Assembly (NCBI RefSeq): GCF_057098645.1
Contig: NZ_CM169472.1
Length of the DNA: 64,000 nt
Direction: 5' to 3' (one strand)
In this document: piece after piece, positions 1 through 64,000 of the stretch
Layout of the letters: each line of letters begins with the position of its first letter
Numbering within the stretch: the first letter of the stretch is position 1
The notes under the pieces: model-generated
What the model saw: only the letters and a program-made list of their open reading frames with translations
Told to the model about the DNA's origin: nothing
The model's database searches: none
Position numbers and translations under genes: made by a program

Positions 1-25
1 TAAATTCACGTCTTGTTAATGTCAT
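1..25 (-). CDS. torZ: TMAO reductase TorZ, 5-prime end only (runs off window)
   Basis: Reverse complement of 1-30 reads RBS GGGAGG then ATG ACA TTA ACA AGA CGT GAA = MTLTRREF, matching the remembered TorZ N-terminus; sits directly after torY as in the torYZ operon. Confidence 0.5.
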
Positions 26-49
26 AACTTCCTCCCTGATCAACGAGGA

Positions 50-1150
50 TCACTGTTTCTCGGTAATATCTTTGGCGTTGTACTGGAAATACCGCGTTAA
101 AATGTCCAGTTCGTTTTCGCTCATGCTGGTTCGTGCCCCCATTCCTTTGGCAATGGACGGCCACGCATTGACGGTGTAATGGTCGGCGGCAATAGGGGCA
201 TGACAACCAGCGCAATAGGTATCGTCAAGTTTTTCAGCGTATTGCCATAGCGGTTTACGGTCCGCTAATGCGGGATCGGTAAGCGCACCCTGTAAAGACG
301 CCTGACGCCATTGATTGCCGTATTCGTCAGCCTGCCATTCCCCGTTTACCGTGAGCGCCTTGATACCTTCTTCACTTAATGTGGCTAGCGCCAGCCGTTG
401 ACCTGCCGCCAGGTAGAGCGTGTTTTCACTGCCCTGCATTTGATAACCCTGCAACAGAACGATCGGCTGTTTGCCACTGGCATCAACGACGGTGAGATCG
501 GTACCAGGATTCACGGTAGCCAGCTCGCCTATGCGAGAAGTTTTGAAAGGATAAATATGTGCGCCATTAGTCACTGAAGTAGCGGCCTGACTTTCCAGCT
601 CATGCGCCGCGTTGTCATCCATTTTTATTTCTGGCGGAAAATGGGCAATGCCTTTATGACAATCGATACAGGTTTCGCCGCCCTTTTGTGCTTTGTTATG
701 CATTTTCTGCGCAGATTCACTTTGCGAGGCAATATCCATGGCATCAAAAGAATGGCAACTACGGCACGTTGCAGAGTCAGTTGCTTTTAATTCTTTCCAT
801 ACTGTTTCGGCCATTTCCTGGCGATGAGTTTCGAACTTATCGTCACTGTCTATTTTGCCGCTAACAAATTCATGATAAATATCTTTAGATGCTTTTAATT
901 TAGCAAATAAATAATCCATCCCTGACTTTGGAATATGGCAATCGGCACATTCCGCACGTATCCCTTTCTGGTTCGAAAAGTGGACAGTTCCCTGATATTC
1001 CTCAAAAGGTTTACTCATCGAGTGGCAGGAAAGGCAAAATGCTGTATCCGACGTTTTATGTAAGGCTTTTTGCGCCAGCAATAACCCGCCGCCACCAACC
1101 ACAACCGCTATCAGCAAAAACAATAACCCAATGCGTTTTTTCCCTCGCAT
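50..1150 (-). CDS. torY: pentahaem c-type cytochrome TorY (NapC/NirT family)
   Basis: 366-aa ORF, N-terminal membrane anchor, several CxxCH haem motifs; synteny with cutC/argS. Confidence 0.9.
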
Positions 1151-1461
1151 AGATTCCTCTTATTAAATTACTGGACACCGAAATCATTGTATAATTAAAT
1201 ATACAACGAATTGACCGTTTGCTTAATTCGGCACAACACTGCCTGAAATAATCAATAAAGAATATGATTTATTACAATGTAATCATTAATTGCTAAGGAA
1301 TAACCCAGCTGTTATTTATAATATATATTTGTCAGTTTTAGCAATTTAAATCACATAATTAATGTGAATATATACAATATTTTTAGCACAACGCTATGCG
1401 CACTGTCACCCGCTCAACACATCACGGCAGTCGTTCGTTTTTTATACTGTTCAGGGATAAA

Positions 1462-1493
1462 AAAAGGCCCCTGTTGAAATTGCAGGGGCCTGG
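1462..1493 (-). terminator. GC-rich hairpin plus A/T run downstream of cutC
   Basis: aaaaaaggcccctg ... caggggcc inverted repeat. Confidence 0.4.
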
Positions 1494-1537
1494 TACGAGC
1501 AAGCATCATATTGGGCGACATGATGCAACGGTAAAAA

Positions 1538-2293
<756 letters not shown>

Positions 2294-2297
2294 TTAA

Positions 2298-2864
2298 TTA
2301 CGCCGACTGCTCGCTGGCAACGATCTCTTCAATGGACCACGGATGAAACTTAATAGTTGTTTTGCCATCGGTGACCGCCAGCGTCGGATTCGGTAATCGC
2401 TCATGCTCACCTTTTGGCGAACTGGTTTTCACTGAGATCCCCGGTAGGCTGAGTCCTTCATCAGAAAGCAATGCCAGCGCACGGGCATTCAGCGTTTCTG
2501 GATCACCTGGCAGAACGATTTCAATATGTTCCCAACCTTCGTGTGGGTAACGTTTTTCCCCGGGCCACGGTAGCTCCACAATAGAAAACTGCCAGTGAGC
2601 AACCTGTACCGGTTCATGCAATTTAAACAGACAAATCGGTCTGCCATTGATCATATTTTCTGACAAAAGCTCGCCGCACTGTTCAAACCCGCGACGCCAG
2701 CGTTCAGCGGTGGCGTTTTGATGGCAACGCAAGGAAATGTGATCGGCAGTCAACGGAGTGATATTCAACCCCAGACGGCGGGAAAGTTCATCTAATGCGT
2801 GGGTAAATCGCGGTAAATCCGATGCAATATCCTGCAGCTCGTCGATAGATTGCCAGTTCGCCAT
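2298..2864 (-). CDS. yecM: YecM (VOC-family protein)
   Basis: ORF matches YecM; start set at internal Met for the 188-aa K-12 length. Confidence 0.85.
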   Translation of the reverse strand: MANWQSIDELQDIASDLPRFTHALDELSRRLGLNITPLTADHISLRCHQNATAERWRRGFEQCGELLSENMINGRPICLFKLHEPVQVAHWQFSIVELPWPGEKRYPHEGWEHIEIVLPGDPETLNARALALLSDEGLSLPGISVKTSSPKGEHERLPNPTLAVTDGKTTIKFHPWSIEEIVASEQSA

Positions 2865-3079
2865 AATCACTCTTCGTCTTTCAGTAAAAGCGTTAATTTA
2901 CCCTGTTGCCCTGTGCCAACCAACCGCTGATTTCACGCCGCTTCTGATGCAATAGTGAAAACGGCAATACGCCACGCGCACGTTGCTGACGAAAACAGCC
3001 ATTTGCAGTATACTCCCGCCCTAATTTCTTTAACTGGTGCGGGCAATTTTTGCTCGCTTCATCAATGTAAGGTATTCCG

Positions 3080-4813
3080 GTGAATATTCAGGCTCTTCTC
3101 TCAGAAAAAGTCCGTCAGGCCATGATTGCGGCAGGCGCGCCTGCGGATTGCGAACCGCAGGTTCGTCAGTCAGCAAAAGTTCAGTTCGGCGACTATCAGG
3201 CTAACGGCATGATGGCAGTTGCTAAAAAACTGGGTATGGCACCGCGACAATTAGCAGAGCAGGTGCTGACTCATCTGGATCTTAACGGTATCGCCAGCAA
3301 AGTTGAGATCGCCGGTCCAGGCTTTATCAACATTTTCCTTGATCCGGCATTCCTGGCTGAACATGTTCAGCAGGCGCTGGCGTCCGATCGTCTCGGTGTT
3401 GCTACGCCAGAAAAACAGACCATTGTGGTTGACTACTCTGCGCCAAACGTGGCGAAAGAGATGCACGTCGGTCACCTGCGCTCTACCATTATTGGTGACG
3501 CAGCAGTGCGTACTCTGGAGTTCCTCGGTCACAAAGTGATTCGCGCAAACCACGTCGGCGACTGGGGCACTCAGTTCGGTATGCTGATTGCATGGCTGGA
3601 AAAGCAGCAGCAGGAAAACGCCGGTGAAATGGAGCTGGCTGACCTTGAAGGTTTCTACCGCGATGCGAAAAAGCATTACGACGAAGATGAAGAGTTTGCC
3701 GAGCGTGCACGTAACTACGTGGTAAAACTGCAAAGCGGTGACGAATATTTCCGCGAGATGTGGCGCAAACTGGTCGACATCACCATGACGCAGAACCAGA
3801 TCACCTACGATCGTCTCAACGTGACGCTGACCCGTGATGACGTGATGGGTGAAAGCCTCTACAACCCAATGCTGCCGGGTATCGTGGCGGACCTGAAAGC
3901 CAAAGGTCTGGCAGTAGAAAGTGAAGGCGCGACCGTCGTATTCCTTGATGAGTTCAAAAACAAGGAAGGCGAACCGATGGGCGTGATCATTCAGAAGAAA
4001 GATGGCGGCTATCTCTACACCACCACTGATATCGCCTGTGCGAAATATCGTTATGAAACACTGCATGCCGATCGCGTGCTGTATTACATCGACTCCCGTC
4101 AGCATCAACACCTGATGCAGGCATGGGCGATCGTCCGTAAAGCAGGCTATGTACCGGAATCCGTACCGCTGGAACACCACATGTTCGGCATGATGCTGGG
4201 TAAAGACGGCAAACCGTTCAAAACCCGCGCGGGTGGTACAGTGAAACTGGCCGATCTGCTGGATGAAGCCCTGGAACGTGCACGCCGTCTGGTGGCAGAA
4301 AAGAACCCGGATATGCCAGCCGACGAGCTGGAAAAACTGGCTAACGCGGTTGGTATTGGTGCGGTGAAATATGCGGATCTCTCCAAAAACCGCACCACGG
4401 ACTACATCTTCGACTGGGACAACATGCTGGCGTTTGAGGGTAATACCGCGCCATACATGCAGTATGCATACACGCGTGTATTGTCCGTGTTCCGTAAAGC
4501 AGAAATTAACGAAGAGCAACTGGCTGCAGCTCCGGTTATCATCCGTGAAGATCGTGAAGCGCAACTGGCAGCTCGCCTGCTGCAGTTTGAAGAAACCCTC
4601 ACCGTGGTTGCCCGTGAAGGCACGCCGCATGTAATGTGTGCTTACCTGTACGATCTGGCCGGTCTGTTCTCTGGCTTCTACGAGCACTGCCCGATCCTCA
4701 GCGCAGAAAACGAAGAAGTGCGTAACAGCCGTCTGAAACTGGCACAACTGACAGCGAAGACGCTGAAGCTGGGTCTGGATACGCTGGGTATTGAGACTGT
4801 AGAGCGTATGTAA
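3080..4813 (+). CDS. argS: arginine--tRNA ligase
   Basis: 577-aa ORF, GTG start, class I aaRS HVGH motif present. Confidence 0.95.
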
Positions 4814-4834
4814 TCGATTTTTCGTGAGAGTGAA

Positions 4835-4868
4835 GCCTGATCAGGGTTAGCCGATCAGGCTTTTTTAT
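4835..4868 (+). terminator. rho-independent terminator of argS
   Basis: gcctgatc ... gatcaggc stem followed by TTTTTT. Confidence 0.7.
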
Positions 4869-4989
4869 TGCCATCTAAATGTATTCTGAAAACGGACATG
4901 CCATCGTTTTCTCACTGTTGAGTAAGAGGCCAGAAGCGTAATATCCAGGCCCAGGAAAACGATAACGGTTCAATTTAAGGAATACCGCA

Positions 4990-5478
4990 GTGTTTAAATT
5001 TCTTGTATTAACATTAGGCATTATCTCTTGCCAGGCTTACGCAGAAGATACGGTTATAGTAAATGATCATGACATTTCAGCCATCAAAGATTGTTGGCAA
5101 AAAAATTCAGATGATGATACTGACATTAACGTGATCAAATCATGTCTGCGACAAGAATACAACCTCGTCGATGCGCAATTAAATAAAGCTTATGGTGAAG
5201 CTTATCGTTATATAGAACAAGTGCCACGCACAGGTGCAAAAAAACCTGATACCGAACAACTTAACTTGCTTAAAAAATCACAACGAGCCTGGCTGGATTT
5301 TAGGGACAAAGAATGTGAATTAATCCTTTCAAATGAGGATGTTCAGGATTTAAGTGACCCTTATTCTGAATCAGAATGGCTATCATGTATGATCATACAG
5401 ACCAATACGCGAACTCGCCAGTTGCAGCTATACCGTAACTCTGAAGATTTTTATCCAAGCCCTTTGACAAGAGGATAA
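4990..5478 (+). CDS. yecT: YecT, secreted protein of unknown function
   Basis: 162-aa ORF with signal peptide; position between argS and flhE. Confidence 0.75.
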   Translation: MFKFLVLTLGIISCQAYAEDTVIVNDHDISAIKDCWQKNSDDDTDINVIKSCLRQEYNLVDAQLNKAYGEAYRYIEQVPRTGAKKPDTEQLNLLKKSQRAWLDFRDKECELILSNEDVQDLSDPYSESEWLSCMIIQTNTRTRQLQLYRNSEDFYPSPLTRG

Positions 5479-5599
5479 TTCACATCTTTTTGGCATGTTT
5501 TGTTGCAAGCTATTCCTGATAAATAATTGCAACAAAACATCGAGCCTTTTTCGCTGAGTTATTAAACATGCTCGCGAGCGCGTAATTTTTATTTGTCCT

Positions 5600-5992
5600 T
5601 CAGCGATAATTCACAATCACTTCATTACGTTGTACTCTTAGCGGCGGAATTAACCGCCCACCGCCAGGCACTTCCCAGATAAAGCGCAACGGTTCTGCCG
5701 TCGGTATACCGGAAAAGGCCACGGTGGTTCCGCTCTGCCCATCTAATTCGACACAACGAGATTGTGAACACAAGCGAACCCGCAGTCCTGCTGGTGTCGG
5801 GCCGATAAGCTGATAACGCCACGCCACCAGCGTCATCAATCCTGAAGCAGGTTGTCGCGAAGAAAGAGGCGCAGAAGACATCGACTCACCGCGATGATTT
5901 AGCGTAATTCCTACACTACTTGCCTGCCACATCCCCTCCCCGGCGGCTTGCGCCATCACCGGAAACAACAGCATAGCCAATAAGGTTCTCAT
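5600..5992 (-). CDS. flhE: flagellar protein FlhE
   Basis: 130-aa ORF with signal peptide, immediately downstream of flhA. Confidence 0.9.
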   Translation of the reverse strand: MRTLLAMLLFPVMAQAAGEGMWQASSVGITLNHRGESMSSAPLSSRQPASGLMTLVAWRYQLIGPTPAGLRVRLCSQSRCVELDGQSGTTVAFSGIPTAEPLRFIWEVPGGGRLIPPLRVQRNEVIVNYR

Positions 5993-8070
5993 TATTTACC
6001 GCCAATCGTCGCCGTCATTCGGATATGTCGGTTATCTGATAGTTCCAGATTCGACAGCACCACTAACTGCGGCAAACTGCGGCGCAGAAAGCGAGACAAT
6101 AATGGTCGCAGCGCGTGGTTCACCAAAAATACTGGCGGCGCACCCAACATCTCCTGACGGGATAGCGCTTCCTGAGTTTGCGCCAGCAAACGATCCGCCA
6201 ACCCTGGCTCCAATCCGCCCCCGCCCTGCAACGCCTGTAGCAACAAACGTTCCAGCGGTGTATCGAGGCCAATAACATGGACTTCATCTTTGCCAGGAAA
6301 CCACTGCTGGGTAATCGCCCGTCCCAACGCCACGCGCACGACGGCGGTTAATTCATGTGGATCACTTTGGATGGGTGCATGTTCCGCCAGCGTTTCGAGA
6401 ATGGTGCGCATATCGCGAATCGGTACTTTTTCATCGAGGAGATTTTGCAGCACTTTATGCAGTGTGGTGAGCGTGACGACGCCAGGAACGAGATCTTCCG
6501 TCAGCTTTGGCATCTCCTGGGCGACGCGATCCAGCAGCTGTTGCGCCTCCTGACGACCAAACAGCTCTGCGGCATGCTGGCTAATGAGGTGGTTAAGATG
6601 CGTTGCTACCACCGTGCTGGCCTCAACCACGGTGTACCCCTGAATCTGCGCCTGTTCTTTTAGCGCACTTTCAATCCAGATAGCATTCAGGCCAAATGCC
6701 GGATCGATGGTCGCCTCACCAGGTAACGTCCCGGCAGCGGTTCCAGGATTAATCGCCAACCAACGCCCCGGATAAGCATCACCACTGCCTATCTCCACGC
6801 CTTTCATCAAAATGCGATAGCGGGCAGGTTGCAGATCCATATTGTCGCGAATGTGCACCACTGGCGGCAGAAATCCCATCTCCTGGGCAAATTTCTTGCG
6901 AATACTGCGTATACGGCCCAACAACTCACCATCCTGCTGGAAATCGACCATCGGGATCAGTCGATAACCCACTTCCATTCCCAGAGAATCTTCCAGTTGT
7001 ACATCGTTCCACGTCGCTTCGACAACGGCATTATTCTCTGCCATTTTTACCGGTTTGGGTTCGGCAGGCGCTTTTTGTTCGCGTCCGCGGATCCACCAGG
7101 CCAGCCCCAGCAATCCAGCAGTGAACAGCAAAAATACCAGGTTCGGCATTCCAGGCACCAGGCCGAGTAAACCGAGCACGGCGGCGCTTAACAACATAAC
7201 GCTTGGGTTACTGAAAAGCTGATTCACCATCTGCTCGCCAACATCCTGATCGGTGCTGACACGCGTAACAATGACCCCCGCGGCGGTAGAAATCACCAGC
7301 GCCGGGATTTGTGCCACCAGACCGTCACCAATGGTCAATAGCGTATAACTTTCCGCCGCGTGTCCCATGCTCATGCCATGTTGCAGCACGCCGACCAGCA
7401 ACCCGCCGACAACGTTAATGACCATGATGAGGATCCCGGCGATGGCATCGCCGCGAACAAACTTACTTGCCCCGTCCATTGAGCCGTAAAAATCGGCTTC
7501 CTGAGTCACTTCGGAGCGGCGTTTTTTCGCCTCATCTTCACCAATCAATCCGGCGTTAAGGTCGGCGTCAATCGCCATCTGCTTACCCGGCATACCATCG
7601 AGAACAAAGCGCGCACCCACTTTTGCGATACGCCCGGCACCTTTGGTAATGACCATAAAGTTGATGATCACGAGAATGACAAACACCACGATACCGATAG
7701 CGAAATTGCCACCAACGAGGAAGTGACCGAACGCTTCGACCACCTTCCCTGCCGCCGCTGCGCCGGTATGCCCTTCCATCAAAATGATACGGGTTGAAGC
7801 CACGTTAAGTGCCAGACGCAACAGCGTGGTAAACAACAGAATGGTCGGAAACGCAGCAAACTCAAGCGTGCGCTGGGTAAACATCGCCACCAGCAACACC
7901 ATGATCGACAAGGCAATATTGAAGGTAAACAACAGGTCGAGTATGAATGCGGGCAGTGGCAGCACCATCATCGACAAGATCAACAGGATCAAAATCGGTC
8001 CAGCAAGGATCTGCCATTGTGTCGATTTCAGGTTTGCGGGCAGGCGCAGCATCGCGGCCAGATTACTCAT
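5992..8070 (-). CDS. flhA: flagellar export apparatus protein FlhA
   Basis: ORF matches FlhA; start set at MSNLAAMLRLP giving exactly 692 aa. Confidence 0.9.
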   Translation of the reverse strand: MSNLAAMLRLPANLKSTQWQILAGPILILLILSMMVLPLPAFILDLLFTFNIALSIMVLLVAMFTQRTLEFAAFPTILLFTTLLRLALNVASTRIILMEGHTGAAAAGKVVEAFGHFLVGGNFAIGIVVFVILVIINFMVITKGAGRIAKVGARFVLDGMPGKQMAIDADLNAGLIGEDEAKKRRSEVTQEADFYGSMDGASKFVRGDAIAGILIMVINVVGGLLVGVLQHGMSMGHAAESYTLLTIGDGLVAQIPALVISTAAGVIVTRVSTDQDVGEQMVNQLFSNPSVMLLSAAVLGLLGLVPGMPNLVFLLFTAGLLGLAWWIRGREQKAPAEPKPVKMAENNAVVEATWNDVQLEDSLGMEVGYRLIPMVDFQQDGELLGRIRSIRKKFAQEMGFLPPVVHIRDNMDLQPARYRILMKGVEIGSGDAYPGRWLAINPGTAAGTLPGEATIDPAFGLNAIWIESALKEQAQIQGYTVVEASTVVATHLNHLISQHAAELFGRQEAQQLLDRVAQEMPKLTEDLVPGVVTLTTLHKVLQNLLDEKVPIRDMRTILETLAEHAPIQSDPHELTAVVRVALGRAITQQWFPGKDEVHVIGLDTPLERLLLQALQGGGGLEPGLADRLLAQTQEALSRQEMLGAPPVFLVNHALRPLLSRFLRRSLPQLVVLSNLELSDNRHIRMTATIGGK

Positions 8071-9210
8071 GGGTCGGTTTCTCGTTAATAAAATCCAGGG
8101 CTTCCGGCACCGGAAGATGAGTAGGTTGTACAGGGCGCTGTCCACCAGCCAGACGCCAGCGTTTCAGTTGCCAGACCCAGGCCAGCACTTCCGCCACCGC
8201 GGCGTACAGTTGACCCGGGATTTGTTGACCAATCTCCGCATGTCGATACAGCGCTCGCGCCAGCGGCGGCGCTTCAAGCGTCGGGACGTTATTTTCAGCG
8301 CCAATTTCACGAATGCGCAGCGCGACCAGCCCTGCACCTTTAGCGACCACTTTCGGTGCGCTCATTTTGTTTTCGTCATACTGCAACGCTACCGAATAGT
8401 GGGTCGGGTTATTGACAATGACATCCGCTTTCGGCACATCGGCCATCATCCGACGCCGTGCGGCAGCTCGCTGCATCTGACGGATCCGTCCTTTAACATG
8501 GGGGTCGCCTTCGCTTTGTTTGAACTCATCACGAATATCCTGCCGCGACATTCGCAGCTTTTTCAGGTGGCTGAAGATTTGGAAAAAGACGTCAAATCCC
8601 ACCATTGGAATGACACCAAGCACCACCAGCAGTGCGCATAGCCCTACCAAATCCATCGCATTACCCATGGCGGTAATCGGAGACTCGGCCATTAAGCGCA
8701 TCATCTGCGGCCAGTGATGCCAGAGAAAAAACCCCGTCACGCTGCCAACCAGGATGGTTTTCAAAATTGCTTTAAGCAACTCCGCGCCAGTCTGTGCCGA
8801 GAACATCCGTTTTATGCCCGGTAGCGGGTTGAGTTTGGAAAACTTCGGCTGCAAGGATTTTCCGCTAAATACCAGCCCCCCAGCATAACCGGAGAAATGA
8901 GCGCCACCAGCACCACGCCGCTAATCAGCGGTAGCAGCGCCAGCATGGCTTCTCTGATCAGCAGAATAATTTGCCCGAGGATCAGATTCGGGTCTTTGAT
9001 AATACTGTGATCAAAATGCAGCCCAGCGGAGAGCATGCCCGACAATCGACGGGCCAGCGATACACCGCCAAACCAGATAACACTAACGCCCACCAGCAAA
9101 ATCAGCAGTGAGGTCAGTTCACGGGAACGCGGGATTTGCCCCTCTTCCCGCGCTTTTTCTAGTCGGTGAGGAGTGGGGGCTTCTGTTTTGTCGTCGCTCT
9201 CGTCAGACAC
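8063..9210 (-). pseudogene. flhB: flagellar export protein FlhB, frameshifted (1-nt deletion in a C/G homopolymer at 8876-8881)
   Basis: Two overlapping ORFs (8812-9210 N-terminal, 8063-8854 C-terminal) in different frames together cover FlhB; total span is 1148 nt, one short of the 382-aa frame. Confidence 0.85.
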
Positions 9211-9411
9211 GTCGCCAATCCTGGAAAGAGTATTAAGCGTAAATGATGCCAGAGCGCAAAGCGTTCAATGGTTTGAGTAAGGGGCAAAACAGGCGGGATT
9301 TAGGGCTTTTGCTGCCACACATCAAGCATAGTGTGCGTTTGTCGGATGCGGCGTCATCGCCTTATCAGACCGCCTGATATGACGTGGTCACGCCACATCA
9401 GGCAATACAAA

Positions 9412-10056
9412 TCAAAATCCAAGACTATCCAACAAATCGTCCACCTGATCCTGACTGGCTACCACACCGGCTTTGCTGGTATCGACCTGAGGTCCATTAA
9501 GCAAACTCTGGTTTTCACGTTTTGGACGCGACTCCTGTTCCGGGATGTTTTCCAACAGCACCATCAGCAACTGGCGTTCGATCTCCTGAATGACATCCAT
9601 CATCCGCTTAATGACCTGCCCGGTGAGATCCTGAAAATCCTGCGCCATCATGATTTCCAGCAGTTGCGCGTTAGTAAAGCTGGTATGCGCGGGTACATCT
9701 GCCAGAAATTGTCGCGTATCTGTTACCAATTCACGGGCGTCGGCAAGGTCAATCGGATCGGCAAACCAGTCATCCCAACGTTGGGTTAACGCTTTTGCTG
9801 ATTTCTCCATTTGATCCTGATGCGGTTGTGACGCCTCAACACTGTTCAGCGCCCGCTCCGCAGCCTGGGCGGTCATCTGCACAACATAGTACAAACGATC
9901 GCGCGCATCGGGGATGGCTTCCGCCGCTTCGGCAATGGCCTGATCCAGTCCCAGTTCCCGCAAACTGTCGCGCAGCATACGCGTCAGGCTGCCGATGCGC
10001 GCAATGATATCGCCAGCTGAATGCTCGTCAGCAGGTTTGATTGATGGTTGCATCAT
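9412..10056 (-). CDS. cheZ: chemotaxis phosphatase CheZ
   Basis: Matches CheZ; start at MMQPSIKP gives 214 aa. Confidence 0.9.
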
Positions 10057-10066
10057 AGTCGCATCC

Positions 10067-11520
<1,454 letters not shown>

Positions 11521-11522
11521 CG

Positions 11523-12383
11523 TTAATCCTTACTTAGCGCATACACCGTCTGACCACGCAGCGTGAAGCGGCGCTCAAGGTGGCTAAAGTTTTCAGAGTG
11601 ACCCGCAAACAGCAATCCGTCGGGTTTAAGGAGCGGAACAAAGCGGCGCAAAATCTCCTGCTGGGTAGTTTGATCGAAGTAGATCATGACGTTACGACAG
11701 AAGATCGCATCAAACGGCCCCGGCACGGTGTACTGTTTCGCCAGTAAATTCAGCGGGGCAAAATCAACATAGTTCGCCAGCTCCTGACGCACGCGTACCA
11801 GCCCTTCATGCGGTCCCGTCCCTCGCATGAAATACCGTTGCAGTTGCTGCGGCGTCAGGTTTTTCAACTCTTCATGGCGATAGATACCGCTTCTGGCTTT
11901 TTCCAGCACTTCGGTGTCGATATCACTGGCAAACACTTTCCAGCGTCCGGGCGCGGTGCCCAATGTGTCAGCCAGCGTCATCGCAATGCTGTACGGCTCT
12001 TCGCCGGTCGAAGCCGCCGCGCTCCATACGCGATACTCGCCAGAACGGCGACGTGCGTGATCCGCGAGCAGAGGGAAATGATGTGCCTCACGGAAAAATG
12101 CCGTCAGATTCGTGGTCAGCGAATTGATAAACGCCTGCCACTCACCGCTGTGCTGATTAGACTCCAGCAAGTTCAGATAATGACCGAAATCCGTCAGTCC
12201 CAGCGAACGCAAACGACGAACCAGTCGGTTGTAAACCATGTCGCGTTTATGGTCAGCCAGAACGATCCCGGCTCGTTGATAGATCAATTGACTTATCCGC
12301 CGAAAATGCGCGTCGGAAAGCGCCAGGCGCTCGGTCATCTGTAACAATAAAGACGTTTGCCCACAGGGCAGAGATGAAGTCAT
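11523..12383 (-). CDS. cheR: chemotaxis methyltransferase CheR
   Basis: 286-aa ORF matching CheR. Confidence 0.9.
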
Positions 12384-12401
12384 AGCGCCTTCTCAATCAC
12401 T

Positions 12402-14003
12402 TCAGGATACCACTGGCGCAATTTGTAACTGCGCCGACTCATGTCGTGCTACTTCATGTTCTTCAAGGGTAAATACCGCCACACGCGACGAAAGATGGTC
12501 GGCCTGATTCGCCAGTTGTTCCGTTGCCACCGCCGCTTCTTCTACCAGCGAGGCGTTCTGCTGAGTCACCTGATCCATCTGGCTGACAGCCTGTGCAACC
12601 TGCTCAATCCCCCGCCGTTGTTCTTCCGACGCCGAAGCAATTTCTCCCATAATGTCGTTCACGCGGGTCACCGAACTGACAATATCGGTCATGGTCGCGG
12701 CGGCGTTATTCACCAGTTTCGAACCCTGCTGGACACGATTGACTGACTCTTCGATCAGCCCTTTGATCTCTTTTGCTGCCTGCGCGCTACGGCTGGCAAG
12801 ATTGCGCACTTCACCTGCCACTACCGCAAAACCACGCCCCTGCTCTCCGGCGCGAGCCGCTTCCACTGCCGCATTCAGGGCCAGAATATTGGTCTGGAAA
12901 GCAATTCCGTCGATAACGCTGATAATGTCGCCAATTTTTTGCGAGCTGGTGGCGATCTCCTGCATGGTGTGAGTCATGGTACTGACCTGAACACCGCCCG
13001 CCTGCGCCGTTGTCGCGGCATTTTTTGCCAGTTCCGACGCCTGTCGTGCGTTATCGGCGTTTTGCCCTACCGTGGCGGTTAATTGCTCCATACTGGCGGC
13101 CGTTTGTGCCAGCGATGCCGCCTGCTGTTCGGTACGACTTGAGAGATCGTTATTGCCTGCGACAATCTCCGCGATACCAATGTGCATCTCCTGGCTTCCC
13201 TTACGCACATCACTCACCGTCCCACGCAAAGCCTGCTGCATGGTCTTCAGGCTGGCAAAAATGGCGGTGATCTCATTACGGCCATATACCGCAATCGGAC
13301 GCGCCAGATTACCCGCAGCAATGCTGTCAAAATGGCTACCGATAATGGCCAGTGGTTGAACAATCATCTTGCGCGTCCACCACAGCGCACTGCTGATGTA
13401 GATCGCCGCAACAATAATCATGCTGATAAACACCAGCGCCGAAATCTGATAGTTACGCTGGCTTTGCGCACTGGCGGCTTCCAGCACATGGTTGATCTCC
13501 AGCTGCCAGGCCTCAAAGTTAACGTCAAAGGCATTCTGTGATCCCTGCACCGGCGCAGTGAGGAAATCCGAAAGTTGATTACTTTCAAGCTAGGTCGCCT
13601 GATGTTCGAGATCGTTGTGCCAGCGGGCAAAACTTTTCTCCGTCTCTTTTTGCAATGCCCTGACGTGCTCGTTGCCCGCAGTCATCGCCATAAAACTTTT
13701 AAACAGCGTGGTGGATTGCGTCAGACTGGCGCGCGCCGTCGTCATCAACGTTTTAATGTCATCCGCCGGATAGCTAAGCGCTGTCAGTGTGCCTGCTTTG
13801 TTCAGCGCGGTACTGGCCTGTAACATTACCGCCCGAGTTTGCGCTAATGCCGCACGTTGCTGATTGCTCTGCTCGACCTGATTCAGTCGTTGCAAATCGT
13901 CGCGAAATGCCCAAAAAGACATGCCGTTACTGCCAATCTGCAAGATCCCGCAGAGAATCAAAATTAAAAACAGCGTGGTCGAAATTCGAATACGATTAAA
14001 CAT
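12402..14003 (-). pseudogene. tap: methyl-accepting chemotaxis protein IV (Tap) with in-frame amber codon at 13590-13592
   Basis: N-terminal 137 codons end ...NDLEHQAT then TAG; same frame continues LESNQLSDFL... into the 382-aa C-terminal ORF; total equals 533-aa Tap. Confidence 0.85.
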
Positions 14004-14048
14004 CAACGCTCCCCATCAGGCGGCAATGACCGCGTTAGTAAATACTCG

Positions 14049-15710
14049 TCAAAATGTTTCCCAGTTTGGATCTTGTTCAGCAATTCGCAGTCGTGGCTGT
14101 GCCGGTGGTTGCTCACTGGCAGGACGGGATGGTGTTTGCGGTTTATTGGTGAGTGGGCTGGCTGCCAGACGAAACGCGGAAACCGCTTGCGTTAAACGAC
14201 TAGCCTGTTCTTCCAGCGCAGCTGCGGCGGCAGCTGATTCCTGCACCAGCGATGCGTTCTGTTGCGTGACGCGATCCATTTCCGAAACCGCCAATGCGAC
14301 TTGATCGATGCCACGGCTCTGTTCATCCGATGCCGATGCAATCTCGCCCATAATGTCAGTCACGCGAGTGACAGCATTGACGATATTGTTCATTGTTTCC
14401 CCGGCGCTTTCGACCAGCACCGAACCGGTATCAACGCGCGAGACGGAGTCTTCAATGAGAGCTTTGATCTCTTTTGCCGCCTGGGCGCTACGACTGGCAA
14501 GATTACGCACTTCGCCCGCCACCACGGCAAAACCACGGCCCTGTTCACCTGCACGCGCGGCTTCAACCGCGGCATTCAGCGCGAGGATATTAGTCTGGAA
14601 GGCAATACCGTCGATAACGCTGATAATGTCGGCAATTTTCTTCGAACTATCGGCGATCTCATGCATCGTTTTCACTACGCCATCCACCACTTTGCCGCCG
14701 TGCTGGGCGGTGTCGGAGGCACTTTGCGCCAGTTGCGAGGCCTGGCGGGCGTTATCGGCGTTTTGCTTCACTGTCGCGGTGAGCTGCTCCATGCTGGCGG
14801 CAGTTTCTTCCAGCGCGGATGCCTGCTGTTCAGTACGGGAGGAAAGATCGGTGTTGCCCGCCGCAATTTCACGGGTACCGGCATAGATGGCATCTGAACC
14901 TTCGCGGACATGAGTGACGGTGTCAGTCAAAGAGCGTTGCATATGTGAAACGCTCTGCGCCAGGTCGCCCATTTCACTGCGCCCGTCAATGGTCAGGGTA
15001 TTCGCCAGGTTACCACCGGCGATTTCGCGAATGTGAGCAATAATTTTTGCCAGCGGTGTAAGCAACATACGGCGAATGCCGTACCACGCCACCAGCAGAA
15101 TCAATACCACCACCAGCGCGATAACCGCCAGTTGCCACTGGGCAAATCGGTAATCATCTGCGTTGTCAGTGACGATATCGCGATACAGTTTTTCACTGCT
15201 GAGGGCGTACTGAGCAAACGCTTCGCCCATTGCATTTTGCATTCCCTGGGTTGGCTGAGCGAAATAAGCTCCAGTATTGCCATAATCAAGATAATCAATC
15301 AGTTCAGTTAACGCTGTGTAATAGTTTTTATATTTTTCATCAATATTACGACTGGTAGCGACCATTTCAGGTAACGGTGCCATGCTTTTGAATTTTTTAT
15401 AATGAGTCGCGGCCTGGGCCAATGTTTTCCTGGCGCTATCGAGCAATTCAACTTTGGCGTTACTTTGTTGATTGGAGGAATCCATCATCATCCGCACCGC
15501 TGAACGACTCAGGTTAATGCGCGTTTGCAGCATTAAATCCCAGGTTGACGTCAGCTCGCCCTGCTGTTCCCGTAATTGATTGGAAACCACAAAGCTCTTC
15601 TGGCTATGGTGAAGAGAAGAAAAAAACAGACTGCCGGAAATAAGCTGTAACAGTGCGAATACCCCCAGCACCATTACCAACAGCGTGACTACGCGGATAC
15701 GGTTAATCAT
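14049..15710 (-). CDS. tar: methyl-accepting chemotaxis protein II (Tar)
   Basis: Start at MINRIRVV gives 553 aa; HAMP and MCP signalling domains. Confidence 0.9.
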
Positions 15711-15854
15711 AAGGCACCTTCCTGAAAACAAGTTGATCTCGTTATCGGCAAGGAAGGGGGAAACTTTATTGCTGATGCCACCCGCCGCGAAATTGAAATA
15801 AAAAACCCGATGCGCAGATCATCGGGTTCAATTCAATTGAGGAAATCAGGAGAA

Positions 15855-16358
15855 TTACGCCACTTCTGACGCCGCGCTATCTAACAGCGCCATCTCTTCG
15901 CTGTTCAGCAGTTTTTCGATGTTCACCAGAATCAACATCCGGTCGCCCAGTGCGCCCAGTCCAGTGAGATATTCTGTTGAAAGCGTCACGGCAAACTCTG
16001 GTGCCGGACGAATTTGCTCCGCCGTCAATGAAAGCACGTCTGAAACGCCGTCAACCACGATGCCGACCACCCGCTGTCCGAGATTCAGGACGATAACTAC
16101 CGTGTTGTCGTTATAGTCCACATCCACCTGGCTGAACTTAATTCGTAAGTCAACAATCGGCACAATAACGCCGCGCAGATTCGTGACGCCTTTGATAAAC
16201 GCTGGCGTGTTCGCAATCCGTGTTACCTGATCGTAGCCACGGATCTCCTGCACTTTCAGGATATCAATACCGTACTCTTCATCACCAAGGGTAAATACCA
16301 GAAATTCCTGGCCTGACGGCTCGCTGGCCAGCTTTGTTACATTCGTCATACCGGTCAT
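15855..16358 (-). CDS. cheW: chemotaxis coupling protein CheW
   Basis: 167-aa ORF matching CheW. Confidence 0.95.
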
Positions 16359-16378
16359 ATTGTTACCTTTTTACTCAT

Positions 16379-19270
<2,892 letters not shown>

Positions 19271-19274
<4 letters not shown>

Positions 19275-20158
19275 GCTTCCTCGGTTGTCGTCTGTTGTTG
19301 CGGATTTTTCACCGCACGCACATGCTCTTCCAGTTCAATAAACGACGGACGTTCGCTGGAATAGAGCGTTTTGCGACCAAACTCAACGGCGATAGGCGGT
19401 GCGTAACCGTTCAGATTAGAAAGCAGTGTGACTTTGACGCACTGCATCATTTTGCTGGTTTCGGCGCTTTTCTGACGTAAAACACTCGCTAATGGGGAAA
19501 TAAATCCGTAAGCCAATAAAATGCCGAGGAAAGTCCCCACCATCGCATGTGCGATAAGCGCCCCCAGCTCGGCGGCAGGACGATCGGCTGAACCTAACGC
19601 GTGAACGACCCCCATTACAGCTGCGACAATACCAAACGCCGGAAGTGAGTCCCCGACCAGCGCCAGACTGTTCGCCGGGACTTCTGCCTCGCTTTCGTGC
19701 GTCTCAATCTCTTCATCCATCAGGGCTTCGATTTCGAAGGTGTTCATGTGACCACTGATAATCAGGCGCAGATAATCGACGATAAAATCAAGCATGACGC
19801 TATCCGCGAGGATGCGTGGGTAGCTGGCGAAGATCTCGCTCTCACGGGGATTTTCAATATCACGTTCCAGCGAAAACATCCCCATCTGCCGCGATTTCGC
19901 CATCAACCGATAAAGCAGAGCCAGCAGATCCATATACATTGCTTTGGTGTATTTGGAGCGACGAAACAGCAACGGCAGCGCCTTCAGCGTGCCTTTAATC
20001 GCTTTGCCATTATTGCCGACGATAAACGACCCAATCCCTGCACCGGCAATAATCACCAGTTCAGCGGGTTGATAGAGTGCTCCAAGGCTTCCACCGGTCA
20101 TCAAATAACCGCCGAAAACTGTACCGAGAACAACCAGGTAACCTAATAAGATAAGCAC
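19271..20158 (-). CDS. motA: flagellar motor stator protein MotA
   Basis: 295-aa ORF matching MotA. Confidence 0.95.
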
Positions 20159-20284
20159 GACATCATCCTTCCACTGTTGACCATGACAGGATGTTCAGTC
20201 GTCAGGCGTTAACGTGCGATTGGGGCAAAAAAAAGCAGCGGTACGTCGTTACCGCTGCTGGAATGTTGCGCCACACCGTATCAG

Positions 20285-20863
20285 TTAAACAGCCTGTACT
20301 CTCTGTTCATCCAGCAGTTGTGGGATAATATCGGCAGGATTCTGGGAAAGTTTACGTCTTTTTACTGCCCGGGATGGCGGTTGACATAAGCTGCAGGCAA
20401 AGCTGCCAACAGGCTGATGAGCGTGGGTAATAAAATTGCCGCCGCAGCAGTTGCAGCTGGAAAGTTGCAGTAATCCACTTTCAACAAACCGCACCAATGT
20501 CCAGGCACGGGTTAATGCCAGCAGCGGTCCTTCTTCTGCTTGCGGGCACTGTTCAAGGTATAAACGGTAGACTTTGATCACCGCATCGACGCCATTACAC
20601 AAACCGGTTTTCAGTAAAAACTGCCATGCATTACAGAACATCGAAGCATGAACGTTTTGTTCCCAGGTCATAAACCAGTCGGTTGAGAATGGCAGCATGC
20701 CTTTCGGCGGTGGGCTTCCGCGCAGTTCTTTATAAAGTTTTATCAGGCGTCCGCGACTTAACTGTGTTTCGCTTTCCAGCATCTGCAAACGAGCGCCCAG
20801 GGTGATCAATTCCATTGCCAGCTGAATATCCCGCGCTTCCTGAACAATGCTTTTTTCACTCAT
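20285..20863 (-). CDS. flhC: flagellar master regulator FlhC
   Basis: 192-aa ORF with Cys-rich zinc site. Confidence 0.95.
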
Positions 20864-20865
20864 GA

Positions 20866-21216
20866 TCAGGCCCTTTTCTTGCGCAGCGCTTCTTCAGGCT
20901 GATTAACATCATTCAGCAAGCGTGTTGAGAGCATGATGCCGGTATGAATTTGCTGGAGATCGTCAACGCGGGAATCTTGCGTCAACTGAGTAATCGTCTG
21001 GTGGCTGTCAAAACGGAAGTGACAAACCAGCTGATTGGTTTCTGCCAGCTTAACCATTTGCGGAAGAGTCAGTGCCGCTAATGTTGTCGCCATTTCTTCA
21101 TTTATGCCGAGACGAAACATAGCGGACGCTTTGTCCTGAACAATCAGACGCTGTGCAAGTAGTAAATATGACAAGTTGATGTCATAAATGTGTTTCAGCA
21201 ACTCGGAGGTATGCAT
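20866..21216 (-). CDS. flhD: flagellar master regulator FlhD
   Basis: [17 protein letters not shown]...; start set for the 116-aa form. Confidence 0.9.
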
Positions 21217-21225
21217 TATTCCCAC

Positions 21226-21700
21226 CCAGAATAACCAACTTTATTTTTATGCGGTTTCACCGCACCCCGTGATGTCGCCGGGAAGCCCCGGTAAAAAATA
21301 ATTAGTATTAGAATAGTTGCGATAAGCTGCAATAAGCAGAGCCACCTTTTTGGTTTAATAAGTCCTTACAAATAGAAGGGGGTCTTTACACTTATCTAAG
21401 ATTTTTCCTAAATCGACGCAACTGTACTCGTCACTACACGCACATACAACGGAGGGGGGCTGCGATTTTCAATAATGTGTGATGCAGATCACACAAAACA
21501 CTCAATTACTTAACATAAATGTATAAGTCATACTTTTGTTTTGGGTGTATTTCAATCTGTTAAAAAGTTTTTCGCTACGCTAGCAAGCAAAAATGAAACA
21601 GGAATAATCGAAATGGGATGTTGCGCACAGTTAAAATAACTCACCGTAAATAATCATCTGCTATAAATAATCACTTTTATGCAATACCAGATAAGCTATT
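21226..21700 (-). promoter_or_regulatory. flhDC class I promoter and long AT-rich leader/regulatory region
   Basis: Long AT-rich non-coding stretch upstream of flhD, a known multi-input control region; individual sites not mapped; no IS present here. Confidence 0.4.
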
Positions 21701-21995
21701 TTTAAACAGACACTTACCGCACAACAAACTAATTAAATACAAAGAAAGGCAACAATCAACTTAATGTTAATAAAATGTTTTGCATATATTAACCACTTGT
21801 TTAATGCGGGGAATCAGTACATTATTTTCTTATAATTACAGTTGAAATCATATGATCACCGAGAGTGATTGATTAATTGTCTTTACTAATAATCAGACTA
21901 ATATTTACCTATTTGACTGAGTTGGGATTGCGTCGTTTCTCCATTAGGAGTAAAGCTTTAATGTCACCTGAAGTTCACAGAATAAGGAACAGGTT

Positions 21996-22424
21996 ATGAG
22001 CTATAGCAATATTCTTGTCGCTGTTGCGGTTACACCGGAAAGTCAGCAACTGCTGGCAAAAGCGGTATCTATCGCCAGGCCAGTAAAGGGACACATCAGT
22101 TTAATTACTCTCGCTTCCGACCCGGAAATGTACAATCAATTAGCTGCGCCGATGCTTGAAGATTTACGCAGCGTGATGCAGGAAGAAACGCAAAGCTTTC
22201 TTGATAAGTTAATTCAGGATGCGGGGTATCCCGTTGACAAGACGTTTATTGCCTACGGTGAGTTAAGCGAACATATTCTGGAAGTTTGTCGCAAATATCA
22301 TTTCGATTTGGTGATTTGCGGTAATCACAATCACAGTTTCTTTTCGCGAGCATCCTGCTCGGCGAAAAGAGTGATTGCCTCAAGTGAGGTCGATGTGCTG
22401 TTAGTTCCACTTACGGGAGATTAA
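21996..22424 (+). CDS. uspC: universal stress protein C
   Basis: 142-aa ORF (YecG/UspC). Confidence 0.85.
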   Translation: MSYSNILVAVAVTPESQQLLAKAVSIARPVKGHISLITLASDPEMYNQLAAPMLEDLRSVMQEETQSFLDKLIQDAGYPVDKTFIAYGELSEHILEVCRKYHFDLVICGNHNHSFFSRASCSAKRVIASSEVDVLLVPLTGD

Positions 22425-22430
22425 CCGCTC

Positions 22431-25783
<3,353 letters not shown>

Positions 25784-25797
25784 CATACTCTCCTTAC

Positions 25798-27312
25798 TCA
25801 GGCAACAGCCTGGCTGACTTTAGGCATCGCAAGGCTCAGTGCCTGACGCTCATCTGCCTGCTCGTGCAACAATTCACCGGCGATTTCACCTTCCCGCATC
25901 ACCACAATCCGGTCGGCAACGCCGAGGACTTCAGGTAAGTCGCTGGAGGCAAACAGCACCGCCACGCCCTGCGCCGCCAGCGCATAAATTACGTTATATA
26001 TTTCGTGCTTAGCGCCAACATCGATGCCGCGCGTAGGTTCATCCAGCAAAATGACCTTCATCTCTTCCGATAACCAGCGGCCCAGAATGGCTTTTTGCTG
26101 ATTTCCGCCTGAGAGATTCATGATCAGTTGCTCCGCGCCCGGCGTTTTGATGTTGAGCGAACGAATGTGGTGATCGGCATTGTTTTCTTCCCAACCGTTG
26201 TTGATTACACAACCGCCGAGCACATGTTTACGTCTGGCACTGATGTTGATATTGTCGCGAACGGAGTGCACGGGAATAATGCCTTCCGCTTTGCGATCTT
26301 CCGGGCAGAGCATCATGCCTGCGGCAATGGCGTGGCTCGGTTTACGAATATCGATCGGCTGTTGGTCGATATAAACCTGACCGGCGGTGATTTGCGTCCC
26401 GCCAAACATGCCTTTCATTAATTCGCTACGCCCCGCCCCTACCAGACCAAACAGCCCAACAATTTCACCACTGCGAACCGCCAGACTTATTGGCGTACGC
26501 ACGCCTGGTGCTTTCACAGCATCAAGACGCAGGCGCTCCTCGCCATAACTACGCGGTTGCCAGCCGTAGATATCGCCAATGTCGCGCCCGACCATCGCCT
26601 GCACCAGCGCGTCGTGGTCAACCTGCTGCATATCGGTAAAGGTTTTGACATAACGTCCATCTTTAAAGACAGTGATGGCATCGCTGAGGGCAAATATTTC
26701 TTCCATACGGTGAGAAACGTATAAGATCACCCGCCCCTCTTTTCGCAGTTCACGAATAACGCGGAAAAGATTGTCGATTTCGCGGGCAGAAAGGGAGCTG
26801 GTTGGCTCATCAAAGGCGATAATTTTAGCGTTACGCGCCAGCGCCTTGGCAATTTCAACCATCTGCCACTGACCAATGGAGAGATATTTCAGCGGCGTGT
26901 CCGGGTCAATATCCATACCAAGATGTTTAAGTTGTAAACCCGCCTCATAATTCAGTAATGAGCGATTCACAATGCCGCCTTTATGCGGCAGCTGGCCGAG
27001 ATAGATGTTTTCCGCGACGGTCATTTCCGGCACGAGATGCAGTTCCTGGTAAATAATCGCCACACCCGCGTTAAGTGCTGCGGTCGTGTCGGAAAAGGAC
27101 ATTTCCTGCCCATTAATCACTACAGAACCCGTGGTTGGCGCATAGTTGCCGCTGAGGATTTTTAAGAGAGTTGATTTTCCTGCGCCATTTTCACCCATCA
27201 ACGCATGAACCTGACCGGCATAGCAGTCAAAACTAATATCCGTCAGCGCCTTAACGCCGGGAAACGTTTTACCGATGCCGCGAAATGAGAGATACGGGGT
27301 AGACTGTTGCAT
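25798..27312 (-). CDS. araG: L-arabinose ABC transporter ATP-binding protein
   Basis: Duplicated ABC ATPase with Walker [10 protein letters not shown]; start set for 504 aa. Confidence 0.9.
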
Positions 27313-27381
27313 AACGTCTCCGTGAATCACTGGTCGTTCACACCCCCTCTGCATCATGCAGAGGGGAATTTTTCCGGCAAA

Positions 27382-28371
27382 TTACTTACCGCCTAAACCT
27401 TTTTTCTCCAGTTCTTCTTTAAAGTTGTCACGCGTGATCAGTACCACGTCGGTAACTTCGGTAAATTTTGGCGGTTCAACGTCTTTTGCTACCCAGTTGT
27501 AAAGCATTTCGCTGGATTTATAGCCATGAACATCCGGGCTTGGCAGCAGGGAACCGTAGAAGCCGGTTGCCTGTGCTTTAGACAGTTCGCTTACGGCATC
27601 CACACCGTTAATACCAATACCGATGATATCGGCTGCTTTAAAGCCCTGACCTTCGGTTGCACGTACGCCGCCAAGTACGGTGCTGTCGTTCATACCGACG
27701 ATCAGCCAATGTTTAACTTCCGGATGTTGAACCAGCATTGAGTTGGCAGCGTCAAATGCCCCCGGGATGTCGTTAGATTTGGTAGGTACCTGATAAATTT
27801 GTTTTTCCGGGAATCCTGCAGCTTTCAGCGCATCCATAGACCCCGTAGTACGGCGACGAGCCGTATCCAGTTCGTTGGCGGTAATCGCCATCACCGCGCT
27901 TTCTTTGACATCCCAGCCCCGTTTCTGCATCTCTTTATACAGTTCCTGGCCCTGACGTTCGCCAATTTTGGTCGCCGCCATCATCACCAACGGAACGGTA
28001 TCCATTGGCTTACCTTTGGCGTTAACAAACTGGTCATCCACGGCAATGACTTTCATATCGTAGCCACGCGCTTTCGCCACGATGGCAGAGCCGAGTTTCG
28101 GGTCCGGAGTACAAATAACGAAACCTTTCGCGCCACTGGCTGCCAGGCTGTCGATCGCGTTCAATGTTTTTTCGCCATCCGGCACGGCAATCTTAATAAC
28201 CTCAAACCCTAAATCCTTCCCAGCTTTATCGGCAAACTTCCATTCGGTCTGGAACCATGGCTCTTCCGGTTGCTTCACCAGGAAACCGAGCTTCAGGTTC
28301 TCCGCCATAGCGGATTGTGACATAACGGCTGCCAGACCAATGGCTGCCAGGGCTTTAGTAAATTTGTGCAT
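27382..28371 (-). CDS. araF: L-arabinose-binding periplasmic protein
   Basis: Start at MHKFTKALAAIGLAAVMSQSAMA (signal peptide) gives 329 aa. Confidence 0.9.
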   Translation of the reverse strand: MHKFTKALAAIGLAAVMSQSAMAENLKLGFLVKQPEEPWFQTEWKFADKAGKDLGFEVIKIAVPDGEKTLNAIDSLAASGAKGFVICTPDPKLGSAIVAKARGYDMKVIAVDDQFVNAKGKPMDTVPLVMMAATKIGERQGQELYKEMQKRGWDVKESAVMAITANELDTARRRTTGSMDALKAAGFPEKQIYQVPTKSNDIPGAFDAANSMLVQHPEVKHWLIVGMNDSTVLGGVRATEGQGFKAADIIGIGINGVDAVSELSKAQATGFYGSLLPSPDVHGYKSSEMLYNWVAKDVEPPKFTEVTDVVLITRDNFKEELEKKGLGGK

Positions 28372-28620
28372 GGTTCTCTCCAGCTTTAGTGTCGTTTTGT
28401 GTAGGGCAAAAACGAATGACATTCGTTAAATTAATCGGAAAACAAAGCATTACCTTTTAACTAAAAGATAAGTGACTGTGTTGACATAGTTTTAGCGAGA
28501 AATTAATTCTCCATAGGAGAGCAATATCACATCGCAGAATTACAGTGAGAACGTGCATAAATTTAGCGGGAAAAGACATAAAGAAAAGCCAATTTGTCAG
28601 ACAAATTGTCGAATGCACAG
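28372..28620 (-). promoter_or_regulatory. araFGH promoter region (AraC/CRP-dependent)
   Basis: Intergenic region upstream of araF; assignment from established knowledge, sites not mapped. Confidence 0.4.
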
Positions 28621-29167
28621 CAGATTAATCCATAAGATTAGCCTGGAAATCCTTGTTGTCTTTGGTACCCATGCGGGATGTCTTCTTTTTAACCAGTCAA
28701 TAGGCCGCATTACCTGGCGTTGAGTTTTTGAAATGGTGTAATAACCACAACTCAAAGATGTGGAAAATGCGCGCCATTCATTTCGCCATTAATTATCACT
28801 GTGCTCATTAATTAACAGGACACGTATAATGAGAGCCATCTCGCAAAAATGAAAAAACGTTTTATAAAATCATCACTTCATCATGAATTCAAATTCATCG
28901 ATTAATATCAACAAGATACAAAAAGCACTATCATTAAAATTCATTGCAGTTACATTGATTTCATCAATGAAATGTAAAAATATATAAACTTGATGATTTA
29001 AGCATTTTCTTATACCCGTTCAGACGTTATTCTTATTTCAGATCATCGTCAGAATTGACTCCACGATCACATTTCGGACCGGCAGAAAGGAATTATTCTG
29101 CAAACAGTAATTATGGTGTTTTGATTTATCTTGCACCTCTCCACTTCTGGATATAAGGATATTAGGT

Positions 29168-29671
29168 ATGGCAACCGCTGGAATGCTTCTCAAACTCAAC
29201 TCTCAAATGAACCGCGAGTTTTACGCATCCAATCTCTACCTTCACCTGAGTAACTGGTGTTCTGAACAGAGTCTGAACGGCACCGCCACTTTCCTTCGCG
29301 CCCAGGCACAGAGTAATGTGACCCAAATGATGCGCATGTTTAACTTTATGAAGAGTGTCGGCGCTACCCCCATCGTTAAAGCCATTGATGTTCCCGGTGA
29401 AAAACTGAACTCTCTGGAAGAACTGTTCCAAAAAACGATGGAAGAATACGAGCAACGTTCTAGTACGTTGGCACAGTTAGCCGATGAAGCGAAAGAACTG
29501 AATGATGATTCAACCGTCAATTTCCTGCGCGATCTGGAAAAAGAACAGCAGCATGATGGTCTGTTGCTGCAAACCATTCTTGATGAAGTGCGCAGTGCGA
29601 AACTTGCGGGTATGTGCCCTGTGCAGACCGACCAACATGTTCTGAATGTCGTGTCGCATCAGCTGCATTGA
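29168..29671 (+). CDS. ftnB: ferritin-like protein FtnB
   Basis: 167-aa ferritin-fold ORF. Confidence 0.85.
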
Positions 29672-29714
29672 TCATACATCGGCGCTAATGCATTGCGCCG
29701 ATGAAGTTTTTGAG

Positions 29715-29751
29715 AAACCGCTGCCTCATCTTTTTGAAGCAGCGGTTTTTT
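29715..29751. terminator. bidirectional rho-independent terminator between convergent ftnB and yecJ
   Basis: aaaccgctgc ... gcagcggttt stem flanked by A-run and T-run. Confidence 0.65.
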
Positions 29752-30001
29752 AATGGGATTCGCCCTGTGGGGTAAACTTGAGTTCAATCAGCGCGATGGC
29801 TTTTTGGATTGCCCGCATGGTGACCGGGTCTGCGGCGGCGGGATGGTTAGTAAAGTCGATATTCTTCAGCTGGCTGGACATTTTTTCGCGAACTTCAACG
29901 GGCGCGATTACATCCAGAACGTCGAGAATTTGTTTGATAACCAACTGGCAAGCAACCACATCAGAAACCAGTTCCTGATCGGCATTCAGCGGCTGGGACA
30001 T
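29750..30001 (-). CDS. yecJ: DUF2766 protein YecJ
   Basis: 83-aa ORF matching YecJ. Confidence 0.8.
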
Positions 30002-30085
30002 CGTAAACTCCTGATAGCATTTTGAAAGCCGTTATAGTAGCGGCTTCACATCTTCAGCGATAGTCACATCCACCGTCACCAGGAC

Positions 30086-30116
30086 ACAAAAAAACCTGCC
30101 GGAGCAGGTTTTTTTG
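30086..30116. terminator. bidirectional terminator downstream of azuC
   Basis: acaaaaaaa cctgc cgga gcagg ttttttt. Confidence 0.6.
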
Positions 30117-30203
30117 TTATCGGAACATATTGCCTGGCGGTACGTCTTTGAACGTCTTGCAATAGTTATTGAACATACTTTTCAGGATTTTGCGCAGTTT
30201 CAT
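30117..30203 (-). CDS. azuC: small membrane protein AzuC (28 aa)
   Basis: Reverse complement reads ATG AAA CTG CGC AAA ATC CTG AAA AGT ATG TTC AAT AAC TAT TGC AAG ACG TTC AAA GAC GTA CCG CCA GGC AAT ATG TTC CGA TAA = MKLRKILKSMFNNYCKTFKDVPPGNMFR; below the ORF-track length cutoff. Confidence 0.8.
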   Translation of the reverse strand: MKLRKILKSMFNNYCKTFKDVPPGNMFR

Positions 30204-30465
30204 CGCGGCACTCCGACCATTTGTTATACAGGTGTTATTGTCTTTGCGCTTATAATATGACAACCATCACAAAAATCAATCTTTATGTGATACAAATCAC
30301 ATAAATACCCCTTTAATGTTATAAAAATGATAACCAAAAAACAGCCCCCCTATTTCTGACACCTACAGATGGCAAGAAATAGCGCCTGCCAGGCGTCTTT
30401 TCCGGCCATTGTCGCAGCGCTGTAACGCGTAAAATAGTGCTTTCTCTTACTCTTCTGGCTGGACC

Positions 30466-30789
30466 ATGAGACTTCTGATTCTGACTCTTTCATTAATAAC
30501 GCTGGCGGGGTGTACGGTTACTCGCGAGGCCCATGTGAGCGAAGTTGACGCGGCAACAGGTATTGTACGGTTGGTTTATGACCAGGCTTTTTTGCAGCAT
30601 GCCCATACCGATCGTTATGTCAGTCGCGGGATCGCCGATCGCGCATGCCAGCAGGAAGGCTATACCCACGCGATCCCCTTTGGTCAGCCAGTAGGCAACT
30701 GTAGCCTTTTTGCGGGTTCCTTATGTTTGAATACGGAATTCACTTTGTCATATCAGTGCCATCATTCCGCCTTCCCTGTCTTTCTCTAA
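30466..30789 (+). CDS. yecR: lipoprotein YecR
   Basis: 107-aa ORF with lipobox LAGC. Confidence 0.8.
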   Translation: MRLLILTLSLITLAGCTVTREAHVSEVDAATGIVRLVYDQAFLQHAHTDRYVSRGIADRACQQEGYTHAIPFGQPVGNCSLFAGSLCLNTEFTLSYQCHHSAFPVFL

Positions 30790-30959
30790 ATATTTTAATC
30801 AGCGAGGGGATCTTCGCTGATTAAAGAAATAGCGGTAATGCGTTTTATTCCCATTCGTATTTTTAATAATTGAAGTTTATATTTTACCTTTTGCAAATAA
30901 TAAAATAACAAATTATAGTGACGCCACAGCAACAAATATAACCTTTGTGGAGCACTATC

Positions 30960-31457
30960 ATGCTGAAACCAGAAATGATTGAAAAACTTAATGAGCAGAT
31001 GAACCAGGAACTGTACTCTTCACTGCTTTATCAGCAAATGAGCGCCTGGTGCAGCTATCATACCTTCGAAGGTGCTGCCGCGTTCCTGCGCCGCCACGCC
31101 CAGGAAGAGATGACGCATATGCAGCGTCTGTTTGATTACCTGACTGATACCGGAAACTTACCGCGTATTAATACCGTTGAATCTCCGTTTGCTGAATATT
31201 CTTCACTTGATGAATTATTCCAGGAAACCTATAAACACGAACAATTAATCACGCAGAAAATTAACGAACTGGCTCATGCTGCAATGACCAATCAGGACTA
31301 CCCAACATTTAATTTCCTGCAATGGTATGTTTCTGAGCAGCATGAAGAAGAGAAACTGTTCAAATCGATTATTGATAAATTAAGCCTGGCAGGCAAAAGC
31401 GGCGAAGGTCTGTATTTTATCGACAAAGAACTCTCTACCCTCGACACACAAAACTAA
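30960..31457 (+). CDS. ftnA: ferritin FtnA
   Basis: Start at [10 protein letters not shown] gives 165 aa. Confidence 0.9.
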
Positions 31458-31465
31458 TGCTCTCC

Positions 31466-31491
31466 GGCGGCAGGTTTTCTGCCGCCGTTTC
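31466..31491. terminator. hairpin between convergent ftnA and yecH
   Basis: cggcggcag gtttt ctgccgccg then TTT. Confidence 0.5.
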
Positions 31492-31494
31492 AAA

Positions 31495-31734
31495 TCAGTG
31501 ACGGCAAATCTTACTCTGATCGGTCGAAAAACCGTCTTCAGAAGGAATAAATTTGCCTTTTGCTGCCAGAAACGCCACCAGCTCTCCCGCTGTCATCCCT
31601 TCTGCCGAGCAGGTGTGAAAACGTGCCTGTTCACCAAAACGCGCTTTAATCGCAGCTTCCAGACTGGCATGCGTATATTGCTCGCCTGATTCAATCATCA
31701 TATTTAACACTTCATGACCGTGTATAGAGTCCAT
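31495..31734 (-). CDS. yecH: DUF2492 protein YecH
   Basis: 79-aa ORF. Confidence 0.8.
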   Translation of the reverse strand: MDSIHGHEVLNMMIESGEQYTHASLEAAIKARFGEQARFHTCSAEGMTAGELVAFLAAKGKFIPSEDGFSTDQSKICRH

Positions 31735-31925
31735 CGTTCCTCCTCAAAAAAAAGCCTAGCGTAGCGATTACCGCTTATGAAGACTTTGCGCCAGCGCAGG
31801 ACTGAATGCTTTTTATTGTACATTTATATTTACACCATATGTAACGTCGGTTTGACGAAGCAGCCGTTATGCCTTAACCTGCGCCGCAGATATCACTCAT
31901 AAAGATCGTCAGGACAGAAGAAAGC

Positions 31926-33137
31926 GTGAAAAACAGAACCCTGGGAAGTGTTTTTATCGTGGCGGGAACCACAATTGGCGCAGGCATGCTGGCAATGCCG
32001 CTGGCTGCGGCCGGTGTTGGTTTTAGCGTTACGTTAATCTTGTTGATTGGGCTTTGGGCGTTGATGTGCTACACGGCGCTATTACTGCTGGAGGTGTACC
32101 AGCATGTTCCGGCAGATACCGGTCTGGGCACGCTGGCAAAACGCTATCTGGGACGCTACGGTCAATGGCTGACGGGCTTCAGTATGATGTTCTTAATGTA
32201 TGCTCTGACTGCGGCATACATCAGCGGTGCCGGTGAATTGTTGGCCTCCAGCATCAGCGACTGGACAGGTATTTCAATGTCGGCAACCGCTGGCGTGCTG
32301 TTGTTCACTTTTGTTGCCGGTGGCGTGGTTTGTGTTGGAACATCGCTGGTCGATTTATTTAACCGTTTTCTGTTCAGCGCCAAAATTATTTTTTTGGTGG
32401 TGATGTTGGTATTGCTGCTACCGCATATTCACAAAGTGAATCTTTTAACCCTGCCGTTGCAACAGGGGCTGGCACTGTCTGCAATCCCGGTGATTTTTAC
32501 GTCGTTTGGTTTTCACGGTAGCGTGCCGAGTATTGTCAGCTATATGGATGGCAACATTCGTAAGCTACGCTGGGTGTTTATAACCGGTAGTGCGATCCCC
32601 CTGGTGGCATATATTTTCTGGCAGGTGGCGACGCTTGGCAGCATTGATTCAACAACCTTTATGGGATTGCTGGCTAATCATGCCGGATTAAACGGGCTGT
32701 TACAGGCGTTACGCGAAATGGTGGCCTCTCCGCATGTTGAGCTGGCAGTGCATTTATTTGCTGATTTAGCCCTCGCCACGTCATTTCTCGGCGTTGCGTT
32801 AGGCTTATTTGATTATCTGGCTGATTTGTTTCAGCGTTCAAATACCGTTGGTGGACGATTGCAAACTGGAGCAATTACCTTTCTGCCGCCGTTGGCGTTT
32901 GCACTGTTTTATCCACGAGGATTTGTGATGGCGCTGGGTTACGCCGGTGTGGCGCTGGCGGTACTGGCATTGATTATCCCTTCGCTGTTGACCTGGCAAA
33001 GCAGAAGGCACAATCCTCAAGCGGGTTACCGGGTCAAAGGTGGTCGTCCGGCGCTGGTGGTGGTGTTTCTCTGTGGTATTGCTGTGATTGGCGTGCAATT
33101 TTTGATTGCGGCAGGGTTGTTACCAGAAGTGGGGTGA
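31926..33137 (+). CDS. tyrP: tyrosine-specific transporter
   Basis: 403-aa polytopic membrane ORF, GTG start. Confidence 0.9.
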
Positions 33138-33198
33138 TCAGATAGCCTCAAATTCCTTATTGGGTGCCAGAATTAACGCTGACACCCAATTTGACTTC

Positions 33199-33864
33199 TT
33201 AATGCAGGCAGCACTGCTTAAATTTCTTACCACTACCGCACGGGCAAGGATCGTTACGCCCCGGTTTCTCTTCTGCTTTGATCGGTTGCTGAACAGCTTT
33301 TTCCTGCGGATGCGCCATCCAGTACGCATGTAGATCAAGCGCCGCCAGTCGAATGGCATCTACGCTCTCTTCAAACGCTTCTGGCGACATCTTCTCTACC
33401 CGCTCGAAGTTTTCCTCAGTACCGTGCAGCGCAATCGCCTCCAGCGCTGGTTTTAACGAATCGGGCAATGTTGACCAGTCAGAAAGTGCCACGCCCCGCA
33501 TATAGCCAAAGCACCACTCCTCAACAATCGTCAGCTCGCTGCCATCAACTTCTCGCAAGCCGAATAACGGCTCAAACTGCTCCGGGAATTCGTTCAGACG
33601 CTCTGCGGTATCGGCCATATGTTGAAAAGCCAGGTTCATAAAGCGCGTCATCTCTTTCTCTGACGCCCAGCGCGGCACATAGTCAGCCCCACCCCACACG
33701 GCAACCAGCCACTGTGCCGGTTCAATCTCTTGCGGAGAACTCAACACCGCCGTCAATAAACCGTCCAGCTCCGCCACATCAAGGATGGCGTGGTCAGTGT
33801 TGTATTTGGTCAGAATATCGTCCAGCCATTCCAACTCACTTTCGTTTAACGGTCCCGTTTTCAT
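33199..33864 (-). CDS. yecA: UPF0149 family protein YecA (C-terminal SEC-C motif)
   Basis: 221-aa ORF ending ...[20 protein letters not shown]. Confidence 0.9.
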
Positions 33865-33990
33865 ACGCTTTTCCTTGTGGATCTCAACTCGCCAGCACCT
33901 ATCTTACATGCCGGTCCGTATCAGAGATACTTTTTGAGTGGCTTTGCCGGTGATTAAAAATCAAGGAGGGTGTAACGACAAGTTGCAGGC

Positions 33991-34016
33991 ACAAAAAAAC
34001 CACCCGAAGGTGGTTT
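33991..34016 (-). terminator. rho-independent terminator at the original leuZ 3-prime flank
   Basis: aaaaaaaccaccc gaa ggtggttt hairpin; left copy of the repeat. Confidence 0.6.
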
Positions 34017-34059
34017 CACGACACTGCTTATTGCTTTGATTTTATTCTTATCTTTCCCA

Positions 34060-34115
34060 TGGTACCCGGAGCGGGACTTGAACCCGCACAGCGCGAACGC
34101 CGAGGGATTTTAAAT
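34060..34115 (-). other. tRNA-Leu 3-prime fragment (integration remnant)
   Basis: tggtacccggagcgggacttgaacccgcacagcgcgaacgccgagggattttaaat equals the 3-prime part of leuZ; 5-prime part replaced by island sequence. Confidence 0.85.
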
Positions 34116-34462
34116 TCTACGCAATATCAATGAGTTACATAGCAGTGCATTGCGAAACTTTGCTGACGTTGAATGGTCGTCTTTGCAACCACTGGCAGAA
34201 AATGGATAGCCGTAGATTGCGTTGAGCACAGAAACAGCACAGGGTAATCGTCTACTTGGTCCTGTAAAGGAGGTTGTTGCCACACAAGCTAAAGCGCTTG
34301 ACCTGCCCCCAGTATTCGGTACAACTGTCAGTTAGTAATATCTGTTCTGTGAACCGCTCTCTGAATGTGATCCATTCATAATCAGCGCTACCTTTAGAGG
34401 TTGAATACCCAGCCCCTGGTAAACATAACGTTCCAGGGGGTACTTTGCGATGAAGGATATTT

Positions 34463-36334
34463 TTACAGCGTAAATTCGTTTCCGGGTCCAGTGCCCAGGT
34501 TATTTACTATATAAGCATCTATTCTCTGATCATTAAATCGCCAGCAGTCAATGGCAAGATCCATCAGCAGGCGTTGCCTTGATGTGATGCTTTCCGCAGA
34601 CCAGTCTTGATATTCATATCCATATTTCAGCTTAAAGCGATTTAATGCAGTGTTATCACCAATTGAGTACTGGGAGTGGAGTAATCGAGTCATGATGATT
34701 TCAGAGTTTAAATATTCTGTTTGTTTTTTCAAAAACCAGTCTTCACTCAAATCATTGCAGTTATTGACAGACTGGTTAATTGTACCCTCTAATAATGTTA
34801 CATTACCAAGTTTGTAGAGATAACTTGTTCGATTTACATCAGAGAACTCCCCGTTTTCAGGGGCGTTTCGTACCGTCTGAGGAAGAATATGCTCAATTTG
34901 CATCTGCTGAATAGCCTGCTGGCTCTTTTCCGGAAAACCGCAAAGATGGCGGATATGATTCTCTAATCTACCCAATACATAACGTTGGCGATACTGAGGC
35001 GTAAAATTATAGTCATTAATAATTGAGAATCGTTCTTTAAATTCATCTAAACGCTCCACAACAAAAGGTATAAGTGTTGCTGAAACAACATTTGCAACCT
35101 CTGCTTTCGTTTTCACATCCCGAAGCTTTACAGCCCATTGAGTAAAGCGTTGCTCATATGTCTTCGATTGAATAGCCATTGTATTTGTAAAGAATAAAAA
35201 GCTCTCAAGTTGAGCACCTAAGAAATCCATTACATCATCTGAACAACTAATATCCAATGCCATTAGTAAAACCAAATGCTGACGTGAGCGATATTTATTA
35301 ATATATCCAATGTTACTTACGTTTGGAAAACGGATATTTTCACGCCAGTAGGCTGCTTCATTTGTTGCATTGACCAGGTTAGCGTATCGTTCTGATAATT
35401 TTTCCAATTCTTTGACGAGGACCATAGGGCGTGTCTTATACTGCAACGACAGTTCCCCCTCAGCTGAAATGATCCATTTATATATATCATCTTCACGCAA
35501 AATCCCGTGATGATATCGTGCCATCAGAAAGTAACGTAAAAAACGAAGCGGGTTATCACTTTCGCCGCAAGACTCAAGGTTATTAGTGATGGATTTCCAT
35601 GTTGTCTTTATTGCCGAAAACTGTTCTTCTTTTATCTGACTGAAAATCAAATTTTTAACAAGATCCATAGCATTAAGGCTGGCACCACGCTGATTGATCG
35701 TTTCGAAGATCTTTAATGCGCTACTTAAGTTCTCTGATTCAATGACAACCAGCTCAACTTTTGTTAAAAAAAAGCGAGCGAAGGAGATTAATCCATTCAA
35801 GCTATCTTGCAATTGGTATTTAAGATAATCACGAATGTGATCATACGCGTCAGCCATTTTTTTTACTGAAGCTGTTTCCGCAAAGGTATTGGTTTGCCCT
35901 TCAATTAACCGCGAAATAAATCCTCGACTTTCTTCATATTGAAGATCTAGTCTAATTAGATTTTCCTCACTATTAATATCATAACTAGAGAGCCATTCCT
36001 CAATAGTTTTCAGATATTCCAGCCCTTTTTTGTCAAGTGTATCCAATCTATCTTTTAATAGATCCCGTAAGGCACACATAGTGATGACAATAGTGGTCAA
36101 CCGCTGCTGTCCGTCAATAACATCATGCTTTTCCCCATTCTTTACGATAATAACAGAACCGAGAAAATAACCATTTTGATCTTTCTGCTCTGGTTGGTAT
36201 TCATTGTCTAAATCCATGAGAAACTGTTCAACCTGATCATCAACCTTCCATACATACTCACGTTGATAATCGGGAACTAAAAAATAATAATCGCTTAATT
36301 TTGATATATTTTTTACATCGGCTTCTATTTTCAT
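34463..36334 (-). CDS. GmrSD-family type IV restriction endonuclease-like protein (DUF262 N-terminal, DUF1524 C-terminal)
   Basis: 623-aa ORF; N-terminal DGQQR motif typical of DUF262; C-terminal EHILPQ ... N-rich motif typical of DUF1524 His-Me finger. Confidence 0.65.
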   Translation of the reverse strand: MKIEADVKNISKLSDYYFLVPDYQREYVWKVDDQVEQFLMDLDNEYQPEQKDQNGYFLGSVIIVKNGEKHDVIDGQQRLTTIVITMCALRDLLKDRLDTLDKKGLEYLKTIEEWLSSYDINSEENLIRLDLQYEESRGFISRLIEGQTNTFAETASVKKMADAYDHIRDYLKYQLQDSLNGLISFARFFLTKVELVVIESENLSSALKIFETINQRGASLNAMDLVKNLIFSQIKEEQFSAIKTTWKSITNNLESCGESDNPLRFLRYFLMARYHHGILREDDIYKWIISAEGELSLQYKTRPMVLVKELEKLSERYANLVNATNEAAYWRENIRFPNVSNIGYINKYRSRQHLVLLMALDISCSDDVMDFLGAQLESFLFFTNTMAIQSKTYEQRFTQWAVKLRDVKTKAEVANVVSATLIPFVVERLDEFKERFSIINDYNFTPQYRQRYVLGRLENHIRHLCGFPEKSQQAIQQMQIEHILPQTVRNAPENGEFSDVNRTSYLYKLGNVTLLEGTINQSVNNCNDLSEDWFLKKQTEYLNSEIIMTRLLHSQYSIGDNTALNRFKLKYGYEYQDWSAESITSRQRLLMDLAIDCWRFNDQRIDAYIVNNLGTGPGNEFTL

Positions 36335-36391
36335 TTTATATCCTTACATAGCTGGATGAACACCATAGATCATACTGATCCCAGATCCAAT

Positions 36392-36901
36392 TCACAAACG
36401 AACAGGAGAGTAGACCCCTTCTACATTACAGCTATCTCCGTCATCAAAAATCAACTCTCCTGCACTATAACCATCCATGGATAAAATAGCCTTTTCATTG
36501 AGAGCCAGACTAAGGCACATTGATGTTTTTATCATATTATCTGTACCATAAATCTCATACCAGTTATCTTCTTTTTTAGAAACCTCTACCTCATACTTTC
36601 CTGAGTCAATATTAACCATGCTAAATACATTATCTACATCACATGAATCCTTGCTATCTGTAAAAATTATTTTTTTATCATAGCCATCAACCCTGAGATA
36701 TGCGTCTTCAGAATAAGCATAAACATAACAATATTTAGTATTAACAAAAGAATCCTTCCCAGTAATTTGATATAAATTACTATCTTTTCTTGTGACATTT
36801 ATTTCCCACGTATTGGCATGAACATAACCTGGAGCCAAAAACAGGGTTAATAAGAACGGTCCAATCTTGGCTTTAAAGTTTCTAACAATTTTGAAAAACA
36901 T
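36392..36901 (-). CDS. secreted protein of unknown function with two tandem Cys-containing repeat domains
   Basis: 169-aa ORF; signal peptide MFFKIVRNFKAKIGPFLLTLFLAPGYVHA; internal repeat NLYQITGKDS...CDVDNVFSMV / NWYEIYGTDN...CNVEGVYSPV. Confidence 0.55.
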   Translation of the reverse strand: MFFKIVRNFKAKIGPFLLTLFLAPGYVHANTWEINVTRKDSNLYQITGKDSFVNTKYCYVYAYSEDAYLRVDGYDKKIIFTDSKDSCDVDNVFSMVNIDSGKYEVEVSKKEDNWYEIYGTDNMIKTSMCLSLALNEKAILSMDGYSAGELIFDDGDSCNVEGVYSPVRL

Positions 36902-36952
36902 AAAACCCCTTCTTATATAGTTCTGTAATATGTTAATTTAGCTGGGCTCTTA

Positions 36953-37708
36953 CTACATATCAGCCAACAACATCCCAGCCATGCCATCCAGCCGTTTCTT
37001 GACCTTTTCCCACCCAGGCATAACCTGCCCCATCAGGCGGTAAAACTCTTCACTGTGGTTGTGCTCAGCAACATGGCATAACTCATGTAGCAAAACATAA
37101 TCGATACATTCTGAGGATGCCTTAACCAGCCATGGATTCAGGGTCAGACAGCCTTTTGCTGAACAGTTGCCCCATTGCGTTTGCATCGCCCGCAGACGTA
37201 TCGGAGGACGCTCACTGACCCAAAGGGTCTGCGGAATCAGTAAATCAAGCCTGCGCTGAAAAACATCTCTGGCACGTTCCCGATACCATTCAGCCAGCAA
37301 GGCTTTAATCTTTTCTGCCGATTTGTGTCTGACAGTCACTTCCAGACGCCCACGCAACATTTTCACTCGTTGCGGCACAGTAGCGTCTTCTGTCACTTTC
37401 AACTGATATTGCTTACCGAGATAATAATGGCTTTCTCCGCTGACATACTGACGCGGAACAATGTGTGTCTGTTGCTCCCTGAAATCACGCAGTTGCTGGT
37501 ATATCCAGCGCCCACGTTTTTTCAGCGCAGACAATACCTCGTGCTCCGGTGTTTCAGGCGGTACAGAGGCCACAACCCGGCAGTCCGGATAAACCTTGAT
37601 GAGCACCCTGCCCTTTACGACCTGACGCGGAACACACTGTACGACGATGACCTCATCACCATAGACAATGCGTAACGCTTTCATTGATGGCGATTCTTTT
37701 TCACTCAT
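36953..37708 (-). CDS. DUF45/YgjP-like zinc metallohydrolase
   Basis: 251-aa ORF with HELCHVAEHNHSEEF (HExxH...NHS); 4-nt overlap with hsdR stop. Confidence 0.6.
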   Translation of the reverse strand: MSEKESPSMKALRIVYGDEVIVVQCVPRQVVKGRVLIKVYPDCRVVASVPPETPEHEVLSALKKRGRWIYQQLRDFREQQTHIVPRQYVSGESHYYLGKQYQLKVTEDATVPQRVKMLRGRLEVTVRHKSAEKIKALLAEWYRERARDVFQRRLDLLIPQTLWVSERPPIRLRAMQTQWGNCSAKGCLTLNPWLVKASSECIDYVLLHELCHVAEHNHSEEFYRLMGQVMPGWEKVKKRLDGMAGMLLADM

Positions 37709-40700
37709 GATTTCATCAAACCAACGCGCAGTATCTGGATGATGGTTTCCACAATACGGTTAACCTGATTCATTCCGGCACCAATTTCCCGGCAGGCCGT
37801 AAACAGCAGTGGTAGCAGACTTGTCTTAACGACTTTCTCAATGTCCTGGGGGTTCAGGGAGTTTTCTGCCACCGCTTTGACGATAATGTTGTCCACGTCA
37901 AAAGCCAGCTTCGTCCACTTATCCTGCACTTGAACGTCTTTTACCACAAAAACCTCAGGTAGCTCTTTTTTAAATACACCGTAATATGCCTGAGCATGCT
38001 TGTTTACCGCCAAAGCATCCGGGATATCACTGAGCTTACGGGCTTTAACCTGTTCTTCAAACTCACGGAATAAGAGGTACTGCTTAAGTGGATGGTCGAA
38101 CAGTTTTTCAGCCTCTTCGATTGCCATACGCAGGAGTCTGGAAAAGGCCTCCTGAGCATACGGATCATCACGCAGCTCCTGCTCAATCATCTTCGTCACA
38201 CGGGTTTTAATGATGTCGGTTTCATTGCGGGTTTTATTGTTATCCCACTCTTCGGGTTTTTCGCTCTTGCCCATTTTACCGACTTCATACACGCCATCCG
38301 GTTCACGAACCTCAACGCCGGTAACATGCTTATCCAGCAATTTTTTCACCTGCTCAGCGTAGTCGTCATAATTGACCTGCTCTCCACTTACCTGCATCGC
38401 CCACTGGCGAAGGCTGGACATCTGTTTTACGGTTTCTTTATAGAGATTTCGGTCTTGTTCCGTAAAGCTCTTGTCGGTGAAGAAGGTAGCGGACTGCAGT
38501 GCCACTTTCAGGCATCCGGCAAAGGCCGTTAACGCCTCGAAGAAATCATCACGGGTTTTCTGATGGATATCGACCATCTCTCCGTCACGTTCTTCCATTT
38601 TAGGCACCAGTACTGCACGTAACTGCTCAGTATCATTTTTGTTTTTAACACCGGCAAATATGGCCCACAACTGGTTATACAGATGCGGCAGACGTTTATA
38701 TTCAGAGCTCATGGCGCTGTACAGCCCGTCAATATCCTTGATGTCGTATCCTCCCTGGGTTCGGGAGGCGAGATCCTGATATTTGCCGATAGTCGTGTCC
38801 AGTTCAGCCAGAATGCCGCGATAATCAATCAGCAGGCCAAACTTTTTCAGTGGATGCAGACGGTTTACCCTTGCAATCGCCTGGATAAGGTTGTGGGACT
38901 TAAGCGGCTTGTCGATATACAGCACGGTATTCTTCGGTTCATCAAATCCGGTGAGCAGTTTATCAACGACGATCAGTAATTTGAGCTTATCATCAGTATC
39001 GAAACGACTGATGATATTGCGGGTATACACAGACTCATCCTGCATGCCGACGTTATCTTTCCACCATTTCGTCACTTCCGGCAGTTTGCTTTCATCCACC
39101 TCAGTATTCCCTTCCCGGGTATCCGGCGGGCTGATAACTACAGCTGACTCAAACAACCCGGCTTCATCAAGATACTTTTTATATTTGATGGCGGAAATCT
39201 TGCTGTCGCAGGCAAGTTGGCCTTTCAGCCCCTCATCAATATTCTTCGAGAAGTGTGTGGCGATATCGAGTGCGATCAGCCGGATGCGGTCATCTGCACT
39301 GTAGACCTCACCTTTACGGGCATATTTACGTTTAAGGTCGGCTTTTTGCGCTTCGCTTAACCCATCGGTAATACGGTCAAACCAGGCATCTATTGCCCGA
39401 TCGTTAACCTCAAGGTCGGGAATACGTTCTTCATACAGCAAAGGTGTAACGGCTTTATCTTCTACCGCTCGCTGCATGGTATAAGCGTGGACAATCGGCC
39501 CGAATTTATTGGTGGTCTTATCTTCTTTTAGCAATGGCGTACCGGTGAATGCCACAAAGGCGGCGTTCGGCAGTGCCAGTTTCATTCGCACATGGTTCTC
39601 ACCCCCCTGGCTGCGGTGTCCTTCATCAATCAGAACGATGATGTCGGGGCTGGTATTGACGCATTCAGGCAATTTTGTCGCTGAGTTAAATTTCTGGATA
39701 AGGGTAAAGATTATACGTTCTTTACCAGAGCCAATCTGCTGTGCCAGCTTCTGACCTGAGGTCGCCATCGCTTTGGCCTTATCATCCTTCCCTGCCAGTT
39801 CGCCACCAGAGACAAAAGTGCCGCTGAGCTGCCCTTCAAGGTCCACGCGGTCCGTCACCACCACAATACGACACTGCTTCAGGCTGTCATGAAGGATCAG
39901 CGCCTTGCTGAGGAATACCATGGTGTAAGATTTACCTGACCTCGTGGTATGCCAGATCACCCCACCTTCCCTGCCCCCGTCTGGTCTGCGGGTACTGATG
40001 CGTTCCAGCAGTCTTTTTATCCCGAACACCTGCTGATAGCGGGCAACAATTTTTCCGGTTTTTTTATCAAACAGGGTGAAGAAGCGGGTCATCTCCAGCA
40101 GACGTTCCGGTGAAAGCAGACTGATGAGCAGCTTATCCTGCCCGCTGACTGCCAGTTCCCCCCCATCGATTAACTGTTGATACCATTTGAGATCGACTGA
40201 AGGACGATGATCAAACAACGCATGAATTTGTTCAGTCGATAACTGATGGTTGCGCAGCGCATACATCTGCGGATCGGTAATATCTTCTTCGCGCCATGCC
40301 GCCCAGAATTTCATTGGCGTATGGCATGTACCGTAGCGCCCGTCATGACCGTTAATCGAAAGTAATAACTGGCTGTAGACAAACAGCTGCGGGATTTCAT
40401 CGTTGAACTGGTTGCGGATACTCTGGGATATCCCCTCGTCAATGGTTGGCCCTTTCTTGCCATGACCAGCCGGGCTTTTCGCTTCAATAACAGCCAGCGG
40501 GATACCATTAACAAAGCAGACAATATCCGGTCTGCGGGTTTCAACACCGCCTGACCGCAATACCGTAAATTCTTCAGTAAAATGGAACTGGTTATTTTCC
40601 GGATGTTCCCAGTCGATCAGCGCAATGGTGGGGTTGACCTTCTTGCCATCGACAAATTCGGTGACGGCGATACCGTAGAGCAGATGGTTATACATCCGTT

Positions 40701-40989
40701 CATTGGCTTTGAGCAGCCCTTCATTCAGCGCCGGAGAACAGACCTGTGATATCAGGTTATCCAGTGCTTTTTCCGATAACTGGCAGTTTTTGCCACCCGC
40801 CATAAAGGAACGCTTCGACAGCTCTTCACGCAGAACCGGACGCAGCACCACCTCATCCTGTTTATAGCCCCGGTAATCCATAATCTGTTTCGGAGATAAA
40901 AACGTCCAGCCGAGGCTGGTCAGTAACGTCAGTGCCGGGATTTTGGCGCTGTATTCTTCCTGGAATTTAGGTTGGTAGTGCTTATCCAC
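37705..40989 (-). CDS. hsdR: type I restriction enzyme R subunit
   Basis: 1094-aa ORF; N-terminal PD-(D/E)xK-like IEAK motif, SF2 helicase motifs including DEGHRS. Confidence 0.85.
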   Translation of the reverse strand: MDKHYQPKFQEEYSAKIPALTLLTSLGWTFLSPKQIMDYRGYKQDEVVLRPVLREELSKRSFMAGGKNCQLSEKALDNLISQVCSPALNEGLLKANERMYNHLLYGIAVTEFVDGKKVNPTIALIDWEHPENNQFHFTEEFTVLRSGGVETRRPDIVCFVNGIPLAVIEAKSPAGHGKKGPTIDEGISQSIRNQFNDEIPQLFVYSQLLLSINGHDGRYGTCHTPMKFWAAWREEDITDPQMYALRNHQLSTEQIHALFDHRPSVDLKWYQQLIDGGELAVSGQDKLLISLLSPERLLEMTRFFTLFDKKTGKIVARYQQVFGIKRLLERISTRRPDGGREGGVIWHTTRSGKSYTMVFLSKALILHDSLKQCRIVVVTDRVDLEGQLSGTFVSGGELAGKDDKAKAMATSGQKLAQQIGSGKERIIFTLIQKFNSATKLPECVNTSPDIIVLIDEGHRSQGGENHVRMKLALPNAAFVAFTGTPLLKEDKTTNKFGPIVHAYTMQRAVEDKAVTPLLYEERIPDLEVNDRAIDAWFDRITDGLSEAQKADLKRKYARKGEVYSADDRIRLIALDIATHFSKNIDEGLKGQLACDSKISAIKYKKYLDEAGLFESAVVISPPDTREGNTEVDESKLPEVTKWWKDNVGMQDESVYTRNIISRFDTDDKLKLLIVVDKLLTGFDEPKNTVLYIDKPLKSHNLIQAIARVNRLHPLKKFGLLIDYRGILAELDTTIGKYQDLASRTQGGYDIKDIDGLYSAMSSEYKRLPHLYNQLWAIFAGVKNKNDTEQLRAVLVPKMEERDGEMVDIHQKTRDDFFEALTAFAGCLKVALQSATFFTDKSFTEQDRNLYKETVKQMSSLRQWAMQVSGEQVNYDDYAEQVKKLLDKHVTGVEVREPDGVYEVGKMGKSEKPEEWDNNKTRNETDIIKTRVTKMIEQELRDDPYAQEAFSRLLRMAIEEAEKLFDHPLKQYLLFREFEEQVKARKLSDIPDALAVNKHAQAYYGVFKKELPEVFVVKDVQVQDKWTKLAFDVDNIIVKAVAENSLNPQDIEKVVKTSLLPLLFTACREIGAGMNQVNRIVETIIQILRVGLMKS

Positions 40990-41058
40990 CCGGTAATCCT
41001 TCTTGGCTAAGAGGTGAAACTGTATGTCCTTACGGACATACTCAAAATGAACGAAGAC

Positions 41059-42843
41059 TTATGATGAAAAGAACGGCGAGTCCCGATAAAGGCGATTGTA
41101 CTTGACCTGTTCTGTTTCGCCCTTGTTTACATTACCAAATTTCTCCTGATGCGTCGTACAGCAGGAACCACAGGATGCACAAATAAATCGTCCTTCTGAA
41201 CATTTTTCATGCAAATCCCTGGCGTCAATTATTTCGCTGCATTTGTAACCAATACAGTGATTAATGTAATGCCCGATACCAAACTGTTCGCACGAATGAC
41301 TGGCACATTTAAAGACGGTCAGGCGATACGCGGCCTGGAAAGGTTTTTTCACAAATCCTTTCGACTTTGTATCCCAGACGCTGACTTCCACACGAGCATA
41401 TTTCATATCTGGAACCATCAGCACCCCACAACTTCGGCAATGCAAGCGGGAATGTAATTCTCTGATACGATTGAAATACCCAGCCAGTTTAATTGGGAAA
41501 TCCCGCTTAGAAGGTTCGCCTGCAATCAGATAGGTCATGCCATAGTGGGCAAGCCAGTCATAAATAGTGAAGTCGATGTAATCCCGACTGAGGTCGGGTA
41601 GTACCTGCGGATCATGGCAGATTTTCGAACGACAAAGGAATTTTTTCTCTATCGTTCCGTCAGGTTGTTTTGCATTCCAGTGAAATGCCTCACAGGATAA
41701 TTTTAAATTCCGGGAACGAATTTTCAATGAGCTACACTGTGGGAACAATTTGAAAACAGAAGGATGGCTTACCGGGATTTTACCCGACAACACTCCCTGC
41801 CATATCTCATGCAGAATAATACTCAGAACGGACTGTTCATCGTTACGCCCAATCAGCGGTAACAATTTACTCAGAATAAAGTATTCAGGGTCAGAAGAAA
41901 TTTCAGTATTCGACTCAATATCATTAACAAAACTGAAATCTTTCCTGAACATCTTCTGTTTAATCAAATACTTATTGACAAAAGGACTAATCACGGAATG
42001 TTTATAAAATTGCTCTCTCGATGAGAATTTCTGCTGATAGGCATCACGGACAAATGGTTGTATATCCATTTTATTTTTCGTGAAACTACGTCGAACAAAA
42101 TTCTCTATATCATCATGCCGATGTTCAAGAATCCGCTCGCTGCTTATACAATCGTAAAATGCCAGGTAGAGAATAGCACTTATAGATATATGGCTGAGTA
42201 ATTCATTGATGATGTCCGATGTTGAAGCCCCCTGGCAATCCGTAGCCGCAGAACACCTTTTCACCCAAACAGCGAACTGATCAATGTTATTATCGATAAA
42301 TGACGAAGGCATGACTGCAGGAGATATTTGTTGTGCGGTCAAATCATCAAAATTCTTATCAGAGGCGAAAAGTGCAAACTGGTTATCGTAGTTACGTGAT
42401 TTTAAAAATAGCGGCAAGACTTTTGTAGCAGCTATATCACTGGTAACTAACCGAATTATAGCCCTTTCGCCAAAGGACTGAGTGAGAAAATTAATAACGC
42501 AGTCACGATAACGCCAACGAGCGAAATCAACGCCCTCCTCAATAATAGCCCGGAGATATTCAATAAGGAGCTCAGCCGTCTCCTCATCTGTTTTATCAAG
42601 AATGTGAACATTAAAAGCCGTAGGCTTACCATTTTTACCTGTACCTTCCCTGAACAGCACCGGTGCATTGTCTGCGGGTGTATAGTTCCGGCTTATCTCA
42701 TTCTTATGAAAAAACAGCTCATTACCATTCTCTGATAAGAGAAAGCCAAAGTTATTCTCCCGATCCGTTTTGCTGTTGTAGCCTCCGAACCAGAGAACAT
42801 TTCCCATGTACCACCGGGAACGATCCAGATTGTTCACTGCCAT
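41059..42843 (-). CDS. protein of unknown function: N-terminal cold-shock-like domain, C-terminal Cys/His-rich putative zinc-ribbon region
   Basis: Start chosen at MAVNNLDR with RBS GAAGGGGG 7 nt upstream (594 aa); WFGGYNSKTDRENNFGFL resembles the CSD KWFN..KGFGFI core; C-terminal clusters CRSCG, CASHSC, CASCGSCC. Confidence 0.55.
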   Translation of the reverse strand: MAVNNLDRSRWYMGNVLWFGGYNSKTDRENNFGFLLSENGNELFFHKNEISRNYTPADNAPVLFREGTGKNGKPTAFNVHILDKTDEETAELLIEYLRAIIEEGVDFARWRYRDCVINFLTQSFGERAIIRLVTSDIAATKVLPLFLKSRNYDNQFALFASDKNFDDLTAQQISPAVMPSSFIDNNIDQFAVWVKRCSAATDCQGASTSDIINELLSHISISAILYLAFYDCISSERILEHRHDDIENFVRRSFTKNKMDIQPFVRDAYQQKFSSREQFYKHSVISPFVNKYLIKQKMFRKDFSFVNDIESNTEISSDPEYFILSKLLPLIGRNDEQSVLSIILHEIWQGVLSGKIPVSHPSVFKLFPQCSSLKIRSRNLKLSCEAFHWNAKQPDGTIEKKFLCRSKICHDPQVLPDLSRDYIDFTIYDWLAHYGMTYLIAGEPSKRDFPIKLAGYFNRIRELHSRLHCRSCGVLMVPDMKYARVEVSVWDTKSKGFVKKPFQAAYRLTVFKCASHSCEQFGIGHYINHCIGYKCSEIIDARDLHEKCSEGRFICASCGSCCTTHQEKFGNVNKGETEQVKYNRLYRDSPFFSS

Positions 42844-42865
42844 GAGCAAGCCCCCTTCCGCTTTG

Positions 42866-43549
42866 TCAGTGCAGGCAGCACTTTTTAAATTTTTTACCAC
42901 TGCCACACTGACACGGGTCATTACGACCGGGCAGTTTTTCTGCCCCCTTCACGGGAACAGGCCGGGATGATGCCTCTGACATTCTCACCGACAACCAGTG
43001 CTGGTAAAGCGCCAGTGCCGCAGGCTGAATGAGAGTAATACTCTGTTCAAATTGAACAGGTGACATTTTCTCAACCACTGGGAAGTTCTTTTCAATACCA
43101 TGAAGGGCTATCGCCTCCAGCGAGGGACGTAAGGCCTCTGGCAAGGCTGACCAGTCATCCAGAGACCGGCCTTTCATATACCCGAAACACCACTCTTCGA
43201 CGATGGTATATGTCTTCCCCTTCACCTCACGTCCATTGAAAATCGGTTCAAACTGTTCAGGGGCCTCATACAGGCAGCCAGCGATATCGTTCATATGCTG
43301 AAAACACAGCCCCACAAAACGCGTCATCTCTTTTTCAGTGGTCCAGCGAGGGTGGTAATCACCTCGCCCCCAGATAGCACTGAGCCAGGTATTAGGGGAA
43401 ATCGTATTCGGGCCAGAGACAATCGCCGTCAGAAAGCCATCCAGCTCAGAGAAACAGAGCACAGAGTCATCATTGCCGTATTTCATCAACACCTCTTCCA
43501 GCCAGTCGATTTCCCGGTCAATCAGCGGCCCGCTTTTCGTCAGTTTCAT
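42866..43549 (-). CDS. YecA-like UPF0149 protein with SEC-C motif (paralogue of chromosomal yecA)
   Basis: 227-aa ORF colinear with YecA at roughly 60 percent identity by eye, ends [24 protein letters not shown] overlap with hsdS stop; stop 22 nt before next gene. Confidence 0.7.
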   Translation of the reverse strand: MKLTKSGPLIDREIDWLEEVLMKYGNDDSVLCFSELDGFLTAIVSGPNTISPNTWLSAIWGRGDYHPRWTTEKEMTRFVGLCFQHMNDIAGCLYEAPEQFEPIFNGREVKGKTYTIVEEWCFGYMKGRSLDDWSALPEALRPSLEAIALHGIEKNFPVVEKMSPVQFEQSITLIQPAALALYQHWLSVRMSEASSRPVPVKGAEKLPGRNDPCQCGSGKKFKKCCLH

Positions 43550-44188
43550 TCGGCAACCGCCTCATCGACCTTAACACGACGTTTGCCAGTCAGTAGCTGT
43601 TGCATCAGGGCTTTTTTCTCGTCTTTCAGGCAGGCGAGTTTTTTCTCCAGCGTGGAGATTTCAGCGTCGGCAGCGGAAAGGACGGCGGCGATTTTTTGTT
43701 GTTCTTTGATATCTAATGGCAACCTAAAGTCTTTCTCTTTAAGTTCTCGCATATGTCTGCTGTAACCTAAATTCGGAATATCTGTATTTGAAAGAAGATA
43801 GTATCCAAGTTTTGGTTCAAGTATTTTGCTAGTTTTTATTACTTGCGTTCCATCAGCACCGGGACAAAACACAAACTCAATCCATTTGACGCATCTTGTA
43901 TGATCGCCAAAAACAATCACAGGCACGTCCGAATAAACCTCTAAATTATTACAGTACCCAGCAATTCGACTTTGCCCTTGATCGATTATAGGGATGGAAC
44001 CTGACTGTAAATAATCGGAAGATTTGACTTGCGCCGATTTTTTATTTGCAACAATGAAAGCATTATCAAACGTTAAATATACCCACTCCCCATTAAACCT
44101 CCCCCCATTCTCATCCAGCAAGCGTTTTTGTCCGGTAAGCAATTGCTGCATCAGGGCTTTTTTCTGTTGCTGGCTGTTGGTGAGAAGC

Positions 44189-45245
44189 GGCTTTGTTGAA
44201 TAAATCAGATTTCGGGTAAGTCTCCCCCGTAGCGGGTTGTGTTTTCAGGCAATACGCACGCTTTCAGGCATACCTGCTTTCGTCATTTTGTTCAGCGCTC
44301 GTACCAGGGCCATAGCCTCCGCAACCTGACCATCGTAGTCACGCAGCGTCAGTGAACCCCCGAACAGCTGTTTTACCCGGTACATCGCCGTTTCCGCTAT
44401 CGAGCGACGGTTGTAATCTGTTGTCCATTTCCACCGCGCATTACTCCCGGTCATTCGCTGATTAGCCACTGCACGGTTACGGTCTGCATATTCACCGGGC
44501 CAGTAGCCCGCACCTTTTCGGGGAGGGATAAGCGCGCTGATTTTCTTACGCCGCAGTTCATCGTGACATAGCCGGGTATCGTAAGCGCCATCGGCGGCGG
44601 CTGACCTGATTTTCCGGTGGGTTTGCCGGATTAACCCGGGGAAGGCCTCTGAGTCCGTAACGTTGTTCAGCGACAGGTCTGCACAGATGATTTCATGTGT
44701 TTTACTGTCAACGGCGAGATGCAGCTTACGCCAGATACGGCGGCGTTCCTGGCCATGCTTTTTGACTTTCCACTCGCCTTCACCGAAGACCTTCAGCCCG
44801 GTGGAATCAATCACCAGATGTGCGATTTCACCCCGGGTGGGCGTTTTGAAACTGACATTAACCGACTTTGCCCGCCTGCTGACACAGCTGTAATCCGGGC
44901 AGCGTAGCGGAACGTTCATCAGAGAAAAAATGGAATCAATAAAGCCCTGCGCAGCGCGCAGGGTCAGCCTGAATACGCGTTTAATGACCAGCACAGTCGT
45001 GATGGCAAGGTCAGAATAGCGCTGAGGTCTGCCTCGTGAAGAAGGTGTTGCTGACTCATACCAGGCCTGAATAGCTTCATCATCCAGCCAGAAAGTTATG
45101 GAGCCACGGTTGATGAGGGCTTTATTGTAGGTGGGCCAGTTGGTGATTTTGAACTTTTGCTTTGCCACGGAACGGTCTGCGTTGTCGGGAAGATGCGTGA
45201 TCTGATCCTTCAACTCAGCAAAAGTTCGATTTATTCAACAAAGCC
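44189..45245 (-). mobile_element. IS903-like element (IS5 family), copy 1, 1057 bp
   Basis: Terminal inverted repeats GGCTTTGTTGAATAAATC; 9-bp target duplication GTGAGAAGC at 44180-44188 and 45246-45254. Confidence 0.9.
44245..45213 (-). CDS. IS903-like transposase
   Basis: 322-aa ORF; recognised by eye as IS903/IS102-type transposase. Confidence 0.85.
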   Translation of the reverse strand: MKDQITHLPDNADRSVAKQKFKITNWPTYNKALINRGSITFWLDDEAIQAWYESATPSSRGRPQRYSDLAITTVLVIKRVFRLTLRAAQGFIDSIFSLMNVPLRCPDYSCVSRRAKSVNVSFKTPTRGEIAHLVIDSTGLKVFGEGEWKVKKHGQERRRIWRKLHLAVDSKTHEIICADLSLNNVTDSEAFPGLIRQTHRKIRSAAADGAYDTRLCHDELRRKKISALIPPRKGAGYWPGEYADRNRAVANQRMTGSNARWKWTTDYNRRSIAETAMYRVKQLFGGSLTLRDYDGQVAEAMALVRALNKMTKAGMPESVRIA

Positions 45246-45815
45246 GTGAGAAGCTTTTCCGTCACCGAAATCGCCTCATCCCAGGTTGACAGAATTTTAA
45301 CGATTCTCTTTTGTTCAGACAGTGGGGGGATATTAAATGGCCACTTAAACCAACTATCTAACTTAAAAATCATTTTCTCTATGTGCACACCAATGCTAGA
45401 GTGGAAGCAGGTTTGCTGGAAATATAGAGACTCCGATAGAAATTCCATATAAGGAAGATAAAAACCGGACTTCCCTGTAAGCACACAATATTCATTCGAT
45501 ACAATTGAGCCAGAAAGTTCTTTAGGTACAAGACCGCAAGCACCGTGCACAATTTGTCGTTTTGATATGAGAAAGTCGCCTTCTTTAATATAGAATTGAC
45601 TTTTTACGGAGATATCTTTTCCTTTAAGATGCTCACGTCTTATTACGCCACCTCTGGAGCGCTTTACTGTAACTAAGTCATACTCTTGATTATCTTGTAT
45701 ATATGCCTTTCTTGCCTCTATATTTAAGCACTTTTCTAATGATAACTTTTGCCATCCTGTAGGTAGCATTCCAAGGATCGGTTTTCCAGCTTTAACGCTC
45801 ACTGGGTAAAGCGAA

Positions 45816-47339
45816 TCACGAGCCATAACCCAACTCCTTCAAATACCCTGCCATCTCAACTTCCAGCTTCGCCAGTTCCACCTTCAGTTGCTCACGCTCT
45901 GCTCGCACCGCCACCAGGTCAATCTCATCCTCTTCTTCAAAGGTATCGACATAGCGCGGAATATTGAGGTTGTAATCGTTGTCCTGAATTTCCTTCAGGC
46001 TGGCAAGATAGGCGTATTTCTCGACGTTATCGCCATCACGGTAGGTCTTGACGATTTTCTTAATGTTTTCTTCGCTAAGCTGGTTCTGGTTTTTACCTGC
46101 CTTGAATTCACGGCTGGCATCGATAAACAGCACCTTGTCATCAACTTTCTACTTTTTGAAAATCAGAATCGCAGCCGGAATCCCCGTACCGTAGAACAGT
46201 TTTTCCGGCAGACCAATTACCGCATCCAGCAAATTTTCGTCGATCAGTTTCTGGCGAATTTTACCTTCGCTGGAGCCACGGAAAAGCACACCGTGTGGCA
46301 CAACTACGCCCATACGGCCAGTTCCCGGTTTCAGGGTTTCGATCATATGCGAGATAAAAGCGTAATCTCCTTTAGTCTTCGGCGGTACACCGCGACGAAA
46401 ACGGCCAAACTTATCGTTCTCGGCCTCGTCATGGCCCCACTTATCGAGGCTGAACGGTGGGTTAGCGGTCACGATATCAAACAGCATCAGGTCGCCATTT
46501 TTATCGAGCAGCTTCGGGTTACGAATGGTATCGCCCCACTCGATTTTATGGTTGTCTTCCCCGTGCAGGAACATATTCATTTTCGCCAGCGACCACGTAG
46601 AACCGATCGCTTCCTGACCGAACAAGGCATAGTTACGACTATCATGCCCGGAGACAATTTTACGCCCACACTTCATCAATAATGAACCGGAACCACAGGC
46701 TGGATCGCAGATGGTATCACCCGGTTGCGGATCGAGCAGTTCTGCAATCAGGTCCGAAACTTCCGGCGGGGTATAGAACTCCCCGGCTTTCTGCCCACCG
46801 CTGGCGGCAAAGTTTTTGATCAGGTATTCGTAAGCATTGCCGATAACGTCCAGCGTACCGACACGACTCGGCTTCAGGTTGAGATCTTCACCGGCGAAGT
46901 CTTCCAGTAGCTGACGCAGTATGGTGTTTTTCTGTTTTTCTTCGCCAAGACGATCGGTGTTAAACGAAATATCCTGGAACACGCTTTTCCCGGCATCTTT
47001 CAGTTTGGTTCCGTTGGCTTCTTCGATTGCATGCAGAGCCTGATCGATACGCTCACCGTTACCCAGCTCATGGCGGCGTTCGTACAGCGCATAAAAGCTG
47101 GCACTTTTTGGCAGTACAAAACGCTCGTTGGCCATCATCGCTTCAATCAGTTCCGGCGCATCGCCATACTGTTCTTTGTATTCGTCATAGTGATCCTGCC
47201 AGACATCTGAAATGTACTTGAGGAACAGCATGGTAAGGATAAAGTCTTTATAGGTATCAGCACTGATGGTGCCACGGAACGTATCACACGCGGCCCACAG
47301 GGCTTTGTTGATCGTGTCCTGACTGATTTTGTCGTTCAT
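45816..47339 (-). pseudogene. hsdM: type I R-M methyltransferase HsdM with in-frame amber codon at 46149-46151
   Basis: 396-codon ORF with N6-adenine MTase motifs (DPACGSG, NPPF) stops at ...AAILIFKK TAG, then continues in frame KVDDKVLFIDAS... for 105 more codons; overlaps hsdS start. Confidence 0.8.
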
Positions 47340-47714
47340 GAATCATCCTGGTCTGAAGAAAAAGCTAGCGATGCAGGGCTTTGCATCTTAAAAATTGCGG
47401 TAAATGATACCGTAAGATGCCTCCCCTGACACGCCAATATCGCAGCATTCAGGTTTGCATCATCCCCGTAATATCGACATGAGACAGACTGACACAACCT
47501 GGCTCGTCACTCGCTAAAAACCAATTATCTTAGTAAGATAGCATCCATATTAGCCATGGTGTAAAACTGCCGTTGGGGTAATGATGATCCATATATCACC
47601 CATTCTGGTGTGTGAAGCTGACATCATCCATAATCGGCAACGTTGATGCCCTTTGATAGTAATGATGACCGTCAATGTGATTCCCCTGCTGACTGGAGGT
47701 CTCCGGATAGAATG

Positions 47715-48878
47715 AGTATTGCCAACTGCGCTATCGGCCCACTTTATGATGAGCAAATAAAAAAAACACTTATGTATGCTGACCATAAATTCAAGCGGCT
47801 AATGAATACACGAATGTCGTTACTCGAACATTTATCACCCCACTATGACTTATCTTCCATGTTCAGCTATGAGTTGGAGGGAAGAGTTTTTCGGATTAAA
47901 TTGATCAAGCCTGAGATTAAATTATCTCGCCAGCAGTTGATCTTCTCCTCACTCTTTTTAGAGCAAGATTTTCTAAAAGAATATAAAAAACACATCTCAA
48001 ATACTCTACAAAAAACAATCAAACAGTGCATTAAAAAATACAAACAAAAAATCAAAATCGAGCCTTCTATTTTAGATTACATATCAGCATCACCCCGCAA
48101 TACGTCGAGTTATGTATTACATGAGATAGTTTCTCAATGTGAACATTGCGATGAAATTCGCAATATTAAAAATGATATATTGCTTGATGAACTAACGTTG
48201 AATGGCCGGATCACTAACATTTCAAAATACATTAAAAATAGTCAAGATAAAATCGTCGAACATATAGAGTTCTGCACTCATAAACTTGTCAATATAAGTC
48301 GTAAGAATCGTCACATTTTCAACAGCACCACAATACCTGGTAGAAAACCTAACATCACTGGTGTTTTACTTTGCCTTTCGGAATTGATAAGCAACCTGCA
48401 TATTTACCCAACTGAAATTAATAATATAAGCAATGCCATAATATTAAGCATTGTATACTCTGTACTTCAACATCTTCAATCTGGAAGAGAAACAGAAAAA
48501 ACCAAAACCTCTCCAGCACTGAATTTCATCCCCACCATCATCGCACCTCATGTTTTCTACCTGGCGAAACGCGAAAAATCCTCTCAATATAAATACATTG
48601 AAAAAGAATATCTTCTCGGCCAGTTACTTATATTTTTGATGTATAAAACAGTTTACTACTCGATTCATAGCATCAGGGTAAGCCGTAAGCATTTCTATAA
48701 CGATATAAAACCAAAATTAATGACACTAAAAAAAGAAAGCTTATTAAGCACCAATTTCATGAAAAATCGAAGAGAGATTAGTGGTGAAGTCTTTGGTGAT
48801 GTTGGTAGTATTGAGGCTGATTTTCGAGAAATCAGCACATTGATTCATCGGCGAAAGGCTCTGTTTATTTCCTTTTAA
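47715..48878 (+). CDS. hypothetical protein, AT-rich, Lys/Ile/Asn-rich
   Basis: Long ORF in strongly AT-rich DNA; start chosen at MSIANCAIG; no recognisable motifs. Confidence 0.4.
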   Translation, partial: SIANCAIGPLYDEQIKKTLMYADHKFKRLMNTRMSLLEHLSPHYDLSSMFSYELEGRVFRIKLIKPEIKLSRQQLIFSSLFLEQDFLKEYKKHISNTLQKTIKQCIKKYKQKIKIEPSILDYISASPRNTSSYVLHEIVSQCEHCDEIRNIKNDILLDELTLNGRITNISKYIKNSQDKIVEHIEFCTHKLVNISRKNRHIFNSTTIPGRKPNITGVLLCLSELISNLHIYPTEINNISNAIILSIVYSVLQHLQSGRETEKTKTSPALNFIPTIIAPHVFYLAKREKSSQYKYIEKEYLLGQLLIFLMYKTVYYSIHSIRVSRKHFYNDIKPKLMTLKKESLLSTNFMKNRREISGEVFGDVGSIEADFREISTLIHRRKALFISF

Positions 48879-49279
48879 TCTTTAGAGAACACTATATCAT
48901 CGTGAAGCAGAGCTAATTTCAGCCTTGCATAGATCATTATCAATGCCATAGACAGTGTTAATCATATGACATCGTTCCGGTATTGATACTGATTATCAGG
49001 CCTTGGTTTTATGTAATTTAAACACCACCATCTCTGAAACCCCATAACGCTCACAATTTAACCATAAAAACTAACCGGTTTATACCCGCTAACAAAATCA
49101 ATAACATATTGAATTTAAATAACTATAACCATTCCAACTACAGATGACTGGCTTTTATTTATGGTATATGTCCCGGCAGAATCAAGCTTGCGCCCTCTAC
49201 CACTCACGATTTAGGATTTCCTCGCTAACACAGCATGTTTCATTATAAATCAATGTATTAATTTAAACGAGGATAAACC

Positions 49280-50126
49280 ATGTTCGAGAAAATGAAAAAC
49301 AATGTAACCCGTGTACCGGGGAATTTAACCATACTTAATCAATACCAAAAAGACATTGATCACCTGTCTAAATTATTTTCTGAACAGCTATTACTGGATC
49401 TAATGACGACTACCAACCCTAATCAAACATTGCAAATGAAACCTTCTGTAGATATTCTTCATGTACTATCTCCATCAGCATCCACTGCTAACCATATCAA
49501 TTTTTTTCAGCACGTCCCAGTGATCGAACTATGGTTAAAAAAGGAGTGCACTGCCTTTAATTCACTTGCTATTTATTTCTATGCACAGCAATCCCGTAAA
49601 AATGTCATTCCGAAAAAAAATCTGTAGACAACTGGACGTATTTATTAATACTGAACTTGCATCTGCGGTTAATGGCAATAGTAATTCTAAACCCCTTTTT
49701 CATTTTCTAAATAACTACCTTTATCATCCTAAAATGATTGCATTGATCATTTTATCTATGCTGCCTTATGAAGTCATTCGTAACGATGAATCACTGAGTG
49801 AGTTTAAAACACCATTAACCACACCCGATGAGTTTATTATCAAAGCATTTTGCGTTAAAGGTACGCAAAACACCACGGGACATAAAAAAGATATCGAACA
49901 ATTGCTTCGAAAAACATATATCTACATTGCATTACTTTTGAACCCTGAGTGGGTACCATCATCCAAGGATTTGATTTCCTTTTTATCAGGAGAGTCCACC
50001 GAGATAAGTGGTTCAATGAATTTCCAGTCAACGTCCAGTGGTCTGGGTGTTCAAACTAACAATATCACTCTTCTTAAGAATGAGGTTTACTTCGAAAAAA
50101 TAGCGAACAAGATCATGAAACTGTAG
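49280..50126 (+). pseudogene. hypothetical gene split by a frameshift in an A8 tract (49614-49621)
   Basis: ORFs 49280-49627 and 49566-50126 overlap in different frames; with A7 instead of A8 the frame reads through (...IPKKICRQLDVF...). Confidence 0.45.
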
Positions 50127-50271
50127 TTTCTTAATATAATGGCGACATGGAATTGTGTTGCCATTATATCCGAATCAGAATTTTTCACCTGATGAACTGT
50201 GAAAACTGAGACTGGCAGACAGTAATCTCGCACCGTATTTTTTCTGTGTTATTTTACAGGAGAAATACGAT

Positions 50272-51400
50272 GCCCATTCTGGATCTGCGTTTCAGCAACA
50301 AATCACTTCACCAACTTCCCCATCCCCTCACGGGCTGTCAGGAATACCGTGATATTCACTGCCAAAACCTGCGTGCTCTGGTGTATCCCAATCGGATCAC
50401 GCTGGCCTTTCGTGCCACTATAAACAATCAGCGTATATATGAACCCCTGGGTCAGTTCCCTCAGCTCTGCGTTGAGGATGCCCGTCAGCATGTGATGAAA
50501 CTGCTTGCTGATAAAAATCGTCTTGCGGTTCAGTCCCGTCGATTCACTGTGGAACAGGCCATCAATGACCTGTGGCTACCGGATTTGCAGTTGTATAAAA
50601 AGAGTCCTCAGTCAGAGTTGTCAAAACTCAACCTCTACGTTCGCCCGTTCTGGGGCAAGCGGCAACTTCGCGACATCACGGCAGGAGAACTAGAACAATA
50701 TGCTGCTGGCTTACGGGAAAAATTACGTCCGTCAACAGTAAACCGTATCCTCGCAATATTGTCCAAAATATGCTCTCTGGCAGTACGTGCTGGATGGATC
50801 ACGCATTCCCCGATGTCACATGTCCGCTATCTGAAAGAAAATAACATTCGCTATCGCACACTATCAGCGACAGAAATCCCGCGCTTTATTGACGCGGCAA
50901 CAGCGCTGCAAACACCGGCAGCTGATTCTATATTGCTTGCTCTTTATACGGGGATGCGTATTGGTGAGGTATGTACCCTGAAATGGGAGTACTGGCACCT
51001 GGATATGCATCAACTCATACTGCCTGATACAAAGTCCGGACACCCTTTCACCTGCCCACTTGCACCTCCAGCCATTGCAGTTGTCCAGTGCCAGCAGGAC
51101 CTGATGCTCAGCAAAACTTACATTTTTCCGCGACTAACCGACAATGCCCGCCCTCTGGCATATCCGCGTGCAACCTTTGCCCGTATTTGCCGGGATGCCG
51201 ACATTGATAACCTGCGGATGCATGACCTGCGCCGTACCTTTGCCACCCGGGTACTACAGGCGACCGGGGATATTGCAATCGCTTCCCATCTGCTAAATCA
51301 CCATTCACTCACGGCGACCCGTCGCTACGCTTTTCACAATGCAGCGACATCACACGCAGTGGTTTCTCAGGTCATTGAAAGTTATGACACGAAAAAATGA
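50272..51400 (+). CDS. tyrosine-type site-specific integrase
   Basis: RBS AGGAG then ATG; catalytic signature R (YTGMRIGE), HDLRRT, HH, RYAFH with Tyr. Confidence 0.75.
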
Positions 51401-51440
51401 ACCAATGATCTGTGATTCGTGAAAGCAGTTCGCAGAAAGA

Positions 51441-51608
51441 TTGAATCTTTCTGCATCCACGGTTGCGTCAGATATTTCTCGCAATCCCGGAAAACTCCCG
51501 CCCTTCATCAGAATTGGGCGGGCTATACGATTCTCTCTTGACGATATTGTTGATTGGGAAAATGCACATCGTCAAAACAAACTTAAAGGTGATATAAATG
51601 GTTACTAA
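51441..51608 (+). CDS. AlpA-like excisionase / HTH regulator (short ORF, no ATG; possibly TTG-initiated or a remnant)
   Basis: Translation LNLSASTVASDISRNPGKLPPFIRIGRAIRFSLDDIVDWENAH resembles AlpA-type HTH; frame opens right after a TGA. Confidence 0.4.
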   Translation: MNLSASTVASDISRNPGKLPPFIRIGRAIRFSLDDIVDWENAHRQNKLKGDINGY

Positions 51609-51786
51609 GAACACGGAAAATAACGCTAATAATGCACTGAACATTCTTCCCGAATCAGCAAGCACAGCTGTAGACAACGATGAAAAATATCTGTCCTTTG
51701 CATTAGTTCTCGCTATCACGATTATGGGCAACTGAACCGCCCCGGGAATCCTGGAGACTAAACTTCCTGAGAAAGAGGTAAACAGG

Positions 51787-52113
51787 ATGACTAAAAATAC
51801 TCGTTTTTCCCCTGAAGTCCGTCAACGGGCAGTCCGTATGGTTCTGGAAAGTCAGGGCGAATATGACTCACAATGGGCGACAATTTGTTCCATTGCTCCA
51901 AAGATTGGCTGTACGCCGGAGACTCTGCGTGTCTGGGTTCGCCAGCATGAGCGGGATACCGGGGGCGGTGATGGAGGGCTCACCACCGCTGAACGTCAGC
52001 GTCTGAAAGAGCTGGAGCGTGAAAATCGTGAACTGCGCCGCAGTAACGATATCCTTCGCCAGGCTTCCGCTTATTTTGCGAAGGCGGAGTTCGACCGCCT
52101 CTGGAAAAAATGA
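51787..52113 (+). CDS. IS629 OrfA (transposase N-terminal HTH part)
   Basis: 108-aa [22 protein letters not shown]... Confidence 0.85.
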
Positions 52114-53000
52114 TGCCACTGCTGGATAAGCTGCGTGAGCAGTACGGGGTCGGACCGCTATGCAGCGAACTGCATATTGCCCCGTCAACGTATTACCACT
52201 GTCAGCAACAGCGACATCATCCGGATAAACGCAGTGCCCGTGCGCAGCGCGATGACTGGCTGAAGAAAGAGATACAGCGCGTATACGATGAAAATCACAA
52301 GGTATACGGTGTGCGTAAAGTCTGGCGTCAGTTGTTACGGGAAGGTATCAGAGTGGCCAGATGCACTGTGGCACGTCTCATGGCGGTTATGGGACTTGCC
52401 GGTGTTCTCCGGGGTAAAAAGGTCCGTACGACCATCAGCCGGAAAGCCGTTGCCGCAGGCGACCGCGTAAACCGTCAGTTCGTGGCAGAACGACCTGACC
52501 AGCTGTGGGTGGCTGATTTTACTTACGTCAGCACATGGCAGGGCTTCGTCTATGTGGCGTTCATCATTGATGTGTTTGCCGGATACATTGTGGGGTGGCG
52601 GGTCTCATCGTCCATGGAGACGACATTCGTGCTGGATGCACTGGAGCAGGCGTTATGGGCCCGTCGACCGTCCGGCACGGTCCATCACAGTGATAAAGGT
52701 TCTCAGTATGTATCGCTGGCCTACACACAGCGGCTTAAGGAAGCCGGATTACTGGCATCAACAGGAAGTACAGGCGACTCGTATGACAACGCGATGGCGG
52801 AGAGCATCAATGGTCTTTACAAAGCGGAGGTAATACACCGTAAGAGCTGGAAAAACCGTGCAGAAGTGGAACTGGCCACACTCACGTGGGTGGACTGGTA
52901 TAACAATCGACGATTGCTGGAAAGGCTGGGCCATACTCCTCCGGCAGAAGCAGAAAAAGCTTATTATGCTTCCATCGGAAACGATGATCTGGCAGCCTGA
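52110..53000 (+). CDS. IS629 OrfB (transposase catalytic part, DDE)
   Basis: 296-aa ORF overlapping orfA. Confidence 0.85.
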
Positions 53001-53662
53001 GTTCACAGATAAAACACTCTCCAGGAAACCCGGGGCGGTTCAAACTTAGTAAAGCTCATCGGCACAGATGGCTTCATACTTTATACCTACACCCTGCAGG
53101 ACACGGCTACTGCTCGTGCTGTTTTTAATGAATTAGCCAGGCGTCTCAAAAATTTCAATCGTCAGGAGGAGGTCTACACCACCGATTCCCTCACCTTTCG
53201 AATGAAATACATTTACGGTGTTACCCTGTTCGAACATGATAGTAAATCTATCCTTAACCTTTTTGATAAGAAGGGTTATCCAGTATTGAGTGAATCAGGA
53301 GAACCCGGTTCTCTTGATGATATGTATCTTGACATTCAAGCCCGATTACATGGCGGCTACGCCTCAAAAAAGTTTCTTCATTTACATGAACATTGTCTGT
53401 TATCTGCACACGTTACCCCGTCTGTGGAAAAGACGCAACGTGGTATCCTGATTAAAGCAGGCAGGAAACTCGTTTCCTTTATCTATGCAGATAATGAATC
53501 TCGCAAAAATGATATTTTCAAAGCTGTAGTAGACGTCATTAAATCCTGATTCATTATGCCGGGTGCGTATTCCGCTCTATTCGATCACGGATTGGCATCG
53601 AAGTCCGATCAGCGATTCGCATCCATTCGATCAACCGGGAACTTAACTTTTTCTACCGCTTT

Positions 53663-54421
53663 TTAACGCGTTTTTTCGCTGCTTTCCACTACCGGGGGAT
53701 TTTTCCTCAGTGACTCTCCCTGAAGGACCACTCGGTGTGAGTTATGTACCAGTCTGTCCAGGATGGCATCTGCTGTTGTTGGGTTCTCCATCAGACCATG
53801 CCATTTATCTACCGGGAACTGGCTTACCACTATCGTGCTGCTTTGTCCGTAACGATCCTCTATGAGCTCCAGAAGGTCATTACACTGGGCGTTACTTAAC
53901 TGTTCCAGCCCCAGATCGTCCAGGATTAGAACCTGTATTTTTTGCAACTGTTTCAGATATTTCAGCCAGCTGCCATCAACACGTCCCTGAGCCAGTTGTT
54001 CCAGTAATCGCCCGGTTCTACAGTACCGGACGCTGTGTTTCTGTCGACATGCCTGTTCGCCCAGCGCATTGGCTATCCAGCTCTTGCCACATCCTGTCGG
54101 ACCGGTTATCAGCAGGTTTTTCCTGTGGGTTATGTAGTGGCCGTTCAGCAGTTCTCTCATCTGTTCAGCCCGCAGACCTCTTGAGGCCGGATAGCGCAGC
54201 CCTTCCGGTGTTGCCTGGTATTTCAGGCCGGCATTTTTTCTCAACCGTGCCACACGGCTGTTTTCCCTGCTCAGAAGCTCGTCATCAACCAGCAGCGTCA
54301 GCCTTTCCTCGAACGACAGTTCGTCGTAGGTCTGAGGCGTTTCCCGCTGCCGTATCAGGCTCCCGGCCATCGCCGGGAGTTTCAGTTGGGTCAGTTTGTT
54401 TAACAGGTTATCACTCATACT
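53663..54421 (-). CDS. istB: IS21-family IstB ATP-binding helper protein
   Basis: Start at MSDNLLNKL; Walker A GPTGCGKS. Confidence 0.75.
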   Translation of the reverse strand, partial: SMSDNLLNKLTQLKLPAMAGSLIRQRETPQTYDELSFEERLTLLVDDELLSRENSRVARLRKNAGLKYQATPEGLRYPASRGLRAEQMRELLNGHYITHRKNLLITGPTGCGKSWIANALGEQACRQKHSVRYCRTGRLLEQLAQGRVDGSWLKYLKQLQKIQVLILDDLGLEQLSNAQCNDLLELIEDRYGQSSTIVVSQFPVDKWHGLMENPTTADAILDRLVHNSHRVVLQGESLRKNPPVVESSEKTR

Positions 54422-54434
54422 GTTGTTCCTTCTG

Positions 54435-55970
54435 TCAGTGGTAGTAGCCCGGACCACGCAGGTTTTCATGCTCTGAAGCATATGCCGGATGTTGTTCGCC
54501 CTGGCGGGATAATGGAAGCTCCAGGTTCTCCCGATGGTGACGCAGCAGATTGTCGATAAAGCGTCTGTCAGGGGCGTTATAGTGCAGGGCAACGTAACAG
54601 GCCTTTTCCAGCCGTTCCGGGCCGTATTTTTTCTGAAGTGCCAGCAGCCCCAGAACTGCACGATAAGCCAGTTCCGGATGGGGTTTTGCCTTCAGCATGG
54701 ATTCAACCACCCGGCCTGTGGACGGGCCCGTACGTTTTCCCTGCTCGATCAGGCGTTCCGGTGTCCATGTCCCGTGCTGCCGGTGGCGCTCTGGCATGTG
54801 AAGCGGATTGGTTGTGTGTTTATATTCATGTGTGCTGCGCGGATGTTGCGCCACACACTGCCCCTTGTGCCAGAGCTGTACCACCGACTGCCCCGCCTTC
54901 AGTGACAGACGCTGACCGACCAGTTCGTGTGGAACGGAGTACCAGTGACGGGCATATTCAACGTGGTAGTCAGGGCCAACCTTCACAGCTTTGTATTCCG
55001 TGTATTCATAAGGTGCCAGAGGCAGCGGAGAGAGTGCTGGCGCATCCAGTATGCGGAAGCGTTCTGCACGGGTTTGATTGCCGTACCCCTTCATTGGCCG
55101 GTTATTCATGTCTGTCAGTAACTCCCTAAGGCGCGCATTCAGCGCCCTGAGCGTGTGGAAGGTTTCATTACGGATGCGGGCAAGAAGCCATCGTTCAACG
55201 ATGAGGACGCCGTTTTCTGCTTTTGGTTTATCTTTAGGTTTGCGTGGTCGGGCCGGGATGATAACCGTGCCATAGTGCTCAGCCAGTGCCTGATAACTGT
55301 CGTTGATGACAGGCTCATATCGATCGGCCTTTTTCACTGCGCTTCTGAGGTTATCGGGGATGAGCAGCTTCGGTACGCCGCCCAGGAAGGTCAGGCAACG
55401 GCTGTGGGCATTTAACCATGACATCATGTCCTGACCTTCGCACGCTTCAACGTAGGTATAGTTGGACGCCCCCATTACGGCCACGAAGATTGCCACGCGG
55501 CGTATCTCACCGGTGTCCGGATTAATAACAGGAACCGTAGGACCACAGAAGTCGATAAAAAGCTTTTCGCCGGCACGATGCTCCTGGCGCATGGAGAGAC
55601 GTCGCGTTTTTTTCCACTCCCGGTAGCAACGGCAGAAGTGCGAGTATCCCATCGCTTTGTTACCCGCCTGTGCCTTGTATTCCATCCACAACAGTTGCCG
55701 CGTCACACCTGGTTTTCTCATTTCCGTATCGAAGTACAACATGTCAGGCATTACAAGCTCTGATGCAAAGGTGTCTTTGGGCGGAAAAATGAGTTTCTCC
55801 AGCGTGTCATGGGATATATCAGCAGGTAATGGCCATGACAGAGAAGAGGCTTTGAAGCGGGCAAGAACCTCAAAAACGGTTGAGGCGCTGATGTGTAACG
55901 TCAGTCCGATACAACGGTTAGTCAGCTTCTTGTCGAACTTGAGCTGAAGGATCTTAAAACAGGTTTCCAT
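54435..55970 (-). CDS. istA: IS21-family transposase IstA
   Basis: Start chosen at METCFKIL; DDE integrase-type fold; precedes istB. Confidence 0.7.
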   Translation of the reverse strand: METCFKILQLKFDKKLTNRCIGLTLHISASTVFEVLARFKASSLSWPLPADISHDTLEKLIFPPKDTFASELVMPDMLYFDTEMRKPGVTRQLLWMEYKAQAGNKAMGYSHFCRCYREWKKTRRLSMRQEHRAGEKLFIDFCGPTVPVINPDTGEIRRVAIFVAVMGASNYTYVEACEGQDMMSWLNAHSRCLTFLGGVPKLLIPDNLRSAVKKADRYEPVINDSYQALAEHYGTVIIPARPRKPKDKPKAENGVLIVERWLLARIRNETFHTLRALNARLRELLTDMNNRPMKGYGNQTRAERFRILDAPALSPLPLAPYEYTEYKAVKVGPDYHVEYARHWYSVPHELVGQRLSLKAGQSVVQLWHKGQCVAQHPRSTHEYKHTTNPLHMPERHRQHGTWTPERLIEQGKRTGPSTGRVVESMLKAKPHPELAYRAVLGLLALQKKYGPERLEKACYVALHYNAPDRRFIDNLLRHHRENLELPLSRQGEQHPAYASEHENLRGPGYYH

Positions 55971-56594
55971 AGTGCTCCTGGATTTTCTCTTTCTGGACAT
56001 TGACGTCTCCACTGGTTTAAACACGGCAATGGAGACTGTGGTGAAAAGAGTTAATTCCCGGAGTGACTGGCAGGATGCCAATCAATGATCGGAAGCATGC
56101 CAAATCGTGATCGATTGTGATGCCAAACTGTGATCGGAGATGGATGCCAAATCATGATCGATTCGAATGCCAAACTGCGATCGATTCAGATGCCATTTTG
56201 CAGCCGGGGGGGACGAACTCCCGGCATTTTTTCGGAGTTAACTATGAGCAATAATTTGCAGGACATCCTCGCTGCCGCATCGGGGTATCAGTCCGTGACT
56301 TCAGAGCCAGCGCTCAATCTTAAAAGACCTAAAACGCTTGATGATTATCCTGTGATACCACCTGCATCAAAAAAAGTATCTGTTATTTCAAGTGACCTGA
56401 CACTCCATATCGGTTTTGATACCGAATATGTTTTCAATCCTGAAACACAACAGAATGATATTCTGTCATATCAGAGTTATGTTGTCTTACCCGATAATAC
56501 AGGTATATCGAACATTATCTATCCACCTGACTCACAGAAAAAATCCCGGCTGTCTTTTAAGAACTTTCTCTGTCAAACGATTATGGATTTGCCC

Positions 56595-57500
56595 CTATAT
56601 TTCCAGACATCTGTTATCACTTAACCCATTACAAGCCCGCTGCCGCAGATATTCCCGTGGCGAGCGATAACCCAGCGCACTATGCGGATGCCATTCGTTA
56701 TAATGCTCGAACGCCTCTGCAAGGTTCTTTGCTGCCGTTAACCCGTCTGGTTTGGGCATGATACTGATGTAGTCACGCTTTATCGTTTTCACGAAGCTCT
56801 CTGCTATTCCGTTACTCTCCGGACTCCGCACCGCCGTGTTCTTCGGTTCAAGTCCCAACATCCGGGCGAACTGGCGTGTTTCATTAGCCCGGTAGCATGA
56901 ACCATTATCCGTCAGCCACTCCACTGGAGACGACGGAAGATCGTTGCCGAAGCGGCGTTCCACCGCTCCCAGCATGACGTCCTGTACTGTTTCACTGTTG
57001 AAGCCGCCGGTAGTCACCGCCCAGTGCAGTGCCTCACGATCACAGCAGTCCAGCGCGAACGTGACACGCAGTCTCTCTCCGTTATCACAGCAGAACTCGA
57101 ACCCGTCAGAGCACCATCGCTGATTGCTTTCTTTCACGGCCACTCTGCCTGTATGTGCCCGTTTCGATGGCGGTACAGCAGGTTTTCGCTCAAGCAACAG
57201 CGCATTCTGGCGCATGATCCGGTAAACACGTTTGGCATTGATCGCAGGCATACCATCAAGTTCTGCCTGTCTGCGAAGCAGCGCCCATACCCGACGATAA
57301 CCATACGTGGGCAGCTCTCCGATAACATGGTGTATACGGAGAAGCACATCCGTATCATCAGTGTGACGACTGCGGCGGCCATCCATCCAGTCATCGGTTC
57401 GTCTGAGAATGACGTGCAACTGCGCACGCGACACCCGGAGACAACGGCTGACTAAGCTTACTCCCCATCCCCGGGCAATAAGGGCGCGTGCGCTATCCAC
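56595..57500 (-). CDS. insD: IS2 transposase InsD
   Basis: 301-aa ORF. Confidence 0.85.
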
Positions 57501-57823
57501 TTTTTTGCCCGTCCATATTCAACGGCTTCTTTGAGGAGTTCATTTTCCATCGTTTTCTTGCCGAGCAGGCGCTGGAGTTCTTTAATCTGCTTCATGGCGG
57601 CAGCAAGTTCAGAGGCAGGAACAACCTGTTCTCCGGCGGCCACAGCAGTAAGACTTCCTTCCTGGTATTGCTTACGCCAGAGAAATAACTGGCTGGCTGC
57701 TACACCATGTTGCCGGGCAACGAGGGAGACCGTCATCCCCGGTTCAAAGCTCTGCTGAACAATTGCGATCTTTTCCTGTGTGGTACGCCGTCTGCGTTTC
57801 TCCGGCCCTAAGACATCAATCAT
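57458..57823 (-). CDS. insC: IS2 InsC
   Basis: Start at [13 protein letters not shown], 121 aa. Confidence 0.85.
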
Positions 57824-59974
57824 CTGTTCTCCAATGACTAGTCTAAAAACTAGTATTAAGACTATCACTTATTTAAGTGATACTGGTTGTCTGGAGATTC
57901 AGGGGGCCAGTCTAGATTACACCGCTTCTTGAAACGGGTGTGATTACAAAATGGCCCGGTATTATTAATATATATGCGCATTTCATTCGTGCGGATATCA
58001 CCTCCTTTGCCAATTTCTGGTCAGACTACAAAATTCTTCTGAAAGGAATACGCGGTACTGTCAGCAGCTTCAAAAATCGTTACGGTATCGATTTTGATGA
58101 ACAGCAGGAACGTCGCGTAAAGACTGAACAGATAATGTTTGACAAACGAACTTCCCCTCCGCGTTGCAGTAACGTAGCTTTCATCGATACACTGCTTATC
58201 ACTCCCGGGGGTATGGGTCTGGCTGAATGTGGTGAATTACTGGGTCTTCCCAAACTGACCATTCCTGCACCTTATTCCATAACCAATATGCGTGAATATC
58301 TTCTGGGCGACAGAGCAGGGTTTGAAGCCTATGCTCTGCGGGATGCCGAGATTGCGGTTCGTTATGCTTTACAGGTTCGCAATTTTTGCGCCCGGGAGCT
58401 GATGATTGATCGTGTCCCCGCCACCATCGGGGCGATGGCAGTTTCACGGTTCACCAAAACACTTAAAGAAAACAATATGTCTCCTGAAGTCTGCCTTGGG
58501 ACACACATTAAAACCCGTGAACTCTGGCTCACGGAGAAACAGGCATTCCGGACGATTAAAAACCCCGCCAGTGTTCCTTCAAGAGAGCTGTTTGAAACGT
58601 TCCCGATCAACTGTTACCACGGCGGACGCAATGAGTGTTTTATGATGGGGGTTACACCGTCTGATCACTGGTATGACTACGATCTGGCTGGAGCGTATAC
58701 CACCGGGCTATTAGATATCCTCATACCCGATTACGGAAACATCCGCCTCAGTAAAAATCCGGACGATTACTGTGGGCATGTAATGGGATTTGCGTTTGTC
58801 ACATTTCAGTTCCCGGAATCAGTTCCCTATCCCAGCCTGCCGGTTCGGACCGATCAATATGGGTTATTCTTTCCATTAAGTGGCGAATCATGGGCAACGG
58901 CACCTGAAATCGAACTTGCTCTGTCGCTCGGGGCAGAGATGACGATCCATAATGGGATCATCGTCCCCTGGATCTGTGACACCTCCCCACATAACAGCGA
59001 ATCAACATCGGTGTTTCTTCCCTTTGTTCAACAGGTCCGTGAGAACCGTAATCGCCATATTAAAGGTTCTCTGGAGGAGAAATTCTGGAAAGAAATTGGC
59101 AACTCGCTTTATGGCAAACTTGCTCAGGGCCTTCGCGCCAAAACCGCCTTTGATACTGCCCGTGGATTAAACAGATCCCTCCCACCATCATCGGTTACTC
59201 AGCCATTCTTTGCTGCGCATGTGACGGGATTTATCCGCGCCGTTGTCGGGGAACTCATGAATGCTTTGCCTTCTGATTCATCGGTTGTCAGCGTCACAAC
59301 CGATGGCTTTTTGACAAATTGCCCACTTAACAAGATAAACATGAGCGGTCCACTGTCTTCCCGCTTCCAGTCGCTGTGCGATATTGTTGATCCGGGTTCA
59401 TCAATGTTGACATGTAAGCATGAGGTCAGCCAGCTTATCGCCATGAAAACCCGGGGGCAGTTAACCTATAGAGCTATTCAGGGAAAACCTGTTGTTCATG
59501 CCAGGGCTGGCGTCAAACCTCCTGCCGATATTCCACGCAGTGACTATAACGACTATATGGTAGATCTTTACCTTAATCGTTTACCCGGTCAGACGTTATC
59601 CCGAAGTACGTTGATATCAACGCGTGAGATGTGGCTGTCGGAAAGCGATCTGGTATCCCGGGAACAGGATATCCGTCTTAATCTGGAATTCGATTTCAAA
59701 CGCCAGCCCGTACAGCCCGCCATGAATGAAGGGCATTTACTGATGTCTTCCCGCCCATGGGATAATATGGAAGAGGCTCTGCAGCAACGCTCTCTTTTCG
59801 ACGACTGGCGGCAAACGCATACACTGAAGACCCTGGCTGACTGGGATGACTGGTGTGATTTTCTCTATTGCCGGACGGTGTTTTCTGATATGAAACTAAA
59901 AGTCGGAAGCAAACGTAGTGATGATATTTTAGTCAGACTATTTCTCCGGGCGCTGACTCAGTGCCAATGGGGGC

Positions 59975-60523
59975 TTATGCTGAAAGATAAAAAAAGTTAT
60001 TCCTGTAAAGAGGTTGCTGAATGGCTGACGTCAGAAGGCTATTCAGTAACATGTCAAAAAGCACCTGCTGGATCTCCCGGGCCCGAAGGTCGCAGTAACG
60101 TATCTTCCCCAGACGAGGTTCAATGTATTGCGTGAAACGCTGAACATCCTTATCCCAGGACTTTTTATGGCGTTTGATGAACGGAACATAGGTCTGGTGA
60201 AAAAACTCACTAAGTGTTGGCATCGCACGATAATTATCGCGTTCTGCTTTAGGGTCATTTCCCAGTGCAATCGCCTCCTTGTGACGACGAGCTATCTGAC
60301 GGGCTGTCCCCACATCGATTTCAGGGAATCTGCCAATACTGATACTTTTTTTGGTACCGTGGAATGTGTAGCGCAGGAGGAAACGTTTGTTACCCGTTCG
60401 ACCTGAGAGACATTTGAGGCCTATGACCTCGGTATCTGATACCTCAAGCTCTGTAGATCGGGTATCTGTGTTTGCCGGAAGGGCTTTGATGGATGAATTG
60501 GTGAATCGGAAGGATTTTTGCAT
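59975..60523 (-). pseudogene. N-terminal fragment of a P4-type tyrosine integrase (arm-binding domain), truncated
   Basis: MQKSFRFTNSSIKALP ... GRFPEIDVGTARQIARRHKEAIALGNDP resembles integrase N-terminal domain; no catalytic domain follows; overlaps piPolB 3-prime end on the opposite strand. Confidence 0.5.
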
Positions 60524-60709
60524 ATTTATCCTCATGTATCTGATTGATATCATGAAAATAATATATATCTGAAGGTGTTTTTATTACGGGGCAGGATTGA
60601 AGAATGGAAAAGCTATTAGACGCGTACAAACGGATATTGCAGGAAGTTAACGCCCAGTCATTTAACCTGAATGAGGATAAATACTCAGGCGTCTTTTTAC
60701 CCGTGCCGT

Positions 60710-61766
60710 GGCTTTGTTGAATAAATCGAACTTTTGCTGAGTTGAAGGATCAGATCACGCATCTTCCCGACAACGCAGACCGTTCCGTGGCAAAGCAAAA
60801 GTTCAAAATCACCAACTGGCCCACCTACAATAAAGCCCTCATCAACCGTGGCTCCATAACTTTCTGGCTGGATGATGAAGCTATTCAGGCCTGGTATGAG
60901 TCAGCAACACCTTCTTCACGAGGCAGACCTCAGCGCTATTCTGACCTTGCCATCACGACTGTGCTGGTCATTAAACGCGTATTCAGGCTGACCCTGCGCG
61001 CTGCGCAGGGCTTTATTGATTCCATTTTTTCTCTGATGAACGTTCCGCTACGCTGCCCGGATTACAGCTGTGTCAGCAGGCGGGCAAAGTCGGTTAATGT
61101 CAGTTTCAAAACGCCCACCCGGGGTGAAATCGCACATCTGGTGATTGATTCCACCGGGCTGAAGGTCTTCGGTGAAGGCGAGTGGAAAGTCAAAAAGCAT
61201 GGCCAGGAACGCCGCCGTATCTGGCGTAAGCTGCATCTCGCCGTTGACAGTAAAACACATGAAATCATCTGTGCAGACCTGTCGCTGAACAACGTTACGG
61301 ACTCAGAGGCCTTCCCCGGGTTAATCCGGCAAACCCACCGGAAAATCAGGTCAGCCGCCGCCGATGGCGCTTACGATACCCGGCTATGTCACGATGAACT
61401 GCGGCGTAAGAAAATCAGCGCGCTTATCCCTCCCCGAAAAGGTGCGGGCTACTGGCCCGGTGAATATGCAGACCGTAACCGTGCAGTGGCTAATCAGCGA
61501 ATGACCGGGAGTAATGCGCGGTGGAAATGGACAACAGATTACAACCGTCGCTCGATAGCGGAAACGGCGATGTACCGGGTAAAACAGCTGTTCGGGGGTT
61601 CACTGACGCTGCGTGACTACGATGGTCAGGTTGCGGAGGCTATGGCCCTGGTACGAGCGCTGAACAAAATGACGAAAGCAGGTATGCCTGAAAGCGTGCG
61701 TATTGCCTGAAAACACAACCCGCTACGGGGGAGACTTACCCGAAATCTGATTTATTCAACAAAGCC
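60710..61766 (+). mobile_element. IS903-like element, copy 2, 1057 bp, inverted relative to copy 1
   Basis: Same inverted repeats; 9-bp target duplication CCGTGCCGT at 60701-60709 and 61767-61775. Confidence 0.9.
60742..61710 (+). CDS. IS903-like transposase
   Basis: 322-aa ORF identical in translation to the copy at 44245-45213. Confidence 0.85.
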   Translation: MKDQITHLPDNADRSVAKQKFKITNWPTYNKALINRGSITFWLDDEAIQAWYESATPSSRGRPQRYSDLAITTVLVIKRVFRLTLRAAQGFIDSIFSLMNVPLRCPDYSCVSRRAKSVNVSFKTPTRGEIAHLVIDSTGLKVFGEGEWKVKKHGQERRRIWRKLHLAVDSKTHEIICADLSLNNVTDSEAFPGLIRQTHRKIRSAAADGAYDTRLCHDELRRKKISALIPPRKGAGYWPGEYADRNRAVANQRMTGSNARWKWTTDYNRRSIAETAMYRVKQLFGGSLTLRDYDGQVAEAMALVRALNKMTKAGMPESVRIA

Positions 61767-62578
61767 CCGTGCCGTTTGAAGAATACTGGCATTCACCGAT
61801 AAAAATCATGCTGGTTGGACGTGAAACCGCAGGCTGGAATACGCTGAATGGTAAGAATACGATATCACGGGTGTTGGGACTTATACCTGACGTCACCATC
61901 GGGCAAGTGGTTGAAGAAGCTGTAGATCGTTACAGGAAACATCTTCCGGTACAAAATTATGGCACCGCCAACCTCAAATCACGTAGCCGCTTCACGCAAT
62001 ATCATTTCAGGCTGGCCCGGGAGCTTAATATTCTTCCCCAGGCAATCGTGTATGCCAATCTACTGGCGTGGGATTACGACGGACTGACCCCTCTCAATCG
62101 CCCTCAAAATGAAGTGCAGGAAGTCATATTAGCCTCGCTGAAGCTACTGGCGGTACAAATTAAACACCTTGAGCCTGATTTCATCATCTTTGCATCTGGA
62201 GCCCGGAGAACAGACTACATCATAAAACAGGTGCTTACTGAGCTAGGCGGCTATGAGACTTCTTCAGTCATTCCGGGGAAGCTGTGGGAGTTCAAAACAG
62301 GTAATACAATCTGTTTCAGAATTGCCCATCCAAGGGCTATGCGCGGACACCAGAAGTACAGAGATGAGGTGATTGCACGAATTAAGCAACTTTGTACTCA
62401 GGGTGGCTAGAGCATTACAGCTTGCTCAGCAGGGCCCCTTCCCGGAAGAGTACCGGAAAACAGGCAAAGCAACCTGGTTCTCTATGCTGGAGGCGACACG
62501 TTCGATTCGGCATTGCCAGGCTGGAGATTGCAGCTCATTGCACCCCGTGAGCACAGGATATGCACAGGACATGAATTT

Positions 62579-62708
62579 CAGGCACAAAAAAACCACCCGG
62601 AGGTGGTTTCACGACACTGCTTATTGCTTTGATTTTATTCTTATCTTTCCCATGGTACCCGGAGCGGGACTTGAACCCGCACAGCGCGAACGCCGAGGGA
62701 TTTTAAAT
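62579..62708. repeat. attR: 130-bp direct repeat (leuZ 3-prime part plus downstream flank)
   Basis: Matches 33986-34115 with 1 mismatch. Confidence 0.9.
62584..62609 (-). terminator. rho-independent terminator downstream of leuZ (copy within attR)
   Basis: aaaaaaaccaccc gga ggtggttt. Confidence 0.6.
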
Positions 62709-62739
62709 CCCTTGTGTCTACCGATTCCACCATCCGGGC
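62653..62739 (-). tRNA. leuZ: tRNA-Leu
   Basis: 87-nt sequence, reverse complement GCCCGGATGGTGGAATCGGTAGACACAAGGGATTTAAAATCCC...GGGTACCA. Confidence 0.9.
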
Positions 62740-62751
62740 TCGGGAAGAAAG

Positions 62752-62825
62752 TGGAGGCGCGTTCCGGAGTCGAACCGGACTAGACGGATTTGCAATCCGC
62801 TACATAACCGCTTTGTTAACGCGCC
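62752..62825 (-). tRNA. cysT: tRNA-Cys
   Basis: 74-nt sequence, reverse complement GGCGCGTTAACAAAGCGGTTATGTAGCGGATTGCAAATCCGTC...CTCCA. Confidence 0.9.
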
Positions 62826-62878
62826 AAATTCTTCAGGCCTTTCAGCCAGACATCCGCTGACGCCGATGTCTTTTAAAC

Positions 62879-62954
<76 letters not shown>

Positions 62955-63105
62955 ATTCATCAAGCAATCAGTTAATCACTTGATTTTATTATCGTCTGGC
63001 AATCAGTGCCGCCGTTCGATGCGTTGCATTCTACTTACCTGGCGCGATGAGTCAACGATATTTTTCACCACTTTTGATCGTTTGCTGAAAATTGCGCCGA
63101 AACGA

Positions 63106-63654
63106 TCACTGATCAAGCAAATCTGCACGCGCAGCGCTCAAATATTGCAACATTGACCACAGAGTCAGTACCGCAGCCACAAAGAAAAGTGCAATACCGG
63201 CGTACTCAACCCAAATGTTCGGACGCCACAGCAGCCATGCCAACGCCACCATCTGGGCAGTGGTTTTCACTTTCCCAATCCAGGAGACAGCCACGCTACT
63301 GCGTTTACCCAACTCCGCCATCCATTCGCGTAGCGCAGAAATAATAATTTCACGAGCGATCATCGTTGCCGCCGGTAAGGTCACCCACCAGCTGTGGTAA
63401 TGCTCGGTTACCAGCACCATGGCGATAGCCACGAGAACTTTATCTGCTACAGGGTCAAGGAAAGCACCAAACCGGGTACTCTGGTTCCAGCGGCGTGCCA
63501 GAAAACCATCGAACCAGTCAGTCACCGCCGCGACGCAGAAAATGAGCGCGGCGGCAAACGGCGACCAGGTGACAGGCAGATAAAAGACCAATACAAAGAA
63601 TGGGATAAGGATGACACGGAACAGTGTAAGCAACGTAGGGATATTAAATTGCAT
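63106..63654 (-). CDS. pgsA: CDP-diacylglycerol--glycerol-3-phosphate 3-phosphatidyltransferase
   Basis: 182-aa ORF matching PgsA; CDP-alcohol phosphatidyltransferase motif. Confidence 0.9.
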
Positions 63655-63710
63655 AATGACGGGTAACTATCTGTTGTCAGTAAGATTACCCCTATGTTGC
63701 TACAGAGACA

Positions 63711-64000
63711 TCAATGTTTCAACGACCAGAAGATCTTTTCTGCCAGACCTTGCGAAATACCCGGCACTTTTGCAATTTCCTCGACGCTGGCGTTACGTAA
63801 ACCTTGCAAACCACCCATATATTTCAACAACATTTGCCGGCGTTTTGGCCCGACGCCTTCAATGGTTTCCAGGGAACTGGTATTTTTGACCTTCGCCCGT
63901 TTTTTACGGTGCCCGCCAATCGCGTGATCATGTGATTCATCGCGAATATGCTGGATAACATGCAGCGCGGGAGAATCTGGCGGCAAACTGAATCCCTCAC
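63711..64000 (-). CDS. uvrC: excinuclease ABC subunit C, 3-prime end only (runs off window)
   Basis: C-terminal HhH region ...[50 protein letters not shown]. Confidence 0.85.

Follow-up and report, generated by a model that had tools for sequence, protein, structure and literature searches.

The window, as we call the whole stretch of 64,000 nucleotides that was analysed, is best explained (with a probability of about 90%) as carrying an E. coli pipolin of a known type, inserted at leuZ and built on the standard two-integrase layout, which lost 5.8 kb by an old internal deletion, was then eroded by insertion sequences (ISs) and is likely immobile. The element belongs to the known truncated sub-lineage of O145:H28-type strains. 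It is a pipolin bounded by attL and attR, and its piPolB is split. The first-pass annotation had rightly described a complete integrase and an N-terminal integrase fragment, and had read these two as signs of a composite element. The observation is real but ordinary, and its significance beyond correct annotation is small.

A pipolin at the 3′ end of leuZ

An att-like direct repeat lies at each end of the element; the two copies match at 131 of 133 positions, and one of them overlaps a tRNA gene at its 3′ end. The integration point is the 3′ end of leuZ (tRNA-Leu), between yecA and pgsA of E. coli. The two ends are organised as follows:

33983–34115, no strand: attL, the left-hand copy of the 133-nt repeat, which duplicates the 3′ part of tRNA-Leu together with the downstream terminator region; it adjoins chromosomal yecA (yecA/tyrP flank)
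34214–34243 (+): candidate arm-type recombinase site on the inner side of attL, AGATTGC..GA[GCACAG]AAACA[GCACAG]GG, with two direct GCACAG copies 11 bp apart
62525–62575 (+): candidate arm-type site abutting attR, AGATTGC...GTGA[GCACAG]GATAT[GCACAG]GACATGAA
62576–62708, no strand: attR, right copy of the 133-nt repeat, covering the 3′ 56 nt of tRNA-Leu(taa)
62653–62739 (−): tRNA-Leu(taa), followed by tRNA-Cys and tRNA-Gly

The putative site on the attL side is conserved in L017 and partly in L004 and in the Salmonella pipolins L012 and L013; that on the attR side is kept beside attR in an intact E. coli pipolin (L003) and in Salmonella L019, despite differing upstream DNA. The primer-independent family-B DNA polymerase that defines pipolins, piPolB, is also encoded, though its gene is split by IS2 and lacks the last 43 codons, whose amino acids are conserved elsewhere. 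The core, from the cargo boundary to attR, comprises:

47643–50126 (+): two conserved hypothetical genes, which precede YR1 in all pipolins examined
50270–51400 (+): YR1, a complete tyrosine recombinase of 376 aa, the piPolB-adjacent ‘IntP2’-type of the literature
51423–51608 (+): remnant of an Xis-like HTH_17 gene; a 143-bp deletion at 51422/51423 took its first 5 codons along with the DNA upstream, and what remains lies behind an in-frame stop
51598–51733 and 53043–53549 (+): conserved 212-aa hypothetical gene, in two pieces either side of an IS3-family insertion
56245–56583 (+): 5′ piece of piPolB, about codons 1–113, labelled ‘DNA polymerase’ by RefSeq in L001 and L003
57915–60135 (+): 3′ piece of piPolB, about codons 113–823 up to the junction at 60050, then 28 foreign codons from YR2 antisense and a stop at 60135
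60050, no strand: deletion junction, a 5.8-kb loss relative to L003 (14562 joined to 20372), with 1-bp microhomology and without an IS scar
60050–60523 (−): YR2 fragment, codons 1–158 of the att-proximal 399-aa integrase (‘IntSXT’-type in the literature), which retains the arm-binding domain and roughly half the core-binding domain but no catalytic domain
60604–62410 (+): conserved 246-aa gene lying between YR2 and attR, interrupted about 35 codons in by an IS of the IS5 family (IS903B-like)

The two piPolB pieces (56245–56583 and 57915–60050) are 98–99% identical in DNA to genes annotated as DNA polymerase/type-B family in L001 and L003, and their profile matches (PF03175 and a PHROG DNA polymerase) are weak. 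YR1 is the only core gene found intact in the window. Its ORF spans 50246–51400, the start at 50270 corresponding to the one that RefSeq gives to orthologues, and its product matches Phage_integrase (PF00589, E = 5e-22) and Phage_int_M; alignment to the XerA structure 5hxy revealed all the catalytic R..K..HxxR..H..Y residues (in TGMRIGE, TKSG, HDLRR, NHHS and RRY). The assignments of YR1 and of the YR2 fragment are strong homology matches, not chance, and positions 50272 and 60523, between which the first-pass annotation had placed its observation, are the two integrase gene starts within 2 nt. The labels IntP2 (YR1) and IntSXT (YR2) are taken from PMC11551731; our Pfam/NCBIfam matches name only a generic integrase, and in tblastn against phages the nearest integrases reached no more than 29% identity. 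The slot of the 246-aa gene is where the pipolin literature puts a UDG, an assignment that we found unsupported; the protein had no match in Pfam, NCBIfam or PDB and only one to a PHROG of unknown function, and was kept among the conserved hypotheticals.

The two-integrase layout is standard

The intact E. coli pipolin L003 has the order YR1 (378 aa), HTH_17, a 212-aa hypothetical gene, piPolB (866 aa), a hypothetical gene, WYL, DUF726, DUF2787, two hypothetical genes, YR2 (399 aa, Arm-DNA-bind_3 and Phage_integrase), the 246-aa hypothetical gene and tRNA-Leu. In Salmonella pipolins, whose YR1 is 68% identical, the gene order is the same and YR2 directly adjoins attR, and a contig from a compost metagenome (L008) keeps the block YR1–xis–x–piPolB at 40% identity for YR1 and 48%, over 818 aa, for piPolB. 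Thus, two integrases, one lying with an Xis-like gene upstream of piPolB and the other beside attR and the tRNA gene, are the standard layout for enterobacterial pipolins.

The annotation had noted that the complete integrase stands about 16 kb from attL and 11 kb from attR, and this is correct (16,155 bp from the attL end and 11,176 bp from the attR start). The same mid-element position is found in the IS-free pipolin of strain PapRG-06-5 (L002), in L003, in Salmonella (L012, L013 and L019) and in L008; reference pipolins therefore show as the rule what had been taken as a composite sign, and the comparison of gene order that the annotation itself had proposed decides against it. YR1 appears mid-element because cargo accumulated between it and attL, that is, YR1 lies at the core/cargo boundary. 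On the other side, four simple IS insertions account for 6.3 kb of the 11.2 kb between YR1 and attR.

A 5.8-kb deletion truncates piPolB and YR2

The YR2 fragment is contained in an ORF at 59975–60553 (−), whose sole Pfam match is Arm-DNA-bind_3 (E = 8e-15). As the annotation had stated, it lies antisense at the piPolB 3′ end, running from 60523 down to 60050; past this point the ORF reads into antisense piPolB and overlaps the piPolB ORF, which ends at 60135. In the full-length orthologue PF00589 covers residues 213–377, and the fragment stops at residue 158: it is a pseudogene, and in sister genomes RefSeq gives this piece the label ‘Arm DNA-binding domain-containing protein; missing C-terminus’.

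Comparison with L003 allowed us to map the deletion to the base. It fuses piPolB codon 823 to YR2 codon 158, with YR2 antisense, and what is lost comprises the piPolB 3′ end, a 108-aa gene, WYL/HTH, DUF726, DUF2787, two hypothetical genes and YR2 codons 159–399. The remaining YR2 DNA is 90–96% identical to the 5′ part of full-length YR2 genes of other E. coli. Hence, the fragment is what is left of the standard att-proximal integrase; it does not stem from a second module. The junction recurs unchanged, over 100 bp, in 32 of 5,426 complete E. coli genomes, and YR2 was found in 406 (861-nt 5′ probe, codons 1–287, matched along 80% or more of its length). A single illegitimate deletion of about 5.8 kb accounts for the piPolB/antisense-YR2 fusion and for the loss of WYL, DUF2787 and the YR2 catalytic domain. 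The WYL and DUF2787 genes, which belong to the gammaproteobacterial core as defined in PMC11551731 and have their place near the att-proximal integrase, fell within the deletion and are therefore missing from the window; both are present in L003, L012 and L019, and their absence is a loss within the pipolin family, no reason to exclude the element from it.

It could be argued that YR2 was truncated by an IS, through an IS-mediated adjacent deletion. The element holds five ISs, and similar events are found elsewhere: in strain 1217KP, ISKpn26 lies exactly between the piPolB stop and a 287-codon YR2 remnant, an independent IS-associated truncation, and losses flanked by IS903/ISEc35 are present in LZYWN_4 and CUVM53. 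However, no IS end lies at 60050, where only 1 bp of microhomology is found, the five ISs of the window are all simple insertions with intact flanks, and members of the lineage that are free of ISs (L002, G1/2 and PS10-3) share the identical junction. We consider an IS origin of the truncation unlikely.

Deletions of this kind have been described. In PMC11551731, a monophyletic subgroup of pipolins carries deletions between IntSXT and piPolB that produced truncated YRs, with ISs near IntP2, and in PMC7385651 strains of phylogroup D/CC32/H28 were reported with an Arm-domain-only recombinase, a truncated piPolB and cophylogeny with their hosts. The window and this sub-lineage (the ‘pipolin 2’ group, PMC11551731 Fig. 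3B; LREC247, LREC250 and LREC251 in PMC7385651) share the deletion from piPolB to the att-proximal integrase leaving only the Arm DNA-binding domain, the truncated piPolB, the ISs near the IntP2-type integrase and the O145:H28-type hosts; nothing essential differs, the window being without an adjacent co-integrated prophage. FWSEC0002, a carrier of the junction, belongs to the published data set of the sub-lineage. Both the two-integrase architecture and the truncated sub-lineage (CC32, H28) were thus already published (PMC7385651, PMC11551731); we add the exact breakpoint (piPolB codon 823 joined to YR2 codon 158, 1-bp microhomology) and the count of 32 in 5,426.

Erosion by insertion sequences

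The cargo and the five ISs of the window are as follows:

34463–47339 (−): cargo (defence) module, with GmrSD/DUF262, a hypothetical gene, a YgjP/M48 peptidase, hsdR, a cold-shock-domain protein, a YecA-like protein, hsdS (split by an IS903-like element) and hsdM (split into two ORFs); collinear with L002
44189–45245 (−): IS5-family (IS903B-like) IS in hsdS, with a 9-bp overlap with L002 consistent with target-site duplication
51734–53042 (+): IS3-family insertion of about 1.31 kb, within the 212-aa gene
53564–56202 (−): IS21-family insertion (istA/istB), intergenic, about 40 bp upstream of the piPolB start
56584–57914 (−): IS2 insertion of 1,331 bp interrupting piPolB, with a 5-bp overlap with L002
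60710–61765: IS5-family (IS903B-like) IS in the 246-aa gene

The window corresponds to the IS-free L002 pipolin plus five insertions, whose overlaps with L002 (9, 4, 6, 5 and 10 bp) are all of target-site-duplication size, and two small deletions; YR1 is 99.9% identical to that of L002 at the nucleotide level. Besides the 143 bp lost at the Xis-like gene, 285 bp are missing at 49711 relative to L002, in the second of the hypothetical genes preceding YR1 (49280–50126), which is split into two ORFs. An inversion between the two inverted IS903-like copies was ruled out, the interval being collinear with L002. After the 5.8-kb deletion, two IS903-like, one IS3-family, one IS21-family and one IS2 element entered by simple transposition in this strain, and the two small deletions came next. 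The piPolB::IS2 junction of the window was covered to at least 80% in 0 of 5,426 complete genomes. Closest to the window stand O145:H28 strains, which diverge from it by about 0.04% in the flanks and each have an IS pattern of their own.

The Xis-like gene, the 212-aa gene, piPolB, YR2, the 246-aa right-end gene, hsdS and hsdM are now broken, and GmrSD and hsdR are intact in the cargo. Compared with the Enterobacterales ‘IntSXT + IntP2-excisionase’ pipolins (Mateo-Caceres & Redrejo-Rodriguez, NAR 2024, PMC11551731; reference E. coli pipolins of Redrejo-Rodriguez 2017 and Flament-Simon 2020), the element has the same tRNA-Leu site between yecA and pgsA, att direct repeats of about 130 nt, an integrase and Xis-like gene before piPolB, a second integrase beside attR, and a defence cargo (type I RM, GmrSD) on the attL side; it differs in the absence of WYL, DUF2787 and the catalytic part of the att-proximal integrase, and in the five ISs and two small deletions.

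Possible mobility of the truncated element

In intact pipolins YR2 is probably the att-site integrase, and YR1 with Xis may have an accessory or alternative role in excision or resolution; IntSXT was described near the integration site, and IntP2-excisionase near piPolB (PMC11551731). Judging from the damage to its genes, the island is most likely fixed in the chromosome and decaying, a passenger defence island immobilised because YR1 has no Xis partner, the polymerase is dead and YR2 is catalytically absent, though the intact YR1 could in principle still act. As such, it offers a worked example of an integrative island locked in place by deletion of its att-proximal integrase and then eroded by ISs.

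It is conceivable, but quite unlikely, that YR1 alone (with Xis where intact) may excise and re-integrate the pipolins of the truncated lineage at leuZ through the tandem GCACAG candidate sites inside both att arms, and that the deletion variant would then have spread horizontally. If true, this would run opposite to the published guess, by which the primary integrase is the att-proximal ‘IntSXT’. Among hosts sharing the identical deletion, the chromosomal flanks differ by 0.6–1.3% and the pipolin core by 0.2–0.85%, with no sharp step at the att sites and with patchy cargo recombination confounding the comparison; the somewhat lower divergence of the core is a hint of such spread, though the figures do not clearly tell vertical descent from transfer after the deletion.

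Origin of the two integrases

The first-pass annotation took the element for a composite of two or more ancestral modules. On such a reading, integrative elements that each brought an integrase would have fused or accreted, with YR1 marking an old boundary and the fragment left over from the integrase of the second element. Part of this has some basis: YR1 and YR2 are of different lineages, only 27% identical over their full length, enterobacterial pipolins have been called ‘bimodular’, with the core near the tRNA and the cargo distal, and the piPolB-adjacent ‘IntP2’-type integrase may come from another mobile element in deep time (PMC11551731). Moreover, tandem accretion is known at the same tRNA. 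Strain G1/2, which we used as a positive control for a composite, carries a pipolin together with an MZA defence island, which brings an integrase pseudogene, and has three copies of att; arrays of pipolin and myovirus prophage with three att repeats are reported in PMC7385651. These arrays share with the window the tRNA-Leu hotspot and the att sequence, but in them a third att copy lies internally, next to an integrase, whereas the window has two att copies only. The internal att-like sequences that the annotation had suggested looking for did not appear in the window (best internal matches at most 12 nt, E ≥ 0.38), nor did two units parted by an internal att, each with an att-adjacent integrase. 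Furthermore, the fragment is explained base for base by the deletion, and the order YR1–xis–hypothetical–piPolB is conserved down to 40% and 48% identity, as is the full two-integrase order in Salmonella; therefore, any merger is older than the enterobacterial pipolins and cannot be ascribed to this element as such. We regard a fusion as very unlikely here, and the case cautions that a mid-island integrase need not mean element fusion.

Finally, the YR2 fragment could be viewed as a partial duplicate of YR1, by internal duplication or gene conversion, since the two proteins have a common domain order and their N-termini align, but their low identity and the close matches of the fragment to full-length YR2 genes in other genomes rule this out.

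Integrase placement and the architecture of the island

The leuZ pipolin forms an island of 28.7 kb with a 133-nt direct repeat at both ends, the two copies being identical at 131 of 133 positions. Compared at the DNA level with 5,426 complete E. coli genomes, the chromosome proved to be O145:H28-type, its flanks differing by about 0.04% from those of RM13516, RM9872 and C325. On the left side are yecA and tyrP; beyond tRNA-Leu(taa) lie tRNA-Cys, tRNA-Gly and an ORF equivalent to pgsA of the sister genomes. The main features are as follows:

33983-34115, attL, left copy of the direct repeat
50270-51400 (+), integrase-1, complete tyrosine recombinase, 376 aa (PF00589, E = 5e-22; also Phage_int_M)
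56245-56583 and 57915-60135, piPolB in two pieces, IS2 in between
60523 down to 60050 (-), true integrase sequence of the integrase-2 fragment (sole domain match Arm-DNA-bind_3, E = 8e-15)
62576-62708, attR, right copy, overlapping tRNA-Leu(taa) by 56 nt at its 3' end
62653-62739 (-), tRNA-Leu(taa)

The first-pass annotation had described a complete integrase in mid-element and an N-terminal integrase fragment at the 3' end of the polymerase, and both were found as it had described them. Integrase-1, with its R..K..HxxR..H..Y set all intact, is 16.2 kb from attL and 11.2 kb from attR, four ISs making up 6.3 kb of the latter distance. The ORF of the fragment and the piPolB ORF overlap by 85 nt at the 3' end of the latter and, since integrase-1 and integrase-2 are only 27% identical, the fragment is no copy of the complete gene.

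From this arrangement the element had been read as a composite of at least two modules. The existence of two integrase lineages and the core/cargo bipartition lend that reading partial support, but neither the placement of integrase-1 nor the fragment is evidence of compositeness here. Intact pipolins have the same integrase placement as their standard layout, the very observation that the first-pass annotation had named as refuting its reading. In Salmonella pipolins the order is two hypothetical genes, integrase (68% identity), HTH_17, a 220-aa gene, piPolB and, further on, DUF2787 and a second integrase, which directly adjoins attR. The integrase-xis-x-piPolB block is kept even in a compost-metagenome contig whose integrase and piPolB are 40% and 48% identical to those of the window. 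Judged by gene order, a mid-element integrase is thus not unusual among pipolins. Moreover, a search for internal att-like sequences in the window found none, the best internal matches being of 12 nt or less (E of at least 0.38). A true tandem composite, unlike the window, is found in strain G1/2 (NZ_CP060083), in which a truncated pipolin is joined to an MZA defence island and att is present in three copies (4548-4680, 26143-26264 and 38304-38350). The second island encodes the anti-phage system MZA and, beside the internal att, an integrase pseudogene of its own with a frameshift; G1/2 represents a real example of accretion at the leuZ hotspot.

A 5.8-kb deletion truncates piPolB and integrase-2

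The intact pipolin of strain E2528-C1 contains, in order, hsdR-S-M, two hypothetical genes, integrase-1 (378 aa), an HTH_17/excisionase-like gene (66 aa), hyp212 and piPolB (866 aa), followed by hyp108, WYL/HTH, DUF726, DUF2787, two hypothetical genes, integrase-2 (399 aa, minus strand, Arm-DNA-bind_3 and Phage_integrase), hyp246 and attR/tRNA-Leu. Compared to this reference, the window has a single deletion of about 5.8 kb (E2528-C1 14562|20372), which fuses piPolB codon 823 with the antisense of integrase-2 codon 158, with one base of microhomology and no IS scar at the junction. The deletion removed the last 43 residues of piPolB, a tail that aligns to the very C-terminus in the 48%-identical homologue, the core genes WYL and DUF2787, and residues 159-399 of integrase-2, i.e., the entire catalytic domain.

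A 100-bp probe spanning the junction was 100% identical in 32 of the 5,426 genomes, and an integrase-2 5' probe (861 nt, the first 287 codons) gave matches covering 80% or more of the probe in 406. In the junction carriers outside the O145 clone, the flanks are 0.6-1.3% divergent and the pipolin cores 0.2-0.85%, with no sharp divergence step at the att sites.

It has been reported that gammaproteobacterial pipolins usually carry two tyrosine recombinases, one of the IntSXT family close to the integration site and, close to piPolB, one of the IntP2 family with an excisionase after it (PMC11551731, NAR 2024). The same study describes enterobacterial pipolins as 'bimodular', with the core by the integration site and an exchangeable cargo distal to it, speculates on a deep-time acquisition of one integrase, and reports a monophyletic subgroup with IntSXT-piPolB deletions and truncated recombinases. 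In phylogroup D / CC32 / H28 strains, a partially truncated piPolB and cophylogeny with the hosts have been documented (PMC7385651), and that data set includes the junction carrier FWSEC0002. As both the two-integrase layout and the truncated subgroup are in the literature, the architecture of the window and its variant are already published and our finding is a rediscovery.

Insertions and present state of the island

The pipolin of PapRG-06-5 is an IS-free twin. Relative to it, the window has two small deletions and five IS insertions, all five showing an overlap the size of a target-site duplication:

44189-45245, IS903-like, in hsdS, 9-bp overlap
51734-53042, IS3-family element, in the 212-aa gene, 4-bp overlap
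53564-56202, IS21-family element, about 40 bp upstream of piPolB, 6-bp overlap
56584-57914, IS2, in piPolB, 5-bp overlap
in the 246-aa right-end gene, IS903-like, 10-bp overlap
49711, deletion of 285 bp
51422/3, deletion of 143 bp, taking codons 1-5 of the Xis-like HTH gene and the region upstream of it

The piPolB::IS2 junction (56584) was absent from all 5,426 complete E. coli genomes in the collection. Since every O145:H28-type genome inspected has its own set of IS insertions and deletions, this pipolin is apparently a hotspot for ISs and is diversifying rapidly inside one clone. SNP density against the twin rises to 2-6% at 38001-40000 (hsdR) and 46001-49000 (hsdM to hyp410), compared to 0-0.7% in the element DNA beside them; from their divergence, these stretches look like patches of recombinational exchange, located within the cargo and along the edge of the core.

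In intact elements, integration and excision at leuZ are probably both the work of the att-proximal integrase, and the piPolB-adjacent integrase with Xis would act as an accessory or an alternative to it. In the window, the Xis-like gene, hyp212, piPolB, integrase-2, hyp246, hsdS and hsdM are damaged, and integrase-1 is the sole core gene found intact. With integrase-1 left without its Xis partner and the polymerase dead, the island most likely can no longer move and is in decay.

Other routes of pipolin decay

In 1217KP (NZ_CM173879), ISKpn26 lies between the stop of an intact piPolB and a 287-codon remnant of the att-proximal integrase (22242-24284), a truncation independent of the deletion in the window; the WYL-DUF2787 genes are missing, and the left cargo, unlike that of the window, consists of Hhe and two DUF262 proteins. 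In LZYWN_4 (NZ_CP046416), the same att sites enclose an island without piPolB (10618-21963), in which the att-proximal integrase is full-length, hyp246, DUF2787 and DUF726 are present, and a shortened WYL gene directly borders IS903B/ISEc35, as if the polymerase half of a pipolin had gone by IS-mediated loss. Integrase-1 is also split, truncated or deleted in 4 of the 8 other lineage members inspected (PS10-3, RM9872, CUVM53 and C325), being missing in the last two, which is consistent with relaxed selection.

Candidate arm sites, right-end gene and cargo

Both inner arms are alike in having AGATTGC, a spacer and then GCACAG twice in direct orientation, at a distance of exactly 11 bp:

34214-34243 and 62525-62575, window
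about 21785-21832, E2528-C1
next to att at 9342-9471, a Salmonella pipolin (L019)

The right-hand block stops 8 bp from attR and is conserved in Salmonella despite unrelated upstream DNA; the tRNA part of att holds one further GCACAG, and the background is 0.59 per kb, both strands counted. The tandem blocks, which the cited pipolin papers do not mention, are plausible candidates for arm-type recombinase binding sites.

Between the att-proximal integrase and attR lies hyp246 (60604-60709 + 61766-62410; E2528-C1 20926-21666), a position assigned to a family-4 UDG in the pipolin papers. Sequence comparison with Pfam, NCBIfam and PDB gave no match for it, and its sole hit was a PHROG of unknown function. 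The Salmonella pipolin is without hyp246, and there the integrase abuts attR.

The cargo type I restriction-modification system (43546-47339) is inactivated. Its hsdS is interrupted by the IS903-like copy at 44189-45245 and its hsdM is broken up into two ORFs (45816-46133 and 46149-47339), while hsdR (37705-40989) and, elsewhere in the cargo, GmrSD (34463-36334) are still full length. The type I operon also includes a YecA-family protein of 227 aa (42866-43549, minus strand; UPF0149 and SEC-C), and the same domain pair is found in the 221-aa product of chromosomal yecA (33199-33864, minus strand), which the island adjoins.

Follow-up and report, generated by a model that had tools for sequence, protein, structure and literature searches.

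Enterobacterial pipolins of the IntSXT + IntP2-Exc type include a subgroup with a truncated IntSXT and IS elements near IntP2 (Mateo-Caceres and Redrejo-Rodriguez, 2024, PMC11551731; Flament-Simon et al., 2020, PMC7385651). One of these studies sets apart a monophyletic enterobacterial subgroup in which the recombinases are truncated, the region between IntSXT and piPolB has a deletion, and gaps near IntP2 would fit IS elements (PMC11551731). IS-laden, truncated enterobacterial pipolins have already been published. The O145:NM strain FWSEC0002 is listed as a pipolin carrier (PMC7385651). For enterohaemorrhagic E. coli (EHEC), one study names IS629 as a main source of gene inactivation and deletions (PMC9943667). 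Here we describe a pipolin core in a 64,000-nucleotide stretch of contig NZ_CM169472.1 (hereafter the window), which is closest to E. coli O145:H28 genomes and in which a helix-turn-helix (HTH) reading frame behind the integrase gene lacks an ATG. This frame very probably reflects gene decay, namely a 143-bp deletion in O145 followed by private events in the pipolin core (a TTG codon, an IS629 and an IS21-family insertion), in an element that is probably fixed and decaying.

By its sequence, this locus forms the core region of a pipolin, here an integrative island that encodes piPolB and occupies the leuZ tRNA-Leu gene in the E. coli O145 lineage. Two 133-bp att-like direct repeats, 98.5% identical to each other, lie at 33983-34115 and 62576-62708; the left one matches the tRNA-Leu-proximal repeat of strain PapRG-06-5, and the right one overlaps the 3' part of tRNA-Leu(taa) (62653-62739, minus strand). 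The gene yecA (33199-33864) stands just outside the left repeat and pgsA outside on the other side, an arrangement (att-like repeats, one of them over a tRNA, and a tRNA-Leu between pgsA and yecA) that matches the one published for E. coli pipolins. PapRG-06-5 has the same locus at 99.7-99.9% identity and without IS elements. An intact tyrosine recombinase of 376 aa (50270-51400, plus strand) matches Phage_integrase (78.8 bits), Phage_int_M and the phrog_1 integrase family (1.6e-52), differs from its PapRG-06-5 counterpart by one substitution (P59T), and is assigned to the IntP2 type by position, after PMC11551731. The gene order int, HTH_17 gene, 212-aa gene, piPolB is found in PapRG-06-5 and in two divergent metagenomic or assembly loci. 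The window likewise has a tyrosine recombinase followed by an excisionase-type gene beside piPolB, as in an IntP2-Exc core, with the excisionase present as a truncated remnant.

The 851-aa protein of PapRG-06-5 has D59, E61, D368, SVTTDG (573), K613, H614, K623 and R625, within which KH-X8-KTRG can be read; the same residues were mutated in the E. coli enzyme, and these residues and motifs define piPolB (PMC5695915). Against Pfam the protein matches DNA_pol_B_2 weakly, with further weak matches to protein-primed family-B polymerases, and a search of solved structures returned no informative match for it. Assignment of the window's gene to piPolB draws on these hallmark residues in the comparator and on the restoration of an 851-aa frame once its IS2 insertion is removed. 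An Arm-domain-only recombinase remnant overlaps the 3' end of piPolB, in keeping with the published subgroup whose recombinases are truncated.

The HTH frame itself is a 5'-truncated remnant of a 66-aa excisionase-type (HTH_17) gene (51423-51608, plus strand), without codons 1-5, the ribosome binding site (RBS) and the upstream spacer. It follows directly on a TGA (51420-51422), translates as KQFAERLNLSASTVASDISRNPGKLPPFIRIGRAIRFSLDDIVDWENAHRQNKLKGDINGY and ends at the stop TAA 51606-51608, and the TTG at 51441 is the sole ATG, GTG or TTG codon within it. The initial annotation had singled out a frame that opens after a TGA and has only a TTG as possible start, and both are present in the sequence. 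Against Pfam HTH_17 the remnant scores 28.8 bits (cut-off 27) in an alignment that begins at model position 5, and it is 98% identical to the annotated 66-aa gene of other strains; we therefore regard it as a true homologue and not a chance ORF.

What the frame has lost can be seen in PapRG-06-5, where a 66-aa 'helix-turn-helix transcriptional regulator' (WP_025653373) is annotated between the integrase and the 212-aa gene. At the position of the window's junction (51422/51423), PapRG-06-5 has 143 bp between ...TTCGTGA and AAGCAG..., and a three-way alignment finds these 143 bp missing from both the window and O145:H28 RM12761. They hold the int-xis spacer, a GGAGG, and the ATG with codons 2-5 (ATG TAT TTA ACC ATT, MYLTI). 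The deletion starts 22 bp past the integrase stop and takes the whole int-xis spacer, the RBS and codons 1-5, so that the module is degraded, as had been proposed, in a definable way: the native ATG, the Shine-Dalgarno site and the first five codons went with a single 143-bp loss. Two divergent pipolins, reached via distant homologues of the 212-aa protein, carry xis genes whose products are 78% and 53% identical and which have an ATG-TAT or ATG-TAC start (MYLTIKEF.. and MYINSKQL..), an MY(L/I).. N-terminus and an int-xis spacer of 136-146 bp. Since PapRG-06-5 and the divergent pipolins keep an ATG-TAT/TAC start after the spacer, the ancestral xis start is the ATG that is deleted in the window. 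The initial annotation had allowed for orthologues with a non-ATG start; those compared, distant ones included, begin ATG-TAT or ATG-TAC, and none is non-ATG. The excisionase-type gene of the window is accordingly classed as a predicted pseudogene.

The 143 bp are retained in 262 of the 283 complete E. coli genomes that have the locus; of the 60 records listed, those with the 143 bp carry an HTH or AlpA-family regulator annotation there in every case but one. Of 5,426 complete genomes, 18 have the deletion junction, and wherever a serotype is named it is O145 (H28 or NM); FWSEC0002 shares the junction. The deletion is lineage-wide in O145 and older than the strain-specific IS insertions. The existence of two length variants could also be read the other way round, with the 143 bp as an insertion in other strains, the short form as ancestral and the excisionase as naturally non-ATG; that, however, would leave the long form in most genomes with the locus, holding an ATG and conserved N-terminal codons, and would place the ancestral state in one serogroup lineage while divergent pipolins have the architecture and spacer length of the long form. 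The variants themselves are all that speaks for such a polarity, and we give it practically no weight. An IS- or IEE-mediated origin of the deletion was considered, and the junction has neither microhomology nor an IS footprint. We infer that a promoter may have been lost with the 143 bp; a simple sigma-70 scan of the plus strand of this segment returned none, and only two weak terminator-like hairpins were seen. RNA folding of the int-xis spacer was no better than that of shuffled sequences (z -1.2).

The TGA in front of the remnant is explained by the same event, as it is ordinary spacer sequence that the deletion moved beside codon 6. Just upstream, at 51405, stands an ATG in frame with the remnant, which opens a mini-ORF (MICDS-TGA). 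With only one stop between this ATG and the remnant, one can conceive of ribosomes that start at 51405 and pass the TGA at 51420, whether by readthrough or by recoding. Alignment shows, however, that the mini-ORF (51405-51422) is unchanged in strains with an intact int-xis spacer, where it is unrelated to xis; the in-frame arrangement would be a by-product of the deletion, for which no recoding signal is expected, and we hold readthrough to be extremely improbable. The initial annotation had passed over the ATG at 51405, as it had the pipolin context and the three IS elements present besides IS629.

The TTG codon (51441-51443, plus strand) is a private TTT->TTG change (Phe12->Leu), both RM12761 and PapRG-06-5 having TTT. 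The allele was found in none of 5,426 complete genomes, the best match being 99.7% identical with one mismatch in 393 nt; as a private change absent from all genomes searched, it is therefore not the native start. The remnant could still work if the change were a compensatory new start, acquired after the deletion, from which a 55-aa excisionase is made. TTG is a legitimate start codon in bacteria; the derived change gives the frame its one start codon, directly preceded by a purine-rich AGAAAGA; and the adjoining integrase is intact. Against this, the product would begin only after residues 1-11 (MYLTIKQFAER), a stretch that stays conserved among pipolins even at 53% identity and that corresponds to HTH_17 model positions 1 to about 10, and hence would have neither the conserved N-terminal strand nor the first helix. 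The purine run abuts the TTG, leaving no usable spacing, and is a poor match to the GGAGG core; no genome of the collection has the allele; and, with every neighbouring conserved core gene of this strain broken as well, nothing indicates that selection keeps the module. A functional TTG-started excisionase is, on balance, very improbable, and we retain the reading of the frame as a decayed gene.

The intact 66-aa orthologue scores 35.2 bits against HTH_17 (PF12728; cut-off 27), with the model aligning from residue 2. Its top NCBIfam match is TIGR01764 'excise', at 22.7 bits and below the cut-off of 28.8, and its top PDB sequence match is RdfS, which is not significant (E 0.36). The frame had initially been labelled AlpA-like; Phage_AlpA (PF05930) gave no match to the intact protein (E<=0.1) or to the remnant (E<=1), whereas HTH_17 is above threshold. 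The MYLT.. N-terminus was presumed to resemble that of lambda Xis, and a lambda Xis-like excisionase was set aside when a phmmer search of every PDB chain (E<=10) failed to bring up lambda Xis. Because of its HTH_17/excisionase family and its position beside a tyrosine recombinase, we read the 66-aa protein as a recombination directionality factor (RDF), which would serve the integrase and possibly also regulate downstream genes.

Its main role might instead be to regulate transcription of the core operon (212-aa gene and piPolB), activating or repressing it as an AlpA-like or MerR-like protein, in which case its loss in O145 would have altered core expression and not the direction of excision. 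PGAP names the intact orthologue 'helix-turn-helix transcriptional regulator' or 'AlpA family transcriptional regulator', phrog_66, which it matches, is described as 'excisionase and transcriptional regulator', and the PADLOC mad1 HTH is matched at 6e-8; the overlap of the gene with the start of the 212-aa gene further suggests one transcription unit. On the other hand, the gene is in every case immediately preceded by one for a tyrosine recombinase, its best matches are to excisionase-type families (HTH_17, TIGR01764 as top NCBIfam match, RdfS as top PDB match), and Phage_AlpA was not returned at the thresholds given above. We consider a mainly regulatory role unlikely, though it deserves some weight. 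Many RDFs do both jobs, so that the regulator and RDF readings are not exclusive, and the 66-aa gene is dead in the window under either.

Downstream, the remnant shares 11 nt (ATGGTTACTAA) with a 212-aa ORF that begins at the ATG at 51598. The initial annotation had the stop of the remnant overlapping this ATG; the two ORFs do overlap, but the stop codon itself lies outside the ATG, and the arrangement is not an ATGA-type stop/start overlap. Three lineages were compared, and two of them show an overlap of this kind between the start of the 212-aa gene and the xis stop, which suggests translational coupling of the two genes. In the window the 212-aa gene is split into a 5' part of codons 1-45 (51598-51732, plus strand) and a 3' part of codons 46-212 (53046-53549, plus strand), which when joined restore a 212-aa protein identical to WP_022581683, with one synonymous difference at the nucleotide level. 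Between them lies an IS629 of 1,310 bp (51733-53042, plus strand; orfA 51787-52113, orfB 52110-53000), flanked by the target site duplication (TSD) AAC at 51730-51732 and 53043-53045. The element is 100% identical to copies annotated as IS629 OrfA/OrfB, and its terminal inverted repeats are imperfect (23 of the first 25 positions match); in length (~1.3 kb), orfA/orfB organization, inverted repeats, 3-bp TSD and identity to reference copies it is an IS629. The empty site in another strain, GGGCAAC/TTAGTA, has a single AAC, in agreement with the earlier placement of the insertion after codon 45 (AAC 51730-51732) with a TSD of AAC. The junction of this IS629 was found in none of 5,426 complete genomes. 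Whether some O145 genomes share the site was considered and rejected on a negative junction search, as IS629 lies elsewhere in those genomes.

The 212-aa protein may be one of the 'orphan' core genes of the published pipolin model. No entry of Pfam, NCBIfam, PHROGs or PADLOC matched it, and relatives at E<=0.001 number 15 in a word-indexed search and 18 in an exhaustive phmmer search of 1.84 billion representatives, many of them fragments. The full-length relatives are 50%, 36% and 29% identical, and the latter two are encoded between an HTH_17 gene and a piPolB-like gene of 866-869 aa. An AlphaFold2 model built from a 9-sequence alignment (pLDDT 90.4, pTM 0.83) comprises three repeats, each a beta-sheet followed by a helix, and IS629 cuts within the first repeat. 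The hydrophobic residues 30-50, at the IS629 site, had raised the idea of a transmembrane N-terminus, which was discarded since they form beta-strands in the model with pLDDT 90. One may tentatively propose, as a doubtful suggestion only, that the protein is an undescribed DNA-binding accessory factor of the pipolin core, with PH-like or LytTR-like repeats, that recruits, for instance, piPolB or the integrase/excisionase complex to the ends or the origin of the element.

The rest of the core is similarly disrupted. Upstream of the integrase, a broken conserved hypothetical gene of ~376 aa (49280-50126, plus strand) differs from its 376-aa counterpart in PapRG-06-5 by one additional A in an A-run near 49613 and by the loss of 285 bp at 49710; the gene at this position in distant pipolins encodes ~380-390 aa. 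An IS21-family element (ISSso4-like, with istA/istB; 53564-56202, minus strand; TSD GCCGGG), identified from the istB annotation of matching copies, sits between the 212-aa gene and piPolB, where it has entered the left arm of a GC hairpin followed by a T-run. piPolB is divided into a 5' fragment (56244-56583, plus strand) and a 3' fragment (57920-60135, plus strand) by an IS2 of 1,331 bp (56584-57914, minus strand; TSD GATTA) that splits the gene inside codon 114 and matches annotated IS2 copies at 100% identity; with the element taken out, the 851-aa protein is restored and differs from that of PapRG-06-5 by 6 substitutions. Finally, an IS903B of 1,057 bp (60710-61766, plus strand; TSD CCGTGCCGT), 100% identical to annotated IS903B copies, splits a 246-aa hypothetical gene beside attR (60604-60709 and 61776-62410, position from the RM12761 annotation). 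Neither IS2 nor IS903B is inserted at these sites in PapRG-06-5 or RM12761, with which the detailed comparison was made. The junction of the IS21-family element, like that of IS629, is absent from the 5,426 complete genomes, and these two insertions are therefore best dated as recent, strain-specific events. Of the conserved core genes, only the IntP2-type integrase has escaped disruption by the four IS elements and two deletions, and both the 212-aa gene and piPolB of the window are predicted to be null.

Taken together, these results suggest a history in which an ancestral core would have had the order kept by intact relatives (a ~376-aa gene, the IntP2-type integrase, a 66-aa HTH_17 winged-helix protein, the 212-aa orphan and piPolB), with the 66-aa gene starting at an ATG behind GGAGG and the frame of the 212-aa gene opening 11 nt ahead of the excisionase stop. 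One 143-bp deletion in the O145 lineage then produced a frame without a start, which by chance adjoins a TGA that was already there. Private to the strain of the window are the TTT->TTG change in codon 12, IS629 after codon 45 and the IS21-family element just downstream of the 212-aa gene. The integrase and both att repeats are kept, the directionality factor and replicase would be lost, and the element would therefore probably be fixed in the chromosome and decaying. We infer that it can neither excise nor replicate, given the loss of xis, a truncated IntSXT-type recombinase and the disrupted piPolB; an earlier study suggests that truncation hampers the mobilisation of pipolins (PMC7385651). 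Since IntP2 may come second to IntSXT in moving pipolins (PMC11551731), the loss of xis may matter less than the truncation of IntSXT, which is also carried by non-O145 relatives.

In these terms the feature is routine IS- and deletion-driven decay of a known mobile element, and the apparent non-ATG start is explained by the deletion and is no biological peculiarity. Because of the deletion, annotation pipelines pass over this ORF in O145 genomes; its 143-bp junction is a clean lineage marker for O145 pipolins, and the pattern suggests an O145 pipolin that no longer moves. Of wider interest is one lead alone, the 212-aa orphan: it keeps strict synteny with piPolB in divergent pipolins, and its fold is predicted with confidence, making it a candidate partner in the biology of primer-independent PolB elements.

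The IS629 insertion resembles IS629 gene inactivation in enterohaemorrhagic E. coli (O157, O145), being a canonical 1,310-bp element with a 3-bp TSD in a coding sequence, in a lineage that carries 30-40 IS629 copies per genome; set against those cases nothing about it is unusual, and only the insertion site is absent from the complete genomes searched. With AlpA (PF05930), known from CP4-57/P4-like elements and PICIs, the 66-aa protein shares its small size, an HTH and a place beside an integrase, as well as some PGAP labels, but it gave no match to PF05930 at E<=0.1 and its element is a pipolin, not a P4-like satellite. With RdfS of ICEMlSymR7A (PDB 8DGL) and other HTH_17 RDFs it shares a small size (66 aa), an HTH_17 match above threshold and a gene directly after a tyrosine recombinase, although it has no significant similarity to solved RDFs (E 0.36), its TIGR01764 score is below cut-off and the copy in the window is truncated. 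The element as a whole is like published pipolins in its tRNA-Leu between yecA and pgsA, att-like repeats and piPolB motifs including KH-X8-KTRG, in the IntP2-type integrase followed by an excisionase beside piPolB, in the truncated Arm-domain-only recombinase near attR, and in the type I R-M system and other defence cargo of its distal half. It is unlike them in that the copy in the window has lost the start of its excisionase to the 143-bp deletion and carries four different IS elements.

The 143 bp missing from the window include a palindrome, CTGCAGGGCCC(T/G)GCAG, that is common to the spacers between integrase and xis of PapRG-06-5 (L002 9255-9275, in the locus of this strain that lacks IS elements) and of a distant pipolin (L005 5725-5745) whose xis, the excisionase-type gene, is 53% identical. 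This palindrome could be an operator or a terminator of the integrase gene. A mini-ORF, MICDS* (ATG ATC TGT GAT TCG TGA; window 51405-51422), starts 5 nt past the integrase stop and is unaltered in strains whose spacer is intact; that it lies in frame with the xis remnant of the window is an accident of the 143-bp deletion.

The gene for the 212-aa protein (L002 9542-10180; window 51598-51732 and 53046-53549) belongs to a tiny family with strict synteny with piPolB. The AF2 model of the protein is confident (pLDDT 90.4) and predicts three beta-sheet-plus-helix repeats, with only weak structural matches, which were PH-like/LytTR-like. Between this gene and piPolB, intact strains carry a GC-rich hairpin with a T-run after it (GCCGGGGGGGGACGAACTCCCGGCATTTTTT), and in the window the left arm of this hairpin is the target of an IS21-family element (ISSso4-like; 53564-56202; TSD GCCGGG). 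The junction of this element was absent from all 5,426 complete E. coli genomes searched.

Upstream of the integrase, the conserved gene of ~376 aa (49280-50126) is broken both by an A-run that is one A too long (near 49613) and by the loss of 285 bp (at 49710); at least this loss is also present in RM12761, an O145:H28 relative, where two short ORFs are annotated at this position. Adjoining the right att repeat, a 246-aa hypothetical gene (60604-62410) is interrupted ~35 codons in by IS903B (60710-61766; 9-bp TSD CCGTGCCGT). The distal half of the island (34463-47339) holds defence-type cargo, and its gene content differs from that of RM12761 and also from that of PapRG-06-5. The cargo comprises type I restriction-modification genes, among them an apparently full-length hsdR ORF (37705-40989; 1,094 aa) that is truncated in RM12761, together with genes for a DUF262 protein and an M48 peptidase.

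IS2 (56584-57914; TSD GATTA) splits piPolB (56244-60135) inside codon 114. With IS2 removed, piPolB encodes 851 aa, with six substitutions relative to PapRG-06-5, and it starts with ATG, as opposed to GTG in that strain. Its 3' end is overlapped by the remnant of an IntSXT-type recombinase with an Arm-DNA-binding domain (59975-60553, minus strand), from which the C-terminus is missing. The same truncation is found in PapRG-06-5, which is otherwise intact, and the truncated recombinase of both fits the truncated pipolin subgroup that has been described (PMC11551731).

What the first reader, a model, noticed from the sequence alone, without database searches (positions are those of the whole stretch)
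53557..56243. IS21-family element with multiple terminal repeats ending 17 bp upstream of the polymerase start
The right end of the IS (repeated TGCCAAAYYGTGATCG motifs) abuts the RBS/ATG of the polymerase gene, so any outward-reading promoter from the IS could drive or perturb its transcription.
Basis: inference. Interest (0 to 1): 0.3.

Follow-up and report, generated by a model that had tools for sequence, protein, structure and literature searches.

The report
Ordinary IS21-family insertion, ends re-mapped
This is an ordinary, already known jumping gene (an IS21-family insertion sequence) that landed in the short spacer before a polymerase gene, but its true end lies 41 bases from that gene, a transcription stop signal sits in between, and the polymerase gene was already broken, so it almost certainly does not drive it.

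Summary
An IS21-family element is present, but at 53564..56202 (2,639 bp, istA and istB on the minus strand), not 53557..56226/56243. It is 100% identical to full-length copies in many E. coli chromosomes and plasmids, where PGAP labels IstB "ISSso4 family". Ten other copies share the same termini (TGCAAAATGG…GAATACGCA) and carry 5-7 bp target duplications.

Here the duplication is GCCGGG. Three E. coli loci and one draft contig show the empty site.

The duplication rebuilds an 8-bp-stem terminator plus T6 between the IS end and the polymerase ATG (56244), 41 nt away.

The repeated GATGCCAAAYYRTGATCG motifs are real (6 versus 0.41 expected). They are the family's usual multiple transposase-binding repeats, five internal copies at the left end and two at the right.

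The end facing the polymerase is the left (istA) end. No outward sigma-70-like promoter was found there.

The polymerase is a pipolin piPolB, split by IS2 340 bp into the gene. A draft genome has the IS2 and IS629 junctions but lacks the IS21 element, so this insertion came last.

Verdict: a known element and a probably neutral insertion. The regulatory idea is unsupported.

The parts
53558..53563 (.). Left copy of the 6-bp target-site duplication GCCGGG
   Evidence: Identical hexamer at 56203-56208. Empty-site relatives overlap by exactly these 6 bp (L013, L014).
53564..56202 (-). Complete IS21-family insertion sequence (ISSso4-like), 2,639 bp, termini 5'-TG...CA-3'
   Evidence: 100% identical full-length copies in many E. 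coli replicons. Homology to copies in other contexts stops at these bases. Ten copies have the same ends and 5-7 bp TSDs.
53564..53623 (-). Right TIR (istB-distal end): terminal TGCGTATTCCGCTC plus two internal CGATCNNNNNTTSGCAT repeats at IS-end offsets 19 and 43
53663..54418 (-). istB, 251-aa AAA+ helper ATPase (Walker A GPTGCGKS)
   Evidence: PF01695 at 205.7 bits. NF038214 at 257.8 bits against a cut-off of 200. Identical copies are annotated by PGAP as 'IS21-like element ISSso4 family helper ATPase IstB'.
54435..55970 (-). istA, 511-aa DDE transposase (D140, D206, E252)
   Evidence: NF033546 at 284.7 bits against a cut-off of 160. Aligns to IS5376 IstA (PDB 8b4h/8q4d, E=6e-14) with its D124/D187/E233 matched. 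Coordinates taken from the PGAP annotation of an identical copy.
56074..56202 (-). Left TIR (istA-proximal end): terminal TGCAAAATGGCATC plus five internal repeats at IS offsets 20, 43, 67, 90 and 112 (22-24 bp apart)
56203..56208 (.). Right copy of the target-site duplication GCCGGG
56203..56232 (+). Intrinsic terminator rebuilt by the TSD: stem GCCGGGGG/CTCCCGGC (56203-56225) followed by T6 (56227-56232). The original hairpin was a 10-bp stem, ATGCCGGGGG...CTCCCGGCAT
   Evidence: Terminator scans in the window and in the empty site of L013. Fold of -17.3 kcal/mol. The hairpin arms are present in three empty-site loci, with loops that differ in sequence and length.
56244..56583 (+). 5' fragment (codons 1 to about 113) of the piPolB polymerase gene; RBS GGAG at 56234-56237
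   Evidence: tblastn with the intact 866-aa homologue; blastn against L013.
56584..57914 (-). IS2 (1,331 bp, TSD GATTA) splitting the polymerase gene
57915..60135 (+). 3' part of the piPolB gene, carrying KH-X8-KTRG, NSLYGK and TTDG motifs
   Evidence: motif definition from PMC5695915.
53043..53549 (+). 3' part of the upstream 212-aa hypothetical gene whose terminator was hit (5' part at 51598-51732, separated by an IS629-like element)

Best explanation
Window 53564..56202 is a complete and probably still active copy of a known 2,639-bp IS21-family insertion sequence (ISSso4-like). It follows the standard family mechanism. The DDE transposase IstA binds the multiple 17-18-bp repeats in the two terminal inverted repeats. 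The AAA+ helper IstB captures the target. The 3'-CA ends are joined to staggered cuts, which leaves a short duplication, here 6 bp (GCCGGG). The element landed in the 5' arm of the intrinsic terminator hairpin, inside the roughly 50-nt spacer between a hypothetical gene and the piPolB polymerase gene of a pipolin integrated at tRNA-Leu. Its istA end faces the polymerase gene. Because the duplication rebuilds most of the hairpin, a terminator still stands between the IS and the polymerase RBS. The insertion came after IS2 had already split the polymerase gene. It is therefore best read as a neutral, recent IS hit in a decaying mobile island, not as a regulatory event. Shown here: the boundaries, TSD, gene content, repeat architecture, empty sites and order of insertions. 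Inferred: the transposition mechanism (from family knowledge) and the absence of any effect on polymerase expression.
For: Identity and ends: the element is 100% identical over 2,639 bp to copies in many E. coli chromosomes and plasmids, up to 34 places per genome. With 200-bp flanks added, unrelated copies align only from query 199-201 to 2839-2840, which is window 53562-53564 to 56202-56203. Eleven copies share the termini, and ten of them carry 5-7 bp TSDs.
Empty sites: L013 at 99.8-100% identity overlaps by 6 bp. L001 and L002 show the same. L014 is 100% identical and reads ...ATGCCGGGGGGGACGAACTCCCGGCATTTTTT....
Proteins: IstA and IstB both pass the NCBIfam equivalog cut-offs, and the DDE triad aligns to IS5376 IstA.
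Repeats: 6 motif matches against 0.41 expected, placed at 22-24 bp spacing.
Terminator.
No outward promoter.
Orientation logic: in IS21 the -10 is in the left TIR and the -35 in the right TIR (PMC10122671).
Polymerase already broken. L014 has the IS629 and IS2 junctions but no IS21 element.
Against: No transcription data are available. Consensus scans miss weak or non-sigma-70 promoters. An 8-bp-stem terminator may leak. The ISfinder name could not be checked directly; it rests only on PGAP's label for the identical IstB. The order of insertions rests on one draft contig. Precise excision of the IS21 element in that lineage is formally possible, but IS21-family elements rarely excise precisely.
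Confidence: 0.9

Rival explanations
1. One reading: the IS end abuts the polymerase RBS/ATG, and an outward-reading promoter in that end drives or perturbs polymerase transcription.
For: Many IS ends do carry outward promoter elements, as stated generally in PMC10122671. The IS is only 41 nt from the ATG.
Against: The facing end is the left TIR, whose known promoter element in IS21 is the inward -10. No + strand site reaches 9/12. The best lenient hit is 8/12 with a 15-nt spacer at 56063-56089. A complete terminator lies at 56203-56232. The gene is split by IS2, and that split predates this insertion.
Confidence: 0.04
2. Polar, silencing effect: the 2.6-kb insertion cuts the polymerase gene off from read-through transcription from the upstream integrase-HTH-hypothetical operon. 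It would therefore lower polymerase expression rather than raise it.
For: In empty sites the polymerase gene starts 46-50 nt after the upstream ORF. No promoter-like site lies between them. The nearest + strand promoter-like site is upstream of the integrase gene.
Against: The native spacer already holds a 10-bp-stem terminator. The upstream gene had been cut by an IS629-like element, and the polymerase gene by IS2, before this insertion. There was therefore no functional expression left to lose.
Confidence: 0.05
3. The element really ends at TGCCGGG (53557) and CCCGGCA (56226), with those 7-bp inverted repeats as its termini.
For: They form a perfect 7-bp inverted repeat with the TG...CA signature.
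Against: Both arms are present, side by side, in four loci that lack the IS. Ten other copies of the IS lack them at their flanks.
Confidence: 0.01

Closest known systems
ISSso4-like IS21-family insertion sequence of Shigella/E. coli
   Same: 100% nucleotide identity over the whole 2,639 bp to copies in E. coli. In those copies PGAP labels IstB (WP_001282653.1) 'IS21-like element ISSso4 family helper ATPase' and labels IstA (WP_045147483.1) 'IS21 family transposase'.
   Different: Nothing differs in the element itself; only the insertion site is new. This site is not occupied in any of 5,426 complete E. coli genomes or in the GTDB species representatives. Identity to the ISfinder ISSso4 reference could not be checked here.
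IS21 (Pseudomonas R68.45) and IS5376 (Geobacillus), the characterised family prototypes
   Same: An istA-istB operon, a DDE triad, an AAA+ IstB, TG...CA termini, multiple direct repeats in both TIRs and a short TSD.
   Different: The proteins are only distantly related (IstA against IS5376 gives E=6e-14). The left end has five internal repeats plus the terminal one, whereas prototypical family members including IS5376 are described with two repeats per end, L1/L2 and R1/R2. The TSD is 5-7 bp, whereas the 5 bp reported is for IS5376 in vitro.
E. coli pipolins (piPolB-encoding self-replicating elements at tRNA-Leu)
   Same: The flanking polymerase carries the piPolB signature KH-X8-KTRG (KHEVSQLIAMKTRG). 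The island is bounded by 133-bp direct repeats, one of which overlaps tRNA-Leu. It also holds a tyrosine recombinase and type I R-M genes.
   Different: Here piPolB is split by IS2, and the island has taken four further IS insertions. Truncated piPolB genes and IS-containing pipolins have already been reported (PMC7385651).

Membership tests
IS21 family | IstA DDE transposase | tested here: met
   NF033546 at 284.7 bits against a cut-off of 160. D140/D206/E252 align with D124/D187/E233 of IS5376 IstA. Pfam rve scores 32.1, just under its 32.6 cut-off, and Mu-transpos_C_2 scores 72.1.
IS21 family | IstB AAA+ helper ATPase encoded just downstream of istA on the same strand | tested here: met
   PF01695 at 205.7 bits. 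NF038214 at 257.8 bits against a cut-off of 200. Walker A is GPTGCGKS. There are 16 nt between the istA stop and the istB ATG.
IS21 family | Imperfect terminal inverted repeats ending 5'-TG...CA-3' | tested here: met
   TGCAAAATGGCATC... and ...GAGCGGAATACGCA, identical in 11 copies.
IS21 family | Multiple direct repeats (transposase-binding sites) inside each TIR | tested here: met
   Five internal repeats at the left end and two at the right end. Six motif matches against 0.41 expected. The family feature is described in PMC10122671.
IS21 family | Short target-site duplication (4-8 bp) | tested here: met
   6 bp here. Ten other copies give 5-7 bp in nine cases and a single 3-bp case. Empty sites confirm the 6 bp.
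IS21 family | Demonstrated transposition | not testable with these tools
   Indirect evidence only: identical copies at many different sites, up to 34 places per genome.
ISSso4 (ISfinder entry) | High nucleotide identity to the ISfinder reference sequence | not testable with these tools
   ISfinder is not available here. The only support is the PGAP name on the identical IstB.
IS that activates a neighbouring gene through an outward promoter | A -35 element or full promoter in the IS end facing the gene, with no terminator in between | tested here: not met
   No + strand promoter-like site. The facing end is the left TIR. A terminator lies at 56203-56232.
piPolB / pipolin (context of the 'polymerase') | PolB with a KH-X8-KTRG motif in place of KxY, on an element at a tRNA gene flanked by direct repeats | tested here: met
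   KHEVSQLIAMKTRG in the ORF at 57940-60135, with the motif definition from PMC5695915. Repeats at 33983-34115 and 62576-62708, the latter overlapping tRNA-Leu. Pfam DNA_pol_B_2 scores only 15.3 bits, below its cut-off.

The most novel reading that the evidence does not exclude
The insertion into a terminator hairpin might not be accidental. On this reading, this IS21-family element (through IstB) would prefer GC-rich palindromic or deformable DNA such as terminator stems. Its long left end (six IstA sites over about 130 bp) could then also act as a transcriptional insulator or carry a cryptic outward promoter. Two of the 11 sites share a CCCGG(C) duplication, but reconstructed targets show no consistent hairpin signal.
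Probability: 0.04. Interest if true: 0.3.

Novelty: already known. Interest (0 to 1): 0.07.

Why it matters
It matters little beyond correct annotation. The re-mapping shows how host hairpin arms split by an insertion can pass for IS terminal repeats. It dates this insertion as the latest of at least three IS hits around the polymerase gene (five in the island overall) that are degrading a pipolin, a self-replicating defence island. Because the polymerase gene was already dead, no regulatory consequence is expected.

Tried and rejected
1. An exact-match scan of GTDB species-representative genomes for the left junction (TTCATTATGCCGGGTGCGTATTCCGCTCTATTCG) found nothing. The source genome stays unidentified, and no complete E. 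coli RefSeq genome has the IS at this site.
2. Pfam scans of the polymerase fragments and the upstream ORF gave no hits. The intact homologue gave only a sub-threshold DNA_pol_B_2 hit, no NCBIfam hit and no PDB sequence relative. The polymerase was identified instead from its motifs and from the pipolin literature.
3. Hairpin or target-structure preference was tested on 11 reconstructed target sites. Z-scores ranged from -2.5 to +1.8 with no trend, so the idea was rejected.
4. A lenient promoter scan (at least 7/12, spacer 15-19) of both IS ends and junctions found nothing convincing towards the polymerase.
6. A literature search for ISSso4 confirmed that it is a recognised Shigella sonnei/E. 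coli IS. It gave no length or end sequences to compare.

Full report
**What is at the coordinates**

The region holds two minus-strand genes and clusters of a repeated 17-18-bp motif at both ends.

- The 511-aa product (55970..54435) passes the NCBIfam equivalog for IS21-family transposases, at 284.7 bits against a cut-off of 160.
- It aligns to the structurally characterised IS5376 IstA (PDB 8b4h/8q4d, E=6e-14). Its D140, D206 and E252 sit opposite that protein's catalytic D124, D187 and E233.
- The 251-aa product (54418..53663) is an IstB AAA+ helper. It scores 205.7 bits on PF01695 and 257.8 bits on NF038214 against a cut-off of 200, and its Walker A is GPTGCGKS.
- The motif GATGCCAAAYYRTGATCG, allowing up to 3 mismatches, occurs six times in the 64-kb window. 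All six lie at the two ends of this element, against 0.41 expected by chance.

**Exact ends**

- A megablast of 53564-56202 finds 100% identical, full-length (2,639 bp) copies in many E. coli chromosomes and plasmids, with up to 34 places per genome. PGAP annotates their genes as "istA: IS21 family transposase" and "istB: IS21-like element ISSso4 family helper ATPase IstB".
- When 200 bp of flank is added on each side, copies in unrelated contexts align only from query 199-201 to 2839-2840. That corresponds to window 53562-53564 to 56202-56203.
- I fetched ten other copies with their flanks. All begin TGCAAAATGGCATC and end GAGCGGAATACGCA, and nine carry a 5-7 bp direct duplication of different sequence.
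- In the window the duplication is the hexamer GCCGGG, at 53558-53563 and 56203-56208.

**Empty sites**

- E. coli G1/2 (L013) is 99.8-100% identical on both flanks and overlaps them by exactly 6 bp.
- Two more distant pipolins (L001, L002) show the same uninterrupted spacer.
- A 1,029-bp contig of the draft genome GCA_029357705.1 (L014) is 100% identical to window 52976-53563 joined to 56203-56649, again with a 6-bp overlap.

- The uninterrupted spacer reads TGATTCATT-ATGCCGGGGG-GGACGAA-CTCCCGGCAT-TTTTT-CGGAGTTAACT-ATG. It is a 10-bp-stem hairpin with a T-run, which the scan scores as an intrinsic terminator in the empty site.
- The stem arms are present in three empty-site loci, while the loop differs in sequence and length.
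- The IS inserted into the 5' arm. They form a perfect 7-bp TG…CA inverted repeat that looks like IS termini.
- The true IS end is 56202, 41 nt before the ATG.

**Consequence for the regulatory idea**

- The 6-bp duplication re-creates most of the 5' arm. A terminator therefore remains between the IS and the polymerase RBS (GGAG, 56234-56237): stem GCCGGGGG/CTCCCGGC at 56203-56225, -17.3 kcal/mol, followed by T6.
- The end facing the polymerase is the left TIR, upstream of istA.
- In IS21 the left TIR carries a -10 that reads inward. The outward-facing -35 lies in the right TIR (PMC10122671). Here the right TIR points away from the polymerase.
- The strict scan finds no + strand promoter-like site in 53100-56700.
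- A lenient scan finds at best 8/12 with a 15-nt spacer at 56063-56089, and nothing spanning the junction.

**State of the polymerase gene**

- The polymerase carries PolB motifs and the piPolB signature KH-X8-KTRG, as KHEVSQLIAMKTRG (definition in PMC5695915).
- It sits in an island bounded by 133-bp direct repeats (33983-34115 and 62576-62708). The second repeat overlaps tRNA-Leu, as described for E. coli pipolins.
- The gene is split after about codon 113 by IS2 (56584-57914, TSD GATTA).
- The upstream 212-aa gene is split by an IS629-like element (51733-53042).
- L014 contains both of those IS junctions but not the IS21 element. The IS21 insertion is therefore the most recent event, and it landed next to a gene that was already inactivated.

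**Architecture of the ends**

- Reading inward from the left end, the internal repeats CGATCNNNNNTTGGCAT start at IS positions 20, 43, 67, 90 and 112, so they are 22-24 bp apart. The terminal 14 bp shares the …TGGCATC part of the motif.
- The right end has two repeats, at positions 19 and 43.
- This fits the family's known design of several IstA-binding repeats per end, with a longer left array than in IS5376.
- A further inner inverted repeat (53635-53653 and 56043-56061) was seen.

**Target choice**

Across 11 reconstructed target sites there is no consistent secondary-structure signal. Hitting a terminator here looks incidental.

**Verdict**

This is a known, intact IS21-family (ISSso4-like) element, correctly recognised but wrongly delimited. 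The proposed outward-promoter effect on the polymerase is unsupported by orientation, sequence, the intervening terminator and the prior inactivation of the gene. Novelty: already known. Interest: low.

Noticed in passing
window 33983-62708: The whole region is a pipolin of about 28.7 kb, a piPolB-encoding mobile island. It is bounded by 133-bp direct repeats (33983-34115 and 62576-62708, 98.5% identical). The right repeat overlaps tRNA-Leu(taa) at 62653-62739, which is followed by tRNA-Cys and tRNA-Gly.
   Followed up: partly
window 56584-57914: IS2 (1,331 bp, TSD GATTA) splits the piPolB gene after about codon 113.
   Followed up: yes
window 51733-53042: An IS629-like IS3-family element (1,310 bp, TSD AAC) splits the 212-aa hypothetical gene upstream of piPolB.
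   Followed up: partly
window 44189-45245 (-) and 60710-61766 (+): Two IS903-like copies with identical 322-aa ORFs (TTG-start, as listed by the ORF listing) lie in inverted orientation and bracket about 15 kb of the pipolin. Each has its own 9-bp TSD (GTGAGAAGC and CCGTGCCGT), so they are independent insertions. Together they could act as a composite transposon.
   Followed up: partly
L014 (GCA_029357705.1, contig JAOYLW010000164.1): This draft-genome contig is 100% identical to the window flanks. It has the IS629 and IS2 junctions but lacks the IS21 element, which makes the IS21 insertion the youngest event.
   Followed up: yes
window 56000-55968 (minus strand): istA has two in-frame ATG codons 10 codons apart (56000 and 55970), each preceded by a GGAG or AGGAG Shine-Dalgarno sequence. 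From memory, this recalls the two IstA products of IS21 (transposase and cointegrase). PGAP annotates the downstream start.
   Followed up: no
window 53579-53553 (minus strand): A weak hybrid promoter-like site reads out of the right TIR, leftwards and antisense into the upstream ORF. It has TAGAGC in the IS, a 15-nt spacer and CATAAT in the flank, for 8/12 matches.
   Followed up: no
window 59975-60553 (minus strand): A truncated tyrosine recombinase with only the Arm DNA-binding domain overlaps the 3' end of the piPolB ORF. The same is seen in strain G1/2, and it has been reported for phylogroup D pipolins (PMC7385651).
   Followed up: partly
window 53635-53653 and 56043-56061: An additional inner inverted repeat (CCGGGAAYTTAACTYTTTTC) lies inside both IS ends, beyond the multiple repeats. 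Its function is unknown.
   Followed up: no
L003 (E. coli 3R) and L011 (E. coli KMi025): Two independent insertions of the same IS lie in a 'dynamin family protein' gene, with different TSDs (CCCGG and GTAAA). The 3R copy's TSD resembles the one in the window.
   Followed up: no

What the first reader, a model, noticed from the sequence alone, without database searches (positions are those of the whole stretch)
56244..60135. Family-B DNA polymerase gene split by IS2 but fully reconstructable
IS2 (1331 bp, TSD GATTA) sits after codon 113. Removing it and one TSD copy gives an uninterrupted 851-codon frame with Exo I (FDTEY), motif B (KxxxNSxYG as KEIGNSLYG), motif C (TTDG) and KxY. The insertion looks recent because no secondary lesions are visible.
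Basis: seen in the sequence. Interest (0 to 1): 0.6.

Follow-up and report, generated by a model that had tools for sequence, protein, structure and literature searches.

The report
IS2-broken, already truncated pipolin polymerase gene
This is the known primer-independent DNA polymerase gene (piPolB) of an E. coli "pipolin" island, interrupted by IS2 as reported, but it had already lost its last 42 codons to an older deletion, so it is an ordinary decaying pseudogene and cannot be fully rebuilt from this sequence.

Summary
IS2 (1331 bp, 56584-57914, TSD GATTA) splits an ORF that starts at 56244. Removing IS2 and one TSD copy gives an open 851-codon frame. That frame is 100% identical in DNA to the uninterrupted gene of E. 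coli O145 RM9872.

The gene is an ortholog of the characterised E. coli piPolB. D59/E61, D368, SVTTDG, and KH-X8-KTRG (K613, H614, K623, R625) all sit at the published positions.

"Fully reconstructable, no secondary lesions" is wrong.
- Intact pipolins encode an 866-aa piPolB.
- Here homology stops at 60050 (residue 824), where a 5.8-kb deletion joins the gene to the antisense strand of a truncated integrase.
- The last 27 codons of the 851-codon frame are therefore foreign, and native residues 825-866 are absent from the window.
- Those residues are conserved in homologs of 30-48% identity and form two confidently predicted helices.
- An ISSso4-like IS21-family element also sits 41 bp upstream of the ATG.

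The island is a decaying pipolin: attL 33983-34115, attR 62576-62708 on tRNA-Leu, five IS copies and a dead type I R-M system. The deletion subgroup and truncated piPolBs are already published. Only the IS2 allele is new: 0 of 5426 complete genomes carry it, and it was found on two short NCBI draft contigs. Low interest.

The parts
56244..56583 (+). piPolB 5' fragment: codons 1-113 plus 1 nt, including Exo I D59/E61. As it stands it reads on into IS2 and stops at 56622-56624, giving a 126-aa product.
   Evidence: 100% identical to RM9872. The exact 126-aa product is on 2 NCBI draft contigs.
56584..57914 (-). IS2, 1331 bp, with transposase ORFs on the minus strand (orfA in 57458-57868, orfB 56595-57500). 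The 5-bp TSD GATTA lies at 56579-56583 and 57915-57919.
   Evidence: 100% identical to an annotated IS2 in FDAARGOS_943. It is the only IS2 copy in the window.
57920..60050 (+). piPolB 3' fragment: rest of codon 114 to codon 824. Carries motif A (D368), motif B (504-512), SVTTDG (571-576) and KH-X8-KTRG (613-626).
   Evidence: 99.4% identical to MB56 L004 10516-12651.
60051..60135 (+). Foreign tail of the 851-codon frame: 27 codons (CQKAPAG...VQCIA) plus the stop, read from the antisense strand of the integrase fragment. This is not polymerase sequence.
   Evidence: PGAP annotates the overlapping pseudogene in RM9872.
60050..60051 (.). Junction of a 5.8-kb deletion (MB56 L004 12652-18470 missing) with 1-bp microhomology. 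It removed piPolB codons 825-866, six further genes (hypothetical protein, HTH regulator, DUF726, DUF2787 and two more hypothetical proteins) and the integrase C-terminus.
   Evidence: Shared by 31 of 5426 complete E. coli genomes. Described as a subgroup in PMC11551731.
60051..60523 (-). Integrase remnant (IntSXT-type of the literature): the first ~157 of 405 codons, i.e. the Arm DNA-binding part only. The catalytic domain is deleted.
   Evidence: PGAP note 'Arm DNA-binding domain-containing protein, missing C-terminus'.
53564..56202 (-). IS21-family element (ISSso4-like, 2639 bp, istA/istB on the minus strand), TSD GCCGGG. It sits 41 bp upstream of the piPolB ATG. The ~22-bp repeats at 56080-56200 are its terminal repeats.
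   Evidence: 100% identical to annotated ISSso4-family copies. Absent from draft contig L006, which does carry the IS2 junction.
56203..56232 (+). Terminator-like hairpin GCCGGGGGGGACGAACTCCCGGC followed by a T-run, directly before the piPolB RBS (GGAG). It is native to pipolins.
33983..34115 (+). Pipolin attL: 133-nt direct repeat of the tRNA-Leu 3' region.
62576..62708 (+). Pipolin attR: 133-nt repeat, 98% identical to attL, overlapping tRNA-Leu(taa) at 62653-62739 (minus strand).
60710..61766 (+). IS903B (1057 bp, 9-bp TSD CCGTGCCGT) inserted in the 5' end of the orphan gene next to the integrase remnant.

Best explanation
The locus is the piPolB gene of an E. coli pipolin integrated at tRNA-Leu (leuZ, beside pgsA-uvrC), in a strain whose pipolin is near-identical to those of O145:H28 strains. 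The gene has been inactivated in steps.

1. Older event, shared by a clade: an illegitimate 5.8-kb deletion fused codon 824 of the 866-codon gene to the antisense strand of the neighbouring integrase. This removed the last two helices of a conserved C-terminal helical domain, the pipolin core genes (DUF2787, an HTH regulator, orphan genes) and the integrase catalytic domain.
2. Recent event: IS2 transposed into codon 114 and made a 5-bp GATTA duplication.
3. Later still: an ISSso4-like IS21-family element landed 41 bp upstream of the ATG, cutting the gene off from the upstream operon.

As the sequence stands, only a 126-aa N-terminal stub can be translated from the native start. The 731-codon downstream ORF lacks Exo I and has no evident promoter or ribosome-binding site. 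The polymerase is therefore non-functional and the island cannot use its tRNA-proximal integrase.

Shown: the coordinates, the lesions, orthology and conservation. Inferred: the order of events, and that loss of residues 825-866 impairs the enzyme.
For: - IS2 anatomy and clean excision.
- The repaired CDS is identical to the RM9872 CDS.
- The intact reference in MB56 is 866 aa. Window homology ends at residue 824, and the window then continues into L004 18471-19125, on the integrase's antisense strand.
- The junction is shared by 31 complete genomes, while 295 hold the 3' part of polB.
- Published catalytic and priming residues sit at identical numbering.
- The 851-aa form falls in the same 90% cluster as many 866-aa E. 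coli proteins.
- The C-terminus 825-866 is present in all 61 aligned sequences (homologs 30-48% identical). Counts: N830 40/61, A831 46/61, R833 46/61, P860 59/60.
- The AF2 model has pLDDT 89.5, with confident helices at 825-830 and 846-858. The C-terminal domain modelled alone has pLDDT 91.7.
- Foldseek top hits are phi29 DNA polymerase (E 8e-16).
- The IS2 junction is in no complete genome but is on a draft contig that lacks the IS21-family element.
- att repeats and the tRNA.
- The literature describes the same deletion subgroup and truncated piPolBs: PMC11551731 and PMC7385651.
Against: - No experiment shows that residues 825-866 are needed for polymerase or priming activity.
- The 851-aa allele is kept as an open frame, with no further lesions, in many O145 genomes (the exact protein is seen on 331 contigs). 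That would also fit a still-functional truncated enzyme.
- Codon differences against MB56 (10 synonymous, 8 non-synonymous) are too few to show relaxed selection.
- The order IS2 before ISSso4-like rests on a single 1-kb draft contig.
Confidence: 0.9

Rival explanations
1. One reading: IS2 is the only lesion, so removing it restores a fully functional piPolB.
For: The excised frame is open, carries every catalytic motif, and equals an allele annotated as an intact 'DNA-directed DNA polymerase' in O145 genomes.
Against: The frame's last 27 codons are antisense integrase sequence. The 42 native C-terminal residues, conserved across the family and predicted to be structured, are missing. An IS21-family element also sits 41 bp upstream of the ATG.
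Confidence: 0.07
2. The 731-codon ORF downstream of IS2 (57940-60135, annotated 'DNA polymerase' in GenBank for sister strains) is expressed as an N-terminally truncated, exonuclease-deficient polymerase driven from IS2.
For: The exact 731-aa sequence is annotated as a protein in RM12761 and RM13516. The polymerase-domain motifs are intact.
Against: It lacks residues 1-120, including Exo I D59/E61 and the first beta-strands of the exonuclease fold. The GTG start has no Shine-Dalgarno-like sequence. The consensus scan finds no promoter-like site between IS2 and the GTG; the one + strand hit lies downstream of the GTG, at 58007-58034. It also lacks the native C-terminus.
Confidence: 0.02
3. The polymerase is not a piPolB but another pPolB-like family-B enzyme, for example from a phage or a casposon.
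For: Pfam gives only a weak DNA_pol_B_2 hit (E 0.0028). The best structural matches are phi29 DNA polymerase.
Against: All piPolB-specific signatures (SxTTDG, KH-X8-KTRG) sit at the published residue numbers of the characterised E. coli enzyme. The genomic context is a tRNA-Leu pipolin with att repeats.
Confidence: 0.01

Closest known systems
piPolB of E. coli 3-373-03_S1_C2 pipolin (Redrejo-Rodriguez et al. 2017, PMC5695915)
   Same: Same gene family and essentially the same protein over residues 1-824. D59/E61, D368, SVTTDG, K613/H614 and K623-T-R625-G fall at the same positions. Same genomic setting.
   Different: Here the gene is split by IS2, lacks native residues 825-866 (27 foreign residues replace them) and is cut off from its upstream operon by an IS21-family element. 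I did not have the reference sequence itself. The comparison is through the MB56 866-aa allele and the published residue numbers.
Enterobacterial pipolin subgroup with a deletion between IntSXT and piPolB (Mateo-Caceres et al. 2024, PMC11551731, Fig. 3B pipolin 2) and the phylogroup-D pipolins with Arm-only XerC_2 and truncated piPolB (Flament-Simon et al. 2020, PMC7385651)
   Same: Same deletion architecture: the piPolB 3' end abuts an integrase fragment holding only the Arm domain, next to tRNA-Leu. O145 strain FWSEC0002, one of the complete genomes that match across the junction here, is among the strains listed in the 2020 survey.
   Different: This copy carries further strain-level IS insertions (IS2 in the gene, ISSso4-like upstream, two IS903B, one IS3-family) not seen in the complete genomes searched.
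phi29-type protein-primed family-B DNA polymerases
   Same: Best structural match of the AF2 model (2pyj, E 8e-16, TM 0.64 normalised to phi29). Shared exonuclease plus polymerase architecture.

Membership tests
piPolB (primer-independent PolB) | Exo I DxE (D59/E61 in the characterised enzyme) | tested here: met
   FDTEY at 58-62, with D59 and E61. E61 is invariant in the 61-sequence alignment.
piPolB (primer-independent PolB) | Motif A catalytic Asp (D368) and motif B KxxxNSxYG | tested here: met
   YDYDLAGAY with D368, and KEIGNSLYG at 504-512. D368, K504 and G512 are invariant.
piPolB (primer-independent PolB) | PolC variant SxTTDG (first Asp replaced by Thr) | tested here: met
   SVTTDG at 571-576. 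Definition from PMC5695915.
piPolB (primer-independent PolB) | KH-X8-KTRG in place of KxY | tested here: met
   K613, H614, eight residues, then K623-T-R625-G. Definition.
piPolB (primer-independent PolB) | TPR1 and TPR2 subdomains | tested here: inconclusive
   The whole-protein model matches phi29 DNA polymerase best, which carries TPR1/TPR2. The subdomains were not delineated individually.
piPolB (primer-independent PolB) | Complete, uninterrupted coding sequence (866 aa in E. coli) | tested here: not met
   IS2 lies in codon 114. Native residues 825-866 are deleted and absent from the whole window.
piPolB (primer-independent PolB) | De novo (primer-independent) DNA synthesis | not testable with these tools
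   Needs a biochemical assay.
Pipolin (integrative mobile element) | piPolB gene lying between att direct repeats, with attR overlapping a tRNA gene | tested here: met
   133-nt repeats at 33983-34115 and 62576-62708 (98% identical). tRNA-Leu(taa) at 62653-62739.
Pipolin (integrative mobile element) | Intact IntSXT-type tyrosine recombinase next to the tRNA | tested here: not met
   Only the first ~157 of 405 codons remain.
Pipolin (integrative mobile element) | Gammaproteobacterial core genes DUF2787, WYL and orphans between piPolB and IntSXT | tested here: not met
   They lie in the deleted 5.8 kb (L004 12652-18470). That the HTH regulator gene is the WYL protein was not checked.
Pipolin (integrative mobile element) | Second (IntP2/XerC-like) recombinase upstream of piPolB | tested here: met
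   ORF 50246-51400 (384 aa) matches XerC/XerD models at E 5e-17, well below the curated cut-offs. Activity unknown.
IS2 (IS3 family) | 1331 bp, imperfect terminal inverted repeats, two overlapping transposase ORFs, 5-bp target duplication | tested here: met
   100% identity to an annotated IS2.

The most novel reading that the evidence does not exclude
The 851-aa allele, which lacks the end of a family-wide conserved C-terminal helical domain of unassigned fold, may have remained an active but deregulated polymerase once the pipolin's regulator and core genes were deleted. Repeated independent IS hits in the first ~340 nt of the gene could then reflect selection to silence it rather than neutral decay. 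Those hits are IS2 here and IS3-family elements at nt 275-280 and 266-270 in other strains that carry the same deletion. This would make the O145 alleles a natural series for dissecting what the C-terminal domain does.
Probability: 0.08. Interest if true: 0.45.

Novelty: already known. Interest (0 to 1): 0.12.

Why it matters
It matters little beyond correct annotation. piPolB and E. coli pipolins are characterised, and the deletion subgroup and truncated piPolBs are published.

The practical point concerns anyone who 'repairs' this gene by excising IS2. They would express a C-terminally chimeric 851-aa protein, not the native 866-aa enzyme. A negative activity result could then be misread.

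Two minor by-products came out of the work:
- The 5' 210-340 nt of the gene has been hit independently by IS3-family elements in several strains.

Tried and rejected
- Pfam on the repaired protein gave only a weak DNA_pol_B_2 hit (E 0.0028). Pfam on the native C-terminal 173 aa gave nothing meaningful.
- A sequence search of the PDB found no relative.
- The iteron-like ~22-bp repeats at 56080-56200 looked at first like a possible origin or operator for the polymerase. They are the terminal repeats of the ISSso4-like IS21-family element.
- The exact 731-aa downstream ORF is present in RM12761 and RM13516, so I suspected the window came from one of them. Those strains carry a different IS (IS3 family) at nt 275-280 of the gene.
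- NCBIfam gave no names for most pipolin orphan genes.
- The few codon differences against MB56 (10 synonymous, 8 non-synonymous) were judged too few for a dN/dS conclusion.
Full report
**1. Observation**

The region was read directly and the excision was done by script.
- An ORF starts at ATG 56244, preceded by GGAG.
- At 56584-57914 lies a 1331-bp element with the terminal sequences TGGATTTGCCCC... and, on the other strand, TAGACTGGCCCC...
- It carries two overlapping transposase ORFs on the minus strand and is flanked by the direct repeat GATTA (56579-56583 and 57915-57919).
- It is 100% identical over its full length to a copy annotated 'IS3-like element IS2' in E. coli FDAARGOS_943, and near-identical copies occur in thousands of records.
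- The insertion lies after nt 340 of the gene, that is, 113 codons plus one base.
- Joining 56244-56583 to 57920-60135 gives 2556 nt, 851 codons and a stop, with no internal stop.

**2. What the gene is**

A megablast of the 3' part shows the window is E. coli, with a pipolin near-identical to those of O145:H28 strains.
- In O145 strain RM9872 the gene is uninterrupted and annotated 'DNA-directed DNA polymerase' (WP_022582033.1, 851 aa). Its CDS is nucleotide-for-nucleotide identical to the IS2-excised sequence.
[quoted passage not shown] See (PMC5695915).
KTRG replaces it, which strengthens the piPolB assignment.
- Pfam sees only a weak DNA_pol_B_2 match, as expected for this divergent group.
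- An AlphaFold2 model of the full-length 866-aa reference allele (MB56), built on 60 homologs of 30-48% identity, is confident (pLDDT 89.5, pTM 0.88). Its best solved-structure matches are phi29 DNA polymerase (E 8e-16).

The setting is a pipolin.
- 133-nt direct repeats lie at 33983-34115 and 62576-62708, the latter overlapping tRNA-Leu(taa) at 62653-62739, next to tRNA-Cys, tRNA-Gly, pgsA and uvrC.
- This is the integration site reported for E. coli pipolins (PMC7385651).

**3.

Of 5426 complete E. coli genomes, 295 hold the 3' part of the gene. Only 31 match across the stretch that continues into the 'Arm DNA-binding domain-containing protein' pseudogene.
- In genomes with an intact pipolin, such as strain MB56, the polymerase CDS is 2601 nt, 866 aa.
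- BLAST of the window against that locus shows homology through window 60050 (L004 12651). It then jumps to L004 18471, so 5819 bp are missing.
- The junction has 1 bp of microhomology.
- The missing stretch holds piPolB codons 825-866, six further genes (a hypothetical protein, an HTH regulator, DUF726, DUF2787 and two more hypothetical proteins) and the catalytic part of the tRNA-proximal integrase. Only the first ~157 of that integrase's 405 codons remain, on the minus strand at 60051-60523.
- As a result the last 27 codons of the '851-codon' frame (CQKAPAGSPGPEGRSNVSSPDEVQCIA) are the antisense strand of that integrase fragment. The native end is VTDVKNAVRAKIPQMKFSSVTPRMKSLMDIIARKYPTFCLPV.
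- A tblastn of the 866-aa protein against the whole window finds nothing beyond residue 824. The native end therefore cannot be rebuilt from this sequence.

**4. Does the lost end matter?**

- A search of 1.84 billion representative proteins found 2070 relatives.
- In an alignment of the 866-aa protein with 60 homologs of 30-48% identity, the C-terminal stretch is present in all of them and conserved. Counts: N830 40/61, A831 46/61, R833 46/61, the position-843 proline 48/61, T845 42/61 and P860 59/60.
- In the AF2 model residues 728-866 form a six-helix domain beyond the phi29-like core. Helices 825-830 and 846-858 have pLDDT 84-95.
- The domain modelled alone has pLDDT 91.7.
- The deletion thus removes the last two helices of a conserved, folded domain.
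- Whether the truncated enzyme is active is not known. That it is impaired is an inference.

**5. Other damage and order of events**

- A 2639-bp IS21-family element occupies 53564-56202 with TSD GCCGGG, 41 bp upstream of the ATG. It is 100% identical to copies annotated ISSso4 family.
- It sits at the left arm of a terminator-like hairpin that natively precedes the piPolB RBS. The ~22-bp repeats at 56080-56200 are its terminal repeats.
- No complete genome carries the IS2-piPolB junction or the ISSso4-piPolB junction.
- The exact 126-aa product of the IS2 fusion is on two short NCBI draft contigs.
- One of these, GCA_029357705.1 JAOYLW010000164.1, equals window 52976-53563 joined directly to 56203-56649. 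It has the IS2 junction but not the IS21-family element.
- The likely order is therefore: deletion (clade-wide), then IS2, then ISSso4-like.
- The zero substitutions against RM9872 and the perfect TSD support a recent IS2 event.

Elsewhere in the island:
- hsdS is split by IS903B (44189-45245).
- hsdM carries Q397*.
- A second, identical IS903B (60710-61766) cuts the orphan gene next to the integrase remnant.
- An IS3-family element sits at 51733-53042.

The island is in advanced decay.

**6. Mechanism as it stands**

- From the native start only a 126-aa stub can be made (113 native residues plus 13 encoded by IS2).
- The 731-codon ORF from GTG 57940 lacks Exo I and the first strands of the exonuclease fold. 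It has no Shine-Dalgarno sequence, and the consensus scan finds no promoter-like site between IS2 and its GTG.
- With the integrase catalytic domain gone, excision through the tRNA-proximal recombinase is not expected. A XerC-like ORF (50246-51400) remains.

**7. Comparison with the literature and novelty**

- PMC7385651 reports truncated piPolBs and Arm-only XerC_2 in phylogroup-D strains, and lists O145 strain FWSEC0002 among its pipolin strains. FWSEC0002 is one of the complete genomes that match across the junction here.
- IS disruption of piPolB is also not unique. RM12761 and RM13516 carry an IS3-family element at nt 275-280, XPFI_3_2 at 266-270 and SLK172 at 208-215.
- 12 of 286 complete genomes have the 5' 700 nt interrupted.
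- The only new item is this particular IS2 allele.

**Verdict**

The feature is an already known kind of element in an ordinary state of decay, and interest is low.

Noticed in passing
window 56244-56583 and 57920-58000; L005 23967-25560; L002 7325-8926; L003 8868-10388: Independent IS3-family insertions cluster in nt ~208-340 of piPolB in different strains: SLK172 at 208-215, XPFI_3_2 at 266-270, RM12761 at 275-280, and this window's IS2 at 336-340. 12 of 286 complete genomes have the 5' 700 nt interrupted. This could be a target hot spot, or selection against expression.
   Followed up: partly
window 56203-56232: A strong terminator-like hairpin (8 pairs, 7 of them G-C, followed by a T-run) lies between the upstream orphan gene and the piPolB ribosome-binding site. 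It is also present in intact pipolins. Native piPolB expression would seem to need read-through or antitermination.
   Followed up: partly
[not shown]
   Followed up: partly
window 37705-47339: The pipolin's type I restriction-modification system is inactivated. hsdS is split by IS903B (44189-45245) and hsdM has a premature stop (Q397*). hsdR (37705-40989) is still open.
   Followed up: partly
window 44189-45245 and 60710-61766: Two 100% identical IS903B copies in inverted orientation bracket about 15 kb of the island, including piPolB. This is a potential substrate for inversion, or a composite-transposon-like unit.
   Followed up: no
window 56080-56200: Four to five ~22-bp direct repeats (ATGCCAAAYYGTGATCGATT-like) look like iterons but are the terminal repeats of the ISSso4-like IS21-family element (53564-56202).
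   Followed up: yes
window 34463-36334 and 41059-42921: Large island ORFs of 623 aa (annotated as a DUF262 protein in RM12761) and 620 aa ('cold shock domain-containing protein' in RM9872) have no NCBIfam match. They may be defence cargo of the pipolin.
   Followed up: no

What the first reader, a model, noticed from the sequence alone, without database searches (positions are those of the whole stretch)
60604..62410. UDG-like gene interrupted near its 5-prime end by IS903
The upstream 35 codons (60604-60709) read in frame through the TSD into ORF 61769-62410. The reconstructed protein has motifs reminiscent of UDG families 4/5. UDG is a typical piPolB partner, so its presence supports the pipolin call.
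Basis: partly seen in the sequence, partly recalled or inferred. Interest (0 to 1): 0.45.

Follow-up and report, generated by a model that had tools for sequence, protein, structure and literature searches.

The report
IS903B-split UDG-like pipolin gene
A 246-codon gene for a uracil-DNA-glycosylase-fold protein, the last gene of an E. coli pipolin next to the leuZ tRNA, has been cut in two by a recent IS903B insertion; the gene and the element are already described, so this is an ordinary knock-out of a known but biochemically untested gene.

Summary
A 1057-bp IS903B (60710-61766, 18-bp inverted repeats, 9-bp target duplication CCGTGCCGT) sits after codon 35 of a gene. Removing it and one duplicate restores a 246-aa ORF that is 100% identical to an uninterrupted gene in E. 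coli O145:H28. None of 5426 complete E. coli genomes carries either junction, so this allele is private and recent.

[quoted passage not shown] It is under purifying selection (dN/dS 0.12-0.32). It is not tied to piPolB: 531 E. coli genomes carry it against about 294 with piPolB, and outside Enterobacterales it was never found near piPolB. The substrate is unknown. The split copy here is most likely null. Interest is low.

The parts
60604..60709 (+). 5' fragment of the UDG-like gene: codons 1-35 plus the first base of codon 36. Encodes helix 1 and the conserved DKYSGVFLP motif.
   Evidence: Same start as the PGAP CDS in O145 (L001 12006). S28, F31 and L32 are kept in 74-79 of 88 relatives.
60701..60709 (.). 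Left copy of the 9-bp target-site duplication CCGTGCCGT
60710..61766 (+). IS903B (IS5 family), 1057 bp, with 18-bp terminal inverted repeats at 60710-60727 and 61749-61766
   Evidence: It is 99.2% identical to a PGAP-annotated IS903B and 100% identical to a second copy at 44189-45245.
60742..61710 (+). IS903B transposase ORF (322 codons from TTG)
   Evidence: Pfam DDE_Tnp_1_5 and DDE_Tnp_1; NCBIfam NF033579 at E 6e-107
61767..61775. Right copy of the 9-bp target-site duplication CCGTGCCGT. It contains the GTG (61769) that the ORF listing takes as the start of the 213-aa ORF.
61776..62410 (+). 3' fragment of the UDG-like gene: last two bases of codon 36 to the stop. Carries all three catalytic-type motifs: G50-R-E52-T-A-G-W56, Y-A-N130-L-L-A-W-D-Y and C-F-R217-I-A-H220-P221-R.
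59975..60553 (-). Remnant of the P4/IntS-type integrase (Arm DNA-binding domain only). It is divergent from the UDG-like gene, and its 3' part overlaps the fused tail of piPolB.
   Evidence: Pfam Arm-DNA-bind_3 at E 8e-15. PGAP marks it as a pseudogene in O145. A full-length 1200-bp integrase sits at the same place in strain LR-45.
62579..62708 (.). attR: a 130-bp direct repeat that includes the 3' part of tRNA-Leu (leuZ, 62653-62739, minus strand). Its partner attL lies at 33986-34115.
   Evidence: 99.2% identity; tRNAs
33986..34115 (.). attL copy of the pipolin direct repeat. The element therefore spans about 33986-62708.
57915..60135 (+). 3' part of piPolB, the neighbouring hallmark gene. 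The 5' part is about 56244-56583, and the two parts are separated by a 1331-bp IS3-family element.
   Evidence: 100% identical to O145 piPolB (L001 9317-11537).
44189..45245 (-). Second copy of the same IS903B, 100% identical and in inverted orientation, with its own 9-bp duplication GTGAGAAGC. It splits the type I R-M hsdS gene.

Best explanation
The region is the last gene of a leuZ-integrated E. coli pipolin, and a recent simple transposition of IS903B has knocked it out. Shown: the IS landed after codon 35 and duplicated 9 bp. The pre-insertion sequence survives 100% identical in O145:H28 strains. [quoted passage not shown] A Glu-containing loop follows strand 1 (G-R/K/Q-E-T-x-G-W). An Asn ends strand 2 (N130, aligned by HMMER with the uracil-contacting Asn of the S. 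tokodaii enzyme). An R-x-x-H-P loop follows the last strand (H220, aligned with motif-B His). There is no Fe-S cluster. The gene evolves under purifying selection. Inferred: the intact protein is a monofunctional DNA glycosylase that flips out and excises a uracil-like pyrimidine (uracil or a modified U/T/C), leaving an abasic site. Inferred role, in order of my belief: about 0.4 that it is an island-borne enzyme acting on foreign or modified (phage) DNA, like Brig1/2/3; about 0.35 that it does uracil repair for the element's own DNA alongside piPolB; the rest is other or unknown. In this window the gene is most likely null. The 5' piece ends after 38 codons inside the IS. The 3' piece (213 codons from a GTG inside the duplication) has no Shine-Dalgarno sequence and no promoter-like site upstream, and it lacks a conserved, confidently folded N-terminal segment.
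Against: No enzymatic data exist for any member of this family. The protein itself has no hit in Pfam, NCBIfam, PADLOC or PDB sequences. TM-scores to solved UDGs are modest (0.47-0.62), and only about 160 of 246 residues superpose. Motif A is not the canonical one of any family. I could not inspect model coordinates, so pocket geometry is untested. Expression of the 213-aa remnant was judged only by a crude consensus scan. The defence role rests on neighbourhoods that are mixed: some are defence genes and some are housekeeping genes.
Confidence: 0.85

Rival explanations
1. It is a bona fide family-4 ('type-4') uracil-DNA glycosylase, as the pipolin literature labels it. It would remove uracil from pipolin DNA as a replication/repair partner of piPolB.
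For: The best structural and profile matches are family-4 enzymes. Asn130 is the residue type that reads uracil in UDGs (PMC11078745). In E. coli, C. koseri, Enterobacter and Buttiauxella it lies within 10 kb of piPolB. It is called a type-4 UDG in PMC7385651.
Against: The four Fe-S cysteines that define families 4/5 are absent. Only two alignment columns reach 50% Cys or more. Motif A is G-R-E-T-A-G-W, not GE(A/G)PG. About 45% of E. coli genomes with the gene lack this piPolB. No piPolB lies within 10 kb in any of the 43 non-piPolB loci (47 scanned).
Confidence: 0.3
2. It is an antiviral (or toxin-like) DNA glycosylase of the Brig1/Brig2/Brig3 kind. It would excise a modified pyrimidine found in phage DNA and is carried as a single-gene cassette by islands and transposons.
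For: Its profile matches that of Brig1: about 250 aa, no family annotation, and 4ZBY as the best structural match (against PMC11078745). It has defence neighbours: Mrr plus type I R-M in Proteus; Mrr, PDDEXK_4 and HNH in Pectobacterium; PDDEXK_4 in Photobacterium and WYL in Alteromonas; HNH plus AAA ATPase in E. coli KGu016. It occurs as Tn7-like cargo. Pipolins are described as defence islands (PMC11551731). In 19 loci a translationally coupled 109-aa partner is present, and two of its top three weak fold matches are the immunity-protein chains EsaG and BH3703.
Confidence: 0.35
3. The 213-codon ORF 61769-62410 is still a working, N-terminally shortened gene, expressed from the IS or by read-through.
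For: The ORF is open, starts at a GTG created in the duplication, and keeps all three catalytic-type motifs.
Against: There is no Shine-Dalgarno sequence before the GTG (sequence). No promoter-like site sits at the IS right end. The missing 35 residues are well folded in the model and conserved. PGAP treats the similar 5'-truncated copies in other strains as pseudogenes.
Confidence: 0.07
4. The UDG fold is retained, but the protein is not a glycosylase (for example a DNA-binding or regulatory factor for the neighbouring integrase).
Against: Near-invariance of exactly the Glu, Asn and His-Pro positions used for catalysis and base contact in UDGs. The gene occurs far from any integrase in several genomes.
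Confidence: 0.1

Closest known systems
The 'UDG' of E. coli pipolins (Flament-Simon et al. 2020, PMC7385651; Redrejo-Rodriguez et al. 2017, PMC5695915; Mateo-Caceres et al. 2024, PMC11551731)
   Same: It is the same gene. It is the last gene at the right end of the element, next to the integrase and the leuZ att site, and 100% identical to the O145:H28 copy.
   Different: Here it is split by IS903B, an allele not seen in 5426 complete genomes. The published label 'type-4' is not borne out by the defining features.
Family 4 uracil-DNA glycosylases (UDGa: T. maritima 1L9G, T. thermophilus 1UI0, S. tokodaii 4ZBX/4ZBY)
   Different: No [4Fe-4S] cysteines. Motif A has a different register (G-R-E-T-x-G-W). 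It is about 50 residues longer, with an N-terminal helix plus a DKYSGxFLP segment and an insertion at residues 60-125. Identity is about 13%. It falls below Pfam UDG thresholds.
Brig1, Brig2 and Brig3, antiviral UDG-superfamily glycosylases (PMC11078745; bioRxiv 10.1101/2025.10.29.685425; bioRxiv 10.64898/2026.02.25.707755)
   Same: Single-domain proteins of about 250 aa with a divergent UDG fold, unannotated by sequence, carried on islands and mobile elements. 4ZBY is the best structural match for Brig1 as well.
   Different: No detectable sequence relationship to Brig1. At the base-contact position this protein has Asn where Brig1 has Glu147. No phenotype is known. Relationships to Brig2 and Brig3 could not be tested.
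IS903 / IS903B (IS5 family; the flanking element of Tn903)
   Same: 1057 bp, 18-bp inverted repeats, 9-bp duplication, DDE transposase.
   Different: Nothing unusual in the IS itself. Two identical inverted copies 15.4 kb apart mimic Tn903 architecture, but each has its own duplication.

Membership tests
UDG superfamily (alpha/beta-fold DNA glycosylases) | Four-stranded parallel-sheet alpha/beta fold shared by families 1-6, UdgX and SMUG2 | tested here: met
   [not shown]
UDG superfamily (alpha/beta-fold DNA glycosylases) | Sequence-level homology to a recognised UDG (Pfam PF03167 or a solved UDG) | tested here: met
   The protein alone has no hit, and the 34-member profile has none. The 88-member profile hits 4zbx at E 1.9e-6. 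44 of 88 members touch PF03167 at E below 1, best 6.7e-6.
UDG superfamily (alpha/beta-fold DNA glycosylases) | N-glycosidic bond hydrolysis on DNA | not testable with these tools
   No biochemical data were found for any member.
Family 4 UDG (UDGa) | Four conserved Cys ligating a [4Fe-4S] cluster | tested here: not met
   The protein has 2 Cys. In 88 relatives only columns 133 (50% Cys) and 215 (78% Cys) are Cys-rich.
Family 4 UDG (UDGa) | Motif A GE(A/G)PG directly after strand 1 | tested here: not met
   The sequence is V-G50-R-E52-T-A-G-W56. Glu is present but offset, and there is no Pro. The family-4 motif is from established knowledge.
Family 4 UDG (UDGa) | Motif B H-P-(S/A) after the last strand, and Asn after strand 2 | tested here: met
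   H220-P221-R/S and N130 are aligned by HMMER to 'YHPAA' and 'ITNVV' of 4zbx. Each is kept in at least 85 of 88 relatives.
Family 5 UDG (UDGb) | Motif A GLAPA (no polar catalytic residue) plus an Fe-S cluster | tested here: not met
   [not shown]
E. coli pipolin right-end 'UDG' | Last gene before attR/leuZ, divergent from the integrase, inside an element that carries piPolB | tested here: met
   Gene order piPolB, integrase remnant, this gene, tRNA-Leu, in the window and in O145. Literature description.
IS903 group of the IS5 family | About 1057 bp, 18-bp terminal inverted repeats, 9-bp target duplication, single DDE transposase | tested here: met
   99.2% identical to a PGAP-annotated IS903B.
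Brig1 family (alpha-glucosyl-5hmC glycosylase) | Detectable homology to Brig1, with base-contact Glu147 and stacking Tyr121 | tested here: not met
   hhalign of the family alignment against Brig1 gives probability 0.2% and E 0.33. The only aligned stretch puts Asn130 opposite Glu147. The Brig1 sequence came from the paper's supplement.
Brig2 family (thymidine-hypermodification glycosylase) | Homology to Brig2 | not testable with these tools
   The Brig2 sequence and accession are not in the held text, and Table S9 is truncated.

The most novel reading that the evidence does not exclude
The so-called pipolin UDG may not be a repair partner of piPolB. It may be the founding, uncharacterised member of an Fe-S-less UDG-superfamily clade (about 460 clusters at 50% identity). 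This clade moves as a one-gene cassette, or as a two-gene cassette with a 109-aa inhibitor-like partner, between integrative islands, Tn7-like transposons and pipolins. It would excise a uracil- or thymine-derived modified base from invading phage DNA, which would make it a Brig-type immune glycosylase present in about 10% of E. coli.
Probability: 0.3. Interest if true: 0.6.

Novelty: already known. Interest (0 to 1): 0.2.

Why it matters
As found, it matters little: it is one more IS knock-out in a decaying mobile element. In this window the pipolin's hsdS, piPolB and UDG-like genes are all IS-split. Three points are still useful. (1) The published 'type-4 UDG' label for this common E. coli gene is not supported by the family's defining features. 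(2) The gene is about twice as frequent in E. coli as piPolB, so it should not be used on its own to call a pipolin. (3) The family is a reasonable candidate for the growing class of antiviral UDG-fold glycosylases, and this is cheap to test with the intact O145 allele.

Tried and rejected
- Direct family searches of the 246-aa protein found nothing in Pfam, NCBIfam or PADLOC. PHROGs returned only an unannotated family, phrog_29550.
- PDB sequence searches with the single protein and with the close-homologue profile A1 gave no UDG hit. Only the broader profile A2 worked.
- hhalign against Brig1 was not significant.
- The Brig2 sequence was sought in the preprint and its supplements and not found.
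It was rerun with A1.
- Both IS/gene junctions were searched in 5426 E. coli genomes and no record carries either.
- I first read 28-aa tblastn hits (piPolB residues 824-851) beside the gene in four loci as piPolB remnants. I rejected this. That tail of the O145-type piPolB is encoded antisense to the integrase remnant, so the hits are just integrase DNA.
- I first took the LR-45 'hypothetical protein' for a second piPolB type. The search showed it is the same gene set, 294 genomes at 99% identity or more.
- The promoter/terminator scan found nothing above shuffle expectation.

Full report
OBSERVATION.
- An ATG at 60604, preceded by AGGA 8 nt upstream, opens a frame. That frame is broken after 106 nt by a 1057-bp element (60710-61766).
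- The element has identical 18-bp terminal inverted repeats (GGCTTTGTTGAATAAATC). It is flanked by a perfect 9-bp direct duplication, CCGTGCCGT (60701-60709 and 61767-61775).
- Its single ORF (60742-61710, +) matches the Pfam DDE_Tnp_1_5 and DDE_Tnp_1 domains and the IS5-family equivalog NF033579 at E 6e-107.
- The element is 99.2% identical to a copy that PGAP names IS903B in another E. coli.
- Deleting the IS and one duplicate joins T(60709) to TT(61776-61777). This gives a 741-nt, 246-codon ORF ending at TAG 62408-62410.

The joined frame is not a chance read-through.
- The reconstructed DNA is 100% identical over its whole length to an uninterrupted, annotated CDS in more than 20 complete genomes, mostly O145:H28.
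- The window flanks align to that empty site at 100% and 99.9% identity, with the 9-10 bp overlap expected of a target duplication.
- Homologues of 242-256 aa cover residues 1-246, so the 35-codon stub is part of the gene.
- Neither junction occurs in any of 5426 complete E. coli genomes.
- The IS is 100% identical to a second copy in the window. The insertion is therefore recent and private.

WHAT THE GENE ENCODES. Direct sequence searches of the protein fail.
- There is no hit in Pfam, NCBIfam, PADLOC or PDB sequences. PHROGs returns only an unannotated family.
- A profile of 34 close homologues also finds no solved relative.

Structure settles the fold.
- An AlphaFold2 model built on that alignment has mean pLDDT 90.1 and pTM 0.89.
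- In Foldseek against the PDB, all 50 best matches are UDG-superfamily enzymes: family 4, UdgX, SMUG1 and TDG. The best is S. tokodaii 4ZBY at E 1.8e-6.

A wider search confirms the link at sequence level.
- An exhaustive profile search found 462 clusters at 50% identity.
- A profile of 88 diverse members hits the S. tokodaii family-4 enzyme at E 1.9e-6.
- 44 of those 88 members touch Pfam PF03167, while no other family is touched by more than 2.
- The HMMER alignment places N130 on the enzyme's base-reading Asn ('ITNVV') and H220-P221 on motif B ('YHPAA').
- Across the 88 sequences, which go down to about 22% identity, G50, S156 and P169 are invariant. E52, W56, N130, W206, F208, R217, H220 and P221 are kept in at least 90%.

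FAMILY ASSIGNMENT. It should not be filed in family 4 or 5.
- Those families are defined by four cysteines holding a [4Fe-4S] cluster and by motif A, GE(A/G)PG or GLAPA (established knowledge).
- This protein has two cysteines. In the family only two columns are Cys-rich (50% and 78%), and the other ligand positions are not conserved.
- Motif A reads G-[RKQ]-E-T-x-G-W.
- The protein is also about 50 residues longer than family-4 enzymes. It has an N-terminal helix plus a conserved DKYSGxFLP segment.
[quoted passage not shown] The location matches, but the family label does not survive the test.

IS THE INTACT GENE FUNCTIONAL? Eleven pairwise comparisons of the O145 allele with copies from E. 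coli, Citrobacter, Enterobacter, Franconibacter, Buttiauxella, Pectobacterium, Kosakonia and [Erwinia] give dN/dS of 0.12-0.32, at dS up to 1.5. This indicates purifying selection on a protein.

IS THE SPLIT GENE DEAD? Most likely yes.
- The 5' piece terminates after 38 codons inside the IS.
- The 3' piece can only start at a GTG inside the duplication. It has no Shine-Dalgarno sequence, and no promoter-like site reads out of the IS (a crude scan).
- It would lack 35 residues that are modelled at high confidence (pLDDT 96, 96 and 90 for the first three 10-residue blocks (residues 1-30) and 94 for the fourth (31-40)). Those residues contain S28, F31 and L32, conserved in 74-79 of 88 relatives.
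- Expression was not measured.

CONTEXT IN THE WINDOW.
- The gene is the last one before a 130-bp direct repeat (62579-62708). That repeat includes the 3' part of tRNA-Leu(taa) and recurs at 33986-34115. This delimits an element of about 28.7 kb between yecA and leuZ-cysT-glyW-pgsA-uvrC.
- Upstream lie a remnant of a P4-type integrase (Arm domain only, 59975-60553, minus strand) and piPolB.
- The window's piPolB is itself split by a 1331-bp IS3-family element at 56584-57914, with a 5-bp overlap of the flanks.
- The type I R-M hsdS gene is split by the other IS903B copy (44189-45245, own duplication GTGAGAAGC).
- The element is otherwise 100% identical to the O145:H28 pipolin over the compared segments. 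It is a decaying copy of a known element.

IS IT A 'piPolB PARTNER'? In E. coli-type pipolins it is, but the link is loose.
- Within E. coli, the gene is found in 531 of 5426 complete genomes. The central 1.9-2.0 kb of piPolB is found in 293-294.
- Three examples show the range. Strain KGu016 has yecA, HNH endonuclease, AAA ATPase, integrase remnant, this gene and leuZ, with no piPolB. ECONIH1-type strains have piPolB and the first ~100-105 nt of this gene deleted next to an IS3-family element. Strain LR-45 has a full-length integrase divergent from the gene.
- In a scan of one genome per species, 47 loci were recovered, all from Gammaproteobacteria. A true piPolB lies within 10 kb in only four: C. 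koseri, an Enterobacter MAG and two Buttiauxella. All four carry copies at least 93% identical to the E. coli protein.
- In the 50-58%-identity clade, 19 loci instead have a conserved 109-aa gene immediately upstream, usually with stop/start overlap. This clade includes Stutzerimonas, Marinobacter, Pseudoalteromonas, Halomonas and Methylotuvimicrobium.

Neighbourhoods elsewhere are heterogeneous.
- Defence-like or mobile: Mrr plus type I R-M (Proteus). Mrr, PDDEXK_4 and HNH (Pectobacterium). A helicase/DUF6361 cluster plus HIT and NOV_C (Marinobacter). Tn7-like cargo (Pseudoalteromonas). PDDEXK_4 and WYL/WCX. A P4-type integrase, RNA ligase plus HD kinase, and a Y-family polymerase fragment.
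- Plain housekeeping genes also occur as neighbours.
- The gene therefore raises the odds of a pipolin in E. coli roughly tenfold (55% against 5%), but it is not diagnostic.

HOW IT MOST LIKELY WORKS.
- Shown: the fold, the conserved Glu/Asn/His-Pro positions, selection, and mobility.
- Inferred: a monofunctional glycosylase that flips out a uracil-like pyrimidine. An Asn at the base-contact position is the uracil- or thymine-reading choice, whereas Brig1, which reads a cytosine derivative, uses Glu147 (PMC11078745; alignment).
- Role, first reading: repair of the element's own DNA with piPolB, which is the literature's implicit view.
- Role, second reading: island-borne excision of modified phage bases, as shown for the UDG-fold enzymes Brig1, Brig2 and Brig3.
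- The second reading is slightly favoured by the gene's independence from piPolB, its cassette-like mobility, its frequent defence neighbours, the description of pipolins as defence islands (PMC11551731), and its Brig1-like profile (unannotated, about 250 aa, 4ZBY as best match).
- No homology to Brig1 is detectable. Brig2 could not be compared. There is no phenotype. I put defence at about 0.35-0.4, repair at about 0.3-0.35, and a non-catalytic role at about 0.1.

NOVELTY AND VERDICT. The gene, the element and the IS are all described. The only new item is a private IS903B allele. The useful by-products are the correction of the 'type-4' label, the 531-against-294 count, and a testable defence hypothesis for an uncharacterised UDG clade. 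Interest 0.2; novelty: already known.

Noticed in passing
window 44189-45245 and 60710-61766: Two 100% identical IS903B copies lie in inverted orientation and bracket 15.4 kb. That segment holds hsdS-5'/hsdM, a recombinase, another IS, piPolB, the integrase remnant and the UDG 5' end. The layout resembles a Tn903-like composite. Each copy has its own 9-bp duplication (GTGAGAAGC and CCGTGCCGT), so they inserted separately and no inversion between them has occurred. The first copy splits the type I R-M hsdS gene (201-aa and 203-aa halves).
   Followed up: partly
window 56584-57914 (piPolB about 56244-56583 plus 57915-60135): The pipolin hallmark gene piPolB is itself interrupted, about 340 nt into the gene, by a 1331-bp IS3-family element. 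Its ORFs carry rve and HTH_Tnp_1 domains and lie on the minus strand. The flanks overlap by 5 bp, which is IS2-like. The O145 reference copy is uninterrupted.
   Followed up: partly
window 59975-60135; L001 11449-11537; L061 6721-7920: The last ~28 codons (~53 by the raw ORF overlap 59975-60135) of this piPolB are encoded antisense to the truncated integrase gene. Strain LR-45 has a full 1200-bp integrase with piPolB ending about 1.8 kb further upstream. So the O145/window lineage carries a deletion that fused the piPolB 3' end onto the integrase Arm-domain remnant and removed the integrase catalytic domain. tblastn 'piPolB remnants' (residues 824-851) next to the gene in other genomes are really integrase DNA.
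   Followed up: partly
L059 8990-9010, L060 8995-9010 (E. coli JBEHAAB-19-0176, ECONIH1): A second, independent disruption occurs at almost the same spot. In 6 of 40 evenly spaced hits the gene starts at nt 100-106, directly abutting a frameshifted IS3-family element, and about 14 kb (integrase, piPolB, UDG 5' end) is deleted. The breakpoint falls inside the 9-bp IS903B target of this window (nt 98-106). Whether this is coincidence or a hotspot is unexplained.
   Followed up: partly
[not shown]
   Followed up: partly
E. coli genome collection: The UDG-like gene is present in 531 of 5426 complete E. coli genomes, whereas piPolB is present in only 293-294. The integrase plus UDG-like right-end module at leuZ outlives piPolB or exists without it.
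   Followed up: partly
L062 5082-8732 (E. coli KGu016): A minimal leuZ island of about 4 kb lies between yecA and leuZ. It carries an HNH endonuclease, an AAA-family ATPase (a Septu-like pair by annotation), the integrase remnant and the UDG-like gene, with no piPolB.
   Followed up: no
L011 7255-8738 (Pseudescherichia sp., metagenome contig): Here the UDG-like gene lies directly beside yecA and is followed by small unannotated ORFs and P2-like tail genes (sheath, tube). A prophage or satellite appears to occupy the same locus.
   Followed up: no
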